The notes below the pieces were generated by a model, which was not told the origin of the DNA, made no database searches, and saw nothing but the letters and a program-made list of their open reading frames with translations. A stretch of 64,000 nt of DNA from the NCBI GenBank assembly GCA_040285825.1, contig JAUPSS010000007.1, positions 2,640,689 through 2,704,688 on the forward strand, in the 5' to 3' direction. The stretch is from Eukaryota sp. TZLM1-RC. Lineage: Eukaryota; Protista; Metamonada: BaSk clade. The position numbers were made by a program, and so were the translations under genes. The stretch's first letter is position 1, and every line of letters begins with the position of its first letter. This document shows positions 1 through 64,000 of the stretch, in pieces.

Positions 1-1353
1 ATGATTACCAAAAAGCAATTGCAAATAATTTAAATATTCCCAATAAACAAGCTTAATTGGACCACTAAACATTCTATCCACAGGTCGTTTAGGATGATGA
101 AAACTGCCAAGTATTTCAGACCCAAATACTTTGACAGGTTGTGGTCGATCAATCAAATCACCTGTACCTAATTGACCTTTATCATTCCTTCCCCATGCCC
201 AAACAGTGTTTTTGTTGTAGGCAAAAAGGAAGTCATCACCGACTGAAATACCTTCTATATTAATGAATGCTTCAATACATCTAGGCTCCCGCTGATTTTC
301 ATAAAAGTCACTCATTTTGCACAACCAGCCCCAGACAAAAACCTTACCATTGAGATCTAAAGCAGTGTAAACAGAATCATATTCGTAATATTCGTATCCA
401 CAAATACAAATCACATGAGACAATTTCTCTATTTTGGTTGGTTCCAAAGAAGTACTGGGACCACAAGCAAACTGCCAAACATCACCATTGATATCGATAA
501 CAAAAAGACATCCACGATCAAACAAAAATGAACATTCGGATGACTTTTTAGGGGTTATATACTGGGCGACTGGTAACTTTGCAACAGATACAGAGTTATT
601 AACAACCCTGTTCCTGTGGAAAAGAAAAAAATCACTATTTCCATCAATTGCAACAAAAGATTCATCAGAAACAGAAATGAAAATAACATTACTTATGCCT
701 TCAATCAGTTCCAATGGTTGACATTCTGACCACTTAACAACTTGGCCTTCGTGCGTTAAAGCAAAGGAGAGCTTACGACCAGCATACAGCTCCTTAATAT
801 TATACGGGGAGTTCAAAGTCAAAAACAGTGATGATTCATTCCACTTATTGGAAGAACTTTCTGCATTGATGTTGCTTTCATGATACCTCCCCCAATAATG
901 CAACTGACCTCCAACAGAGACGGCAAAAGAGTTTTTATATCCAGCAGAAATGGAGACAATGTCATATAAAGGAAGTTTGATTGGTGACGTGACGTTTCTA
1001 GGTCCATCAAAAAGAACTTGACCTACATCATTACACCCCCAGCTATAAACCTCACCAGAATAGGTGAGGAGAAGTGTATGTCCATCACCAACAGAAACAC
1101 ACTTAACCCCTGACTCGCGATCGACAAAATTGGAAAAAGAATGGGCACACTGTGACGAATGATGATGGTTGGGAAAGACTGGAGCAAAGTCAGGAAATCT
1201 TATGTAAGAAACATTATCTACTGTTCCTGGGTATTTTGATTGATGTGTGTCCACAGAATCAGGTATGAGCTGGGGAAGAGGGTTAGTGGGACAACATAAA
1301 GAGATAGATTGATCCTGGAGAGAACAGATATACTGACTGTAGCCGAACTCCAT
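1..1353 (-). CDS. RCC1/BLIP-II-like repeat protein, 3' end runs off the window
   Basis: Manual translation from ATG at 1353 is open through the region I read (to about 300) and appears to run off the window edge, which would explain its absence from the ORF track. It contains RCC1-type repeats: VKCVSVGDGHTLLLTYSGEVYSWGCNDVGQ, IVSISAGYKNSFAVSVGGQLHYWG, IKELYAGRKLSFALTHEGQVVKW, ALDLNGKVFVWG. Confidence 0.85.
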   Translation of the reverse strand, partial: MEFGYSQYICSLQDQSISLCCPTNPLPQLIPDSVDTHQSKYPGTVDNVSYIRFPDFAPVFPNHHHSSQCAHSFSNFVDRESGVKCVSVGDGHTLLLTYSGEVYSWGCNDVGQVLFDGPRNVTSPIKLPLYDIVSISAGYKNSFAVSVGGQLHYWGRYHESNINAESSSNKWNESSLFLTLNSPYNIKELYAGRKLSFALTHEGQVVKWSECQPLELIEGISNVIFISVSDESFVAIDGNSDFFLFHRNRVVNNSVSVAKLPVAQYITPKKSSECSFLFDRGCLFVIDINGDVWQFACGPSTSLEPTKIEKLSHVICICGYEYYEYDSVYTALDLNGKVFVWGWLCKMSDFYENQREPRCIEAFINIEGISVGDDFLFAYNKNTVWAWGRNDKGQLGTGDLIDRPQPVKVFGSEILGSFHHPKRPVDRMFSGPIKLVYWEYLNYLQLLFGNH

Positions 1354-2043
1354 AAAATGTGGGAAATGAGGAAAATCAGCACACTACAATGAGATTGACA
1401 AATGATTTGATTTGTTGTTGTGGTGGATAATGATTTTGAATCCTTTATTGAATTGCAAATTTAATAGAGACAATCTAAATATACATCACAAATATTATAT
1501 TTGAAGACACAAAGAAGGGATTTTTGCATGATGATATTCAATTGTATGATTAAAACAATGGAATAAACCAAGGAACAGAGGATTGATCGCGATCTTGCTG
1601 TGCAGCAGAAACTGATTGTGGAACAAATGAATTCAAAGTTAAATTATTGTTTTTACTGCGATGGAAAGAAATTGATCGCAAAGCTCAGGAAAGTCGTCAT
1701 TATTTACATCAATCTTGGCATTTCCTTCAACAAAATGGAAAGCATGATAGGGGTCAAGATTTTAAAATATGATTTACATTTTCTAAATTATTGAGTGAAT
1801 CTAAATATTGCTTAAATCCAATTCGATTTGAATAAGGTAATTTGTCCATTAACAATGGTATTCCGTGTTTTTTCAATATTATCAACAAGATCTCTTACTG
1901 CGAAAGCTTGGGTCATGAAGTAATTCTTGGCTTGGTCAAAACTCAAAATACCGCTTTCGCAAATATGACAAGTCGTTTGTAATAATTCATCTGTTGCTTA
2001 GGTTACTCAAATTCCTTCTTTTTGTGGACTCTTTTTTTGTCCG

Positions 2044-5000
2044 TGCTGATGAAAAATACAAAATTGATAACTTGGCGAATCCCATTTGTACTGTCAATGA
2101 AAAAACGCCCATGTCCAATGATATTTATGTTCCCTTTGTTTGTTCCCTGTTAGTATCGTAGGGTAAGGCTGCTATGGTTTTCCTTGAGTATTTGAATGTA
2201 GTTGTCAACAAAAAGACTGGAAGAATTTTCATCGTGTATATTTGCAAAACCAAATTGTATTTTCTATTTATCTTGTCAGACCCATAGAAGCTCTGGTGTA
2301 GTGCGTACTATCAATAATGGAGTCATCAAGAATTAATTTTGACAACAACGGCTCTAAATAGGAATCTACTCGATATGATTTGCACATTACATAAATTTGG
2401 TCCCTGACATTATTCTGTACTTTACTTGTTCATGTGATAAATGCTTACAGTCCAAAAGATGAGTAAACAAAAGAGGTTTACCACATTTGCATGGTAAATG
2501 ATTAGGCCAATTGTCTGGCCATAGGAAACAACGAAAACGCATGTTCAAAAGCCATTCATTGTTTTTTAAAAGAAGTCCTTAAACAAAGGGAATTTTGGTA
2601 ACTAAAGTAGCAGCAGAACTATTACAAATGTCCTTTAAGAAATCAGATGATCGTCTTTAGAAACACTCTTTAGCTGCTTTGGTTTTCCTTGAGTATTTGA
2701 ATGTAGTTGTCAACAAAAAGACTGGAAGAATTTTCATCGTGTTTATTTGCAAAACCAAATTGTATTTTCTGTTTATCTTGTCAGACCGATAGAAGCTCTG
2801 GTGTAGTGCGTACTATCAATAATGGAGTCATCAAGAATTAATTTTGATAACAACGGCTCTACATAGGAATCTACTCGATATGATTTGCACATTACATAAA
2901 TTTGGTCCCTGACATTATTCTGCACTTTGCTTGTTCATGTGATAAATGCTTACAGTCCAAAAGATGAGTAAACAAAAGAGGTTTACCACATTTGCATGGT
3001 AAATGATTAGGCCAATTGTCTGGCCATAGGAAACAACGAAAACGCATGTTCAAAAGCCATTCATTGTTTTTTAAAAGAAGTCCTTAAACAAAGGGAATTT
3101 TGGTAACTAAAGTAGCAGCAGAACTATTACAAATGTCCTTTAAGAAATCAGATGATCGTCTTTAGAAACACTCTTTAGCTGCTTTGGTTTTCCTTGAGTA
3201 TTTGAATGTAGTTGTCAACAAAAAGACTGGAAGAATTTTCATCGTGTTTATTTGCAAAACCAAATTGTATTTTCTATTTATCTTGTCAGACCCATAGAAG
3301 CTCTGGTGTAGTGCGTACTATCAATAATGGAGTCATCAAGAATTAATTTTGATAACAACGGCTCTAAATAGGAATCTACTCGATATGATTTGCACATTAC
3401 ATAAATTTGGTCCCTGACATTATTCTGTACTTTACTTGTTCATGTGATAAATGCTGACAGTCCAAAAGATGAGTAAACAAAAGAGGTTTAACACATTTGC
3501 ATGGTAAATGATTAGGCCAATTGTCTGGCCATAGGAAACAACGAAAACGCATGTTCAAAAGCCATTCATTGTTTTTTAAAAGAAGTCCTTAAACAAAGGG
3601 AATTTTGGTAACTAAAGTAGCAGCAGAACTATTACAAATGTCCTTTAAGAAATCAGATGATCGTCTTTAGAAACACTCTTTAGCTGCTTTGGTTTTCCTT
3701 GAGTATTTGAATGTAGTTGTCAACAAAAAGACTGGCAGAATTTTCATCGTGTTTATTTGCAAAACCAAATTGTATTTTCTATTTATCTTGTCAGACCCAC
3801 AGAAGCTCTGGTAGTGCGTACTATCAATAATGGAGTCATCAAGAATTAATTTTGATAACAACGGCTCTAAATAGGAATCTACTCGATATGATTTGCACAT
3901 TACATAAATTTGGTCCCTGACATTATTCTGTACTTTACTTGTTCATGTGATAAATGCTTACAGTCCAAAAGATGAGTAAACAAAAGAGGTTTACCACATT
4001 TGCATGGTAAATGATTAGGCCAATTGTCTGGCCATAGGAAACAACGAAAACGCATGTTCAAAAGCCATTCATTGTTTTTTTAAAAGAAGTCCTTAAACAA
4101 AGGGAATTTTGGTAACTAAAGTAGCAGCAGAACTATAACAAATGTCCTTTAAGAAATCAGATGATCGTCTTTAGAAACACTCTTTAGCTGCTTTGGTTTT
4201 CCTTGAGTATTTGAATGTAGTTGTCAACAAAAAAACTGGAAGAATTTTCTTCGTGTTTATTTGCAAAACCAAATTGTATTTTCTATTTATCTTGTCAGAC
4301 CCATAGAAGCTCTGGTGTAGTGCGTACTATCAATAATGGAGTCATCAAGAATTAATTTTGATAACAACGGCTCTAAATAGGAATCTACTCGATATGATTT
4401 GCACATTACATAAATTTGGTCCCTGACATTATTCTGTACTTTACTTGTTCATGTGATAAATGCTTACAGTCCAAAAGATGAGTAAACAAAAGAGGTTTAC
4501 CACATTTGCATGGTAAATGATTAGGCCAATTGTCTGGCCATAGGAAACAACGAAAACGCATGTTCAAAAGCCATTCATTGTTTTTTAAAAGAAGTCCTTA
4601 AACAAAGGGAATTTTGGTAACTAAAGTAGCAGCAGAACTATTACAAATGTCCTTTAAGAAATCAGATGATCGTCTTTAGAAACACTCTTTAGCTGCTTTG
4701 GTTTTCCTTGAGTATTTGAATGTAGTTGTCAACAAAAAGACTGGCAGAATTTTCATCGTGTTTATTTGCAAAACCAAATTGTATTTTCTATTTATCTTGT
4801 CAGACCCACAGAAGCTCTGGTGTAGTGCGTACTATCAATAATGGAGTCATCAAGAATTAATTTTGATAACAACGGCTCTAAATAGGAATCTACTCGATAT
4901 GATTTGCACATTACATAAATTTGGTCCCTGACATTATTCTGTACTTTACTTGTTCATGTGATAAATGCTTACAGTCCAAAAGATGAGTAAACAAAAGAGG

Positions 5001-6198
5001 TTTACCACATTTGCATGGTAAATGATTAGGCCAATTGTCTGGCCATAGGAAACAACGAAAACGCATGTTCAAAAGCCATTCATTGTTTTTTAAAAGAAGT
5101 CCTTAAACAAAGGGAATTTTGGTAACTAAAGTAGCAGCAGAACTATTACAAATGTCCTTTAAGAAATCAGATGATCGTCTTTAGAAACACTCTTTAGCTG
5201 CTTTGGTTTTCCTTGAGTATTTGAATGTAGTTGTCAACAAAAAGACTGGCAGAATTTTCATCGTGTTTATTTGCAAAAACCAAATTGTATTTTCTATTTA
5301 TCTTGTCAGACCCACAGAAGCTCTGGTGTAGTGCGTACTATCAATAATGGAGTCATCAAGAATTAATTTTGATAACAACGGCTCTAAATAGGAATCTACT
5401 CGATATGATTTGCACATTACATAAATTTGGTCCCTGACATTATTCTGTACTTTACTTGTTCATGTGATAAATGCTTACAGTCCAAAAGATGAGTAAACAA
5501 AAGAGGTTTACCACATTTGCATGGTAAATGATTAGGCCAATTGTCTGGCCATAGGAAACAACGAAAACGCATGTTCAAAAGCCATTCATTGTTTTTTAAA
5601 AGAAGTCCTTAAACAAAGGGAATTTTGGTAACTAAAGTAGCAGCAGAACTATAACAAATGTCCTTTAAGAAATCAGATGATCGTCTTTAGAAACACTCTT
5701 TAGCTGCTTTGGTTTTCCTTGAGTATTTGAATGTAGTTGTCAACAAAAAAACTGGAAGAATTTTCTTCGTGTTTATTTGCAAAACCAAATTGTATTTTCT
5801 ATTTATCTTGTCAGACCCATAGAAGCTCTGGTGTAGTGCGTACTATCAATAATGGAGTCATCAAGAATTAATTTTGATAACAACGGCTCTAAATAGGAAT
5901 CTACTCGATATGATTTGCACATTACATAAATTTGGTCCCTGACATTATTCTGTACTTTACTTGTTCATGTGATAAATGCTTACAGTCCAAAAGATGAGTA
6001 AACAAAAGAGGTTTATCACATTTGCATGGTAAATGATTAGGCCAATTGTCTGGCCATAGGAAACAACGAAAACGCATGTTCAAAAGCCATTCATTGTTTT
6101 TTAAAAGAAGTCCTTAAACAAAGGGAATTTTGGTAACTAAAGTAGCAGCAGAACTATAACAAATGTCTTTTAAGAAATCAGATGATCGTCTTTAGAAA
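2044..6198. repeat. Tandem array of about 8 x 505-bp units derived from CRE-like retrotransposon family A
   Basis: The marker GATGATCGTCTTTAGAAA recurs at 2646, 3151, 3656, 4160, 4665, 5170, 5676 and 6181 (spacing 504-506). Unit sequence matches the element at 49819-51630 in two opposite orientations. Confidence 0.95.
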
Positions 6199-7022
6199 GT
6201 TGGATTATTGATATGCTGATTTGTATGTTGTTGAATAAAATTATTTTCTCACAAAAAAGATAACAAAAGTTCATTAATATCAAAGGTCTTCTGTTTGTTG
6301 CTATGGAATCTGACTTAAGTCAAAGCAAAGTTGGTATCCCTAAATGCCGAATCTCACAACCATTTTGCCTTGTGTCCGTTTGGCTTTTCCTCACAAGGTT
6401 CCCCTTTGGTTTTAAGTGTTTCGCCAATCTGGGATGATTTTGTGGAGTTTGGGAATAATATAGATGAGTAATTTTTGATAACAGTCTTTTTTGGCTGAAT
6501 GGAACTGTTTTTCTCTCTCAATACTTAGATGTGTTGCTCCCTTATCATCCTTGCTTTGGATTTTGTTGACGGTTTCTGTCAGTAGGTATAGTAACAGTGA
6601 CGCTTGTTTAGAGAATATTGAATACTAGATAGAATTTTATTTCAACAAAAATCCCACATAAAAAAATTTCTATGCGTCGAAAATTTCTAGAAAAAAACTT
6701 CTAAGCTGATTTGAAATACGGACCTATATTTTGTTAGTTTGTTTATTAGCAATTGTATTGAACTAAATCACATTTACAAGCAACTATTTGTATCACAAAC
6801 AATCATTATGTGAATTAATTGAGAAAATGTGTGATGAGTTCGCTGAAATTGTTGGCCACTTATTTGAGAATTCTAGAACGTCTGTGGCGGATCTCACTAA
6901 GGATGAAAGTCCTTCGAATAATTTTGAATAATACATGTAGAAAATATAGTGTATGTATATCCAGATAAATATCAAAGACTCAATCCTTCATTATTGGAGT
7001 TACGGACACAACATCTTTAAAG

Positions 7023-9707
7023 ATGACTGAGCGCAAACGCACACCAACAAGGCTTTTGGCACCAAAGGTCATCAATTCCTATGATGACCTCAGGTCACTT
7101 CTGGTACTATCCTTTGAGATATACAAGTTTACTTATGAGAACCCCCAATCCCTCTTTTCCACTGATGTCAACATTCCACAATACAACCTTCCTTCTAATG
7201 TGGCTGTCTACTTTAAATCCAAGTTTCGCTCTCTTTCAGAGATACAAGGCGAAATGGACAGTCTTCTCCAATCCTGTGCCCGCTGGAGAGGCAAGGATTC
7301 TGAGGTTGAACTTTTTGCAAACTTTTTAGACCCAGACTTTGGAATCGATGGCTTGGTCTTCTTCCTTGAGGTTTGGGGCCGCTTGTACTCCCATTTTCGT
7401 AACACTTCCTCCACTCGTTCCCCCCACTTTCTCCGTGAGCTCCGTCTTCCAAACGACGTCTGTCGTCACCTCGCCTCTCTGATCTTTGACTCCCGCCAAC
7501 TACCTTCTGTCAGACCTTCTTTCTGGAAAGAAAAGGAGAAGTCAGGTGCTACCAATGATGGATCGGTTTTTGGCATAGTTTTCCTCAAGAGAGCTCTTGC
7601 CGAGTTTCAATCAGTCCGTGAGGTCACCTCTCCACGTGCATCTCAACCCTCTCCGTCCATGGAGAAATCTGCTTCGTTGTCACCACGTAGACATCCCCTT
7701 TCTAATTCTGAAGTAATGACACATTCACCACCTTCACCTCCTGAAAGTTATCCATTCTCCCCCACGAATGATGATGAACCTTCATCTTTCTCAATCTCCT
7801 CCCCTCCTAGTTCGAATCTCCAGCGACCAAAGCCAATAGTGGAGACAGAACAGGCCGAATCCAGAAGGGAGGAGGAAGTGGAAAGGGTTGAGGAAAACCC
7901 TAACCCTGATCTTAATACTAACCCCAAGGGTCATCAATGTTTAGAATGTCAGAAGTTAAAGGAGAATGTAGCTGTTTTGACGGCTGAAATTGAACAAAAT
8001 AAGTCTTTTACTTCCGATTTAGCTGATAAGTTAGGAAATTTGGAGGCAAGAATGGATAATAAAGATGATACAAAAGAGGAGGAGACCGTCGAGCGCTTAA
8101 GTTTACTAGAAAATTTGATTAATGAGTTAGTTGAATGGAAAGAGGGTAATGAATCTGAATTAAAAACCATCAAGACAAAGTTTTCTGATGTTCAATCAAG
8201 TCTGACGATGATCGAGGAATTTAGTCAAAGTCAAGAGACTATCCAACAACAAGTAAATAATCTAGAGTCAAAAGTTTCTGGTCTTGTCGAGTCGGTGGAG
8301 ATGATTACCACTAAGTCCGAGCAAGGCTTAACTGAAGTTTTTGGCAGATTAGATGTGGTTGATTTAGAATTTTCTCAATTTAAAACCCAAAATGCAGAGC
8401 TTTCGGAGTCTTTTGAAGATTTCTCCAAGTCTATTTCTGAACAAATAGAGCTTTTCACTACCCAAATTCAAACAATTCAACACGATTTGGACCAAAACAC
8501 TGCAGAATCCAAAGAAGATTTCGCTGAACTACGAACTTCTCTGTCCAGTGAGCTTGAGGGTTTGTCAAGTAGTTTGAAGGACACACTCGTACAAATGAAA
8601 GAACAAGTGGTTTGTAGTGAGGAAAAGATGAAAGGTGAAGTTGAGGGGGTAAGGAATCTTGTCAATGAAATTGGGGACAAGAAAGTTAATTTGGAAGACT
8701 ATGTGCAATCTGTTGACACAATCAATGAGACAATCAATACAATCAATCAAGAAGTTTCCGATTCGTCATCATTATTGACTGGGTTGATTGATGGTCACAA
8801 ACAGTCATTTGATGGGCAATTATCTGAACTCAACGACAAGGTCCTGCAAGTTCAAGAAGACTTTACAAGAATTCAAAACCTCGAAGAATCTATTAATTCC
8901 CAGTTCAAGGATTCTGAAAGGGTCTTAATCTCTGTGGTGGATAACAGGACCGAAGCAGCACAAACTAAGCTGTTGGAAGCATTAGACGGTAAGTTGGAAG
9001 AATCGAGTCTTGGTGTTAAAGGAATTTTGAATGAGTCAAATGAGAAGCTTTCAGATTCAATTGATGCACTAACCATCAGGACTCACGCAGTAAGGGAAGA
9101 AGCCATTTCGCTGCATACATCTCTTCAAGAAAGTATCAATGACGTTTACAGTAGACTAGAAGAGATCAGTCAAGCTCAGGAAGAGCTCACTGCAGATCAC
9201 AGTGATTTTGAGGATGCTGAACCTGACACTTCTACTTTAGAATTAAAAGAATCGATCCAGTTATTAATGAATGATGTAGAAGGTCTTCGTTCTCAAGTGT
9301 CTCAAACTCTTTCCACAACCAGCCTGCAAGAACAAAGCCAAGGTGCAACAGAACCTTCAGACCCGATTGAACTTGGGGCTCTGGCTTTGAGAATAGATTC
9401 ATTAGAAGAGTCGTTCACTAATCTTGAACTTTCAGCCAACAGTATTATTCGCGAATCCATAAAAAGAGAGTCTGTCAGGAATAATTCACAGTTTGTTGAG
9501 CTTAGGGAAAGCTTGGATGACCTACAGGAGCAGTTCAATCAATTTGTTCAATTAAATGCAGCACTGGTTAAACAAATGGAAGCTGATTCAACAAGGATTA
9601 GTCAGGAATTAAAAAGATTGGAGGAAAATGTGAAGGAAAAGGGCCATAGATTTGCACAATCTCCCAGAAATTTCACTAGTTTCATGCGTAATTCCCAGTG
9701 TAATTGA
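7023..9707 (+). CDS. Hypothetical protein with N-terminal globular region, Ser/Pro linker and long coiled coil (894 aa)
   Basis: Long intact ORF; heptad-like E/Q/L/S-rich sequence from about residue 300 onward; no recognisable catalytic motif. Confidence 0.8.
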   Translation: MTERKRTPTRLLAPKVINSYDDLRSLLVLSFEIYKFTYENPQSLFSTDVNIPQYNLPSNVAVYFKSKFRSLSEIQGEMDSLLQSCARWRGKDSEVELFANFLDPDFGIDGLVFFLEVWGRLYSHFRNTSSTRSPHFLRELRLPNDVCRHLASLIFDSRQLPSVRPSFWKEKEKSGATNDGSVFGIVFLKRALAEFQSVREVTSPRASQPSPSMEKSASLSPRRHPLSNSEVMTHSPPSPPESYPFSPTNDDEPSSFSISSPPSSNLQRPKPIVETEQAESRREEEVERVEENPNPDLNTNPKGHQCLECQKLKENVAVLTAEIEQNKSFTSDLADKLGNLEARMDNKDDTKEEETVERLSLLENLINELVEWKEGNESELKTIKTKFSDVQSSLTMIEEFSQSQETIQQQVNNLESKVSGLVESVEMITTKSEQGLTEVFGRLDVVDLEFSQFKTQNAELSESFEDFSKSISEQIELFTTQIQTIQHDLDQNTAESKEDFAELRTSLSSELEGLSSSLKDTLVQMKEQVVCSEEKMKGEVEGVRNLVNEIGDKKVNLEDYVQSVDTINETINTINQEVSDSSSLLTGLIDGHKQSFDGQLSELNDKVLQVQEDFTRIQNLEESINSQFKDSERVLISVVDNRTEAAQTKLLEALDGKLEESSLGVKGILNESNEKLSDSIDALTIRTHAVREEAISLHTSLQESINDVYSRLEEISQAQEELTADHSDFEDAEPDTSTLELKESIQLLMNDVEGLRSQVSQTLSTTSLQEQSQGATEPSDPIELGALALRIDSLEESFTNLELSANSIIRESIKRESVRNNSQFVELRESLDDLQEQFNQFVQLNAALVKQMEADSTRISQELKRLEENVKEKGHRFAQSPRNFTSFMRNSQCN

Positions 9708-9760
9708 TTTTGTACTTATAAATGTATTATTTGTTTTTATTATTGATTATTAAAATTTAT

Positions 9761-10678
9761 TTACATTGGTTGTTCTCTGGATGCAGTAAATGGTATGAAA
9801 CGTTGATGGTGTGTTTTGGACTGTCTCTCCCCACTCTCTTCTCTACCTATACCTGCTTCTTCCATTGGGAACTGGTGAATGGAATATCTTCGTCTAACTT
9901 CCTTTGTTTCTCCTAGTCGTTGTCTCATCCACTCACTCTCTCGCTCAAGCTCTTGGTTTCTGAATCTTGTCTCCCTCAACTGATTCTCTAAAACAACCAT
10001 CTGCGATCTCAGCCTTACTAAAGGACAACGTTCCTCGTGTTCATTCATCAATCGTCTTTTGGTTCTATAGGAACAACCTACATCAGAAGCACTGCAGGTT
10101 ATTTCACTCTCTGGACATTTAGTTTCTTTGTGATTTTCCAACTGTCTAATAGTCGTCATTGTTCCACACTGTGGACATTGTATCTTGTTTTCCGGACAGG
10201 ACTGCTTATGATGTTCATAGTCAGATCTACTGACCCAAACCCTACATTTATCACAAATGCAGACGGGTGTAGTCGAAGGAGATGTACAATAGTCTTTAGG
10301 AAGGTCACATTCTGTTGTTTCTGAAATAAAATGTTGTTCCAAGGTTGTTCTGTCCAATTCTTTTCCACATTGAGGACATTTGTATGATAAGGAATCGAGC
10401 ATTTCGTTTAACTCGACGGGACATGGTCTCAGTTCAGATTTGGAAAATGTTGAACGACAATTTGGACATCTAATTAGTCCTATTGGTCTTTCCTTAAGTA
10501 CATCTTCTACACAAAAATCACATAGAAGATGTTGGCAACAGGGAGTTACTTGCGGGTTTTCAGAAGCAATGACATGCGAACAACGTTTACCTGTGGTAAT
10601 TCATCTATGCTAAAGTAATGTCGTACATTTGAGATAGTCTGGTATTTCTTTAAAACAAGCTCGAGAAGTCATTGACAT
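9761..10678 (-). CDS. RING (C3HC4) plus TRAF-type zinc finger protein, probable E3 ligase; intron 10591..10626
   Basis: Removing a 36-nt GTAC...ACAG intron gives YLKCKRCSHVIASENPQVTPCCQHLLCDFCVEDVLKERPIGLIRCPNCRS (RING), in frame with ORF 9761..10402. That ORF has TRAF-type fingers (HHKQSCPENKIQCPQC, HKETKCPESEITC...GC...HEERCP) and a coiled coil. The start codon is uncertain. Confidence 0.8.
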
Positions 10679-10824
10679 TAGAAATGGTAGAGAGCAAATG
10701 CGGCTCTGATATCCTTATTGTAATCTATACCTGCTAAGTTCTTCTTGAATGGACATCAATTGTCGGAAATTGGTAGAGCTTGTACAAAAGTAGTAAATGT
10801 GGTTAAGATAGGATAAAAATCTAT

Positions 10825-11431
10825 ATACACAATTAACACTCCACATCCTCAAAACCTGGGTCCCCTACATCAAAACAATTAATTGCTAAAGATTCAGAAA
10901 ATTTCCCAAATGAAGAGAGTGAATCAGAAATTAGTTTTACCATTCCCTTAAAAATAGAAAATACAATCCTGTTTTGCCAGTAAACACGATTGAAAATTCT
11001 TCCAGTTCTTTCCTTTACAACTACAATCAAATCCTCAAGGAAAGCCATAGCAGCCTTACCTAGAGATCCAAGCAAAGAAAAAAGAAAGGGACATAAATTA
11101 TATTGGGCATGAGAACTTTCATTTACTGAGGAAATGGGTTTCGCATATTTAGCAATTTTATATTTTTCGCCTGCAAGAAGAGGATTATTTACATCCGAGT
11201 TAATGAGATGTTCGTTAGAGGAATTACAAGGGTCAATAGACATGGCGTCTAAAATAGTAAAACTACCATTTAAACCGGGAACAACTAGATCACCTCTTGT
11301 CAGACACATAGAAGCTCTGTTGTAACGCGTACTATCAATATTGGGGTCATCAAGAATTTATTTTGATAACAACGGCTCTAAAAAGGATCCACTCGATATG
11401 ATTTGCACATTACATAAATTTGGTCCCTGAC
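10825..11431 (-). mobile_element. CRE-like non-LTR retrotransposon, family A, 3' fragment (RLE domain)
   Basis: RGDLVV...ILDAMSIDP...EKYKIAKY...PFLFSLLGSLG is a PD-(D/E)xK-type RLE region; near-identical to 49819-50420. Confidence 0.85.
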
Positions 11432-11461
11432 AAAAAAGGAAAAAAACAGAAACATTTTTTC

Positions 11462-12770
11462 AATCTATTTAATTTATTCCAACGAGAAACTACACAACAA
11501 ATTTGAAATTCTAAATCTTCAAATCCCAAAACAGCCAAAAAGAATTGACTGGAAGTTTTTCCTTCATGGAAGCGACCAAGAGATAAAAAAGCAGAAGATA
11601 TTAAGGGAACAACACCTTTAAAGATTGAAAATACAATTCTGTTCTGCCAAAAGGTTATTTCAAAATTTCTTCCTGTACGTTGTTTTACAATTTCAACAAA
11701 ATCATCCAAGAAGGATAAATCAAGTGGTCCAAGCCTGCCATGTGGGCAAAAGCAAAGGAACAAAGGACTTGAAGAGTATGCGATTCAGCATTCAAGGATG
11801 ACAGCTTTGATTTATATTTATCAATTTTATTTTTTTCGGCAACAGACAGAGGATTCTTGTATTTTGACTGAGCTAATGGTATAAAAGAATACTTACACAC
11901 ATCAGTTGATCTTACATCAGTAATGATAGTTGTCCCTTCAAGACCTCCAAGCATTAAATCACCTCTATTACGACCAACAGAATTCAAAGTATCTTTATCA
12001 ACCAAAAGAGAGAGTAAAGGTTCTAAATAGGAAAATATTCTGTGTAACTTTGACATACAATAGAGTTGATTCCTAACTGCATCATGAACTTTTGATCGGA
12101 AAATAATAAAGTGTTTACAATTAAACAGATGATTTGGAGAAATTTTCAATTCACATTTACAAATCAAATTATGAGGCATGTTATCAGTGTAAATAAAACA
12201 ACGAAGGCGTAGTGTACAAGTATAATTCGGTATCATTTAAAAGAAGACCATAAATTTGAGTAATTGGAGTAATTAAACACGAAGAGGAACTGTTTTCGGC
12301 ATCAAACAAAAAATTTGGGAAAGTGGGATTACCATTTTTGGCCGAGCCAAGACGAACTTCAAAATTCAAGCCTTCACAGATTATTGTGACTTTTGTTGCA
12401 ATTTTTCAAGACAATACCTCAAATTTACTAGCGTTATAAGTGGTAGTTCCTGTACATTAACGGGAAAGCATTTAATCCAAATGTCCGGGGCCATACAATA
12501 AAGAATATTTTCAACGTCTCTTAAATAATTACTTGTAGAATTCAGTAAATCAAACATCATTTGGAAAGCGGTTGCAAAATTCCAAAACAAAAATTTTCCC
12601 TCCCCCAAGAAAAGTAGATTGACAGAGAATAGAAGATTTTGTGAATTAATACCACCAAAATTAGATGATGAAAATACATGACTTCGAATTAGTTCAGGAT
12701 TGACATCAATCAAAGATGCAAAAATATTTTGTTCTTCAGTAGCGAAAGGAGCGGCAAAACTCACGTGAAA
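11462..12770 (-). mobile_element. CRE-like non-LTR retrotransposon, family B, 5'-truncated and frameshifted
   Basis: CKCELKISPNHLFNC (CCHC-type knuckle), HDAVRNQL...EP, RGDLML...ITDV, EKNKIDKY are split over several broken ORFs. The element ends at AATAAA. Confidence 0.85.
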
Positions 12771-13476
12771 TATTGGGAGATGTTGTACTGTGGACAATTA
12801 GTCCAGTACATTTATCATAGATACTTCACTAGTGATGGCCTTTATAAGGACCGGTGAATTCAATAAATATCTTTATCCTTTTACCTGTTACACAGAATGT
12901 CTACAACAGCATCAGAGAAGTTCTCAAAATGTGAGTAATTCTACGTGAGTGACAATTTTTTAAGATAAGAAACTTAATATGTTCCTCTATTTCAAATGAG
13001 AAATTGTATCAAGTTAAGAACCCAATTTCAGTGAAAGATTATTTAATTCTTCAGTAATCAAAAAAAGCTGAAAAAGGCTGAGAAGAAATCAATCCCTCAC
13101 TTAAATAGCTATTTTTTGTGAAGTGAATTCGCTCATCTTGCGCCAGATCATCTTGAGGATAAGTGCTTGATTAAGTAAATACATCAATAATTGTATTGTC
13201 TATGTTGGGGTTTCATTTGAAAACTCTGTTTCTCCTTGTCTTGAATCATAAATTCTGCAACGAACTTGGTGTCGGATAAATTGTTTAAAAGAACGAGGTT
13301 GTGTGCTGCAGTGCACCTTGGTGTTTAGCAGGGTAAGGATTCTGGTATTTCGAAAGCAGTCTGGGGCGAAAAAATGCCACGTCATCATTTGTTGTTCTAT
13401 ATGATGTTAAACACAACCCTGTTGAAGGAAGCTTCCAATCTGTGTTGTTTCAAACCTCGACAAGACATTATCTTTA

Positions 13477-14091
13477 ATGATTGTTCTTTCATTCAATTGT
13501 GGTGTTTTTGATATTAGCAGCAACGGTCAAGTCACTCCTTATCCCATTCAAGGTACAGGATCACTTGTGTTCGACACCGATAAGTTCGTTTTTATTTGGT
13601 CTTCATCAGATAATTCACGATCTGTTGAACATTTGTTTCAACAACAGTCCATACCAGTTATCGAAAAGGTTCCCGTAGAAGGTAACGTTTTTCAACTGAA
13701 GCCTGTTGATCGTGGACAATGTTTCCTTTACACTTCCTCACCATCCGAAGCAAGTGCTTTACTATCTACTTTTACTTACCATGTGAATGCATTTGTGAGT
13801 ACTCTCCAGGAAGAACGGAAGTTTCCTGCACTTAATAGTATTCTTTCTTACCACAATCTTCAAGATTCGACAGTACTCACGGATGAATCTCTGAAAGAAC
13901 TACTTCCCAAGGAAGCAAACAGCATAGTTGATACACTTACATCTCCCCAATGGAGCACATTTCTCCGTCAGTTTGAGTATTGGGCCTCACTGGGGCTTCT
14001 TGAAGCTCTAGCAATAGAAATGGGTCTGGAGCCCAATGCTCGAAATAGTGTATATTCCTTTTTAACTTCTCTTATTAATAAATACAGATAG
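13477..14091 (+). CDS. RPN13: Proteasomal ubiquitin receptor Rpn13/ADRM1-like protein
   Basis: The N-terminus resembles the Pru domain (F-x-x-G...VTP...G...FIW...EKV...VFQLK). The C-terminus resembles the ADRM1 DEUBAD region (LLP...TLTSPQW...F...LG.L..L..EMGL). Divergent; called by motif recognition only. Confidence 0.65.
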   Translation: MIVLSFNCGVFDISSNGQVTPYPIQGTGSLVFDTDKFVFIWSSSDNSRSVEHLFQQQSIPVIEKVPVEGNVFQLKPVDRGQCFLYTSSPSEASALLSTFTYHVNAFVSTLQEERKFPALNSILSYHNLQDSTVLTDESLKELLPKEANSIVDTLTSPQWSTFLRQFEYWASLGLLEALAIEMGLEPNARNSVYSFLTSLINKYR

Positions 14092-14323
14092 GTTTTTCAG
14101 CTACCAACAGTCATAATGAATTTTGAATCAACATTTTCAAGTTCCACTGTTGCTGTAGTAGAGAGAAGTGTCTATGGTAGAGAGAGGAGATGGAAAAGTT
14201 TTACAATTTGATCTACCAAATATCACGATTTTGACATGACTTTTCTGGACTCACTTCAAAATGCGAAGCTTTCTGATGAAGCTCGCTTTTCCTGCTTCAT
14301 AGACAACTTAGCTACTGTCCATC

Positions 14324-15483
14324 ATGATCATCGGTGTCCCTAAAGAAATTAAGAACAACGAATCCCGTGTCGGTATCGTAGTCGTTCTCAGGATTTAACA
14401 TAAGCTTGTACTCCTGCTGGTGCTCGCGAATTTGTCAAGAATGGCCACATGGTTTACGTCCAACACACTGCTGGTATCAACTCTGGATTTGAAGATGCTG
14501 AGTACGAAAAGGCTGGTGCCAAGATCCTTCCCACTATCGAGGATGTCTATGCCATTGCTGAAATGATCATCAAGGTCAAAGAACCTCTTGAAGAAGAGTA
14601 TGCTCTTATCAGAGAGGGTACTCTTGTCTTTACCTTCTTCCACTTTGCAGCTTCTGAAACTTTGACTAAGGCTATGATCAAGAGTAAGGCCACATGTCTT
14701 GCTTATGAAACTGTCCAGCAGGGCAACGCTCTCCCCCTCCTCATTCCAATGAGCGAAGTAGCTGGTAGAGCTTCTGTCCAATTTGGTGCCAGATTCCTTC
14801 AAAAAACCGAAGGAGGTAAGGGAAAACTTCTTGGCGGCGTTCCAGGTGTGGAACCTGCTAATGTTGTGATCCTTGGTGGTGGTATTGCTGGAACTAATGC
14901 TGCCATGATGGCTGCTGGACTTGGAGCCCAAGTTACTATCGTTGACATCTCACTTCCTAGACTCCGCTACCTTGACGAAGTTATGCCCAAGAATGTGAAA
15001 ACTTGCTATTCCAATGAAGTCAATATCAGAAGATTGAGCAAGACTGCTGACCTCATCATCGGTGCAGTTCTTATTCCAGGAGCAGAAGCTCCCAAATTGA
15101 TGACCCGTGATATGCTCAAGGACATGGAAGAAGGTTCAGTTATCATTGACATTGCCATCGATCAAGGTGGATGTATTGAAACTTGCGATCATGCAACTAC
15201 CCATTCAGATCCATCCTATGTTGTAGATGGAATTGTCCACTCTTGTGTTGCAAATTTGCCCGGAGCTTTTCCTCAGACCTCAACTTTGGCCCTCACCAAT
15301 GTTACTCTTCCTTATGCCCTCCAACTTGCTAACAAGGGATGGAAGAAGGCTTGCCAGGAAAACGCTGAATTGTGCAAGGGTCTCAACATTGTTAATGGTG
15401 AAGTTGTTTACAAGGCTGTTGCTGATACATTTGATTTGTCTTGTGTTGATGTCAACAAGTTCTTGACTGAATGTAATGAGTAG
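14324..15483 (+). CDS. ald: Alanine dehydrogenase (bacterial type); exons 14324..14372 and 14405..15483
   Basis: Splicing a 32-nt GTATC...TAAG intron restores [22 protein letters not shown]. Hallmarks include IIKVKEP, FTFFHFA, LAYETV, PMSEVAGR, GGGIAG, DIAIDQGGC and VANLPGA. Confidence 0.95.
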
Positions 15484-16124
15484 TGTGTTTTGTATAGAAG
15501 TTTATTAGTTTAGTCGTATATACAGGTTTATCGTTTAGCAATTAGACCAATATCAATGCATTGGTGGTCAAAATATCTTCATTAGCAAACAATCAGAAAT
15601 GAGGAAAGAGGAAGCAGAAACTTTACCAGCTCATCATACTTTGGAGTTTTCAATACCCTTATACTTCAATAGCTCGTCCACATTGGAGCACTGAGTCTTT
15701 GTTGTTGAACATTGTATTTTGTTCTGGGAAAATTCATTACTATCACCAGGGGAAGCTGAAGTACAGACGGTTTAATTTGTCGTCCATTTTGTTGGGTGTC
15801 ATCCCCTTTTCATTACAGTTTATCTGCCACAATTTATATGGGGAGAGATATTGAGTTTATTAATTGTTTACTTTGAATGGGTAAATAATTCTTGAATCAA
15901 AACTTGTTTTATGAGGTTCTTAAGAAACACGTCTGTTTCAACTATCCATTCTGGAATGAGAGAATCTTGTCATTTCTTGGTACCCCTATAACAAATAATC
16001 AATTCAGATAATTTGTTAACTAAACGTAAATTGTCAGTTGGGAATGAATTGCAGGACAATAATTGAACTTTAATTTCTGCCACAATAGAATTGTTTTTAG
16101 TGTTCTCAAAGCAATTCCCGAAAT

Positions 16125-16833
16125 GATAATCTTTTCATCGTTGCTTCTTGAACCATTTTTTAAAATTCATTCAAAGTAATTCCTGCTTCTACTGATAGTC
16201 TTCCGTTTATCGAAAGTGGGGAAGCAGTAAAAACAAGTGGTCTTTTTCTATCAGCATTAGCTTCTTCGATATCTTTGTCATATTTTCTATGTTTTTCTTT
16301 AGCTTTAAATTCAAGAGCACTTACAGGATTAAGTTTTCTTCTTTGAACCAAAGTGTCATTTACAACATTACGGGAGACAAAGTCAACAACGGCTTCAGAG
16401 TTCTCAATCTAATCACAGTATACATCCCCTCTGTCATCAGAACCAAAATTATTCAATGACAATGTTTCCTTCAGCAGAGGCTCTTTAATGCACGAGATTC
16501 TTGCAGTTCGTGCCATATTGACAACAGTGTCTCTTACAACATCTCGTAATGAAGAACGATAGGTTATCAATTTAGAACAATTCAGAGCATGACGCAAAGT
16601 GAGTTGAGGTGAATTCGAACAAATACATTTTTCTTTCAATAAGAATTGATTAATGGAAATATTCAAATATAATCTCATTTTTGTTACAAACGCTTCATTA
16701 TTAGCACAGTTCAAATCTTCGTGACACAATGGTCACAAAGAGTGAAGAATCTGATGACTGATTTTCTCAAACACCTTTTTCCAATAGCAATGAGTGAAGA
16801 ACTTTATTTACAACAGTCGAGCTGCCTATATTA
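16125..16833 (-). mobile_element. CRE-like retrotransposon family C, decayed 3' fragment
   Basis: Homologous to 19940-20650: CICSNSPQLTLRHALNC, KEPLL, DRGDVYCD, KAKEKHRKY. Confidence 0.85.
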
Positions 16834-17729
16834 ATTGAGGTAGTTGATTTCTAGTTTTATGTTGATTGTTTTGTTTGTTTTTAAAAAAACATTTTTAGGT
16901 TTAAACAAGTTTATCTTAAAAACAGTATTAGAGCTTCTGGGTATTCATTCACAGGTTGGGCTCTGAAAGGAAACGGATTGATTCTTACACATTGATTTCT
17001 CCTATTCTCACTTTCTCCAAATTCAGCACATGAACCGTAACTCTTACCACCTTGGTTACCTTGCTATTTGTATCTCGATGCTTCTTCTTCTGAGCTTTAT
17101 AAATTAATAGAGCTGCTGACATATATCTCTGCGATTCTGCCGTGTTATTTCATGCTAATTCCAAAAGTACACAAAAATTTCGAGAGACATATGACCAACT
17201 GCAAAAAGAGCACAAGGTTTGGTTGTTTGTTTATTGAAATGCAAGAAACGTAACAATGTAAGAAATGCATCCTCATCATGTAAAGCTTGTATCATGGTTG
17301 TGTTGCATAAATTCTAAAAAAATGTGTCAGAAGATACCGAATGTGCAAGTATCAGGAACATGCGAAAAAGTGTAAACATAATTTGAACACATCCTGTGAG
17401 AACCAATCAATGATCAATAGATCCATTGTAAGTAATAATAAGCATAATAGGCTATGTATGACTGCATGGAACAAAGAATTCAAGGCAAATGAAGAGTGAG
17501 AATAGGCGAAATCAGGAAGTGAGAATAGATTTCACAACTGAAAGAAATGTTTGCCCCCCTCCCCCCAATCGATTAAATCAAGTGAATTAATGGTGTGAGA
17601 AAATCTCGACCTTGATGCAACTATTGCAACTATTGTATTTTCAATTTCAAATTATGATATTAGGAAGATTAAAATTCAGTGGTATGGTTTGGGAGAAACT
17701 GATGTGGAAAAAATTAATTTGATGACAGA

Positions 17730-20700
17730 ATGAACATGTTTGTCTTTGTGAGTTTGTTCAAAAACGAAGCCACGCTCCTACAGATGCTCAAAGTGTCGAC
17801 AACAAAGACATAATGCTCGAACATGCCCCAATATTGGAAAAGATGATGTGACAAATTCTGAAACAAAACGTAAAAGAAAATTTATTAGAAGAACAGAGTC
17901 TAAGGTAAGACCAATAAATGAATCTCCACAAGTTGTTGCAAAACCAGTTAACAATCGAATCAAGCACAAAGCTTGCAACAATTGTGGTGTTTCTTTTAGA
18001 AAAAATGCAAAAAGGAACAACGGCTGATCGATGCTTGAAATGCCGCATAGTTGATAATTACCATCCTCCCATAAAAATACCTCAAGAAATTCCTCCATCA
18101 AAATGCAATGAATTTGTTTTCGTTTTCAAAAGATTTTTGGATCAATTATGTAAGGGAAAGTATGCTATCAATATTCTTTGGGAATTTTTTGGTTCCTTTT
18201 GTCCTCCTTTTGAACAAAATTTCGTAAATAATTCCGAAGATTTAACTAATATAGCACCGAGAAAACAGTCATCTGAGAAATTAATTAAAATTTTTGAAGA
18301 CAAATGCTTTGACAACAAACGGTCTAGGGCTTTGTCAGCTTTAAGTCCAGGAGTTAAAGCGCCCAACAATCAAAATACTATGGATAATCTAAAAATTGTT
18401 CATCCTTTGGAAGACCCTATAATGGATCAAAATTTTTACGGGACTTACAGGGAAAATTATCCATTGATGGCATCAGAAGTATTTTCGGTGATAAAAAGAA
18501 GACCACGCGGTAAGTCTGCCGGACTTTCTGGTATCTCTATTGATCATGTAAAAGCGGCAATTATTTCTTCAGAGGATTGTCCTGTTTTATTAACCAAATT
18601 TTTCAACAAAATGTTGACCGGTCAACTCAAATACCCAGAAGAATTAAGAAATTCTCGTTTGACTGCACTTGTCAAAAATTCAAAAATGGATGTTTGTCCT
18701 ATTGCAGTCTCTGAGAGCCTACAAAATATTTTTTCTGCTTGTTGCTTAAGCAGGTTCAATGAGAAAGAAAAAAAGATTTTATTACCCTTTCAGTATGGAA
18801 TTAATACCACTGATGGAGTCTCTTCAGCGATATTTGCTACAGATGTATTATTTCGCCAAAATGAATCCAATGTTTGGATGTCATTGGATTTTAGTAATGC
18901 ATTCAATTCACTCAATCGTCGCAGTATCCATGGTGCTTTATTGCAATTTATGCCGGAATTAATGCCGTATTTCCAATCAACATATAGCACAAATTCTAAT
19001 TTACATTCTTGTAATTCCATTTTGAGTTCATCAAGTGGTGTAAAGCAAGGAGATCCGTTAGGACCTCTTTTGTTTTGTTTGGCCATTCATTCTATTTTAT
19101 TGCAAATTCAAGAGATGTTTCCAAAATATGATTGCATATATGGATGATGTTGTTCCTATTGGTGAGTTCAATATTGCGAAACAAGCAACTGTATGTTTTA
19201 AACAATTATTTACCAAAATTGGTCTCCGACTTAATATACTTAAATGTGTTTTGTTATCGAATTCTCCAGTTTCCACAATAGTTGATGGTATTGAAATTCA
19301 AGCCAAATTATATTCAATTGATGCTATTCGTCATTTGGGTTCGTTTTTAGGAAATAATGATGAAATTACCAAAAAATTGTTTGAAAAGCTGAACTCAATT
19401 TCCGACAAAATTGACCGAATGATGAATTGAAATATACGAAAACACATCAAATTTACCATTATAAGACTGTGTTTTAGTTCCAATTTCAATCATTTATTTC
19501 GATCTACAAATCCTCTTGTCACTAGGCCTTTGGCTCAGAAGTTTAATGAGTTACGTGCAAAAGTTCTGTCACAATCACTGGGATGTAAAATGTTCCAAAT
19601 TCCAGACCATGCTTATGTTAGTCCACTTTATGGCGGTTTAGATTGGACGAAGGCTTCTATTCTTACCTCGTGTGCTTTTGTTGGTGGATGCAGAAATGCA
19701 ATCTTTGAGTTTTCCGAAAGATTTGCAGATTGGGAAGATTTATTGATGACAACGCAAAGTTCCACTGTTTTTGCATTAAATGAAGAAATTTCAAAAATTG
19801 ACGCAGAAAAATGGGGTCGATGCTTTCCCCAATCATTCAATGGCAATATTCCAGAAAAGAATGTTTTAAATTTGAGGTACACTCTTCGAACATTACAGAA
19901 ACGATTGACTGGAATGTATGAAAATGATCTTGATAATAATATATGCAGCTCGGCTGTTTTAAATCAAGATTGTTCACTCATTGTTATTGGAAAAGGGTGT
20001 TTGTGAAAACAAGTCATCAAATTCTTCACTTTTTGTAACCATTGTACCACGAAGATTTGGATTGTGTGCCACTAATGAAGCATTTGTCACAAAAATGAGA
20101 TTATATTTGAATATCCCCATTAATCAATTATTAAAAGAAAAATGTATTAGTTCGAATTCACCTCAACTCACTTTGCACCATGCTCTGAATTGTTCTAAAT
20201 TGATAACTTATCGTTCTTCATTACATGATGCTGTTAGAGACACTGTTTTCAATATGGCTCAAACTGCAAGAATATCATGTATCAAAGAGCCTCTGCTGAA
20301 GGAAACACTTTCTCTGAATAACTTTAGCTCTGACGATAGAGGTGATGTATACTGTGATTGGATTGATAATTCTGAAGCTATTGTTGACTTCGTCTCATGT
20401 AATGTTGCAAATGATTTGGTTCACAGAAGAAAACTTAATCCTGTGAGTGCTCTTGATTTTAAAGCAAAAGAAAAACACAGAAAATGATATTAGAGATGTT
20501 GAAGAAGCTAATGCTGATAGAAATACACAGCTGGTTTTTATTGCTTTCCCATTTTCAATAAATGCAAGATTATCAGATCAAGCAGAAACTATTTTGAATG
20601 ATTTCCAAAAAATGGTTCAAGAAAAAACAATGAAAAGATTTGATGTTTTTTTATGGCCTTCACGGATTCAATTTGCCATTATTAATAGATTACCTCGGTT

Positions 20701-20830
20701 TTTCAATCGAATAAGAGAAGCTTTAGCTAGACAGCAAGCAGATCAAGATTTTGTAGAGGAAATCTTGGTTCAATGATAGTCGTCCCATTAGTTATGAGTT
20801 AATTTAATTAAGTGTGCATGTTCAATAAAT
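17730..20830 (+). mobile_element. CRE-like non-LTR retrotransposon family C, near full length, inactivated by stops and frameshifts
   Basis: N-terminal CCHC knuckle CSKCRQQRHNARTC (about 17785-17826). RT motifs KSAGLSG, PIAVSE, QYG, LDFSNAFNSL, GVKQGDPLGPLLFCLAIH, AYMDDV, RHLGS. C-terminal Zn knuckle and RLE (RGDVY...IVDF...KEKHRK). Ends at CATGTTCAATAAA. Confidence 0.92.
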
Positions 20831-22316
20831 ATCTTTTACAACAACTCATTAAATGTTTGGTTTTGAATTATTTTTCCATTAACTAATTATTCTTTCGCAG
20901 ATAATGCATTGTAAATAAATTTCAAAGGACCAATTCCATTGCTATCATAAATAATTCAACACGAGTAGGAGCTCTTAATTCAATCTTTTCCTCATCTGAA
21001 TGAAAGAATTTTCCAATTCCTATAGTTGTTCCTATGATATGTTAAACTAATCAAGAATGAATATTTGGTTGAATTATTTTGTTTTCCAATGTGGATTCAA
21101 CATCCAGAAAAAAAGTTTTTGGTTGATATTTTTCGTGCCCATTTAGATGAAACTGAAGAACCTTTTGGATAAGAAATTGTTATTTTCAATATTTGTTTTT
21201 CTGGGTTTTTTTCGCCATTTATTTGCGTTGTTGTGATCACTATTTCCAATAGTTTAATAAATGATTGTTTTTATTTACTTTTTGCTCACTGTTTTTCTTT
21301 TCAGTTGTTTTAATTTGTTCAGAAATTGTATTGTGTTTGTTGTCCATTTTATCGAGAGAAGGCGATTTTTGGTTCTTCGAATTGGAATTATTAAAATTAT
21401 AACCATGCTCTTGAAATGAAATAGGTACTTATTATTAGCACACCGAAAAATTAAATGGTTTAGTAGTTTTTGATAATCTGTTTTTATTAGAAACGATTAA
21501 TTATTTTTTGTTACATCAAATAAACATAATAATACAAAATCAGTATTTTGAACAGATGATATATTATGATATTATGATATGATTTTAGATGTAATACTAT
21601 TTTCAAACAAGCTATTGATATAAACAAGCCAGTTACAAAACAAATTTTACAGAATTCTTATTAATACCAATAAGTTTGGATCAATATCAATAATCAAAAT
21701 ATTAAGGTAAGTTATATGTGCAGCTTTTCAAAAATTCAGTAATTAATCTACTTATAAAAATCAACTTTTTTATTGAACAGGCTGAAACAATATATACTAA
21801 AACTTAATGTGGTTGTAACACATGTTAACCTCCAATTTCAGACATGTTACAAATGTCGTTGAGAAAATATCAAGAGAATTTTTTTCAGATTTCTAAGTCT
21901 AAAGTTATCCAACCTAGCAACCTAGTTTTCACCATGTCTCAATCGAGGGAAACCGCTTCTCCAGTAAACTGGTATCAAACATTGAATATAGAACGTCATT
22001 AGAGTAATATTACTTTTCAGATGAACGTCTCCAAGCTCCCATAAAGATTTGTTTATACAATAAATATGTACCTGACTAGTCACCATTTGGTAACTGCTGG
22101 TGCACCATTGGTTATTCTTTAGCTCTGCAAACAGCTGTTTCAAAATATCGTTTTGACCAAGAGGTTTTCTGTTGCTGTATTGACGATATGTGTATATGAT
22201 TAAAACTAAATTAATTAACACTAAACAAATTAAACATTTATAATATAATACAAAAAGAAAATAAAAGCGATGGCTTTAATAACATATTCAGATAATTTCT
22301 CATTCGTTAAATTCAA

Positions 22317-25300
22317 TTACACTTCACCCCTATAAGTTCTGGTTAAATTGCGAATGGACTCAAATTCTGCCAAAAATGCTTCTCTTTCTAGTTTTCGTGA
22401 TAGAGATAAATCATTACCAATTTCTTGGCTGGTATTGAATTCTGAACTGGACCCGTGTTGACTTTGATTATATTGATCTACCCTTTTGATCTGATTAGAC
22501 AACTCAAGCACAGAGGATATAACGCCCCTCGTTTTTGACTCAGCGAGTTCCAATTGCTCTCTTTTTTTAGACAACGCACAACGATCATGTGAAATTTCCA
22601 AAGAAACTTGTGAAAGAAAAGAACAAACCGCAGTGACAAAAGCGACAACGTTGGAAAAATTCAAGGAAACGTTGTCTGGTGCAATTATCGACTCATCTAT
22701 GCTATGTTCAAAATCATTAAATGAATGCATTGTTTCTAATAAATCAAATAATAACCTAGACAACTCACTACCATCAAAATTACCCAACGAATTGGAAAAT
22801 TGATTTAATTCTTTTTCTTTCAAATGTAATTTAATAGATTTTTCTTTAATTAAATGGAACTGATCTTTCAATCGCTCCCCATATTGTTTTAATTGGTTAT
22901 CTTTTTGTGATAGCTGCTCAAACTTTTCTTTCAATTGGGCCTTTAAGCTATTGATATTTGAGTGCTTTTGTTCAATTTCCAGTAATTCATACTTGATTTT
23001 TGCAGTTTCGGCAGTTTTCATTTGTTCAAACTCCTTTCTCTCCGATTCCAAAGCCTGACGTTCATAAAGTACGTCATCAGCCTTTGACTTTTCTTGACAA
23101 AGTTCATTTTTGACCCTTTCCTTATAAGTCTCCAAATCCAAAAGACTTTGTCTGACTGATTCTTCTTTTTTGGAAAGTTCGTTTGAACGATTATCTAATT
23201 CTTTTCTACTTTCTTCCAATTCAATTTTGTTTTTGTTAAGCTCATCTTCCAAATTGATTAAATTAGACTTCAAACCTTCAAGTTCTTGCTGACATTTAGT
23301 TAGGTGTTCATCCCTCTGTTGCAGTTCACCTTCAAAGACAACCAATCTGTCACATTTGACGTCTAAATCTTCAGTTTCCGTTTCTAGTCGAGATTCTAAA
23401 TCAATCAAATTGGACTGTTTCTCGAAAACATCAACCCTCAATTGTTCAAGATGGAAATCTTCAAAAGCAAGTGAAGCAGATGAGATCAAAAGGTGATTAG
23501 CAAAATTTTCTAAAGAAACTCCCTTGCCCTCATAAAACAAAACAGAAGGTGATTGGTGAATTGATTGCTGGATATCAGTTTGATTGGATTGAAGAGCTAG
23601 TTGTTGATTGGCAAGTTCCTCTTCAAGTTCAATCAATCGGTCCTCTTGACTCCTGACGACTGATTCTCTGGCAATAATTTCTGATTCGAAATCAATCAAT
23701 TCTTCCTTTTTCTGATCTACTAATAAACCACAATTATTTAAATATGTTTCCTTCTTATTTAATTCTTGGCTTCTTTGGTTAAGAACAGACTGTTCTCTAG
23801 ATAATTCTTCATTAATATTATCTGATTCTATTTGTTGTTCCTTCAATTTGCTAAATTCTTCTTCTAATAAAAGAGATCTCTGCTTGATTTCTTGTTCTTT
23901 TTGAATTAATTCAAAAGACTTTTCCAACAATTCGGATTCCAAATCCTTTAAATTAGATTCTTTACTGTTTAATTCCGTTGAAAACTCTTCTAAATCATGG
24001 AATTGATGCTTCTTCTGCTCTAATTCTGATAATTGGTTCTTGATAAAACCTTGCTCAAGTCTAACTGATTCTTCCAGACTTTTGATCTCTTCAGATCTGT
24101 GTTCCAAAAATTCGCGTTCACTGACAAGCGTTTGCTCCTTATTTTCCAGACATACTAATTTTTGTTCTTTTTCAGCTAAATCTTCTTGACGTGCATCTAA
24201 TTGTTGAGAGAAAAGAGCCAATTTTTGTTCTTTTTCATCTAAATCTTCTTGACGTGCATCTAATTGTTGAGAGAAAAGAGCCAATTTTTGTTCTTTTTCA
24301 TCTAAATCTTCTTGACGTGCATCTAATTGTTGAGAGAAAAGAGCCAATTTTTGTTCTTTTTCAGCTAAATCTTCTTGACGTGCATCTAATTGTTGAGAGA
24401 AAAGAGCCAATTTTTGTTCTTTTTCATCTAAATCTTCTTGACGTGCATCTAATTGTTGAGAGAAAAGAGCCAATTTTTGTTCTTTTTCATCTAAATCTTC
24501 TTGACGTGCATCTAATTGTTGAGAGAAAAGAGCCAATTTTTGTTCTTTTTCATCTAAATCTTCTTGACGTGCATCTAATTGTTGAGAGAAAAGAGCCAAT
24601 TTTTGTTCTTTTTCATCTAAATCTTCTTGACGTGCATCTAATTGTTGAGAGAAAAGAGCCAATTTTTGTTCTTTTTCATCTAAATCTTCTTGACGTGCAT
24701 CTAATTGTTGAGAGAAAAGAGCCAATTTTTGTTCTTTTTCATCTAAATCTTCTTGACGTGCATCTAATTGTTGAGAGAAAAGAGCCAATTTTTGTTCTTT
24801 TTCATCTAAATCTTCTTGGAGTGCATCTAATTGTTGAGAGAAAAGAGCCAATTTTTGTTCTTTTTCAAAACATTGATGTTCAAAACTTGTTTTAAATTCT
24901 TCAAATTCAAATTTTTCATCATCAAGTGTTTCCTGAGCCTCAACTAACTGACCTTCCTTGACTGTGATCTCTTCCCAATGTCTCCTGACATCCAGTTGAT
25001 CCGCACTGATCTCCTCACTCAAAATTTCAAGTTCACCCTTCAAAATTTCGAGTCGCTCTTTTTCTACTTCATTTTCGACCCTTGATTTATATAAACCTTC
25101 AATTGCATAACTCATTGCATCACTACGTTCAACCAAACCTCCTTTGTACACCTCAGCAAGGGTTAATTCTTCACTTAATTCTTGGTACAATTGATCTATA
25201 GATGATTGTGATTCTTTTAATTGTAGGGATAAATCTGTTAGCTCCAGCTCTTTATTAACCAGAATTGATTGAAAATCATCGAGTTCTTGCTGACGTGACA

Positions 25301-26609
25301 TGAGCTCTTCTTTTGATTGATTGAGCTCTCTTCGTAAAATCAAGTTGTCACGAACCACAACGTCTAACTGATTAGCAGAATAATAAGACGAAACATCTTC
25401 TTGAAACATTTGAAATATTTCAGAGTGAGCTTGTTGATCCTCCTTCGTGAGCTCTTCTCGTGAGTTGAGCTCATTTTTGAGTCGTGACACCTCCCCAGAC
25501 AGGTGGATTGCAAAATTTAAAATATTGGTCGCAGACTCTGAACTGATTGGACCACAATCTTTTGTCGTTAAGGGAAACATTCCTGCAAATTCTTCAATCA
25601 AAAGCTCAAAATGATCGCGTGGGGGACCAAAATGATCACGTGATCTGAAGGTAGGACTTAGTGGAATTTTTGTATCATACAGCCCGTCAATTTTGTCAAT
25701 CAAATGATTAGACTTCCCGAATACTTGACTGTTGCTTAATTTAGAAACAGGCGAATAAACCTCCACCACATCACCTTCCTCTTCTTCCGCTGTAAAACCA
25801 TCTCTCGGCCCTAACCCTAACCCTAGGGTTGGTTTGGTTGGTCTTGATTCAGGCAGAGGAGACTCAAATTCAACAAAATGCTCCTGTACGTTTGAAGGCT
25901 TAAAAAAAGATTTGGTTGGAGTTGTTGAAGTTAAATCAGTTCGGGTCATAAATGGAGACTTGGCAAGACTTTTACGTTGATTTTCAAGGGTTATTTGGAA
26001 GATTTGAGTTAAAATAGAAGTATCCTGGATAAGAGTCAATCTCAAATCAAGTGTCCTCAAACTCTTGTTCTTCTTCAACGACGTTAACATGGCCCTTCCA
26101 CCTGCGTCACCAATGGGGTTATGGAAGAGAGAAAGATATATGAGAGAAGAAGATTCAATGGAAGCGGCAAGGGAAGAAGCACCAGTGTTACTGATTTCAT
26201 TGTCACGAAGGTCGAGTCGGCGTAGGGAAGGAAGGGATTGGATGAGATGGGCTAGAGCAATGGCCCCACTGTCCCCAATGGCGTTTTGAGCAAGAAGCAG
26301 AGCTCGAAGAGGAGGAGCCGATGGTTGGGAAAAAGAAGTGAGAAGAGACTGGCATCCCTCATCACCTATTGAGTTTTGACCAAGGTCCAAGGATTCAAGA
26401 GCAGGGGGATAGCAACCATGCAGAAGGTTCAAACCGGAAGACCCAAGATTGGAGGACCAAAGGTCAATAGTCACAAGCGTGGATGCATCAGGCAATAGTT
26501 CTGAAAGGGATTTTAGAGTTTTCGTTGAAAGAGAATAAAAGCGTAGATCCAAAGATGGGAGCTTGTCACGTTCTAGTAGGTGACAGACAGATATGATCTG
26601 GTCTGTCAT
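22317..26609 (-). CDS. Ribonuclease-inhibitor-type LRR protein with very long coiled-coil tail
   Basis: N-terminal LRRs (LESLDLGQNSIGDEG, LRRLDLRDNEISNTG, LSLFHNPIGDAG) are followed by about 950 aa of coiled coil. The first ATG (MTDQII) is at 26609; the track start at 26678 is a TTG. Confidence 0.85.
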   Translation of the reverse strand: MTDQIISVCHLLERDKLPSLDLRFYSLSTKTLKSLSELLPDASTLVTIDLWSSNLGSSGLNLLHGCYPPALESLDLGQNSIGDEGCQSLLTSFSQPSAPPLRALLLAQNAIGDSGAIALAHLIQSLPSLRRLDLRDNEISNTGASSLAASIESSSLIYLSLFHNPIGDAGGRAMLTSLKKNKSLRTLDLRLTLIQDTSILTQIFQITLENQRKSLAKSPFMTRTDLTSTTPTKSFFKPSNVQEHFVEFESPLPESRPTKPTLGLGLGPRDGFTAEEEEGDVVEVYSPVSKLSNSQVFGKSNHLIDKIDGLYDTKIPLSPTFRSRDHFGPPRDHFELLIEEFAGMFPLTTKDCGPISSESATNILNFAIHLSGEVSRLKNELNSREELTKEDQQAHSEIFQMFQEDVSSYYSANQLDVVVRDNLILRRELNQSKEELMSRQQELDDFQSILVNKELELTDLSLQLKESQSSIDQLYQELSEELTLAEVYKGGLVERSDAMSYAIEGLYKSRVENEVEKERLEILKGELEILSEEISADQLDVRRHWEEITVKEGQLVEAQETLDDEKFEFEEFKTSFEHQCFEKEQKLALFSQQLDALQEDLDEKEQKLALFSQQLDARQEDLDEKEQKLALFSQQLDARQEDLDEKEQKLALFSQQLDARQEDLDEKEQKLALFSQQLDARQEDLDEKEQKLALFSQQLDARQEDLDEKEQKLALFSQQLDARQEDLDEKEQKLALFSQQLDARQEDLAEKEQKLALFSQQLDARQEDLDEKEQKLALFSQQLDARQEDLDEKEQKLALFSQQLDARQEDLAEKEQKLVCLENKEQTLVSEREFLEHRSEEIKSLEESVRLEQGFIKNQLSELEQKKHQFHDLEEFSTELNSKESNLKDLESELLEKSFELIQKEQEIKQRSLLLEEEFSKLKEQQIESDNINEELSREQSVLNQRSQELNKKETYLNNCGLLVDQKKEELIDFESEIIARESVVRSQEDRLIELEEELANQQLALQSNQTDIQQSIHQSPSVLFYEGKGVSLENFANHLLISSASLAFEDFHLEQLRVDVFEKQSNLIDLESRLETETEDLDVKCDRLVVFEGELQQRDEHLTKCQQELEGLKSNLINLEDELNKNKIELEESRKELDNRSNELSKKEESVRQSLLDLETYKERVKNELCQEKSKADDVLYERQALESERKEFEQMKTAETAKIKYELLEIEQKHSNINSLKAQLKEKFEQLSQKDNQLKQYGERLKDQFHLIKEKSIKLHLKEKELNQFSNSLGNFDGSELSRLLFDLLETMHSFNDFEHSIDESIIAPDNVSLNFSNVVAFVTAVCSFLSQVSLEISHDRCALSKKREQLELAESKTRGVISSVLELSNQIKRVDQYNQSQHGSSSEFNTSQEIGNDLSLSRKLEREAFLAEFESIRNLTRTYRGEV
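24156..24866 (-). repeat. Coding minisatellite, 11 x 63 bp (EKEQKLALFSQQLDARQEDLD)
   Basis: Near-identical 63-nt units visible directly; 21 aa equals three heptads. Confidence 0.97.
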
Positions 26610-26679
26610 GTGAATCGAAGGAAAACTACTGTGAATTTCTATCAAAACGCACTTCTGGCTTTTGACCAATTCATGCAAT

Positions 26680-26830
26680 CTTGATAGACGTTAAGCTTAC
26701 TTTAGATCTATCACTATATGATATCACGATCAAATGATAGTTAAAGCAGCAACATCACAATACGCGTACAGGTACGCAATACATGGAATGACACTTATCT
26801 ATGGGGTCTTCGGAACGCCTCAGGTCTTTC
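26680..26830 (-). ncRNA. Candidate Fanzor omegaRNA (scaffold plus guide); boundaries uncertain
   Basis: Lies immediately 3' of the Fanzor stop codon, the established omegaRNA location. Minus-strand hairpins: GCGTA-cctg-TACGC (26764-26777), CTATCAT...GTGATAG (26708-26740) and an alternative TGATAGAT...GTCTATCA (26682-26712). Confidence 0.45.
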
Positions 26831-28857
26831 ATTGTAGTAGTGCTCACTTGTGGCAATCTCCAGTTGATTTCTGGAAGCTGAGATGTCCCTCGACCAGAGT
26901 GTCTGACATTGAGGGCATACAAACTTATCATTGTGCACCCTCCCATCATCGTGATACAACTTTTGATTGAATACTTTACAGCAATTCGTTTTGTCAGATG
27001 TGTAGAATTCATCTCCATTAGGCTTCACATATTTAAAATGTTTCTGAATCTCCTTCAAAAAGCGCTTCCTTGGGGTTTTCACAGATTGTCTTGATGGCCC
27101 ATCACCTCCACTACCAAACCAAATTATGGTTTCTCTTCCATTAGCCATTAGTTTAATTTTTTCAATTAATCCCATTATCCTTTTTTGCCTTCTTATAAAG
27201 AAATCAAACTTGTTGCGGCGCAGGGCTCGGCGATCTCCATTTATCAGCAGTTGGTCTAGTATAGTTCTCGGACGGAAGACGGGATTGCTGATTTCTTCCT
27301 GTGTCGGTACCCACATCAAAGGCATTGCTACTTCATTAAGATATTTGTGTAAATTCTTAGCAAAATAGCAATTTGGTGATGCATGGGTCAGGACCGGGGG
27401 GTGAATGATCTTCTTTGCGTTTGGATTCAGAACAAGGCTCGAAAGTTGATGATCAACATTGTTATTATCAATTCTTGATCCAATTGAATAACCACACAAA
27501 TTTTTGTGATTAGGATCAATTGCACAAAATGAATATTCAATTGGATCAACTGGCGGAGGCTCATAGGCGTCGTCAGTTCTTCGACGTTGCCTAGGACGAA
27601 CCTGTTGTTGAAGTCTAGAGTTTCGCTTCCGACTCTTTGCAGGCATATCGAGTTCACCACTGGCTATGGTGGTTGCCACTTCTCTGGCTGTCCGGCGATT
27701 CTTATTTTTTTTGGGGGCAAAAGAAAAAGTGAAGCGGATTGAAACAGCATCTGAACTGATTGTGTAAGTCAGATACTTCTTTTTTCTGAAAAATGCAAAC
27801 GGATCTTTCAGCAGACAGCGGTTGGCATTAAAAGAGAGAAAATGCTTTTCCAGTTGTTGACTAAAAGAGATAAATCCAGGTGAATAACTAGGGGATGGGG
27901 ACACGGCATTTCTTCGCATGGTGTCAGATGCAATATTTTCCAGAAAGGATAAAATATTTAGCCCAGCAGTGAATAAGAAGGTGATGTTGTCTGGACTGAG
28001 ATCAACATTGTCCAGCATCAACATAGCGTCAAAACGATGAGGGTCGGCAACCTGCTGAATAAATAGGTCCATTATGTACTCATGGTGACCTTCATCATAC
28101 CATGCGCGCAAAGAGTCAGGAATAGTGGCTGCAGTCGTGTTCACCACTAATGAAGCATATTTCTTTGGGCAAGGGCACTCAAAGAAGGTAGCCATTGTCC
28201 GGAAGAAGTTCAGCTTCCAGGAGACAGGGCCATCAGTAAGTATTTGACAAAAGCTGTTCGCCATTTGCAGTGCGCGAAAGCTTCTAATGTCAGAGTGGCA
28301 CCAGTTGTCGGTTCCCTTCTGAAAGCCAATAGGAGGAAACGGCCAGCCAGGTCGGAAAGAGACATCATATAGTGCGCGGTACACTTCCATATGATTCTCG
28401 AATGGGCGTCTCACAGTCGGGTGAGGTACCATTACAAAGTCTTGACATTGATACCAAAACTGTTGTTGATATAACCAGAAAGCCATTTCCGGATATTGCA
28501 GGACAAACAGCTGTGCTAACCGGGCAGTAAGCACAGTGACAGTTCGAATATAGCGAAACTGTCTTTCCATTGAAACAAGAGCTGCAGTAGAGCAGAACTG
28601 AGCAGCACTTGCTGGAACTGTCGTCTTGCTGTCGTTTATTGGTTGCTCACGACGGTTAACCTCCCAGGGGAGTACACGCCCTCGACGTGGCAACTCTGGA
28701 TTTGCCATTGGGGTGAATATGTCAGTCGAGAAAAGATCAGACAGTCAACAATACAAATTTGATTTATTCACAACTTCTTACATCTATACAAATACAAAGC
28801 CTGAGCAAAATGATAATTAAACACTATAATACGTGATATTTAAGCTGCCGCAACTAT
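26737..28857 (-). mobile_element. Putative non-autonomous Fanzor-carrying DNA transposon
   Basis: Imperfect inverted termini: ATAGTTaaaGCAGCaacATCAC (26737-26758) versus the reverse complement of 28833-28857, ATAGTTgcgGCAGCttaaatATCAC. TA at 26738-39 and 28855-56 could be a target-site duplication. No transposase lies inside. Confidence 0.5.
26795..28708 (-). CDS. Fanzor (Fanzor1-like) RNA-guided RuvC endonuclease, eukaryotic TnpB homolog, 637 aa
   Basis: Motifs in order: ISSDAVSIRF (TDG-like WED motif), RuvC-I FCAIDPN, helix RRNKFDFFIRRQK, IIWFGSGG (Gly at the canonical RuvC-II Glu position), displaced catalytic Glu in GDEFYTSDK, Cys pairs NCC...CPQC, and RuvC-III WSRDISASRNQ near the C-terminus. 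The ORF is uninterrupted and intronless. Confidence 0.88.
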   Translation of the reverse strand: MANPELPRRGRVLPWEVNRREQPINDSKTTVPASAAQFCSTAALVSMERQFRYIRTVTVLTARLAQLFVLQYPEMAFWLYQQQFWYQCQDFVMVPHPTVRRPFENHMEVYRALYDVSFRPGWPFPPIGFQKGTDNWCHSDIRSFRALQMANSFCQILTDGPVSWKLNFFRTMATFFECPCPKKYASLVVNTTAATIPDSLRAWYDEGHHEYIMDLFIQQVADPHRFDAMLMLDNVDLSPDNITFLFTAGLNILSFLENIASDTMRRNAVSPSPSYSPGFISFSQQLEKHFLSFNANRCLLKDPFAFFRKKKYLTYTISSDAVSIRFTFSFAPKKNKNRRTAREVATTIASGELDMPAKSRKRNSRLQQQVRPRQRRRTDDAYEPPPVDPIEYSFCAIDPNHKNLCGYSIGSRIDNNNVDHQLSSLVLNPNAKKIIHPPVLTHASPNCYFAKNLHKYLNEVAMPLMWVPTQEEISNPVFRPRTILDQLLINGDRRALRRNKFDFFIRRQKRIMGLIEKIKLMANGRETIIWFGSGGDGPSRQSVKTPRKRFLKEIQKHFKYVKPNGDEFYTSDKTNCCKVFNQKLYHDDGRVHNDKFVCPQCQTLWSRDISASRNQLEIATSEHYYNERPEAFRRPHR

Positions 28858-29029
28858 TTTCTTTCTTGAAAGGGTTACAGTTGAAGGAGTTTTCTCGGTG
28901 ATAACAGTAGCATATCCAATCAAGAAAACGTGTTGTTTTAATGAGTTTGTATAAAGTTTATTTTCATAATGGGATCAACTTGACACTTCTTTAATCTTGA
29001 AATAGAAACCACTCAACCTAACAATGACT

Positions 29030-29232
29030 CTTGACAGGACAACATTCACAACCTCCTTCGTGACCCTGGTACCTCTACCATCCTGTCTTGTCCTGTGTCC
29101 TTAACTTCCCTCAACGTCAGCGGAAACAACATTTCTGACTCCCTTACACCTACAATTGTCTCGTTCCTAACTATTAATAGTACGCTAACCACATTCGCTC
29201 TTGGCCTTTCTTCTAGGAACCAACCTAAATAG
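29030..29232 (+). pseudogene. Short LRR gene fragment
   Basis: Translates as SLTSLNVSGNNISDSLTPTIVSFLTINSTLTTFALG followed by a stop; no complete ORF. Confidence 0.45.
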
Positions 29233-29661
29233 ACAAAAGCTTGATTTCAATGGAATTATCCGTTCTTGTTGACAATGTTATTATTGTACTTTTGACGCAA
29301 ATACCAAGCCCAAACAGCAACAATACCACCTAGCACAAGACCACAAACAATGTCTCCCACATGGTGATGATTGTCAATGTTTCTGTCAATGCATCTAAAG
29401 GTACCGTTTTCAGAACCAGGAGATTACTCGTTGTGTTCACAAGAACGAACTGTTTGCAGTTGTGACTTTCATATCAACTTTGGTCTAAGCAATATTGTTG
29501 GTGGTATAAATAACCTCTACTGTGACCCATCTTGCTGAAGATGAATATAATAGTGAATTTGAAAATACTTAAATTTTGCGGGGAATTGATTAATCTATCT
29601 CGTTTCCCATGATTTAGAAAATTTCTTAATTAATAAAAAAAGTATTGCTGCAACAGGCACC

Positions 29662-29790
29662 TTTTAAAACTTAACCGAAAACCTTAACTAATGCTTTTAC
29701 CTACTAAAAACCCCATCAATTGAATGACGGGAGGCTTTCGCTATTTACTTGAATAAGAACTAGTTTGTTATAAAACTCCGTTATGTTGAT
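29662..29790 (-). repeat. Isolated 3' end of CRE-like family D (direct repeat of about 29858-29982)
   Basis: TTTTAAA(A)CTTAACC...CCCCATCAATTGAATGACGGGA...GTTATAAAACTCCGT.ATGTT occurs twice, about 195 bp apart. Confidence 0.8.
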
Positions 29791-29857
29791 CAAGAAGGAC
29801 AACTAGAAGCTGTTGATTTTTTGTAGTAAAATATTTTATTCTGGAAACAGAGACATT

Positions 29858-31445
29858 TTTAAACTTAACCAGAAACCTTAACTAAAGCTTTTACCTACTC
29901 AAACCCCATCAATTGAATGACGGGACATTTTCACTATTCACTTGAATAGCAACTCGCTTGTTATAAAACTCCGTAATGTTATTCAAAATGGAGTTAATAT
30001 AACGAGGAAGAGCTTTAAATAACGAAAATACAATTCTGTTCTTCCAAATAAAAAAATCGAGAGTACGATTATTTTCTTTGAGAAGATTTCCTAAGTCATC
30101 TAAAAAATTAGGACCTTCAGTTCCAAGGGTATACAGTACATTAAAACAAGTTTCAAGGGTACCAAATTTTTGGAAGTAGCAATTGGGACAAATTTGATGT
30201 TTCTGCCTCTTGCTCCATTAAAACGTTGTAGAAGGGCTTCGTACTTTGATTTCTTGAAAGCTCTGCAACTTTGAGTAAATGTCGAATGTCAGAATTGCAA
30301 CTTCTGTTCCATGGAGACACAGTAGTACATTCGATAATTAGTTCAGTTCCATCATACCAAGCACATTGAATATCACTTCGTTTTTTGCTCAAACTGATAT
30401 TTAATTCATCAAAAAGTGGTTCTAAACGAGGATGATGAGCACATTTTAACAGATCATAAATACAATCACGAACTGCATTGTGGATAATTGATTTTTTTGT
30501 GTACATTTAGAGCAGGAAATAAGGTGATTAAAAGAACCATATGCACCACATTTACATTTCATATTTGATAAACATTGTGGAGGGAGGAACTTCAGTCCGA
30601 TTCAGATGACTGCTAAAAATTGAATATCTGAGAGCAATAGTCAAAATCTACGAGGAATTTGAGTTATCAAACAAGATGCACTATTTTGAAAAGAATTCAC
30701 ACTATCCAAAGAAGTCAAAAACAATTATAAAGAAAAATCACTGGAGTTGTTAGCCATGCTTCTTTGGTTGTTCACTGATTCTGCCTCTAAATAATTAATA
30801 ATCTTCATCTGTAGTTTGGGAACTGTTCACAAAAACCTTAATAAATCTTTGATTTCAATTGAGTTAAAGTCAAGTTTTGCAGAAAATAATGATTTTTAGA
30901 AGTCATTCGAATAATTTTCTAAAAAGGTACGCAAAAATATCATTACAAATGAAGTAGAATTATGTGCTGAATAATTCCACTGATGAGGAAACCGTAGCGC
31001 AAGTTCAAATAAGAAATTCTAGATTCCACCTTGAAACGCAGCATTTGATAAAATGAATGAACGAGTTTGGCCAATACCACCGTAATTATGGGATCTAAAA
31101 GCATGAAAGGGAATATCATCAATATTATTGATGTTCAGTACTGAACCCAAAAATTGAGTTCTCTTAGACAAAAACTGTTTGACATATTGGGTGCTCAAAA
31201 TTGGAGGAATGGAAGGAATCAAGTGGTTAATTTTTGAACCAAAACATAACCTATCAACAAGAAATTTGTTATGCTTCTTAGAAATCAAGTTCTCAATTTG
31301 ATCGAGTTCAGCTAAAGCTTTTTCAACTTTTTGTTCAAGTGATTGAGAAGTACAATCCTCATTACCTATTAATGTTCCCAACAACTCAATACAATCATCA
31401 TCATAATTGACAAATGGCAATTCGATTCCCTCAATAGAAATACAA
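29858..31445 (-). mobile_element. CRE-like retrotransposon family D, decayed and 5'-truncated
   Basis: IELLGTLIG, LCFGSKINHL, YGGIG, HNAVRD...EP, KRSDI...IIECTTV, and a downstream WKNRIVF-type tail; multiple frameshifts. Confidence 0.8.
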
Positions 31446-31919
31446 TCAAAGTTCAAGATTAATTCGAGAAGTCAAACTTGCAAACAATTTTTTTGTAGTT
31501 GTAATAATGGTTGAAATTCCAACAACAAATTCTGACAATCCACAAGGAATCCTAATTTGTTGAGACAAGGCCAGCGTAGTGTTAATTTTTTTGTTTGTTT
31601 CATCATTTGTCGTTTTGTGAATTGCATCTTGTTTCGTATCATAAATTGTTCTGTAAAAAAATTGATGACAAAAAAAGCTCACATTATTTTAATGTTCAAC
31701 AATTGTATTTCAATCATAATGAGATGGTGTTGAAAGTGTTGGATTTCATTCGCTAATAAATACTTATAAATTAAAAAAAAACTTAATACTATTAAGTTTG
31801 CAGTTAGGACTTGAGTGAATGACCATATTGGTTATTCAGATTCGTCATATTAGAAAAAAAAGAAAAGGCAAAAAAAAGAACTATAATTTATTCGGAAAGT
31901 TAAAAACCACAGACACTAT

Positions 31920-34137
31920 TTACATTTTTCCATGGAAGGTTCTTTCAATAACTTCTTCTTGTTGAGCACGAGTCAAACGGTTGAAGTTAACAGCATACCC
32001 AGAAACTCTGATGGTGAGTTGAGGGTACTTTTCGGGATGATCCATGGCGTCCATAAGGACTTCCTTACGAACACAATTGACGTTGATATGGAATCCACTA
32101 GATTGGAAGTATCCATCAAGCATGGCACTAAGGTTACTGACTTGTTCATTGTCAGCTTTTCCGAGGGCAGATGGGAGAATTGAGAAAGTGTTGGAAATAC
32201 CGTCACGACAGTCATCATAGCGGATCTTGGCAACAGAGTTCAAAGAAGCAATAGCACCAGACTTATCTTTTTGGGAAGAAGGGTTGGCTCCAGGAGCAAA
32301 AGCGTCTCCCTTACGGCGACCGTCAGGGGTGTTACCAGTCTTGCGGCCATAGACAACATTAGAGGTAATGGTAAGAATGGAGAGAGTGTGAGTTGCGTTA
32401 CGATATGTGGGGTTCTTGCGGATACGTTCAATAAATTGGTGACAGAGATCCACAGTAATGGAATCAGCACGATCATCGTCATTACCATAGCAAGGGAATT
32501 CGCCTTCAGTCTTGAAATCAACAATGATACCAGATTCATTTCTGATGGGGTATACCTTAGCATACTTGATGGCAGAAAGGGAATCAGCAACATGGGAGAG
32601 ACCAGCAATACCGAAAGCCATAAGACGTTCTACATAGGTATCATGGAAAGCCATCATAGCAGATTCATAACAATACTTGTCATGAGAATAGTGAATGGCA
32701 TTCATGGTGTTGACGTAAAGTTCAGTAAGCCAATCCATGTATTTCAAGAAGTGTTCCCAGACGGCGTTGTATTCAAGAGGACCGTCACCTTCCATGGAAC
32801 CGAATTGAGGACCAACTTGTTGACCAGTGACTTCATCAATACCATTATTGAAGGAATATAGCAACAACTTAGCAAGATTACATCTAGCACCAAAGAATTG
32901 CTTTTGCTTTCCGAGGCTCATAGCAGAAACACAGCAAGCAATACCGTAGTCAGATCCAAAGATTGGTCTCATGAGATCATCATTTTCGTATTGGATAGAT
33001 GAAGTATCAATAGAAACCTTGGAACAGAAGTCCTTGAAAGTTTGGGGAAGAGAAGGAGACCAGAGAATGGTGATATTGGGTTCAGGAGCGGGTCCAAGAT
33101 TGTAGAGAGTTTGAAGAATACGGTAGGTAGTTCTGGTAACCATATGGTTTCCACTTTGATCCAAACCACCCAAGACAATAGTAACCCAGGTAGGATCACC
33201 GGCGAAAAGATCGTTGTATTCGGGAGTTCTTAAGTGGCGTACCAAACGGAGCTTAATAACAAAATGATCAATGAATTCTTGAACTTGTTCTTCAGTGAAT
33301 TTTCCACTAGCGAGATCACGTTCAATGTAAATATCAAAGAAAGCATCGGGGCGACCGAAAGACATAGCAGCACCATCTTGTTGCTTGATGGCTGAAAGGT
33401 AGGCGAAATAAGTCCATTGGATGGCTTCTTGAGCGTTTTCGGCAGGACGAGATAAGTCAAAACCATAGATCTCTCCCATCTTTTTAATTTGCTTAAGAGC
33501 CTTGATTTGTTCAGAAACCTCTTCATGGAGGCGCATAGTGTCTTCAAGCATAGTTTTGGGAAGATTGGCCTTATCAGCTTGCTTTTCTTGGATGAGACGA
33601 TCAATACCGTAAAGAGCTAATCTTCTGTAATCACCAATAATACGTCCACGGCCATAACCGTCTGGGAGACCGGTGATAATTCCTGCCTTTCTGGCGGTTC
33701 TCATTTCTGCGGTGTAAATGTCAAAAACACCATCATTGTGAGTTTTGGCATACTCGGTGAAGATTTTTTCGGTTTCAGAGTCCATTTTGTAACCATAAGA
33801 TTCACTGAGATAAATGATGAGTAGTTAAAACATACCATGCGGTAGCGGTGATTCTGACACCACCCTGACATTTCATGGTTCTTTGGAGAGGAGCTTCACC
33901 TTGGAAACCAACGATGCTTTCCTTTTCCTTATCGATGTAACCTGCACCATGAGAGGTGAGAGTACTGGGACGGACGGTATCAAGATCGAGTACACCCTTC
34001 TTGATTTCCTCCTTAAGAAGTTCAGCAGTCTTGGCCATAAGGTCCTTGGTGTTCTGGGTAGCACCAGCTAAGAAGGAGGTGTCTCCATCATAGCGTTTGA
34101 TGTTTTCAGCAATGTAGGATGCAACGTCAATTGGCAT
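31920..34137 (-). CDS. pflB: Pyruvate formate-lyase (glycyl radical enzyme); exons 34137..33836 and 33804..31920
   Basis: A 31-nt GTATG...TCAG intron (33805..33835) joins [14 protein letters not shown] in frame. Motifs [17 protein letters not shown], catalytic IACCVS and glycyl-radical loop RVSGYAV are present. Confidence 0.97.
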
Positions 34138-34185
34138 TTGAAAAATGTACAAAATACCAATTCTGGAACTTTAGAGATAAAAAAA

Positions 34186-34870
34186 ATTTATTGAACATAG
34201 ACATTTAATTCAATTAATTCATAACTAATGGGACGAATAACATTGAACCAAGATTTCCTCTACAAAATCATCATCTGCTTGCTGTCTAGCTAAAGCTTCT
34301 CTTATTTGATTGAAGAACTGAGGTAATCTATTAATAATGGAAAATGGAATATGTCAACGCCATAAAAAAATATCAAGTCTTTTCATTGTTTTTTCTTGTA
34401 CCATTTTTTGGAAGTCATTCAAAAAAGTTTCTGCTTCATTTGATAATCTTCCATTTATCGAAAATGGGAAAGCAATAAAAACGAGCTGTGTATTTCTATC
34501 AGCATTAGCCGCTTCAATATCTTTATCATATTTTCTATGTTTCTCTTTTGCTTTAAAATCCAGAGCAGCCACAGGATTCAGTTTGCTTCTGTGAACCGAA
34601 GTATCATTTGCAACATTACATGAGACAAAGTCAACAATAGCTTCAGAATTATCAATTCAATCACAGTATACATCACCTCTATCATCAGAACCAAAATTAT
34701 TCAGAGAAAGTGTTTCCTTCAGCAGGGGCTCTTTGATACACGATATCCTTGCAGTTTGTGCCATATTGAAAACAGTGTCTCTAACAGCATCATGTAATGA
34801 AGAACGATAAGTTATCAATTTAGAGCAATTCAGAGCATGGCGCAAAGTGAGTTGAGGTGAATTCGAACAA
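34186..34870 (-). mobile_element. CRE-like family C 3' fragment, ending about 50 bp upstream of the PFL start codon
   Basis: High identity to 20150-20830, including the 3' UTR up to AATAAA. Confidence 0.9.
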
Positions 34871-35776
34871 AACTCTTGTATTACAAAGATTACTAAGATT
34901 ACTGAACTTATTACTAAGAAAAATGTGTTTTTACCTATGAATTTAGTCAAAAATAAATCCATTTCTTAGTTTACCACCTGTTAAAACAATTACTTTTTCT
35001 AATGAAAAGCATTCAATTTTGGGATGCAATGATGGAATCGTTGTAGGTGGATGATATATATATTTGTTTATATTTTTCAGTATTTTTTATACAATATTTG
35101 ACTGTACTTGAATGATACTTGAGTATTGCTCAAACAAATCAAATTGAACTTTGAGCACTGCGCTTACATATTTTGAAGTACTTTCGAACAATTGTCATAT
35201 CTACATCACACCATGATAGTGAACCACCGATTAGATCCCTTCACCATACAGAAACATTTACTTGTGAATCATTTTTTACAATTCAATATAAAGAACTCTA
35301 GTAACAACTGTAGGAAACGAATGATTTATTAGCAGCTCACAACACAAAACCACCTTTTTTTAACCATTTGTTGGAAAGCGTCGACGTTCTCGTTCACGTT
35401 TTACTGAATCGCAAGAGCGTATTTGTGGAGACATATAAGTGAAACAATTAGTTTGATTCTACTCAGTGTTTTGTTTTTCAAAACAATTTAAAAGTTCGTG
35501 AGGTTTTATGAAGTAGCCTATAAATGACATAAGAACTCCAATGAACGCTCCTAGCCAACAGTGCCATTTTCAATGTAAATTTTTGCTAAAAACGGCCTGG
35601 GGATTTACAAAGTTGTTTACCCGTCATGGCATTTCATTTCTGAAACATTTATTTCTGCTTTTTACAATTAGTGTGTTGACAAAAACTTTATATTGACAGA
35701 GATGTTTGCAATTTGTTTGATTAAAGGTGATTTGGTATTTACTTGATCACATACTGCTGTAAAATTTGGATGATAT

Positions 35777-35931
35777 TGTTAGTTTTGAATAGTATTTATA
35801 GCTAATAGTTTAGTTTATTTAGTATCCGCCCTATAGTATAAGAAGAGAGAATACAATTCCTCTTCGTAATAAATTACACTACCGTTACATCACTCTGTAT
35901 GAACTCTAACACACAGCAGCCAAGACCATCA
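35777..35931 (+). repeat. 5' LTR
   Basis: TGTTAG...CATCA; I count 5 mismatches to the 3' LTR. Confidence 0.92.
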
Positions 35932-38900
35932 ATACGTATTGGGTCCCCAGAGGCTCGACGTAGGATCCTTGAGGAAGAAACTGGTCCCTCTTCCTCACCA
36001 CTAACCGCAGACCAAGCTCCCGTGCCCCCTCTTTCAGTAGAAGCTTTTGCGCTTCCTGAAGACTCTCCCCTTGAGGGTTACGCCCCAAAAGAAGACAGTT
36101 CCCCTCCAGAGGATTCCGGTTCAATAGAAGGAAGCTCCCCTCCTCAGGATTCTGTTCCTGTGGAAGGAAGAAGTTCTTCGTTGGTCTCCTACGACGACGA
36201 GGACGTAGAGGAAACCGTTGCTCCTCTCCCTTTTTCACAATTGAGGGTATCTGAAGTCCCACCTTCTTCCCTCCCTGAAAGAAGCTCTGAAGTACCACTT
36301 TCACCTTCTACACAGAGCAGAGAGACCGTTCTACCTTCTCTCGCCATTAAGGAAGAATCTGGAGTCCAGCCTGTTCCTCTCCTACAAAGGCCATTGAAGT
36401 ACCATCTTCATCCCTCTGTACCAATTCTGAGGTCCCACCCTCTCTCTCTCAACAGCTCCTCCCTTCAGTTCCAACTGTTAGGTGAACTATTCAAAATCCT
36501 GCTGTCCCAACTTCAGGATCTCCTCTTACTACAACGACAGTAAGCAGAGTTAACAACCTGACTGTTTCCCCTGCCCAGGCTAGAGAAACAACTCCTAGCA
36601 CACCAAACTTTCCTTCGAATCTTTCTGAAAAGCAAAGAAAAAGGTATGAACTAATATTTTTGGATATGGTTGACTATGAGGAACCTTCCAGGGAATTCTC
36701 TCCTATAACTCAACCTCCGGTTCCTTCCAAGGCACCTATATCCGAAATTGATAGAGTAACTGGTGAGGTTTCTAAACAATTTTTAGAACGTTACTTCCAA
36801 GAAGAACGAAACTGGGAACTCAGGAAAAGACTGGATAGAGAGATCAAGGCCAGAAGAGGAGCATCCTCTACACCTGCCCATCATCAACCACTATAATCAG
36901 TATCTGTACCCCTCTATTCTGGTTCCTATGCTAGTGATAGTGTTCGTGGAAACAGTGCTTCCCGCCAGCACAGACCTAATGTTCCTTATAGGGATTCTAG
37001 AATTAACACTAATGATCCTGAGGTCATTCCTCCTACGGAAATGAGCAAAGGACATCCCCCATTCTTTGGACCTAGTTTCGAAACTGAACTAGGAATCACT
37101 CCCAGGATAGGTCCTTATCTCCCATTTGAAAGGATTGAACCCGAGAACGCTAAAATCGACCCCGAACATTCCTCTGAACCAAGATCCGGTGTCAGGTACT
37201 TGAAGACCACTAGAGAGGGTGTTTTCACACGTTTCGTTGAAGATGAAGACAATCTCTTCATCAACGAAGCAAACCCCTGCCCCTTCCCCATGTTCAGCCC
37301 TAAGTGCAATGCCTCCTTAGACATTATAATTGATAGGGATCATAGGACAGGCTGGTGGTTTACCGAAACTACCTATCAGGAAAGACTCTTTCTTTATAAT
37401 AGACGGCCTGATCACATTGCTTCCCTCTGTGGTTGAAGGTAGGATTAAAAAGACTCGCTTGGTGCAACCAGCAGTATTTGCTCATCAAACCCCAGCCCAA
37501 TTTGAAGATGTTCAAGAGTCATCCCAATCTCAACCTCAACTGAGTGAAGTTCCAGCTTCCCCGGCACAACCCGCCGAATCACCACTTCCTTCTATGGAAA
37601 CTGATTCACTTCCTACCAGGGAAACCTCTAACCAATCTGCTATGGAACAAGCCGACGACAACGTTGTCACTGTGAGCAGTGAATCACCAACTCCCATCAC
37701 ATCTTCTGATGCGGTGCCTGCTCCCATCACTCCCGTCAGTCGAGCTCCTCAATCCCAACCTACACCTTCCACGACAGGTTCAACATCCTCCATTTCCTCC
37801 CATCAATCACCTTTTTCGGGCACTTACGAAAGCAGACTTCTCCTTTCTTCAATGATTGGATCAAGAGACCGAGATGACAGACGTAGGGACCGTGCTAAAC
37901 GTCCTTATCTCGAAGCTTCCAATTTGAGCGACGCTGATAAACTTTTGAAGTTTGTCAACAAATTCATTCTCTGGAGACGTACCGACCAAGTCCTAAAAGA
38001 AACCAGAAAAAACGTTGAGGATCCAGTTCAGATTGCTCTAGCCAACGAAGTTGCTAGACTTCGTGAAGAATTAGAACAAGCTAGAGAAGGTTCACAACCA
38101 TCGATTGATGAGTATTTCGGCAATATCTCCGGTGAACCAGTTCATGAATGGGACTTGTTCCGTCAAGCCATGAGGATCAACCCCCGAGGCCTCGCTGAAT
38201 GTGTCACCCCCGAGGTGCTAAACGCGTTAAGTTATCAAGGCGCTCATTTAGCTATCTCTTCTCCCACGGTTCCTACCCCAAAAGATGAACGCATCATTTG
38301 GGCTTAAATTCTGAGAAGAACCCAATTCAGAAGACTGGATGAGGCAAATCGAGCTCTCCTTTCAACAAACAAGGACTGGACTGAAAGAGATTACGGTAAC
38401 AGGTGGATTGACTTCATGGTCAACCTCGGTAGAGTTCTGACTCGCTCCACTGCCATTCAAGACACTCGGGGCATCTCTCAACAATTGAGAACATTCTCCA
38501 TAAATTCCCCCCCCCCCAGCGGACAGACTTTCAGACTAAAGTAGTTGCTACTCATGTCCTAGAAAGCGTAGGAATTATCCCTATCAGAGACAGACTCCTC
38601 AGGATCTGGTCCTCTTCCTCTCACTACTCATCCGATGGCCACACCCTTGGCGAATTCTTCAGTGTTCTTCAAATAGAATGCGAGAATTTCTGCAACGCCA
38701 GATCGTTCATGGAACAGCTGAACTTTTATTATACGTCACTATTTATGTACTGTGGAAACCAAACCCCCTACAACAACAACACAACCGCACACAGAAAGCT
38801 CAGCATGGAAAGATTCCCTAATCAACCCACTCGCCAACTTGGAACGTACCAAGACACACAACATTCAAACTAATTTCTTTTCAGAACAAGCTGAATACGA

Positions 38901-41900
38901 TTCTGATACAATTTTCATGGTACAGTCCATGACTCACACAACCAACTGCCTACAATCAAACTTCATGATCAACAATGTCGAAGTTAAAGGCATAATTGAC
39001 TCTGGTGCAACATGCTCAGTAGTCACAGAACACGTCATCAGTAATTGTAACATGGCACGTTCCAACGAAACCATATCCTACAAGATTGCTGATGGAACTA
39101 CCTCACAGTCCCTCGGTACTGCTTCTGGAGCCCTTAGCATTAGACTAAGTAGTGTTACCCAGATTGTACACGTGAAACACAAGTTCAGCATCGTTCCTGG
39201 ACATGAGACCATTCTCATTGGTGCTGACTTGTTGAGTCACCTTGGGCTGATGAACAACAAGGGCATTTATATTAGAATGGACGACGCCTGTCGCACATTA
39301 CTACTACCTGAAGCTGAATTCGATCATCGAATATCACAAGTTTTAGAAGTCGTCAACGTTTCCACACGTTGGTTGGAACACATCAACTCATCTGGTTGTA
39401 CCATCAACCTCAACAATGACCATTTCAAGAAGTCCCTACTTCAAACTTTGAAAGAGTTCGAAGACGTATTTACCCTTAAGCCTCATGCTCAAGGTATTGA
39501 TTGCCCTCCCATGGAAATCAACTTCTGCAATTTTGACGTCAAAGTTAGAAGACCCCCCAGGACCCTGAATCCAGCCAGGCTAGAGGTCGCTAACCAAATT
39601 TTCGACGAACTTGAGACTCAGGATTTGCTGTTCCATCGAACCATGAGTTCAGCTCCCCTGTCTGTCTAGTGGTCTACCCAGATCACCGTAAACCTCGTCT
39701 TACTGGTGATTATAGTGGCAAGGACCGAGTCAACGCCAACACCATTCCTGTTGAGCCCAACCTTCCAAGGATCTCCGATGTGCTGGTATTTCTTTCCCAA
39801 GCGAAGCACGTAGGCACCTTTGACCTCCTCAAGGCCTTTTGGCAACTCAAAATTGCTGAAAAGGACTGGCAGAAAACAGCCCTATGCATTCCTGGTAAAA
39901 GCATCATGTTCAAACGTGCAGCTTTTGGCCTCAAGAATGTTTCAGCCGTTTTCCAAAACGTCATGGCTGATATCTTCTCTGGAGATGGTGTATTCATCTA
40001 CATAGATGACAACATAATTATCGGTTCAACCTTTGACGAATTCATCGAGTGTCTCCGACGTGTTCTCGATCAAGCTAGATGCAAAAAAGTTTTCTTGGGA
40101 CTTCCAAAGTGCCATTTTGTGTTTTCCAGACACCCGATTAAGAAACTGGGCAGTGTTTTCCAAAACAAACAACGCACTATCGATCCCACTCGTGTTGAAT
40201 CTTTGTTGAATTTTCCTAGATCAAAGACAATCAAAGACGTCCGCAGCCTCGTAGGATCAGTCAACTTCATTAGAGAATGGCTCTCTCAGGTATCTGAGCT
40301 CATCGCTCCTATCATCAGATTGACTAAGAAGGTTGGGAACAACGCCAACGTTGAACCCAAACCCCGAGCGCAACGCCAACAATGGACCGACATACACGAC
40401 GGACTCCTTCAAAAGATCAAACAACTGATAGCTCAAAACATGCCGCTCATCTTACCTCCACTGGAAAACCAAATTCTAATAAGTTGTGACGCATCCGACA
40501 TTGCTGTAGGCGTCGTTATATGGGAACAAACCGAACAAGTCGACGACTCCGGCGCTCCCCTAAACAACAGGAAATGTAGGCCTATCAGCTTCTTCAGCCG
40601 CTTGTTAACCAACTCGCAAAAGAACATGCCAACAAACCAAAAGAAACTCTATGCCATCTTACTGATGTTGACACAAAGTGGTTTCGAAAACTACTTGAAA
40701 GGAAGGAAACTGGTCATATTCACAGACCATCAAAACCTTACCTACATGTTCTCTGCTCCGGACAAGAACAGAATCGTAACCAGATGGTTACCCATTTTTT
40801 CTGAATTCTGCTTTGAATTGGTGCACACCAAAGGGGAAGATAACTTCTGGGCTGATATGTTGTCTCGAATAAGTCTATAGACCATCATGAGATCAATCAT
40901 TTGTCCCTTCAAATGTCTCCAAATTTTCATCCAATATTTTATATCGATAAAATAGATGGAACAGAAAACGAAAGACACTACATAGAAGATTTAAACAACT
41001 TCGAACGTATCATGGTCATCAAAGAACGATGTTCCAACGACCTCCCTATTTTCGAGCCAAGGCTCTGTAGGATTAGGTCCGAGCAGAAGCTTGCCACAGC
41101 TTCCAAAGACCCCTCTTTCAACAACTGTGTTCATAACAATAATCTTGATTTATATATGACTCACAACAACAAGATCGTGATTCCCAAATCACTCATAAAG
41201 GACACCCTTAACTTGTTGCACGGACTTCTGCAAGGAGGCCATCCAAGCAAAGCTGAAAGTCTGAACAAGCTCAGAAACAGTGATTATTGGTGGCCAAACA
41301 TGCTCACTGACATGACTAAGTACGTCCAAGAATGCCCCTCCTGTCAGAAAACTAAGCCAGTTCCTAAACTGCATGTTCCCCCAACCGGTTCATTGTGGGC
41401 TGACAGACCTTTTGCTCGCGTCAACGCCGACGTTATTGGTCCTCTTCCAGAAGATCAAGAAGGCTACAAATACATGCTCGTATTTATTGACAGCTTCTCT
41501 AGGTTCACGATCATCGTGCCTTTAAAAGAGATAAATGCCAATCTTACTGCAGATGCATTAATTTGGAAAGTCTGTGCCATCTTTTGTATACCATTTCAAA
41601 TCCACAGCGATAATGGGCCTGAATTTTTCAAAGCTGTCTTTGACGAACTGAGCAAATTTTTGGGCATAGAGGTGTCAAAGTCAATTCCAAGTTTTTTTCA
41701 GTCCAACGGCTTCGTAGGGCGCCGACACAGAGACATTCTGCAAAACCTACGGAAATTGCTTGTAGACTTCAACGCCTACGATGTGTGGTCCGAATATTTG
41801 CCTTATGTGCAATTATTGATAAGCTCTTCCAAGAGTTCAATGACAAACCACACTCCATACCAAGTCATCTTTGTCTCAGATGTGTCTCCTAGATCAGACC

Positions 41901-42542
41901 CTGGCAAAATTCTTGAAATCATTGAAAGCTCGACGTCTGAGTTATCTTTTATTCAAGAAATTCAATCTAAATTTCGAAGGTTGAAAGAAAAACAGGAAAA
42001 GGCAGCACACCGTCAAGCTTCCAAAGCTTCCAAGCTGACTAGATCAACAACTCCAAACCCTTTTGAAGTTGGCCATTTGGTATTAAGAGCTTCCAGCTTT
42101 TCCGCTAAGCTTCATGGAGATTATTTCGGACCTTTCCTTATTACCGAAAACGTATCCAATTCGTCTGTAAATATTAAGAATCTCTGCACCGGTACGATCG
42201 TCCAAGCTAGCGTCAAACATCTAGCACTCTGACACTCCAGCCTTCCTGCCAACGATGAGTTCCACTCATGGGTTGCTGCTTATTGATGTCGAAGAACACA
42301 TCATAGAAAGGGTGCTCAGTCAAGACGGTGACTTTTGCCAAGTGCAATGGCCTGGAAAAGAGATCACCACTGAACACATATCTACAGTTCAAAATACCGC
42401 CGCGTATAAAGACTTCATCATGACTTCGAAAGCACGTAACCGTACTAAATCCGCTCCTCCCAAGAAGCGTTCCAACATTAGTATCTCACCTCCTGTGACT
42501 AGAGCTTCCAGGGCTCGTCGCTCGAAAGAGAGGAAAAGGCAG

Positions 42543-42697
42543 TGTTAGTCTTGAATAGTATTTATAGCTAATAGTTTAGTTTATTTAGTATCCGCCTTAT
42601 AGTATAAGAAGAGAGAATACAATTCCTCTTCGTAATAAATTACATCACCGTTACATAACTCTGTATGAACTCTAACACACAGCAGCCAAGACCATCA
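42543..42697 (+). repeat. 3' LTR
   Basis: Direct repeat of 35777-35931, preceded by a polypurine tract. Confidence 0.92.
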
Positions 42698-43206
42698 ATA
42701 TGTGGAGTTGTCCTTGTGATTTCACCTCCCCCAAGATATTTGCTTCCAGTGTACAAACACAAATCAAACAAATATTCATTCTTACACAATAGACCATTAC
42801 TGTTTTGTCAACGGAGAATCCTCACCTCTAATTTTCCTTTCAACGATGTTGCTACAAGTTCGTGAGTCATGTAAATACCTTTTTTTGCAGGAAATGTCAT
42901 TGTTAGATAAGAAAACTGGTGTGCAAACTCACAAACACTGAACTGGTATTTCAATATTGATAATGATGAAATGATTTCAATTTAATGGCAATTTTTTGAA
43001 ATTACTAGTCATTTACTGCTTAAAATATGCTGAATTAAGGTTTGGTACGGAAAACTCTGGACTTCATTCAATAGTTTAAATTAGACAAATTTTTATTATT
43101 GGTACAAAAACATAAAGCTTCTTTAAAATGGTGTTGACACAGAATCTTGTTCTATATTGTTCTTCTGCACTTGATACAATCAGCACAGGATAAACAGTAT
43201 TCAACA

Positions 43207-43280
43207 GCTCTCTTAGCTCAGATGGTTAGAGCGTACGACTGAAGATCGTAAGGTCCCCGGTTCAAATCCGGGAGGGAGCA
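43207..43280 (+). tRNA. tRNA-Phe (GAA)
   Basis: Cloverleaf: GCTCTCT/AGGGAGC acceptor, GCTC/GAGC D arm, TACGA-CTGAAGA-TCGTA anticodon arm, CCCGG-TTCAAAT-CCGGG T arm. No encoded CCA; TTTT follows. Confidence 0.97.
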
Positions 43281-44751
43281 TCATTTTCTAAAACATGATA
43301 CAAAACATTCTATCAATGTACAACATTCACAATGGTTATAGAACATTTTTGAACACGAAATCATCGCTACAAAACAGTTTAAAAGACCGGTGCAAAATTG
43401 TTGTTCTTTTCAAATAGAGACTAACTATTCTGTTCTTTGGATTTATCGTTTATGAGTGTTTTTTGTACATGATCAATCAACAACTTAGTCCAAAAAACGT
43501 GAAGATTGACGAAAGTTTGTCGTTTAAAAAACACATTAGTTTAACAAAAAATCATCGTCTCACTTGCACATTTGTGATGAGTCATTGTCCTATTGTTTAC
43601 CTCAAAAATATGGCTTCAACATGACAGATTTTAAATGGATATGAACACTGTGTGTTATTTTGGGTTTCTCTTTCAAATTTGTTTTAGGGATAAGGAAATT
43701 GTTTCAATGAAGAAATATGCTGATATTGTTAATGACCAAAAGCATGTTCAAATAGATAACGTTGTAAGAAAATCGTGATGTTAACTATTTCGTAATTGGT
43801 CAAGGAAGAATTTGATACATTATCAACTTTTGTGTTTGTTTTGTTCGGTAATAGTTTTGGCTAGCTTGATGTTCTTGTGTAAAAAAGTAAAAATCTTTTA
43901 TTTACATTTGATGCCAACACTGTGATCGTCCACAAAATGCCATATGAATTCACAGACATTTAGCAAAAACAATTTTAATTAAGAGTAACGTAACATTACT
44001 TATGCCGATGGTTGAACCGGATTGGGTCGTTCAAGAACACCCATAATATATATGTACAAAATTCTTACAAAAGAAATTTTAATTTGCCTTTTGTTCAAAT
44101 CAAGCTTCAGAATTATTTGAAGTCCACCTGAAAATAATCAAAATAAAATAAAGGAACTTTTCGAAAAGTTTTGGGAATTCTGCCATTTTGATCCAAAGTT
44201 TTTCGGCTTTCCAAATTCTCACAAACACCGTAAAGTTCTTTGAAGGATTATGTTAAGTTTTTAATTTCCTTTTATCATTGGCAAACATCACATATACAAA
44301 AGCCTTCAGGGTTTTCGATGATTGTTCAGCTACTTTATCATAATAACCAAAGTTATTTAATTTATTGTTTTATTTTTATTATTTTTATTTGAAATTCTTT
44401 CAGTTCTTGGTCTATTGGAAACTGTTTGCCCAACTTCTTCAACTAAAGAAACAGCATCATCAGTCACCATGTTGTAACAATTGAGAACATGATGTAATAT
44501 AAGTTGTAGATAATTTGAACACACACAGTTCCTCTTGAATAGAAATTGATCAATTGTACTTTCTTCGGTAAACGTCTGAAACCAAAAGTAATGAAAGACA
44601 AGGCTACCAGTGTGAAAAGTTCAAGGGTAAGGTGAACAGAAAGTGAGAGTTTGAACAAATACTTAAATTGCTCTTGATATTCGTAATTATCATTTAATAG
44701 ATTCATGAGGAATGTCAAATTAATATCAATGTATTAAGGTAAATATTAATT

Positions 44752-44885
44752 GATACTGACTGTTCCTCGTTGTGTAGGTGTAGAGGATGTTCCTCTCCTA
44801 GCCTGAATCTCTCTGTCCAATCTTCTTCTATGTTCCCAATTGCGCTGTTCTTGGAGATATTGATCTATGTCACGTTGCGAACATT
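44752..44885 (-). mobile_element. Small fragment of a related gypsy gag region
   Basis: Reverse translation QYLQEQRNWEHRRRLDREIQARRGTSSTP matches RYFQEERNWELRKRLDREIKARRGASSTP at 36790-36875. Confidence 0.75.
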
Positions 44886-45838
44886 CTTGGAAATAACAAT
44901 TGCAAAGATCTAACGTACATCAGTTAAATGCACTGCTTACCCAGTTTATATTATAAGAGGTGGAAATTGCATAATCTTGGAACTTGTCTTTTCCGTTTTC
45001 ACTGATGAGATGGTGAATTGACTGAAGTGAATTAAACCATGAATTGGAGTGATATTTGATTGATATATATTTGATTGATATTCTGTATTTTGTTGTAATA
45101 AAAATACAGTTTACAAAAAACAATTTGTTGTCTGATGTCAAACACCCTTGACGTGTTTATCATTATGAGTCACTGTTAATGATCAAGAGTTCTTCTCGTT
45201 CTGATTTGGTACTGATCAAAGAGTCCAAGATTATAGTAACTCTGTTTTTGTCTCCAAGGGAAACTGACATTGAAATTTGTCACATTGAAAAATGAAGAAA
45301 TATCTGAATGTAGTAGACCTTCAGAAGCAACAAGGCTTTTTGAGCTGCAAAATGAGCCGTTGTAATGAGTGCTAGGTAATGTATTGCAGACAGAGCTATT
45401 TACCCTTTTGAGAAATTGATACAATAAAAAAGAAGATTATCAAATTGATTTGTGGAAATAGGTTCCTATCTGCTCATATAAGTTTTTGATTAACCAAAAC
45501 AGAGATATCTGTGAAGCAAATAAAGACTACTGTTTGACTTTTAGATGTGTCAGTTGACATATTGTAGAGCCCCATATGTGATATTATTGAGGAACCATTG
45601 TAATTTTTTGATGAATTTACTGAATATTATTCAATGACAAATATATAACACCAGTGAAGTTTCTGCCTCGAGAATAATTATTCTTCATATATACTTCTTC
45701 TCAGCAAAACAGATTTAAACAGTGAACCACTCTTGTTGAAGTAACTATTATGCATGTATAAAAATAAAAAAGTAAAAAGTACATTTTTATATTTTAAAAC
45801 AAAAGATCAAGGATCAAAAAATAACACTCATTCATTTC

Positions 45839-46998
45839 ATGACCCTCACTCTGCCTTACCACACAGAAAAGTATGTTGTACACCAGCTGCTCCATGAAGG
45901 CCATGAGGGGACAATATATTTAGGAACACATAGACCATCGGGAAGAAAGCTAGTGTTCAAACTGCTGCCCACGAAATATCCAAAACTCGAAACACCAGGA
46001 TATGCGGTTTGCCACGAGTTGGTCCTACTCAAGTACCTTCAGCACCCGCTGATCGTGACATTGTATGAAGCTCTAACCCTATCAGATGCAACACTAATGG
46101 TGATGGAATACTGTGCTGCATCTGATCTATTCAATTTAATTAAACGAAAAGGAAGATTAAATTGCCAAACAGCTGGACGTATTTTGTTTCATCTAGTGGC
46201 TGCACTGGAACACATGCATAGCAAAAGGGTCTACCACCGTGACCTGAAATTAGGTATGCCCAATTAGTTATATTCACTTTAGAAAACATTCTATTGGATG
46301 ATATGGGAAATCCCAAACTTTCCGATTTTGGCCTCAGTATTAGAAGCAACAGGAAGCTCAAATCACGATGTGGTTCACCTCACTACTGCAGTCCAGAGGT
46401 ATATGCAAGAAAAGAGTATCATGGAGCCCCAGCAGATGTCTATTCCCTTGGAGTCTGCCTATTTGTTATGCTAACAGGTAGGTATCCCTATGACCACCCT
46501 TCTTTGTCAAGATTGTCCAAGATAGTGCAATATGGCAATCTCACGCTTCCTTTGTGTACTCCTCCATCGGCAAGAGAACTACTGCAAGGCATGTTGCAAG
46601 TGGAGCCAGACAAAAGATTGACCCTAAGTCAAATCAAAAGCACAACATTTTACCTTCAGTTTAGTTCCATGTATCGCTCTCCACCACCTGTTACTTCACT
46701 GACACCTTTTATGTTAATGCAAGGAAGTGTGAGAGAAACACTAGAACATGCAAATATTTCAGTTAAATTAGTACAGGAGGAGCTTCGGCGTGGAAATTAT
46801 TACTGTTCGGAAGTTGCATCAACAAGGTTACTGCTTTTGAAAAGTGGATTAATTTCAACATCATCAGAGCCAAGTCTTTCACACCACATTTCAATGAGTA
46901 AGATAAGAGCTCCAAAGATACCGATTCTGCCAATGTACAAGATTGAGGAAAGGAAGGAGGAGTTAGATTCAGAACAATTACCTCCAATTCAAAGATAA
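45839..46998 (+). CDS. Ser/Thr protein kinase, CAMK group (SNF1/AMPK/MARK-like); intron 46254..46282
   Basis: A 29-nt GTATG...TTAG intron joins HRDLKL-E-NILLD. DFG, CGSPHYCSPE and DVYSLGV are present. The Gly-rich loop is degenerate (LHEGHEGTIY). Confidence 0.92.
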
Positions 46999-48928
46999 TA
47001 TCCTGCTAAATTTAGAATTCGTGATTTTGTTATAATACAAATTAATTAATTTGCGATCCGAATCATTACACCGCACACAGCACGAACGTCAGTGTTTTCA
47101 ATAGAAAAACAAACTGAAATATCAAGTGCCGAAACTGTAGAAATGGAGGCAGAGACAAAAGTGTTGAAGCACTAAGCAGAAGGAATGCATCGATTATGAA
47201 AATCAACAGTTAAGGGCTGACTAATATACACACTTTCCCTTTTGATAAAGCCAACGGTTACCAACACTAGACAGATGAGAGAGAAAGGAATGAAGCAATT
47301 TTTTTCAAAAATCACCTTCCCTTTTTCGAAAGCTGTGATTGTCGCCTTCCCTTTTTGGAATCCCTGTTTGGATACATTTTTAACCTCAAATCTATTCATC
47401 TCACTGTTTCCAAGAACACATCATCCTATTGAGTGATTCCATACCACTGAAACTGAGCGTTGATTGATTTGACAAGGAAATGTGGGTAATTATTGTTGTG
47501 ACCAGGTTATTACAGCAATAAACTTAGAAATACAATAATAGAAACGGTAAGAACCAGTAAAGCAAACCACAATGACAGCAGGTAATAAGGAGAGAAATGT
47601 AAGAGCTAACATCGTTGACTGTGAAAGAGAGCACAATTGGTAATGCACGCTGGAAGTCATAAAATAGATAGGAGAAGAGCCACAGAATCTTTGAAACATA
47701 TTGAGATGCACATCCTGTTAGGGGCATTTGAATGTATTGAGGGATTAGAGCACGGACGTACAACACCATGAACAGAGAACAACTGAGTGAGACCCGAATG
47801 TAGAAAATAGCTTAATAGGGATCAACAACCATGTATTAGTTCTTTTAATTACAACAGGCTTGACAATAAATGAAGAAGGAACCTGTACATTGATCAGGGC
47901 TAACCAGTGGGGTAAGCTACTTTAAATTGGTTATTTTTCAAACAAGCACTGACAGAGATGATGATTTCATAACGTCATTGGACGCTGAGTCAACGTTAAA
48001 TCGTGTAACATTCTCATCCTGCAAGAAACCGCGTGACAGATACAAAATTTGAACGATTTTGTCTGAACTATTGGTCATGTTCAATCAGTACATGATGAAT
48101 CATGATTGAACACTATGTTAAAGTCGAATACTCGGCAAAATCCCTGAAATCAATTCAATAGTGGAATGAAGATACTGATTTGAAATTTTCGTAAACTCAA
48201 CCAACAATTAAACCAATGAACAACATTTTACTATATCACTGAACAAGATTTCCTCTGATTAGCAGTGCTTAGAGATAGGGTTTTCTACAAAGTTGTTGCA
48301 AGAACCAATGTCATGGCTCAGTTTCTACACTGTACATTGCATACTGTACTGAGACAATGACTATAACTCAACACTAAAATACACTTTATTATACTATGTG
48401 AAGTTTTGTCTCAGTATTTAACGGTTTTGAATCAAGCAGGATCCAATTTACAATCACTACTTATATTGACTTTAAATCTAAAAGACCACGTTCCGACACT
48501 TGCCATGTTAGTAACATTATCACCGCTGAGTCTCCTTGATGTTGTTTGAAGTTCATAAGATCCTATGAAGTTCTTTCACCATAACACATGAAGGAAACAG
48601 TATAAAAATAATTAACATTGGAGTAACCAAAAGTTGATTATTCCTCTGGTTAGGGTTAGGGTTATTGTTACTCAAACCCCAATTCTTTCTTTCTCTCTAT
48701 AGCTGTACAGAAAATAAATTAAATCTGTTACAATTTGCAAATGAATGGTGGTTTCTGAACCTTTAATACAATCGAAAAAGTACATCAAACAAATATTGTT
48801 ATTATGATAATCATCAAAATGTATATCATTGACAAAATATACGATACAAATATTATCTTTGAGACAAAATAAAATTCAAAATACAAGTAATTTATTAACA
48901 AAACCAAGCAGTAAACAAAGAACAATTT

Positions 48929-49375
48929 CTACTCTGATTCAGAAACATCAAAACTAAGGTCCAATTTCTCAAGCTTGGGTACCGAAATCGTAAAACCTAG
49001 TGCTGAACTCGACTGCATGGAGCAAGTTTGTGTTGCTTTGGGTGGTGTTTGGGGCATGGTTTCTTCAGTTCGTTTGTCATATGATAGCGTTGAAGAGGAA
49101 AGGTCGTCCTTCTCCTGGACGAGAGATGAAGCTACCTTGCGTAGAAATGGAGACTTGAAAGGATATGTTGACGGTGTGGACTTTGTAGAATTCAGGGATT
49201 TAGATGTGGACATGGAGCTGAAACGAGGGGAATACTCAAGTGGCCTAGATGAACTGAATTTATTATTAGTAGATGAGAGTTTGTTTGGTGTTTTGGGATA
49301 AGTATGATGTAGTTGAGGTGACAGTCGTGACTTACGGATGTAGACATCATCAACAAGGTCTTCAAAATCGTCCAT
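48929..49375 (-). CDS. Hypothetical Ser/Pro-rich protein
   Basis: ORF from MDDFEDL, with higher GC than its flanks and an AT-rich 3' region. Confidence 0.55.
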   Translation of the reverse strand: MDDFEDLVDDVYIRKSRLSPQLHHTYPKTPNKLSSTNNKFSSSRPLEYSPRFSSMSTSKSLNSTKSTPSTYPFKSPFLRKVASSLVQEKDDLSSSTLSYDKRTEETMPQTPPKATQTCSMQSSSALGFTISVPKLEKLDLSFDVSESE

Positions 49376-49804
49376 TCTCTTATCAAAGTGTAATAAAAAA
49401 AGTTCTGTACGTGCAAGCAAAAGGTGTGGAGTTAATAAAGAGAAAGATGTATTTAATTGCTTTTTTGGAATTTAGAATTAACAGTTTCAAAAGTCATTTA
49501 AATAGACCTTTTGACCAGCCAATTCGAACACATGAGTGTCTCAATTTTTGGATTTTAGATACTGTAATCAGCCAAATACAAGCCAGACCCAAATACAATT
49601 CCATAAATGTGCCACATCTCAGCTTTAAGGGTTCAATTGGCATAAAGGTGTTACTATTATAGTCCTCTAACAGTCATTCAGAGCATTATCATGTAAAATC
49701 TTTTGTGATGTGAAAAATTCAAGTGCTTTATTTTTCCACAAACTGATGATACTTTCATAACATTGATTGTACTTATTTGATTCATTCAACAACAAATATG
49801 AAAA

Positions 49805-51620
49805 CATAAAATACACAATTAAAACTCCACATCCTCAAAACCTGCCTCCCCTACATCAAAACAATTAATTGCCAAAGATTCAGAAAATTTCCCACAAGAA
49901 GACAGTGAATCAGAAATCAGTTTTACCATTCCCTTGAAAAAAGAAAATACAATCCTGTTTTGCCAGTAAACACGATTGAAAATTCTTCCAGTTCTTTCCT
50001 TTACAACTACAACAAAATCCTCAAGGAAAGCCATAGCAGCCTTACCCAAAGATCCAAGCAAAGAAAAAACAAAGGGACATAAATTATATTGAGCATGAGA
50101 ATTTGCATTAATTGAGGAAATGGGTTTCGCATATTTAGCAATTTTATATTTTTCGCCTGCAAGAAGAGGATTATTTACATCCGAGTTAATCAGATGTTCG
50201 TTAGAGGAATTACAAGGGTCAATAGACATGGCGTCTAAAATAGTAAAACTACCATTTAAACCAGGAACAACTAGATCACCTCTTGTCAGACCCATAGAAA
50301 CTCTGTTGTAACGGGTACTATCAATATTGGGATCATCAAGAATTAATTTTGATAACAGCGGTTCTAAAAAGGAATCTACTCGATATGATTTGCACATTAC
50401 AAAAATTTGGTCCCTGATGTTATTATGTACTTTGCTTCTCAATGTAATGACATGTTTACAGTTCAAAAGATGAGTAAACAAAAGAGGTTTACCACATTTA
50501 CAAGTTAAATGATTGGGCAAATTTTGGCCACAGAAAACAACGAAAACGCATGTTTAAAAGCCATTCATTGTTTTTCAACAAAAGTCCATAAACATTGGGA
50601 ATTCGAATTACTAAAGCAGCAGCAGAGCTATCACGAATATCCTTTAAAAGATTACCGAAAGCGGGATTTTTAGTTTTGGCCAAGCCAAGTCTTACTTCAT
50701 AATCCAAGCCTTCATAAAATTTAACTAGATGGTGCTGAAGCTTTCTCAAGCAAAAACGTAAATTTGGAAGTGATCGGGTGGGAATTTCGTAAATATTTTG
50801 AGGAAAACACTGAATCCAGATATCACTAGGCAAATTATTTAATTCAATTTGAAGTTGATTCAAATAAAAATTAGATTCACCATGGATCAGATGAACACCA
50901 TAAGGAAACCTTTGAAAAAATTCAAAAACAAAATTTTTTCCACCTCCTAAAAAAGCTGCTTTACATAAAATCGAAGATTTCGTGAGACCAATTCCACCTA
51001 AATCAGCAGAACAAAAAACATGACTTCGAATTAAAGATTCATTTACCTCCAATAATGAGGAAAATAATTTGACCCGAAGTTTGTTGAAAGATCTACAAAA
51101 ATCAAGAGATACTGAAGGAGGAGTTGATCTTAAAATGTGAGTGAATTTACCAGAATAACAAATCTTTAAAATAAAAAATTTGATGTGTTTTTCAATATCA
51201 TATTCAGCAAAAAAACTAAAATCCTTGTCAAAATTTTCCAATAAATTGTTCAATTGGGAATAATTTCGTCCAAATTACCTAACCAACATCCAAGAAACTT
51301 GAACGCTTGTTGTTCATAATTAATGAAAGGAATTTGAACATCATCAATCAATAATGATTGTTTTGTTCTTCCAATTAAGAGACATTTTGCGGGATTCAAG
51401 GCTAATCCAATGTCTTTGTATTTCGCAGCAATGACTTCAGAAACCCTACAAATGCTTTCATAAGACCCAATAATCGAAATGTCATCCATAGAAGCAACAA
51501 TACGTAACTCAGGGAATTCTTTCTGGGTCATTTCAATAGTATTATGAATAGCCAAACAAAAAAGCAATGGACCAAGAGAATCACCTTGTTTGACACCAGA
51601 AGAAGATTCTAGGGTAAACT
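49805..51620 (-). mobile_element. CRE-like retrotransposon family A, 5'-truncated within RT, two frameshifts
   Basis: SSSGVKQGDSLGPLLFCLAIH, ASMDDI, FKFLGC, GGIG, CKCG...HLLNC and RGDLVV...ILD...EKYK. Confidence 0.92.
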
Positions 51621-51938
51621 TTCTTTTCATACTGCGTCTCCATCAGTCTCGATATTATACATATATACAGGGAACGATTTGAATAATGTTTGTTGATCTT
51701 GTTCGTTAATCTGGATGTTCAACACAATGATCGATCAATATCAGTATAATGTACTGGTGGATAAGCTAGATCTTTCAAACTGTAAGTCAATTGAAGTTCC
51801 CCAGGTAATGTAAGTTTGATTAATTGTTAAATTAATTGAATCGTTCAAACTGATCAAAAAGAAGTGATGGTAACTGCCCAAAAAAGAAAATAAATAATAA
51901 TGTTTAAAAAAATACTATTTATAATATTAATAAAAAAA

Positions 51939-52940
51939 CTATTCACTCGCAGAATCCAAATCTAAATCTCCCTCGCTTTCTTCATCCTCCTCCGTCTTCT
52001 GCTCATCTACTTCCTGATGTTCTTCTTCATGGTCTTGCTTCTTTTCTTCCTTCTCAGACTCCTTTGACTCCGATTTAGTTTCTAAAGCTTTCAATTCCTT
52101 ATGAATCTCCTCTATTTTTGGTAAAATCTCACTCATTAGCTCGGTTTTTTGCTCAATATCCATATCACCTTCTTCAACCTCCTGAGCAAACCCCATTAAC
52201 TTAACCAATTCTTCATTTAACAATTTTTTCCTTTCCTCTCCTTCATCAACAACAACCTTTTTGGGGACACTAGCTGCTATTTTATGTACCCTCTTCTTTG
52301 GTGGTATACTTGGGTGCGGTGGGTGCGGTCCTGAGCTCGTTGATTCTTTTGTTTCTCCCATATATGTTAGTGTAACATTACATCCCTTTATCCATTGTTT
52401 GCCGTGTTCAAATGCAGATTTTGCTGCATTTTCGTTAGAAAAGTGGATAAAACAATTATTTTTCCTAATAGAGACATTCACAATTTCCCCAAATGGATCA
52501 AAGTGCCTAGCAAGTGTGGAGATTTTCAAAACATGAGATGGACAATTACTGACAACTAGCCTAGTGGGATTATACTGCGGTCTTTCATCAGGAGACAGGC
52601 TACCCCTCCTTCTTTTTCTTCTGTCATAGTCTCGCCTCGATTCCTTTCTTGGTTCAGGACGCCATTGAGGAGCTGAGTGTGAGAGTCCTCCTGTGGGGGC
52701 GGGCTCTAGGAGACGTTGGAGGTAGTCCATGAACCGAGCAGTGAGCGCTGGATCTATTTGTATGTCTGTACTGAGAGCATCTGTGAGAGTGCTATGTGCT
52801 TCTTCTACTGACTGAGCACGATCCAGAAGAGCTAGAACGTAGTCAATGATAGAGTTGGGGTCTGATATCCGAACTTTAGTCAGTTCATCAAAAAGAAACT
52901 GTTTTATAGCGTACTGGTCTATGCGCTGGAGAATGGACAT
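51939..52940 (-). CDS. PWI plus RRM RNA-binding protein (RBM26/27-like)
   Basis: N-terminal PWI-like DPNSIIDYVLALL, an R/D-rich linker, RRM TRLVVSNCP...LARHFDPFGEIVNV...CFIHF...AKSA, then a coiled coil and acidic tail. Confidence 0.75.
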   Translation of the reverse strand: MSILQRIDQYAIKQFLFDELTKVRISDPNSIIDYVLALLDRAQSVEEAHSTLTDALSTDIQIDPALTARFMDYLQRLLEPAPTGGLSHSAPQWRPEPRKESRRDYDRRKRRRGSLSPDERPQYNPTRLVVSNCPSHVLKISTLARHFDPFGEIVNVSIRKNNCFIHFSNENAAKSAFEHGKQWIKGCNVTLTYMGETKESTSSGPHPPHPSIPPKKRVHKIAASVPKKVVVDEGEERKKLLNEELVKLMGFAQEVEEGDMDIEQKTELMSEILPKIEEIHKELKALETKSESKESEKEEKKQDHEEEHQEVDEQKTEEDEESEGDLDLDSASE

Positions 52941-53550
52941 CAGCTAATCGCACAAAAATGTTAAAGAGTGGTAGATTATTGAAGGAAATGTTGAGTGGAT
53001 TTTTGTGGAGATGAAATTCCCACTGTTTCAAAATCAGTTGTAATACCTTTGAAATTCTGTTGATCCCATCTGAAGAGTTTCTGTCTCTTTATTTTCAATG
53101 CCCTTCACATTTGACATGCTTTTAAATACACAGGATGACTTCCGTACACTAAATGTGCGTGCTTTCGAGGACACCAAGGCCAGAGCTGTTTGGACGTGCT
53201 TCGAAGTAAATGATTGAACCTCTCATGAAATCAAATCGCAATCAACATAATGAATTATTAAATTACGAGTTTAATATTGAGGTTTTTAAAGAGTAGTTCA
53301 AAATTGCTTTACCATTTTACCATTTTTTAATTCCGTAGTAATGAGCATTACAAATTAGATTCTCAAAAAATGCATTGTTTTCTTTATTCCAAAACCGTTT
53401 TTCACCAAGCAGAACCATCAACAAACTCTTACTAATTACACCAGTATGTGATACTAAAGAAGACTATCGTTATTTAAGACTCATAAAATAATTTATGTAA
53501 TGAACACAGTTCAAATAAAGTTTAAATAAAGTGTATTTCAGTAGTTTTAG

Positions 53551-54862
53551 AATGATGACTTTAGATATACAGAAACATATCAAATTTACCATTATATGAC
53601 TGTGTTTTAGTTCCAAGTTTAATCATATATTTCGATCTACAAATCCTCTCGTCACTAGACCTTTGGCTCAGAAGTTTAATGAGTTGAGTGCAAAAGTTTT
53701 GTCACAATTACTGGGATGTAAAATGTTCCAAATTCCAGACCATGCTTATCTTAGTCCACATTATGGCGGTTTAGGTTGGACGAAGGCTTCTATTCTTACT
53801 TCGTGTGCTTTTATTAGTGGATGCAGAAATGCAATTTTTGAGTTTTCCGAAAGATTTGCAGATTGTTAAGATCTATTGATGACAACGCAAAGTTCCACTG
53901 TTTTTGCATTAAATGAAAAAATTTCAAAAATTGATGTAGAAAAATGGAGTCAATGCTTTTCCCCAATCATTCAATGGTAATTTTCCAGAAAAGAATTTGT
54001 TTTAAATTTAAAATACACACTTCGAACATTACAGAAACGATTGACTAGAATGTATGAAAATGATCTTTATAATAATATATGCAGCTCGGCTATTTTAAAT
54101 CAAGATCTTCACTCATTGTTATTGGAAAAGGGTGTTTGTGAAATTAATTCATCAGACTCTTCACTTTTTGTCACCATTGTACCACGAAGTTTTGGACTGT
54201 GAGCTACTGATGAAGTGTTTATAACAAAAGTTTGTGAGATTATATTTGAATATCCCCATTAATCAATTATTATCAACAGAAAAATGTATTTGTTTGAATT
54301 CACAAAGTGTATCAAAGAGTCCCTGCTGAAGGAAACACTTTCTCTGAATAATTTTGGTTCTGATGATAGAGGTGATGTATACTGTGATTGGATTGATAAT
54401 TCTGAAGCTATTGTTGACTTTGTCTCATGTCATGTTGCAAATGATACTTTGGTTCACAGAAGAAAACTTAATCCTGTGGCTGCTCTGGATTTTAATGCAA
54501 CAGAGAAACATAGAAAATATGATAAAGATATTGAAGAGGCTAATGTCGATAGAAATACACAGCTGGTTTTTATTGCTTTCCCATTTTCGAAAAATGGAAG
54601 ATTATCAGTTGAAGCAGAAACTTTTTTGAATGACTTCCAAAAAATGGTGCAAGAAAAAACAATGAGAAGATTTGATATATTTTTATGGCGTTCACGGATT
54701 CAATTTGCCATTATTAATAGATTACCTCGGATTTTCAATCGAATAAGAGAAGCTTTAGCTAGACAGCAAGCAGATCAAGATTTTGTAGAGGAAATCTTGG
54801 TTCAATGATAGTCGTCCCATTAGTTATGAGTTAATTTAATTAAGGTTGCATGTTCAATAAAT
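53551..54862 (+). mobile_element. CRE-like family C, 5'-truncated copy with an internal deletion
   Basis: Colinear with 19420-20830 but lacks the HALNC...ARIS segment; same 3' end. Confidence 0.92.
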
Positions 54863-55158
54863 ATTAATGGTTTAGTAGTTATAGCATTGTTTGTTCAAAC
54901 CAACAATTTACAACACACCTATGAATTCAATCATTCTCACTCAAACGCGACCATAATGTTGTTCTTCATATGCATGGGACACTAACATATAACATTCAAT
55001 CCTTTAAGATTTAGTGATATGTACAACTTGTTCTAATAAATGTCATGTTGGAAGCACATGTAAATGGTGGAGATAGATCAGTATACTTATAGAGAGCAAA
55101 AGTTGAAGGTTCAAATAAAGGGTAAAAATCTGTCAAAGGGATTATAAATGTCGACTTG

Positions 55159-56298
55159 TGATACCGTTAGGCAGAAATACCAAAGATGAAAAGAAGAAAA
55201 AAGAGCTTTATAAATAGAAATACTTGTTTTTGAACAAGTGCCACGTCATCATGTAAATTCCTCATCTCTCTGACAAGTTAGTTTATCAGTAACAAGAACA
55301 TTGCTTCTTCCCATTTTCTTTCAACAGTTTCGTAAACCATTTAGCATAATGAAGATAGGGGATTTGTGAGATACTGAGGCACGTGGTGTAAATGATTTAC
55401 TTCGTGGTTAACTTTTGAGGGACAATCACGAGCTAGATGACCTTTCTGATGACATTTGAAACATGTCCCGTCAGTCAAATTGCGAGACCTGTGGGACGAA
55501 CAAGACTTCATACCAGCTTGACGCACAGGGTCAGTATTTTCAGAAACAGTCTTTGAAGACCTGTTCCAAGAAACTACTCGCGTGCAATCAAGTAGTTCAT
55601 TCTCTGCGGTATTTACTCATGTAGGAAAATCGGGGAATACCTCGTCCCGAATTCGAGAAATCAGAGATTTCTGCAGTCCTAATGGAAGAATACCCTTGGC
55701 GAATCTGATCATGAAGGCTGAGTCAGGCAATTTCAGTCCGGAAGCCCTGCTTTTCGCTTGAAAAAAAAATGTCTCAAGTAGCAGGACATACGTTAACAGA
55801 CGTCGCCCTTACGGACATCAACCTTCAACTTAGACATCACCAAGTTAAATTAGTCGTACGAGGAAAACGAGATGGAGGATCTCAAATGATCCAGAAACAC
55901 CTCATCGGATGAATCAACCCCAGGTCTTGTGAGAACCAATGATTCTAACAAGAAGGGGTCAACGAGGAGCCTTGCTGGAACAAGGTCCTTCTTCGGTGTA
56001 ACAGAAGAGTACACCTTCCACTGTTGTAGGAACAACAGAACATCATCCACTTCCATAGAAGCAAGGGACGGATGTAGTACGCGAGTTGATATCATCTGCA
56101 ATGAGGGCCAATAATTATTGATGCCGTTAGGCAGAAATACCAAAGATGAAAAGAAGAAAAGAGAGCTTTATTCTTTATTATTATTATTTATTATTATTTT
56201 TATTTTTTTTTATTTATTTTTTTGTTCTTGAACAAGTGCCACGTCATCATGTAAATTCCTCATCTGTCTACCAAGTTAGTTTATCAGTAACAACAACA
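55159..56298 (-). mobile_element. Small non-autonomous gag-only LTR element (TRIM/TR-GAG-like), 1140 bp
   Basis: LTRs at 55159-55300 and 56119-56298 with TG...CA ends, and a CTTG target-site duplication (55155-58 and 56299-302). PPT at 55301-55320. Internal broken gag ends in the knuckle CFKCHQKGHLARDC. No pol. Confidence 0.88.
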
Positions 56299-56419
56299 CT
56301 TGTGAGAGTCTTGATTCTGACCAACATGTTGAGCATTTACGAACCCTATATTCTTCACATTATTGTCAAAGAATCCTATTCTTTCAGAAAGATTGATGTT
56401 TTCTTGTAGGTCTTGCTCA

Positions 56420-56830
56420 TGTTGACTGACACAAGAACTTTCACAAAAAGAACTGTCGACAATAGAAGTGTGAGAAAATTGAAGCCCCCCCCCCCCAGAA
56501 CCAAGTTGAAGGTTAAAAACCTAGCAGAACAGGCATCCAGAAGTCAAAAATGGGGTTACAAGTGTAATATTTGATAGGTGAGCCCTTTATTCTCAAACTC
56601 AAAAAAGTTTCGTTTGATAGTGCTAGTGAATGTAGGACCTGCGGAGACTGACTTGAGGTTGGAGAGTGGGAGTTTGAGGAGGGAGAGTACAATAGGGGGA
56701 CTAGAAACAAAGATTTTGTTGTGTGAGTTGCTACCTGTGCCATAAAGTTCGCCAGATTTGGTGAGAATGAGTGTATGTGTTGAAGAAGAAACTGCTCTGA
56801 AATGGCTCGATGAGGGTTGACCCATGCTGA
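56420..56830 (-). pseudogene. RCC1-repeat gene fragment
   Basis: FRAVSSSTHTLILTKSGELYGTGSN...LPLSNLKSVSAGPTF resembles the family at 1-1353; the frame is broken downstream. Confidence 0.6.
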
Positions 56831-57638
56831 TCAATCTTTATACTAATACTCTAAACAATCTTTCCCACACTGTCTAATCGTTGCAGTACCATTTTCTGCA
56901 ATTATCATGATTATGACAGTACGTAATCCTGTACATGTTTAGAGCACTGTTAACATTCCTATCCCAATAGACGCCATATTCACTGTTTTGACAGTGTAGC
57001 AGGTTATGGCATACGACTAAATTGACAGCGTCTTTTTAGATTCCAATTTTGTTGAAGTTCTTGAATTTTGTTTTCAAGATTTTGAATAGAATCTTCACTA
57101 CTTCTTTACTCATAATTCTTCATTGAAAAAAGTGGCTCTTATATAGGAAAATTGTTTCTTGTTTTTTTGTTTCTAGGGTTTTTTGGGAAAAAAGAATTCA
57201 ACTCTTGCTCCCAATCCAACCCTTGTGTTATTGTATATGCTTGTTTCTTTATCTATTTTATAGCATTTTGGATGGTGATTTCTCTGCTTCTTTGAGGAGC
57301 AGAGAGTCTCTTAAAAGTAAATGTATTTACAATCAAATTTCATCATGATATAGGGCAAAAAGCACAAGCCGGTTCAGCAAACCCAAACCTTTATCCCTTA
57401 TTTACTGGGTTCAAATTATAATAGAGAGTATACTTGCCGTTAACAATGCTTCTAAAATTAAACCCAACTTGTATATTCCAAAAAATGACACAACAAGCAG
57501 CTGTGGACGAAATATGGTTTGGATATGGCCTTTGCTTTAGAGCTGGTTTTTCAACCAATTCAAGATGGTATCTACAACTGAGTTTACAGGATTTCCGGCA
57601 CAGTTACTGTAAACTTCGCTTTACAATCCCCAATCTCA

Positions 57639-57896
57639 ATGGTGCGCACTCGAAGCATGGTGAAAACAGAGTTGAAAACCGAATCACAGCCTTCATCCAC
57701 TCGTAAATCATGTCCAAAACGAACAACCAAACGAAAATACAACCTATCGATCTCAGACGAACACACACAACGAGTTTTGTCATATTACATTAGTGTTGAT
57801 CTTACCCATAAACAGATTGCCTCAAAAATAAAGCTGCCAGTTTCTGAAGTTGAACAACGGATAGCAGAACTCAGTAACGAAGAGGTTGCTGGGTAG
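57639..57896 (+). CDS. Small basic protein with possible helix-turn-helix
   Basis: LTHKQIASKIKLPVSEVEQRI fits an HTH pattern and follows a basic stretch. Short ORF; weak evidence. Confidence 0.4.
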   Translation: MVRTRSMVKTELKTESQPSSTRKSCPKRTTKRKYNLSISDEHTQRVLSYYISVDLTHKQIASKIKLPVSEVEQRIAELSNEEVAG

Positions 57897-58116
57897 ATAT
57901 GGCTGATGGTGTTTGTTAAGTTGCGATTTCTTAGTAAAAGAATCAAGAAAACAAAAAATTTGGACAACTTGGACTACTTTTATTTGTATTTTTAGTTTTA
58001 AAACGATTGAATCAAGCGTTATACAACTAAAAAAATCTATAACAAGCATTGAAATTATTATTATTTTTCAAAAAAATATATCAATAAAGCTGGAGATATT
58101 TGATAAACAACCCAAC

Positions 58117-58893
58117 TCACTTACCATCATTTAATAAATTCATGAAAAACGAAGACGCCACATCTTCTCCTTTTCCTCTTTCATTCCAAAGATCTCGTAA
58201 CCAATCATCCTGTGATTTGATAGTTTCCTTAATACTTGACTTTGAAGATTTGATTATCTGGTCGAGCTCATTCTGCACTGTTTTGATCTTTTTTCGTCTG
58301 TCATCTACTGACAATTCCGGTATCAAAGAAGCACAAATTAATTCTAGAGAATCTGCATTTGGTTGTATCAATAACTCCATAAAGTTGAATGATGACTTCA
58401 TAGAAAGTTCCAGAATCACACCGTTTATGTTTGAATTTTGTAAATTAAAAAAAGTTTTTGAAAACGAAATTAAACCTACATTATATTCTAAAGCAAATAA
58501 TCTTAATTTCAAAAGAAATTGGCTCACATCTCCAACCTTTGTCATGTTGAAATCTTTCAACGACAAAGTTATGTAAATCTGGGAATTCGGTAAATGTTGC
58601 TTCATAACCTCAATCCACCAATGGAGAGATGAATAGTCAACTGAAGAGCCTCGGTCGGAAGTTGCACATAGGAAAACCTTGTGTGTGGTGTTTGTTATTA
58701 TTGGGATGTGGAAGGGTGATGTAAGAGAGTATATGTAAAAAAGACGAGATCCATGCTGTACATAACGGCAAGATGGACCAGTAGATGGTGTATAAGACGA
58801 ATCAGGTTGAAGTAAAGAAGAGGTTAGTAAGGCGAAAGAAGAAGTGGGGTCCCCACAGACTAGGACTGTTGAGCTGTTATCCTCAGGATTCAT
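58117..58893 (-). CDS. Hypothetical protein, possibly a degenerate P-loop/GTPase-like fold
   Basis: First ATG (MNPEDN) at 58893. VLVCGDPTSS follows an N-terminal beta strand but lacks GK[ST]. Confidence 0.55.
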   Translation of the reverse strand: MNPEDNSSTVLVCGDPTSSFALLTSSLLQPDSSYTPSTGPSCRYVQHGSRLFYIYSLTSPFHIPIITNTTHKVFLCATSDRGSSVDYSSLHWWIEVMKQHLPNSQIYITLSLKDFNMTKVGDVSQFLLKLRLFALEYNVGLISFSKTFFNLQNSNINGVILELSMKSSFNFMELLIQPNADSLELICASLIPELSVDDRRKKIKTVQNELDQIIKSSKSSIKETIKSQDDWLRDLWNERGKGEDVASSFFMNLLNDGK

Positions 58894-58959
58894 TATTCGA
58901 GAAATTGTCAATAACAAGGAAATAAGTGTTTGTAGTTTAAAAAGTTGAAAGGTCAAGTT

Positions 58960-59544
58960 CAATGTTAGAATTCCGAACGTTCGCTGAACTAGTGTTTGTT
59001 CATTTACACGTGTCAATGCAGTTTTGTTTAAAAATGTTTTCCCAACTCCCTATTTCAACTACTACAATAGATTTCATTGTTTAAAAATCTGTATTCATAC
59101 ATAAATCCCCTTCTTTACATCAACTTTCTTCAATACCAAAGCACCCTTGTATACAAACTTCTAGATAACGGTAATTACGATAAAGTGTCCAAAAATATTA
59201 CTTCACAGTGCCGCTGCTGCAGTAAAATGCTAAAAGGTTCAGCCCGTCGCTTTTCCTCCCATTTCATTAAGGAGTATAGAGCTGGATATGCCTTATGTAT
59301 TCAATTATCCACCATTTCTATCAAGGATATAAACATTGTCCTAGGTTAATGACCTAGATTTAGATGTTGTAGGACTTTCTGAATAAAAGTTTACTTTGTT
59401 GGTTGATAGTGAGTATAATAGTATAAGGAAGGATGAGATCTACAGCGTTTTGATACTAATGAATCAAAACGAGATGCCGAACTAACCGAACATATCAGTA
59501 GGTGCCGAACGTTCGGTCGAACTAGTTCAGTAATTCTAACATTG
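58960..59544 (+). mobile_element. Internally deleted hAT-like DNA transposon (585 bp)
   Basis: Perfect 13-bp TIR CAATGTTAGAATT / AATTCTAACATTG with subterminal CCGAACGTTCG and CTGAACTAGT blocks at both ends. Internal BED-finger-like CRCCSKMLKGSARRFSSHF...C. No 8-bp TSD seen. Confidence 0.7.
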
Positions 59545-60317
59545 TTGTGAGGTGCTAATTATGTGAATCACCATTCCCATTCCGATTCCCAGTTAATTTC
59601 CAAAATGTCCTTTACATCATCTCTTCTCATGACACGCACTTGTGAACTGTTACCGAAGCCTCCCACCCTTCTTCTTCACCTGTTTATATTTCAGTGCTTA
59701 ATTCCGTACCATTCAAGTTTTCCTTGGAGCGATGAACGTTAATCAATACATCCAAAGAGTCTATGATTTACTTCTTTACAACGTTAGGGATGTTCAACAA
59801 GGAGAGAAACCCTGAAATACGAACAGAGATTTGAACAATAACTTTACCATATTGAATAATGTTAAAAGATGTACTTTATCTCGTTAAAATTTGAATAGAT
59901 TAAATAAAAACCATAAACTTTATTTGTTTTCAATATCATTACTCATTAATTCTATTGTGGAGCATAAAGCGTCCTTAGAATTTGAACGACTGTCCAAATT
60001 TCACCTGATCACTGAAGCCAAAATATCTCGCTGACTAGTGACACCAAAAATTGTACCAAGATTGTGGTCGATAAAAAATTAAGCAAGAATAGACTAAGTA
60101 TACTGTGAAACATCTCCTTCGATCTCTTCTAATTTTGTGAAGCCAAATGGAAAATATTTGAAGTAGTCTCACTCTATTGGTCGTGAATCAGTTTTCTCAC
60201 TATGAGAGAGTTGCATCTAGTGTTTTTGTTTTGGGAAAGATGTATTTTTTAAATGTTGATTTATAAGTTTTCAATAAAATTTAATAAAAAAGGAATAGTT
60301 TTTTTAAAAAACTTGAA

Positions 60318-61655
60318 TATTTATTCAGATAAAATAACCCATCTAGAATTCAATATCCTCCAAACAAGCGTCACTATTACTGAACCTACTCACAGCATTA
60401 CGTTCATATTCTACACCAATAGCTAAAAGTGCCTTTGAAATCATTGTTGGAATAGACTTGAAAATGCAAAAAACAATTCTATTTAACCAGAAAGTGGAGT
60501 TCATTGTTTTACCAGACCTATTCAGTAACACTTTCTTAAAATTTTCCAAAAAGTGCAACCCTGAAGGTCCAATATTGCCAAAAAGAGAAATTGCAAACGG
60601 CACAAACTGATATTTCACATGTTCCACTCTACCTAGCTGTGCCAAAGGTTCTTCATATTTTTTTATCTTCTTTTTTTCGGCGTTAGATAACGGCGAATCA
60701 GCGGAATACACTAAACGAGCAGCAGAATTTTTGCAAACATCAACTGAGACAACATCTACAACATTGAGAACACCATCGATCCCTGGAGCTACTAAATCTG
60801 CCCTTCTTTTACCAAAGGAATCATCAGGTTGATCTGAAGACAGCTTACGTACTAGTGGCTCAATAAATGCCTCTATATTGAAACTTTTGCACATGGCATA
60901 TAATTGATCACGAACTGAGTCATGAACAATTGAGCGATAAGTTATAAAATACTTACAGTTTAAAATATGGGAAAGCGTAACAACACTCTTGCAGCGACAA
61001 ATTAAATCATTTGGTAATGAACAAGGCCATAGAAAACATCTCATTCTCATGGCAGTGGTCCATTGGTGATCATTAAGTAGAAGCCATAAATGTTGAAAAT
61101 TTGGGAGATTAGGCAACATGAGCAACTGTCTTCAAGATCAATCAAAAAGTTTGCAAAAACGGGATTTTTTCCTTAGCCAAGCTAAGACGTACAATATAAT
61201 CCAAGTTTTCTAAAACTTTCAAGATTTTTTTCTGCAATTTTGCAAAAGTCAGTGGCAAGGAGAGAAAGCTTCTTGAAGGAAGTTCCACAATATCATAGGG
61301 TAAACATTTAGCCCAAATATTGGGTGAAAGAGTTTCAATTTCCTGTTGCAATGAAATAAGATAAGAGCTGCCACAATTTTCAATGAGATGTATTTTTTCA
61401 GGAAAACGATTCACAAATTCATAAATAAAATTTTTTCCACCTCCAATAAAGGCAGCTTTACAAAGGTAGCTTGATTTATGAATATCAACACCACTAAAAT
61501 TTGTACCACACGAATTGTGGCTTCGTAACTGAGTTGCATCAATTTCCAATAATTTTGCTAAAAAATTGGTTCTTTGTTCATTAAAAATGCGACAAAACTC
61601 CAAAGAAATTGATGGTGATGTTGATCTCAAAATATGAGTAAATTTTCCAGGAAAA
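60318..61655 (-). mobile_element. CRE-like retrotransposon family E, 5'-truncated
   Basis: GKFTHILRS, CRC...HILNC, HDSVRD...EP, RADLV...VVDV...EKKKIKKY and PFAISLFG; ends at AATAAA. Confidence 0.9.
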
Positions 61656-62387
61656 GGAATAGTCATCTTAGTAATAAAAGAATATTCTTCAAAAGTTTGT
61701 AGTAGCCTTACCCATCAATCTCAGTAAATTATATGCGTGATACACATGTGTTCCTGACATTCCCTATGGATTGTCCATTCTGCACACTGGGTTTTGCCCT
61801 GTATATTGCCTCAGAAAACAAACCAATTGACGCCCTTTGTGGATTATTAAGGAAAATGGAGAGACACGTGAGCCACCATCAATCCATGTTGAAACCAAAA
61901 AATATTACTAAGAACCTTATTAGAAATTATGAAATTTGACTGTAAGCCAAATTTCAACCATTGCGGCTGCAAAAATTTTAATCTTCACAGTAAATAAATT
62001 GTTGCATTATATTCCTCAACTCTCTTTGGAAAACTGTTAATTCTTATTCCACAGTGATTTGAATTAGAAATTGGATGACAGATATACACTATTCTGACAT
62101 AAATTCAATGTGTCATCATAAATTAATTTGCTTTCAAGCGAATGTTTAGTTCCAATAATGATACGTGACACAGCTGGTGAATTTTATGTTATGTACCTAT
62201 AAGGTGCAATAAGGTTGTAGAGAAATGTGTTTGATTCAAAAATCTATATCATCAACTTCAGGGAAGGTTCTTAATTTAGCAAAACTCTGAGAAATAACTA
62301 TTTTCAGAAAGTGCAATTAGTTCATTAAGAGGAAAAGATCCGCAGGAATTGCATATATCTACCGAAATATTACCGTTTTTCTTTGCT

Positions 62388-62610
62388 CAAAACAACATAC
62401 AGGAAGAGTTTTGAACAAGACGTTTTGGCAGAACAGAATGATATTTTCAATTTTTAAAGGTGTTGTTGTCCCCTTATTGTATTCTGCATTTTTAACTTTT
62501 GGTCGCTTCTATGAAGGAAAAACTTCCAGTTAATTCTTTTTGGCTGATTGGGGGTATGAAGATTTAAAATTTTCATTTGTGTTGATTTGTTTTCCGTTGG
62601 AATAAATAAA
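62388..62610 (+). mobile_element. CRE-like family B, extreme 3' fragment
   Basis: Reverse-complement match to 11462-11690. Confidence 0.8.
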
Positions 62611-63316
62611 TGTAATGAAAACAACAAAAGTTTTGATTTAATTTAACAATTTACAAAACAACAGTTCAATAATACACCTCCCAAAGTAAAAAGAGCTACA
62701 ACTTGGTAATAGTGCAATTCTCTGAGAAAATATGGTGTAGGGAGCGAGTGAACCATGTAACAAGACCCCTTCTATTATCTTTGGAGCATAACCAAAATGT
62801 TCTCTCTACAGCTATGCTGATCTCTTTACATTATTTCCATGTGCTTCCATCACTGCCAACATTTGCATTAAAAATTATTCGTTGTTCCCAGTTTCCAATC
62901 TCAATAACAACTTGCCTGGATGCTACTGTTTTGAATCTTTGCATCATTTTCGCCTCAGGTCTTGTGCGATTAATGTCAGTCCATGTGCATAGATTCCTGA
63001 ATATTTTTTGATGAGAGACTTCACAAATATTGCTAAGGAAAGCCTCTTAATAATACACGAAACAACGATGAATCTAATGGTTTGTCAAACAGAACAGCAA
63101 AGATCATTAACCTAAAGTGCCAAAAGGCACACGTAGTAAAAGAAAAAACACTTAATTCAAATCTTGATTTTTATTGCTATCGATAATAGTTCTTGAAATA
63201 GTGATGTCAAAATCACTTCGCAAAAAAGAAGTTTAAATTAAATAATAAGCTTAACCAAAAAACAACAAAAAAAGACAAGACCAATACAATTAAAAACACA
63301 AAATACCCTCAACATT

Positions 63317-64000
63317 TCATGATCGTCTCTTTTTAACCAAATCTTTAATACATTTTCGTAATTTTGAAATAAAACCGTCAACATCTTGATCAGTGATTCC
63401 TACACTACTTGCACAATGCAAATAAGAATGTGGAAAATGGTCAAAATGATGGCCAAACTGCTTGAGAACAACATCACCAATGCTAACATCTGCACAATCT
63501 CCAACCGTTCTAGCACCAGAGACCCCTCTTTTGTACAGCATAGAGCCCAATTTAGAGACCTCATCTGTAGAAAAGGTGTTCAAGGTCATTGCTATCGCTA
63601 TGTTGTTGTTAGGACAGTCTAATACCCGTTCACCCAGTTCTGATGCCAAAGAAGCAAGAGAACATTTAAGAACATCAAACAAACGAGACCTTTCAGCTAA
63701 GAGACGCAAATAACCCTGTTTTCCCATTGAGAGGAAGGTCAACATGACATCCAGAAGAGGGGAGATGGACGCTCTTCCAGGATAGCAATGGCTCACACCA
63801 TCAACAAGTTCCTTGTTGCCAGCTACAACACATCCCCCTACAGGGACTAGGAAGTTCTTATCTGTGGAAAAGACAAACAAATCGAGGCAGCCTTCATTAA
63901 GCGCTCGTTTAATAGATTTTATTGATGACTCCGAATTAAACCCATAAGCAAAGTTAGATACATGATACACTCCTGCCCGTCTACATAATCTTCCTACACC
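63317..64000 (-). CDS. SEPSECS: O-phosphoseryl-tRNA(Sec) selenium transferase, 5' part outside the window
   Basis: NFAYG, PLP-lysine motif STDKNFLVPVGG, YPGRAS.SP.LD and LGSMLY.RGVSGAR. Confidence 0.93.
   Translation of the reverse strand, partial: GVGRLCRRAGVYHVSNFAYGFNSESSIKSIKRALNEGCLDLFVFSTDKNFLVPVGGCVVAGNKELVDGVSHCYPGRASISPLLDVMLTFLSMGKQGYLRLLAERSRLFDVLKCSLASLASELGERVLDCPNNNIAIAMTLNTFSTDEVSKLGSMLYKRGVSGARTVGDCADVSIGDVVLKQFGHHFDHFPHSYLHCASSVGITDQDVDGFISKLRKCIKDLVKKRRS

Follow-up and report, generated by a model that had tools for sequence, protein, structure and literature searches.

Fanzor proteins are recognised, under the criterion of Bao and Jurka, by a C-terminal D-x(125-275)-[TS][TS]-x-x-C4 zinc finger-x(5-50)-RD signature, and their RuvC-I motif was described by Yoon 2023 as near-exclusively DPG; in SpuFz1, Mg is bound by D383 and N385. 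CRe-1/2/3 are Helitron2-type Fanzor elements in which the 3' end is constant while 5' ends and target duplications (TSDs) vary (PMC3627910), and CrFNuc-1, architecturally the enzyme closest to that described here, bound RNA with no cleavage (PMC10530073). Whether Fanzor causes the variable TSDs of Chlamydomonas Helitrons has been asked (PMC3627910, PMC10288648). Homing by TnpB has been reviewed (PMC13565253); in the literature we found no demonstration of homing by any Fanzor, and no paper combining Fanzor with metamonads.

The window, i.e. the whole 64,000-nucleotide stretch of DNA analysed here, derives from the anaerobic protist Skoliomonas litria (Metamonada), a host as poorly sampled as the original prediction had supposed. 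That prediction described an unbroken, intronless gene for a 637-residue Fanzor1, and the reading frame (26795-28708, minus strand) indeed runs uninterrupted for 637 codons, is identical to the annotated gene call and requires no intron. The motifs AIDPN, GDEFYTS and SRDISASRN are present at residues 396, 565 and 606, with SDAVS at 319 and WFG at 530, and PF07282 (TNB zinc ribbon) matches residues 566-614 over its curated cut-off (E 5e-6). Coordinates of all features are collected in Table 1.

Table 1. Features of the Skoliomonas locus (positions in the window)
Feature	Position	Strand	Basis or remark
Host LRR and coiled-coil gene, 1430 aa	22317..26609	-	first ATG 19 nt past element end
Predicted 15-nt guide in host flank	26614..26628	-	by analogy with SpuFz1 architecture
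Right copy of 12-bp target duplication	26617..26628	-	
Fixed right end, GAAATTCACAG	26629..26639	-	kept across subfamilies and species
3' tail of element, predicted omegaRNA scaffold	26629..26794	-	folding and conservation
5' arm of predicted closing stem, TTGTGA, pairing with the element's last bases	26755..26760	-	
Fanzor1 ORF, intact, 637 aa	26795..28708	-	Pfam, structure and profile matches
RuvC-III D608 (RD; SpuFz1 D606)	26885..26887	-	alignment and profile
Variant zinc ribbon, T-N-C576-C577 in place of first CxxC, second pair C598-x-x-C601	26906..26983	-	
Alternative catalytic Glu E567 (DExxTS; SpuFz1 E541)	27008..27010	-	alignment and profile
G532 at the canonical RuvC-II Glu place (WFG)	27113..27115	-	nearly invariant in relatives' alignment
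RuvC-I D398-P399-N400 (equivalents of SpuFz1 D383/N385)	27509..27517	-	profile alignment
5' non-coding part common to copies	28709..29248	-	copy comparison
Antisense LRR-like reading piece inside 5' non-coding part	29035-29229		by eye
Copy-specific 5' cargo	29249..29793	-	without match in 11 other loci
PAP2-phosphatase-like C-terminal piece in cargo	29259-29423		motif by eye
Left copy of 12-bp target duplication, one mismatch	29794..29805	-	score above all 60 null draws

Assignment of this frame to Fanzor1 is practically certain. The fold comparison that the original prediction proposed favours Fanzor1 over both TnpB and Fanzor2: for the predicted structure, Foldseek ranks 1-7 are all Fanzor1 (SpuFz1, PpFz1 and GtFz1; E 9e-12 to 2e-7), with TnpB at E 1e-2 and Fanzor2 at E 6.5e-2 (ApmFz2 at rank 48), and VIA gives Z 17-20 across 460-520 residues against Fanzor1 structures and 10.7 against Fanzor2. 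A profile built from relatives, used for full-length comparison with SpuFz1, covers that protein end to end (E 7e-55); a PDB search with the single sequence returned no match, Fanzors being found only through profile and fold. By Foldseek, VIA and profile alike, the architecture, with its REC/WED insertions, resembles Fanzor1 structures more closely than it does Fanzor2 or TnpB, and the serine recombinase partner that is a trait of Fanzor2/IS607 occurs in none of the loci.

D398-P-N400, E567 and D608 correspond to the SpuFz1 active site, and the D/N/E/D set is complete. The rearranged RuvC that had been foreseen is borne out: G532 replaces the canonical Glu, E567 lies in DExxTS, the two align with MG and DEYKTS of SpuFz1 in the profile match, and G532, E567, C598, C601, R607 and D608 are all nearly invariant in the alignment of relatives. 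Of the Fanzor signature, D398, T570-S571 and RD607-608 are present together with PF07282; the first zinc CxxC deviates, and reads T-N-C-C throughout the Skoliomonas clade. The strict DPG is likewise absent from RuvC-I; the DPN found there does not mark divergence, being shared with SpuFz1 (VIDPN). SDAVS, which had been taken as TDG-like, is equivalent to TDG in position only: in the profile alignment it falls in the WED TDG column of SpuFz1, but its letters are SDA, and relatives have SDG or SNG. That the protein of this particular copy cuts DNA we judge slightly the better bet.

The gene does not stand alone, a context absent from the original prediction: the element around it measures at least 2.6 kb and exists in many copies, so that its intactness is common to several sister copies. 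The part common to other copies is 26629-29248, and the element probably spans 26629-29793. The statement that other mobile elements of the window are broken was checked and holds for the Gypsy pol (ORFs of 305, 403 and 443 aa) and the non-LTR elements (fragments of 120-410 aa). Between copies the 3' end is fixed and the 5' ends vary, with gene-like cargo; in this copy the cargo also holds one unit of a 150-nt repeat. The element ends in CACAG, its hairpin stops 9 nt before that end, and T is the next base in most copies; the terminal CAG looks like a splice acceptor. GCTTC precedes the left copy of the target duplication, and the TAM candidate is YTC. Duplications of 6-13 bp were found in several copies, and about half lack a clear one. 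As the target duplication, the 12-bp match was preferred to a 9-mer, TCACAGTAG, at about 29525. A TSD-like match in another locus (L006, score 10) proved false, as it falls within sequence common to the copies; single matches of score 10 are therefore not proof of duplication. A cassette bounded by terminal inverted repeats (TIRs) with a TA duplication at 26737-28857 was rejected, as copies share sequence well past both points.

As regards the carrier, no TIRs were found between the element ends, and this together with a duplication varying from 6 to 13 bp departs from a TIR (DDE) element. Helitron1 elements (5'-TC ... hairpin ... CTRR-3', insertion between A and T, no TSD) differ in that the present element ends in CACAG and TSDs occur. 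Agreement in insertion signature is seen with Helitron2 of the CRe type; the asymmetric inverted repeats (ATIRs), a defined left end and an autonomous Rep-helicase partner with common ends were not found in the window and the loci compared. No transposase was detected near the copies, the adjoining ORFs belonging to the host or to remnants of other Fanzors, and no Rep/helicase gene near any of about 15 copies.

In 12 of 15 copies the element end is followed, at a distance of 0-70 nt, by a host ATG on the same strand, where 4% would be expected. The predicted guides would consist of 5' leader sequence or initial codons of host genes. This orientation-specific preference for gene starts is described for no Fanzor in the literature that we found. 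Inspection by eye upstream of 37 host genes gave no clear initiator motif. The downstream genes were also considered as retrocopies, which was rejected: they lack a poly(A) junction, the centrin gene at one locus (L009) seems to have retained an intron, and at another (L008) the TSD spans the native ATG.

Folding of the tail gives z -4.75, with 0/200 shuffles as stable, and the tail is conserved to 97% among copies; the structured part extends over about 26629-26777, its 5' boundary being uncertain. The closing stem has a pair probability of about 0.95 with 15 nt of flank and at most 0.31 without, is predicted for subfamilies A, B, C and GEM and weakly for RCL, and shows compensatory changes between subfamilies. 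In MAFFT alignments the tails are unalignable across subfamilies except for the last 20 nt. The tail is modelled as a likely omegaRNA scaffold that would end in a double-stranded stem, as in Fanzor1. The predicted guide, its length taken from PMC10432273, starts at 26628, directly behind an element end that is 166 nt beyond the stop codon; the construct with 150 nt of downstream sequence proposed originally is therefore too short to reach either. Flanks differ between copies and have little beyond an initial T or TA in common. No second match to the predicted guide with fewer than three mismatches was found in the window or loci, and an Rfam search with the tail of a sister copy gave no real match.

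The protein's cluster at 90% has 28 members, most of them short, and DNA identity to three further intact copies reaches 97-98%, which supports the recent origin foreseen for this copy. Sister families are present in three Skoliomonas species, and since copies are dispersed between eukaryotic genes on Mb-size contigs in three Skoliomonas assemblies, the locus is eukaryotic and not bacterial contamination. Fanzor1 thereby extends to Metamonada, in a clade confined to Skoliomonas with 13% identity to solved Fanzors. Comparison of coding sequences supports purifying selection in this family: intact copies give a dN/dS of 0.26-0.35 (about 0.3), and 24 of 55 private changes are synonymous (p 0.0005-0.02). 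The selective maintenance previously proposed is therefore supported for the family, without reaching significance for the window copy alone, in which 6 of 15 private changes are synonymous (p 0.10-0.28). Its other nine are non-synonymous, five of them (F39C, G424S, A572D, N592H and I620T) at positions conserved in subfamily C; residue 572 is Lys in the RCL family.

We think it reasonably probable that the locus is a mobile element, young and non-autonomous, that encodes a Fanzor1 RNA-guided endonuclease, with homing and trans-mobilisation. By analogy with SpuFz1 and TnpB, a transcript passing through the 3' end would yield an omegaRNA in which about 150 nt are scaffold and about 15 nt flank; Fanzor with this RNA would cut the element-free allele at a T/C-rich TAM (candidate YTC) followed by a guide match, and repair off the filled allele would copy the element in (homing or retention). 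More tentatively, new sites might be reached through an enzyme supplied in trans, for which the fixed 3' end would be the starting point and which would stop now earlier, now later. Our first choice of mobiliser, advanced with some hesitation, is an HUH rolling-circle Rep of Helitron2/Replitron type that would act on one strand near gene starts. Copying of an element with the same nuclease via RNA, by a non-LTR RT/endonuclease priming at the transcript 3' end (TPRT), appears rather unlikely. TPRT would explain why the 3' end is constant, the 5' side truncated and TSD length variable, since a fixed 3' end with staggered 5' ends and TSDs of 6-13 bp is its classical signature, and both the window and the loci are rich in non-LTR fragments; however, the element has no poly(A) or repeat tail, its 3' end is unlike those of the window's three non-LTR families, the 5' cargo has antisense gene-like pieces with joints lacking poly(A), and the 3' flank is not carried along, though the guide flank would be part of any omegaRNA or mRNA. 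Improbable in our judgement is insertion by Fanzor itself, in which relaxed guide matching would give breaks near gene starts and host repair synthesis would copy the element from the 3' end for a variable length. The lack of a transposase near any copy and the selection on young copies speak for it, as does the proposal by Craig 2023 that Fanzor cutting causes the non-canonical, variable TSDs of Chlamydomonas Helitrons (PMC10288648), a signature that recurs in this unrelated host. Nevertheless, flanks with so little in common mean that donor guides would mismatch new sites; the cuts of known Fanzor1 enzymes fall 14-21 nt away from the TAM and are staggered by no more than about 5 nt, which would not produce 12-13 bp TSDs at the guide start; and a frameshift common to three subfamily-B copies, if not an error of assembly, suggests that copying took place in trans. 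We give equally little credence to a transposase-free variant in which Fanzor, alone or with a generic nicking enzyme, would open DNA at transcription starts, the element being copied in from its 3' end, then supplying the host gene's upstream region and taking the leader as its next guide.

Two further readings concern function. The window copy may be a dead-on-arrival or decaying passenger, Fanzor1 by descent, intact because young and now inactive, which we doubt without dismissing: the nine non-synonymous changes, the predominance of short cluster members, the non-significant selection on this copy and the position of A572D, adjoining the catalytic motif and zinc site, point that way, whereas the catalytic and zinc residues, the tail and the closing stem are all intact and position 572 is not invariant. 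Domestication as a host-beneficial RNA-guided regulator at gene starts (TldR-like), and not a selfish cutter, would accommodate the purifying selection and the host-leader or first-codon guides, but is very improbable given an intact nuclease site, many dispersed young and broken copies at non-orthologous sites, and a TAM parted from the guide match in the filled allele.

On the favoured reading, that of a mobile Fanzor1 element, the element matters more than the protein. As a candidate editor the protein has 637 aa and no intron, its scaffold, guide start and TAM can be predicted, and the predicted limits of the guide RNA allow a cleavage test; the element presents the Chlamydomonas-type TSD signature in a lineage unrelated to those algae, and its young copies are intact, a reagent that, by supplying an intact enzyme and predicted RNA boundaries, makes the Fanzor/TSD question testable.

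Among characterised enzymes, SpuFz1 of Spizellomyces punctatus (PDB 8GKH, 9CEU-9CEZ) shares with the ORF its size class, whole-chain fold (TM about 0.52, at the Z values above), the active site IDPN / G...DExxTS / RD with a G-to-E spacing of 35-36 residues, and a structured 3' tail followed by variable flank, at 13% identity. It differs in its first zinc pair (CxxC vs T-N-C-C), in TDG vs SDA and in its 75-nt scaffold vs the 166-nt tail here; SPu-1 has TIRs of 30-33 bp and a TA duplication within TAM and scaffold, whereas the Skoliomonas element lacks TIRs and its variable 6-13 bp duplication must fall in the guide. GtFz1 and PpFz1 (Fanzor1; PDB 9CER, 9CF0/9CF1) are the next-best structure and profile matches at 10-13% identity, GtFz1 having Asn in RuvC-III where the ORF has Asp. 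TnpB of IS200/IS605 and IS607 and Fanzor2 share the RuvC, zinc ribbon and right-end-derived guide logic, but are shorter, match far less well in structure (Z 10.7-11.2), and have TnpA or serine recombinase partners, none of which lies beside the Skoliomonas copies. Replitron-1 (PMC10288648) is copy-and-paste and orientation-specific, likewise with variable-length TSDs and a right-end hairpin; its own Rep, terminal direct repeats and fuzzy right ends are not seen here, nor is its insertion far from genes (PMC9977147). In CRe-1/2/3 of Chlamydomonas reinhardtii (CrFNuc; PMC3627910, PMC10530073) the ends match verified Helitron2 elements with ATIRs, whereas no partner Helitron was identified for the Skoliomonas element; the Fanzor has introns, unlike the intron-free ORF, and no start-codon docking is reported. 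Like the Skoliomonas element, however, they are non-autonomous, keep their 3' ends intact while the 5' ends vary, make TSDs of variable length (7-19 bp in CRe) with T-rich sequence ahead of the 5' TSD, and have captured extra 5' sequence.

An ORF scan of the window returned a single unbroken 637-codon frame carrying all the motifs named in the original prediction, and the NCBI gene call on the 3.2-Mb contig is identical to this sequence, with cluster members being Eukaryota sp. TZLM1-RC proteins; this isolate is Skoliomonas litria, an anaerobic free-living metamonad (PMC11603281). A Pfam model of the TnpB/Cas12f zinc ribbon matches residues 566-614 with a score above its cut-off. A single-sequence search against solved structures gave no match, so that the protein is divergent, as had been claimed. 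With an AlphaFold2 model built from 46 sequences (mean pLDDT 83), the seven best Foldseek matches in the PDB were all Fanzor1 (SpuFz1, PpFz1 and GtFz1; E 9e-12 to 2e-7, TM ~0.5), confirming the predicted class, with TnpB at E 1e-2 and mimivirus Fanzor2 only at rank 48; VIA-align Z values were 17-20 over 460-520 residues for these three proteins and at most 14.4 for everything else. A profile of relatives from which the window protein was left out matches full-length SpuFz1 (E 7e-55); in the alignment IDPN, DExxTS and RD all fall into register, as does the Gly that takes the place of the canonical Glu, bearing out the proposed rearranged RuvC. The Mg ligands of SpuFz1, D383, N385, E541 and D606 (PMC10432273), correspond to D398, N400, E567 and D608; as SpuFz1 itself uses D383 and N385, the DPN of the window protein is no oddity. 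True departures from known Fanzors are T-N-C-C instead of the first zinc-ribbon CxxC, common to the Skoliomonas clade, and the motif predicted to be TDG-like, which reads SDA. Convergence of the catalytic triad on one site, as expected, rests on alignment and secondary structure. This is a genuine Fanzor1 with its reading frame intact, and it belongs to a new clade from Skoliomonas.

Features of the element and of its surroundings (L, compared locus; GEM, GEM-RC1; RCL, TZLM3-RCL)
Feature	Location	Detail
Fanzor1 ORF	window 26795-28708, minus strand	637 codons
SDAVS	residue 319	
AIDPN	residue 396	
WFG	residue 530	
GDEFYTS	residue 565	
SRDISASRN	residue 606	
Right end, window copy	window 26629	GAAATTCACAG
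Right end, subfamily B		GAAATTCTCAG
Right end, subfamily C		GAAATTCACAG
Right end, GEM		GAAAATCCACAG
Right end, RCL		GAAAACCCCAA
Target duplication, window copy	window 29794-29805 and 26617-26628	12 bp, one mismatch
Target duplication	L002, L008	13 bp
150-nt units	window 29652-29799, 29846-29992	84% identical
RCL-type tail copy	L010:19307-19535	230 nt
Subfamily-B frameshift	L005:10770-10790; L008:10770-10790; L006:1640-1660	CT dinucleotide run
GEM frameshift	L007 and L011, about 10915	T run
More distant Fanzor family	L001:4594-6488 (minus); L004:1-506	25% identity to subfamily B; PF07282 match
Second start-adjacent repeat	L001:14497-14556; L002:13027-13051, 3429-3467; L004:21042-21067; window 58894-58923	short; abuts ATGs of unrelated host genes
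Third repeated end	L006:4507-4566; L001:6708-6742; L008:2460-2494	hairpin then CTAG, few bases before host ATGs
Repeats in coiled coil of downstream LRR gene	window 24156-24866	about eleven, near-identical, 63 nt (21 aa, three heptads)
Tandem repeats	window 2168-6198	about eight 505-nt units, 98-99% identical, derived from non-LTR element piece
Gypsy-type LTR element	window 35777-42703	161-bp repeats 96% identical; pol in three ORFs
Pyruvate formate lyase, bacterial type (Pfam)	window 31920-33785	consistent with anaerobic host
Alanine-dehydrogenase-like gene (by eye)	window 14449-15483	consistent with anaerobic host

Close relatives (at least 30% identity over most of the chain) are confined to three Skoliomonas assemblies; beyond these only weak matches were obtained (E 1e-7 or worse), all seven looked up coming from metagenomes or sequencing-run assemblies, and a literature search found no publication combining 'Fanzor' and 'metamonad'. 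Counting genomic copies, as the original prediction had proposed, gave a 90% cluster of 28 members (4 of the 15 listed having 632-637 aa) and two same-genome sister subfamilies of 18 and 17; clusters elsewhere number 8 (GEM-RC1) and 41, 14 and 10 (TZLM3-RCL). Among intact copies pairwise dN/dS is 0.26-0.35, with dN 0.012 and dS ~0.04, near the non-coding divergence of 0.03-0.036. Private changes in four copies, picked as intact gene calls and hence biased against stops though not against missense changes, are synonymous in 24 of 55 cases, above neutral expectation (p 0.0005-0.02 depending on the assumed transition bias). The description of the window copy as recent or selectively maintained therefore holds as regards its 97-98% DNA identity to three intact copies and selection on the family, but the synonymous excess is not significant for this copy by itself, and five of its nine private replacements (F39C, G424S, A572D, N592H, I620T) fall at sites conserved in subfamily C.

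One frameshift is common to all three subfamily-B copies and another to both GEM copies, each bridged by the gene caller with false introns; these represent either broken masters that were copied or long-read assembly errors. Their position, in a dinucleotide run for B and a run of T for GEM, means that some copies may look 'broken' through long-read artefacts. The more distant Fanzor family is broken into two ORFs, and one gene call (P0013), in which a C-terminal Fanzor piece is by eye fused with a MULE-like transposase tail, may be a nested insertion.

In a comparison covering 11 loci every copy shares one terminal base, 166 nt past the stop codon, and the terminal motif is retained across subfamilies whose proteins share just 45-50% identity. 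The 5' ends are variable: sequence sharing among six subfamily-A copies (the window copy's own subfamily) ceases at five points, 220-800 nt before the ATG. No terminal inverted repeats were found in the compared copies, nor any transposase inside or near them. In several copies the opening bases of the right flank are found again upstream, as a direct repeat; those of the window, L002 and L008 each outscore 60/60 null draws, at the left junction itself L009 has a repeat of 8 bp and L011 one of 6-7 bp, and in about half of the copies no target duplication was seen. An equally high-scoring hit in L006 was a false positive. Because the left repeat of the window sits between two similar 150-nt units, themselves without match in 11 other loci, 29793 is a likely rather than a certain left border. 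The bases preceding the left repeat in subfamily-A copies (GCTTC, TCCTC and perhaps TTTTC) suggest, on thin numbers, YTC as a candidate TAM, the motif beside the target. Cargo peculiar to each copy separates the left repeat from the shared part: 545 nt in the window, including by eye a PAP2-like piece, and ~430 nt for L002. It has no match at any other compared locus. The L010 tail copy, comprising the RCL element's last codons and tail alone, is either an extreme 5' truncation or a stand-alone locus for omegaRNA, the guide RNA.

In 12 of 15 cases (three host starts in this count being our own ORF calls) a complete right end is found -1 to 69 nt ahead of a host ATG on the same strand, against 4% of non-genic positions and orientations; even 10 of 15 would give p 3e-11. 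The window copy ends 19 nt before the ATG of an LRR gene, and downstream genes at other loci are of HGH1-, VPS51-, SET-, YggS-, ARM-, centrin- and glyoxalase-type. This placement is seen in all three Skoliomonas species, at L009 and L010 the element interrupts a short spacer between head-to-head genes, and a literature search did not find start-codon docking described for Fanzors. The element is transposase-free, with an unusual insertion signature and a gene-start preference. The second start-adjacent repeat probably represents the right terminus of a separate family of elements.

The final 150 nt of the element fold well beyond shuffles (z -4.75), and the predicted folds of A, B, C and GEM have a closing stem, enclosing one or two hairpins, in which the terminal bases pair with an upstream segment; the pairs covary (TGTGA/TCACA for A and C, TGAGA/TCTCA for B, TGTGG/CCACA for GEM). 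Evidence for this putative omegaRNA feature is moderate, because each stem taken singly would arise by chance with a probability of 0.07-0.2 or more, that of subfamily A predominates only with flank included, and RCL yields no clear closing stem; the prediction fits the double-stranded terminal stem described for Fanzor1 RNAs (PMC10711439). By analogy with SpuFz1, positions 26628-26614, the 15 nt after the element end, would be the guide. In Fanzor1 elements described elsewhere, the 3' target duplication belongs to the scaffold and the 5' one to the TAM (PMC13565253), an assignment that cannot hold here since duplication length varies; instead, the duplication would occupy the beginning of the guide, leaving a partial self-target of 12-13 nt in the filled allele. 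As SpuFz1 is inactive at 8 bp of pairing and active at 15 bp (PMC11423790), short self-target duplications may be tolerated.

Going by what is established for the family, with an omegaRNA derived from the element's own 3' end, the Fanzor would cut the element-free allele in a TAM-dependent manner and repair would be templated by the filled allele, a route shown for TnpB and inferred for Fanzors (PMC13565253). CrFNuc-1, which formed an RNP and left a TAM library uncleaved (PMC10530073), counsels caution over predicted nuclease activity. Creation of new insertions by Fanzor-made breaks and repair synthesis (compare PMC10288648) appears rather improbable, and the main rival, target-primed reverse transcription, is a less doubtful though still unlikely source of the copies. 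Our tentative preference, by analogy, is for mobilisation by a trans-acting HUH Rep starting at the fixed end; an enzyme targeting single strands at promoter bubbles would also account for the orientation bias. The closest architecture to that described here is provided by Chlamydomonas CRe-1/2/3, which are Fanzor1-only, have intact 3' and variable 5' ends, and likewise show variable duplications following T-rich bases and extra 5' sequence (PMC3627910); a HUH Rep is favoured because these elements belong to Helitron2.
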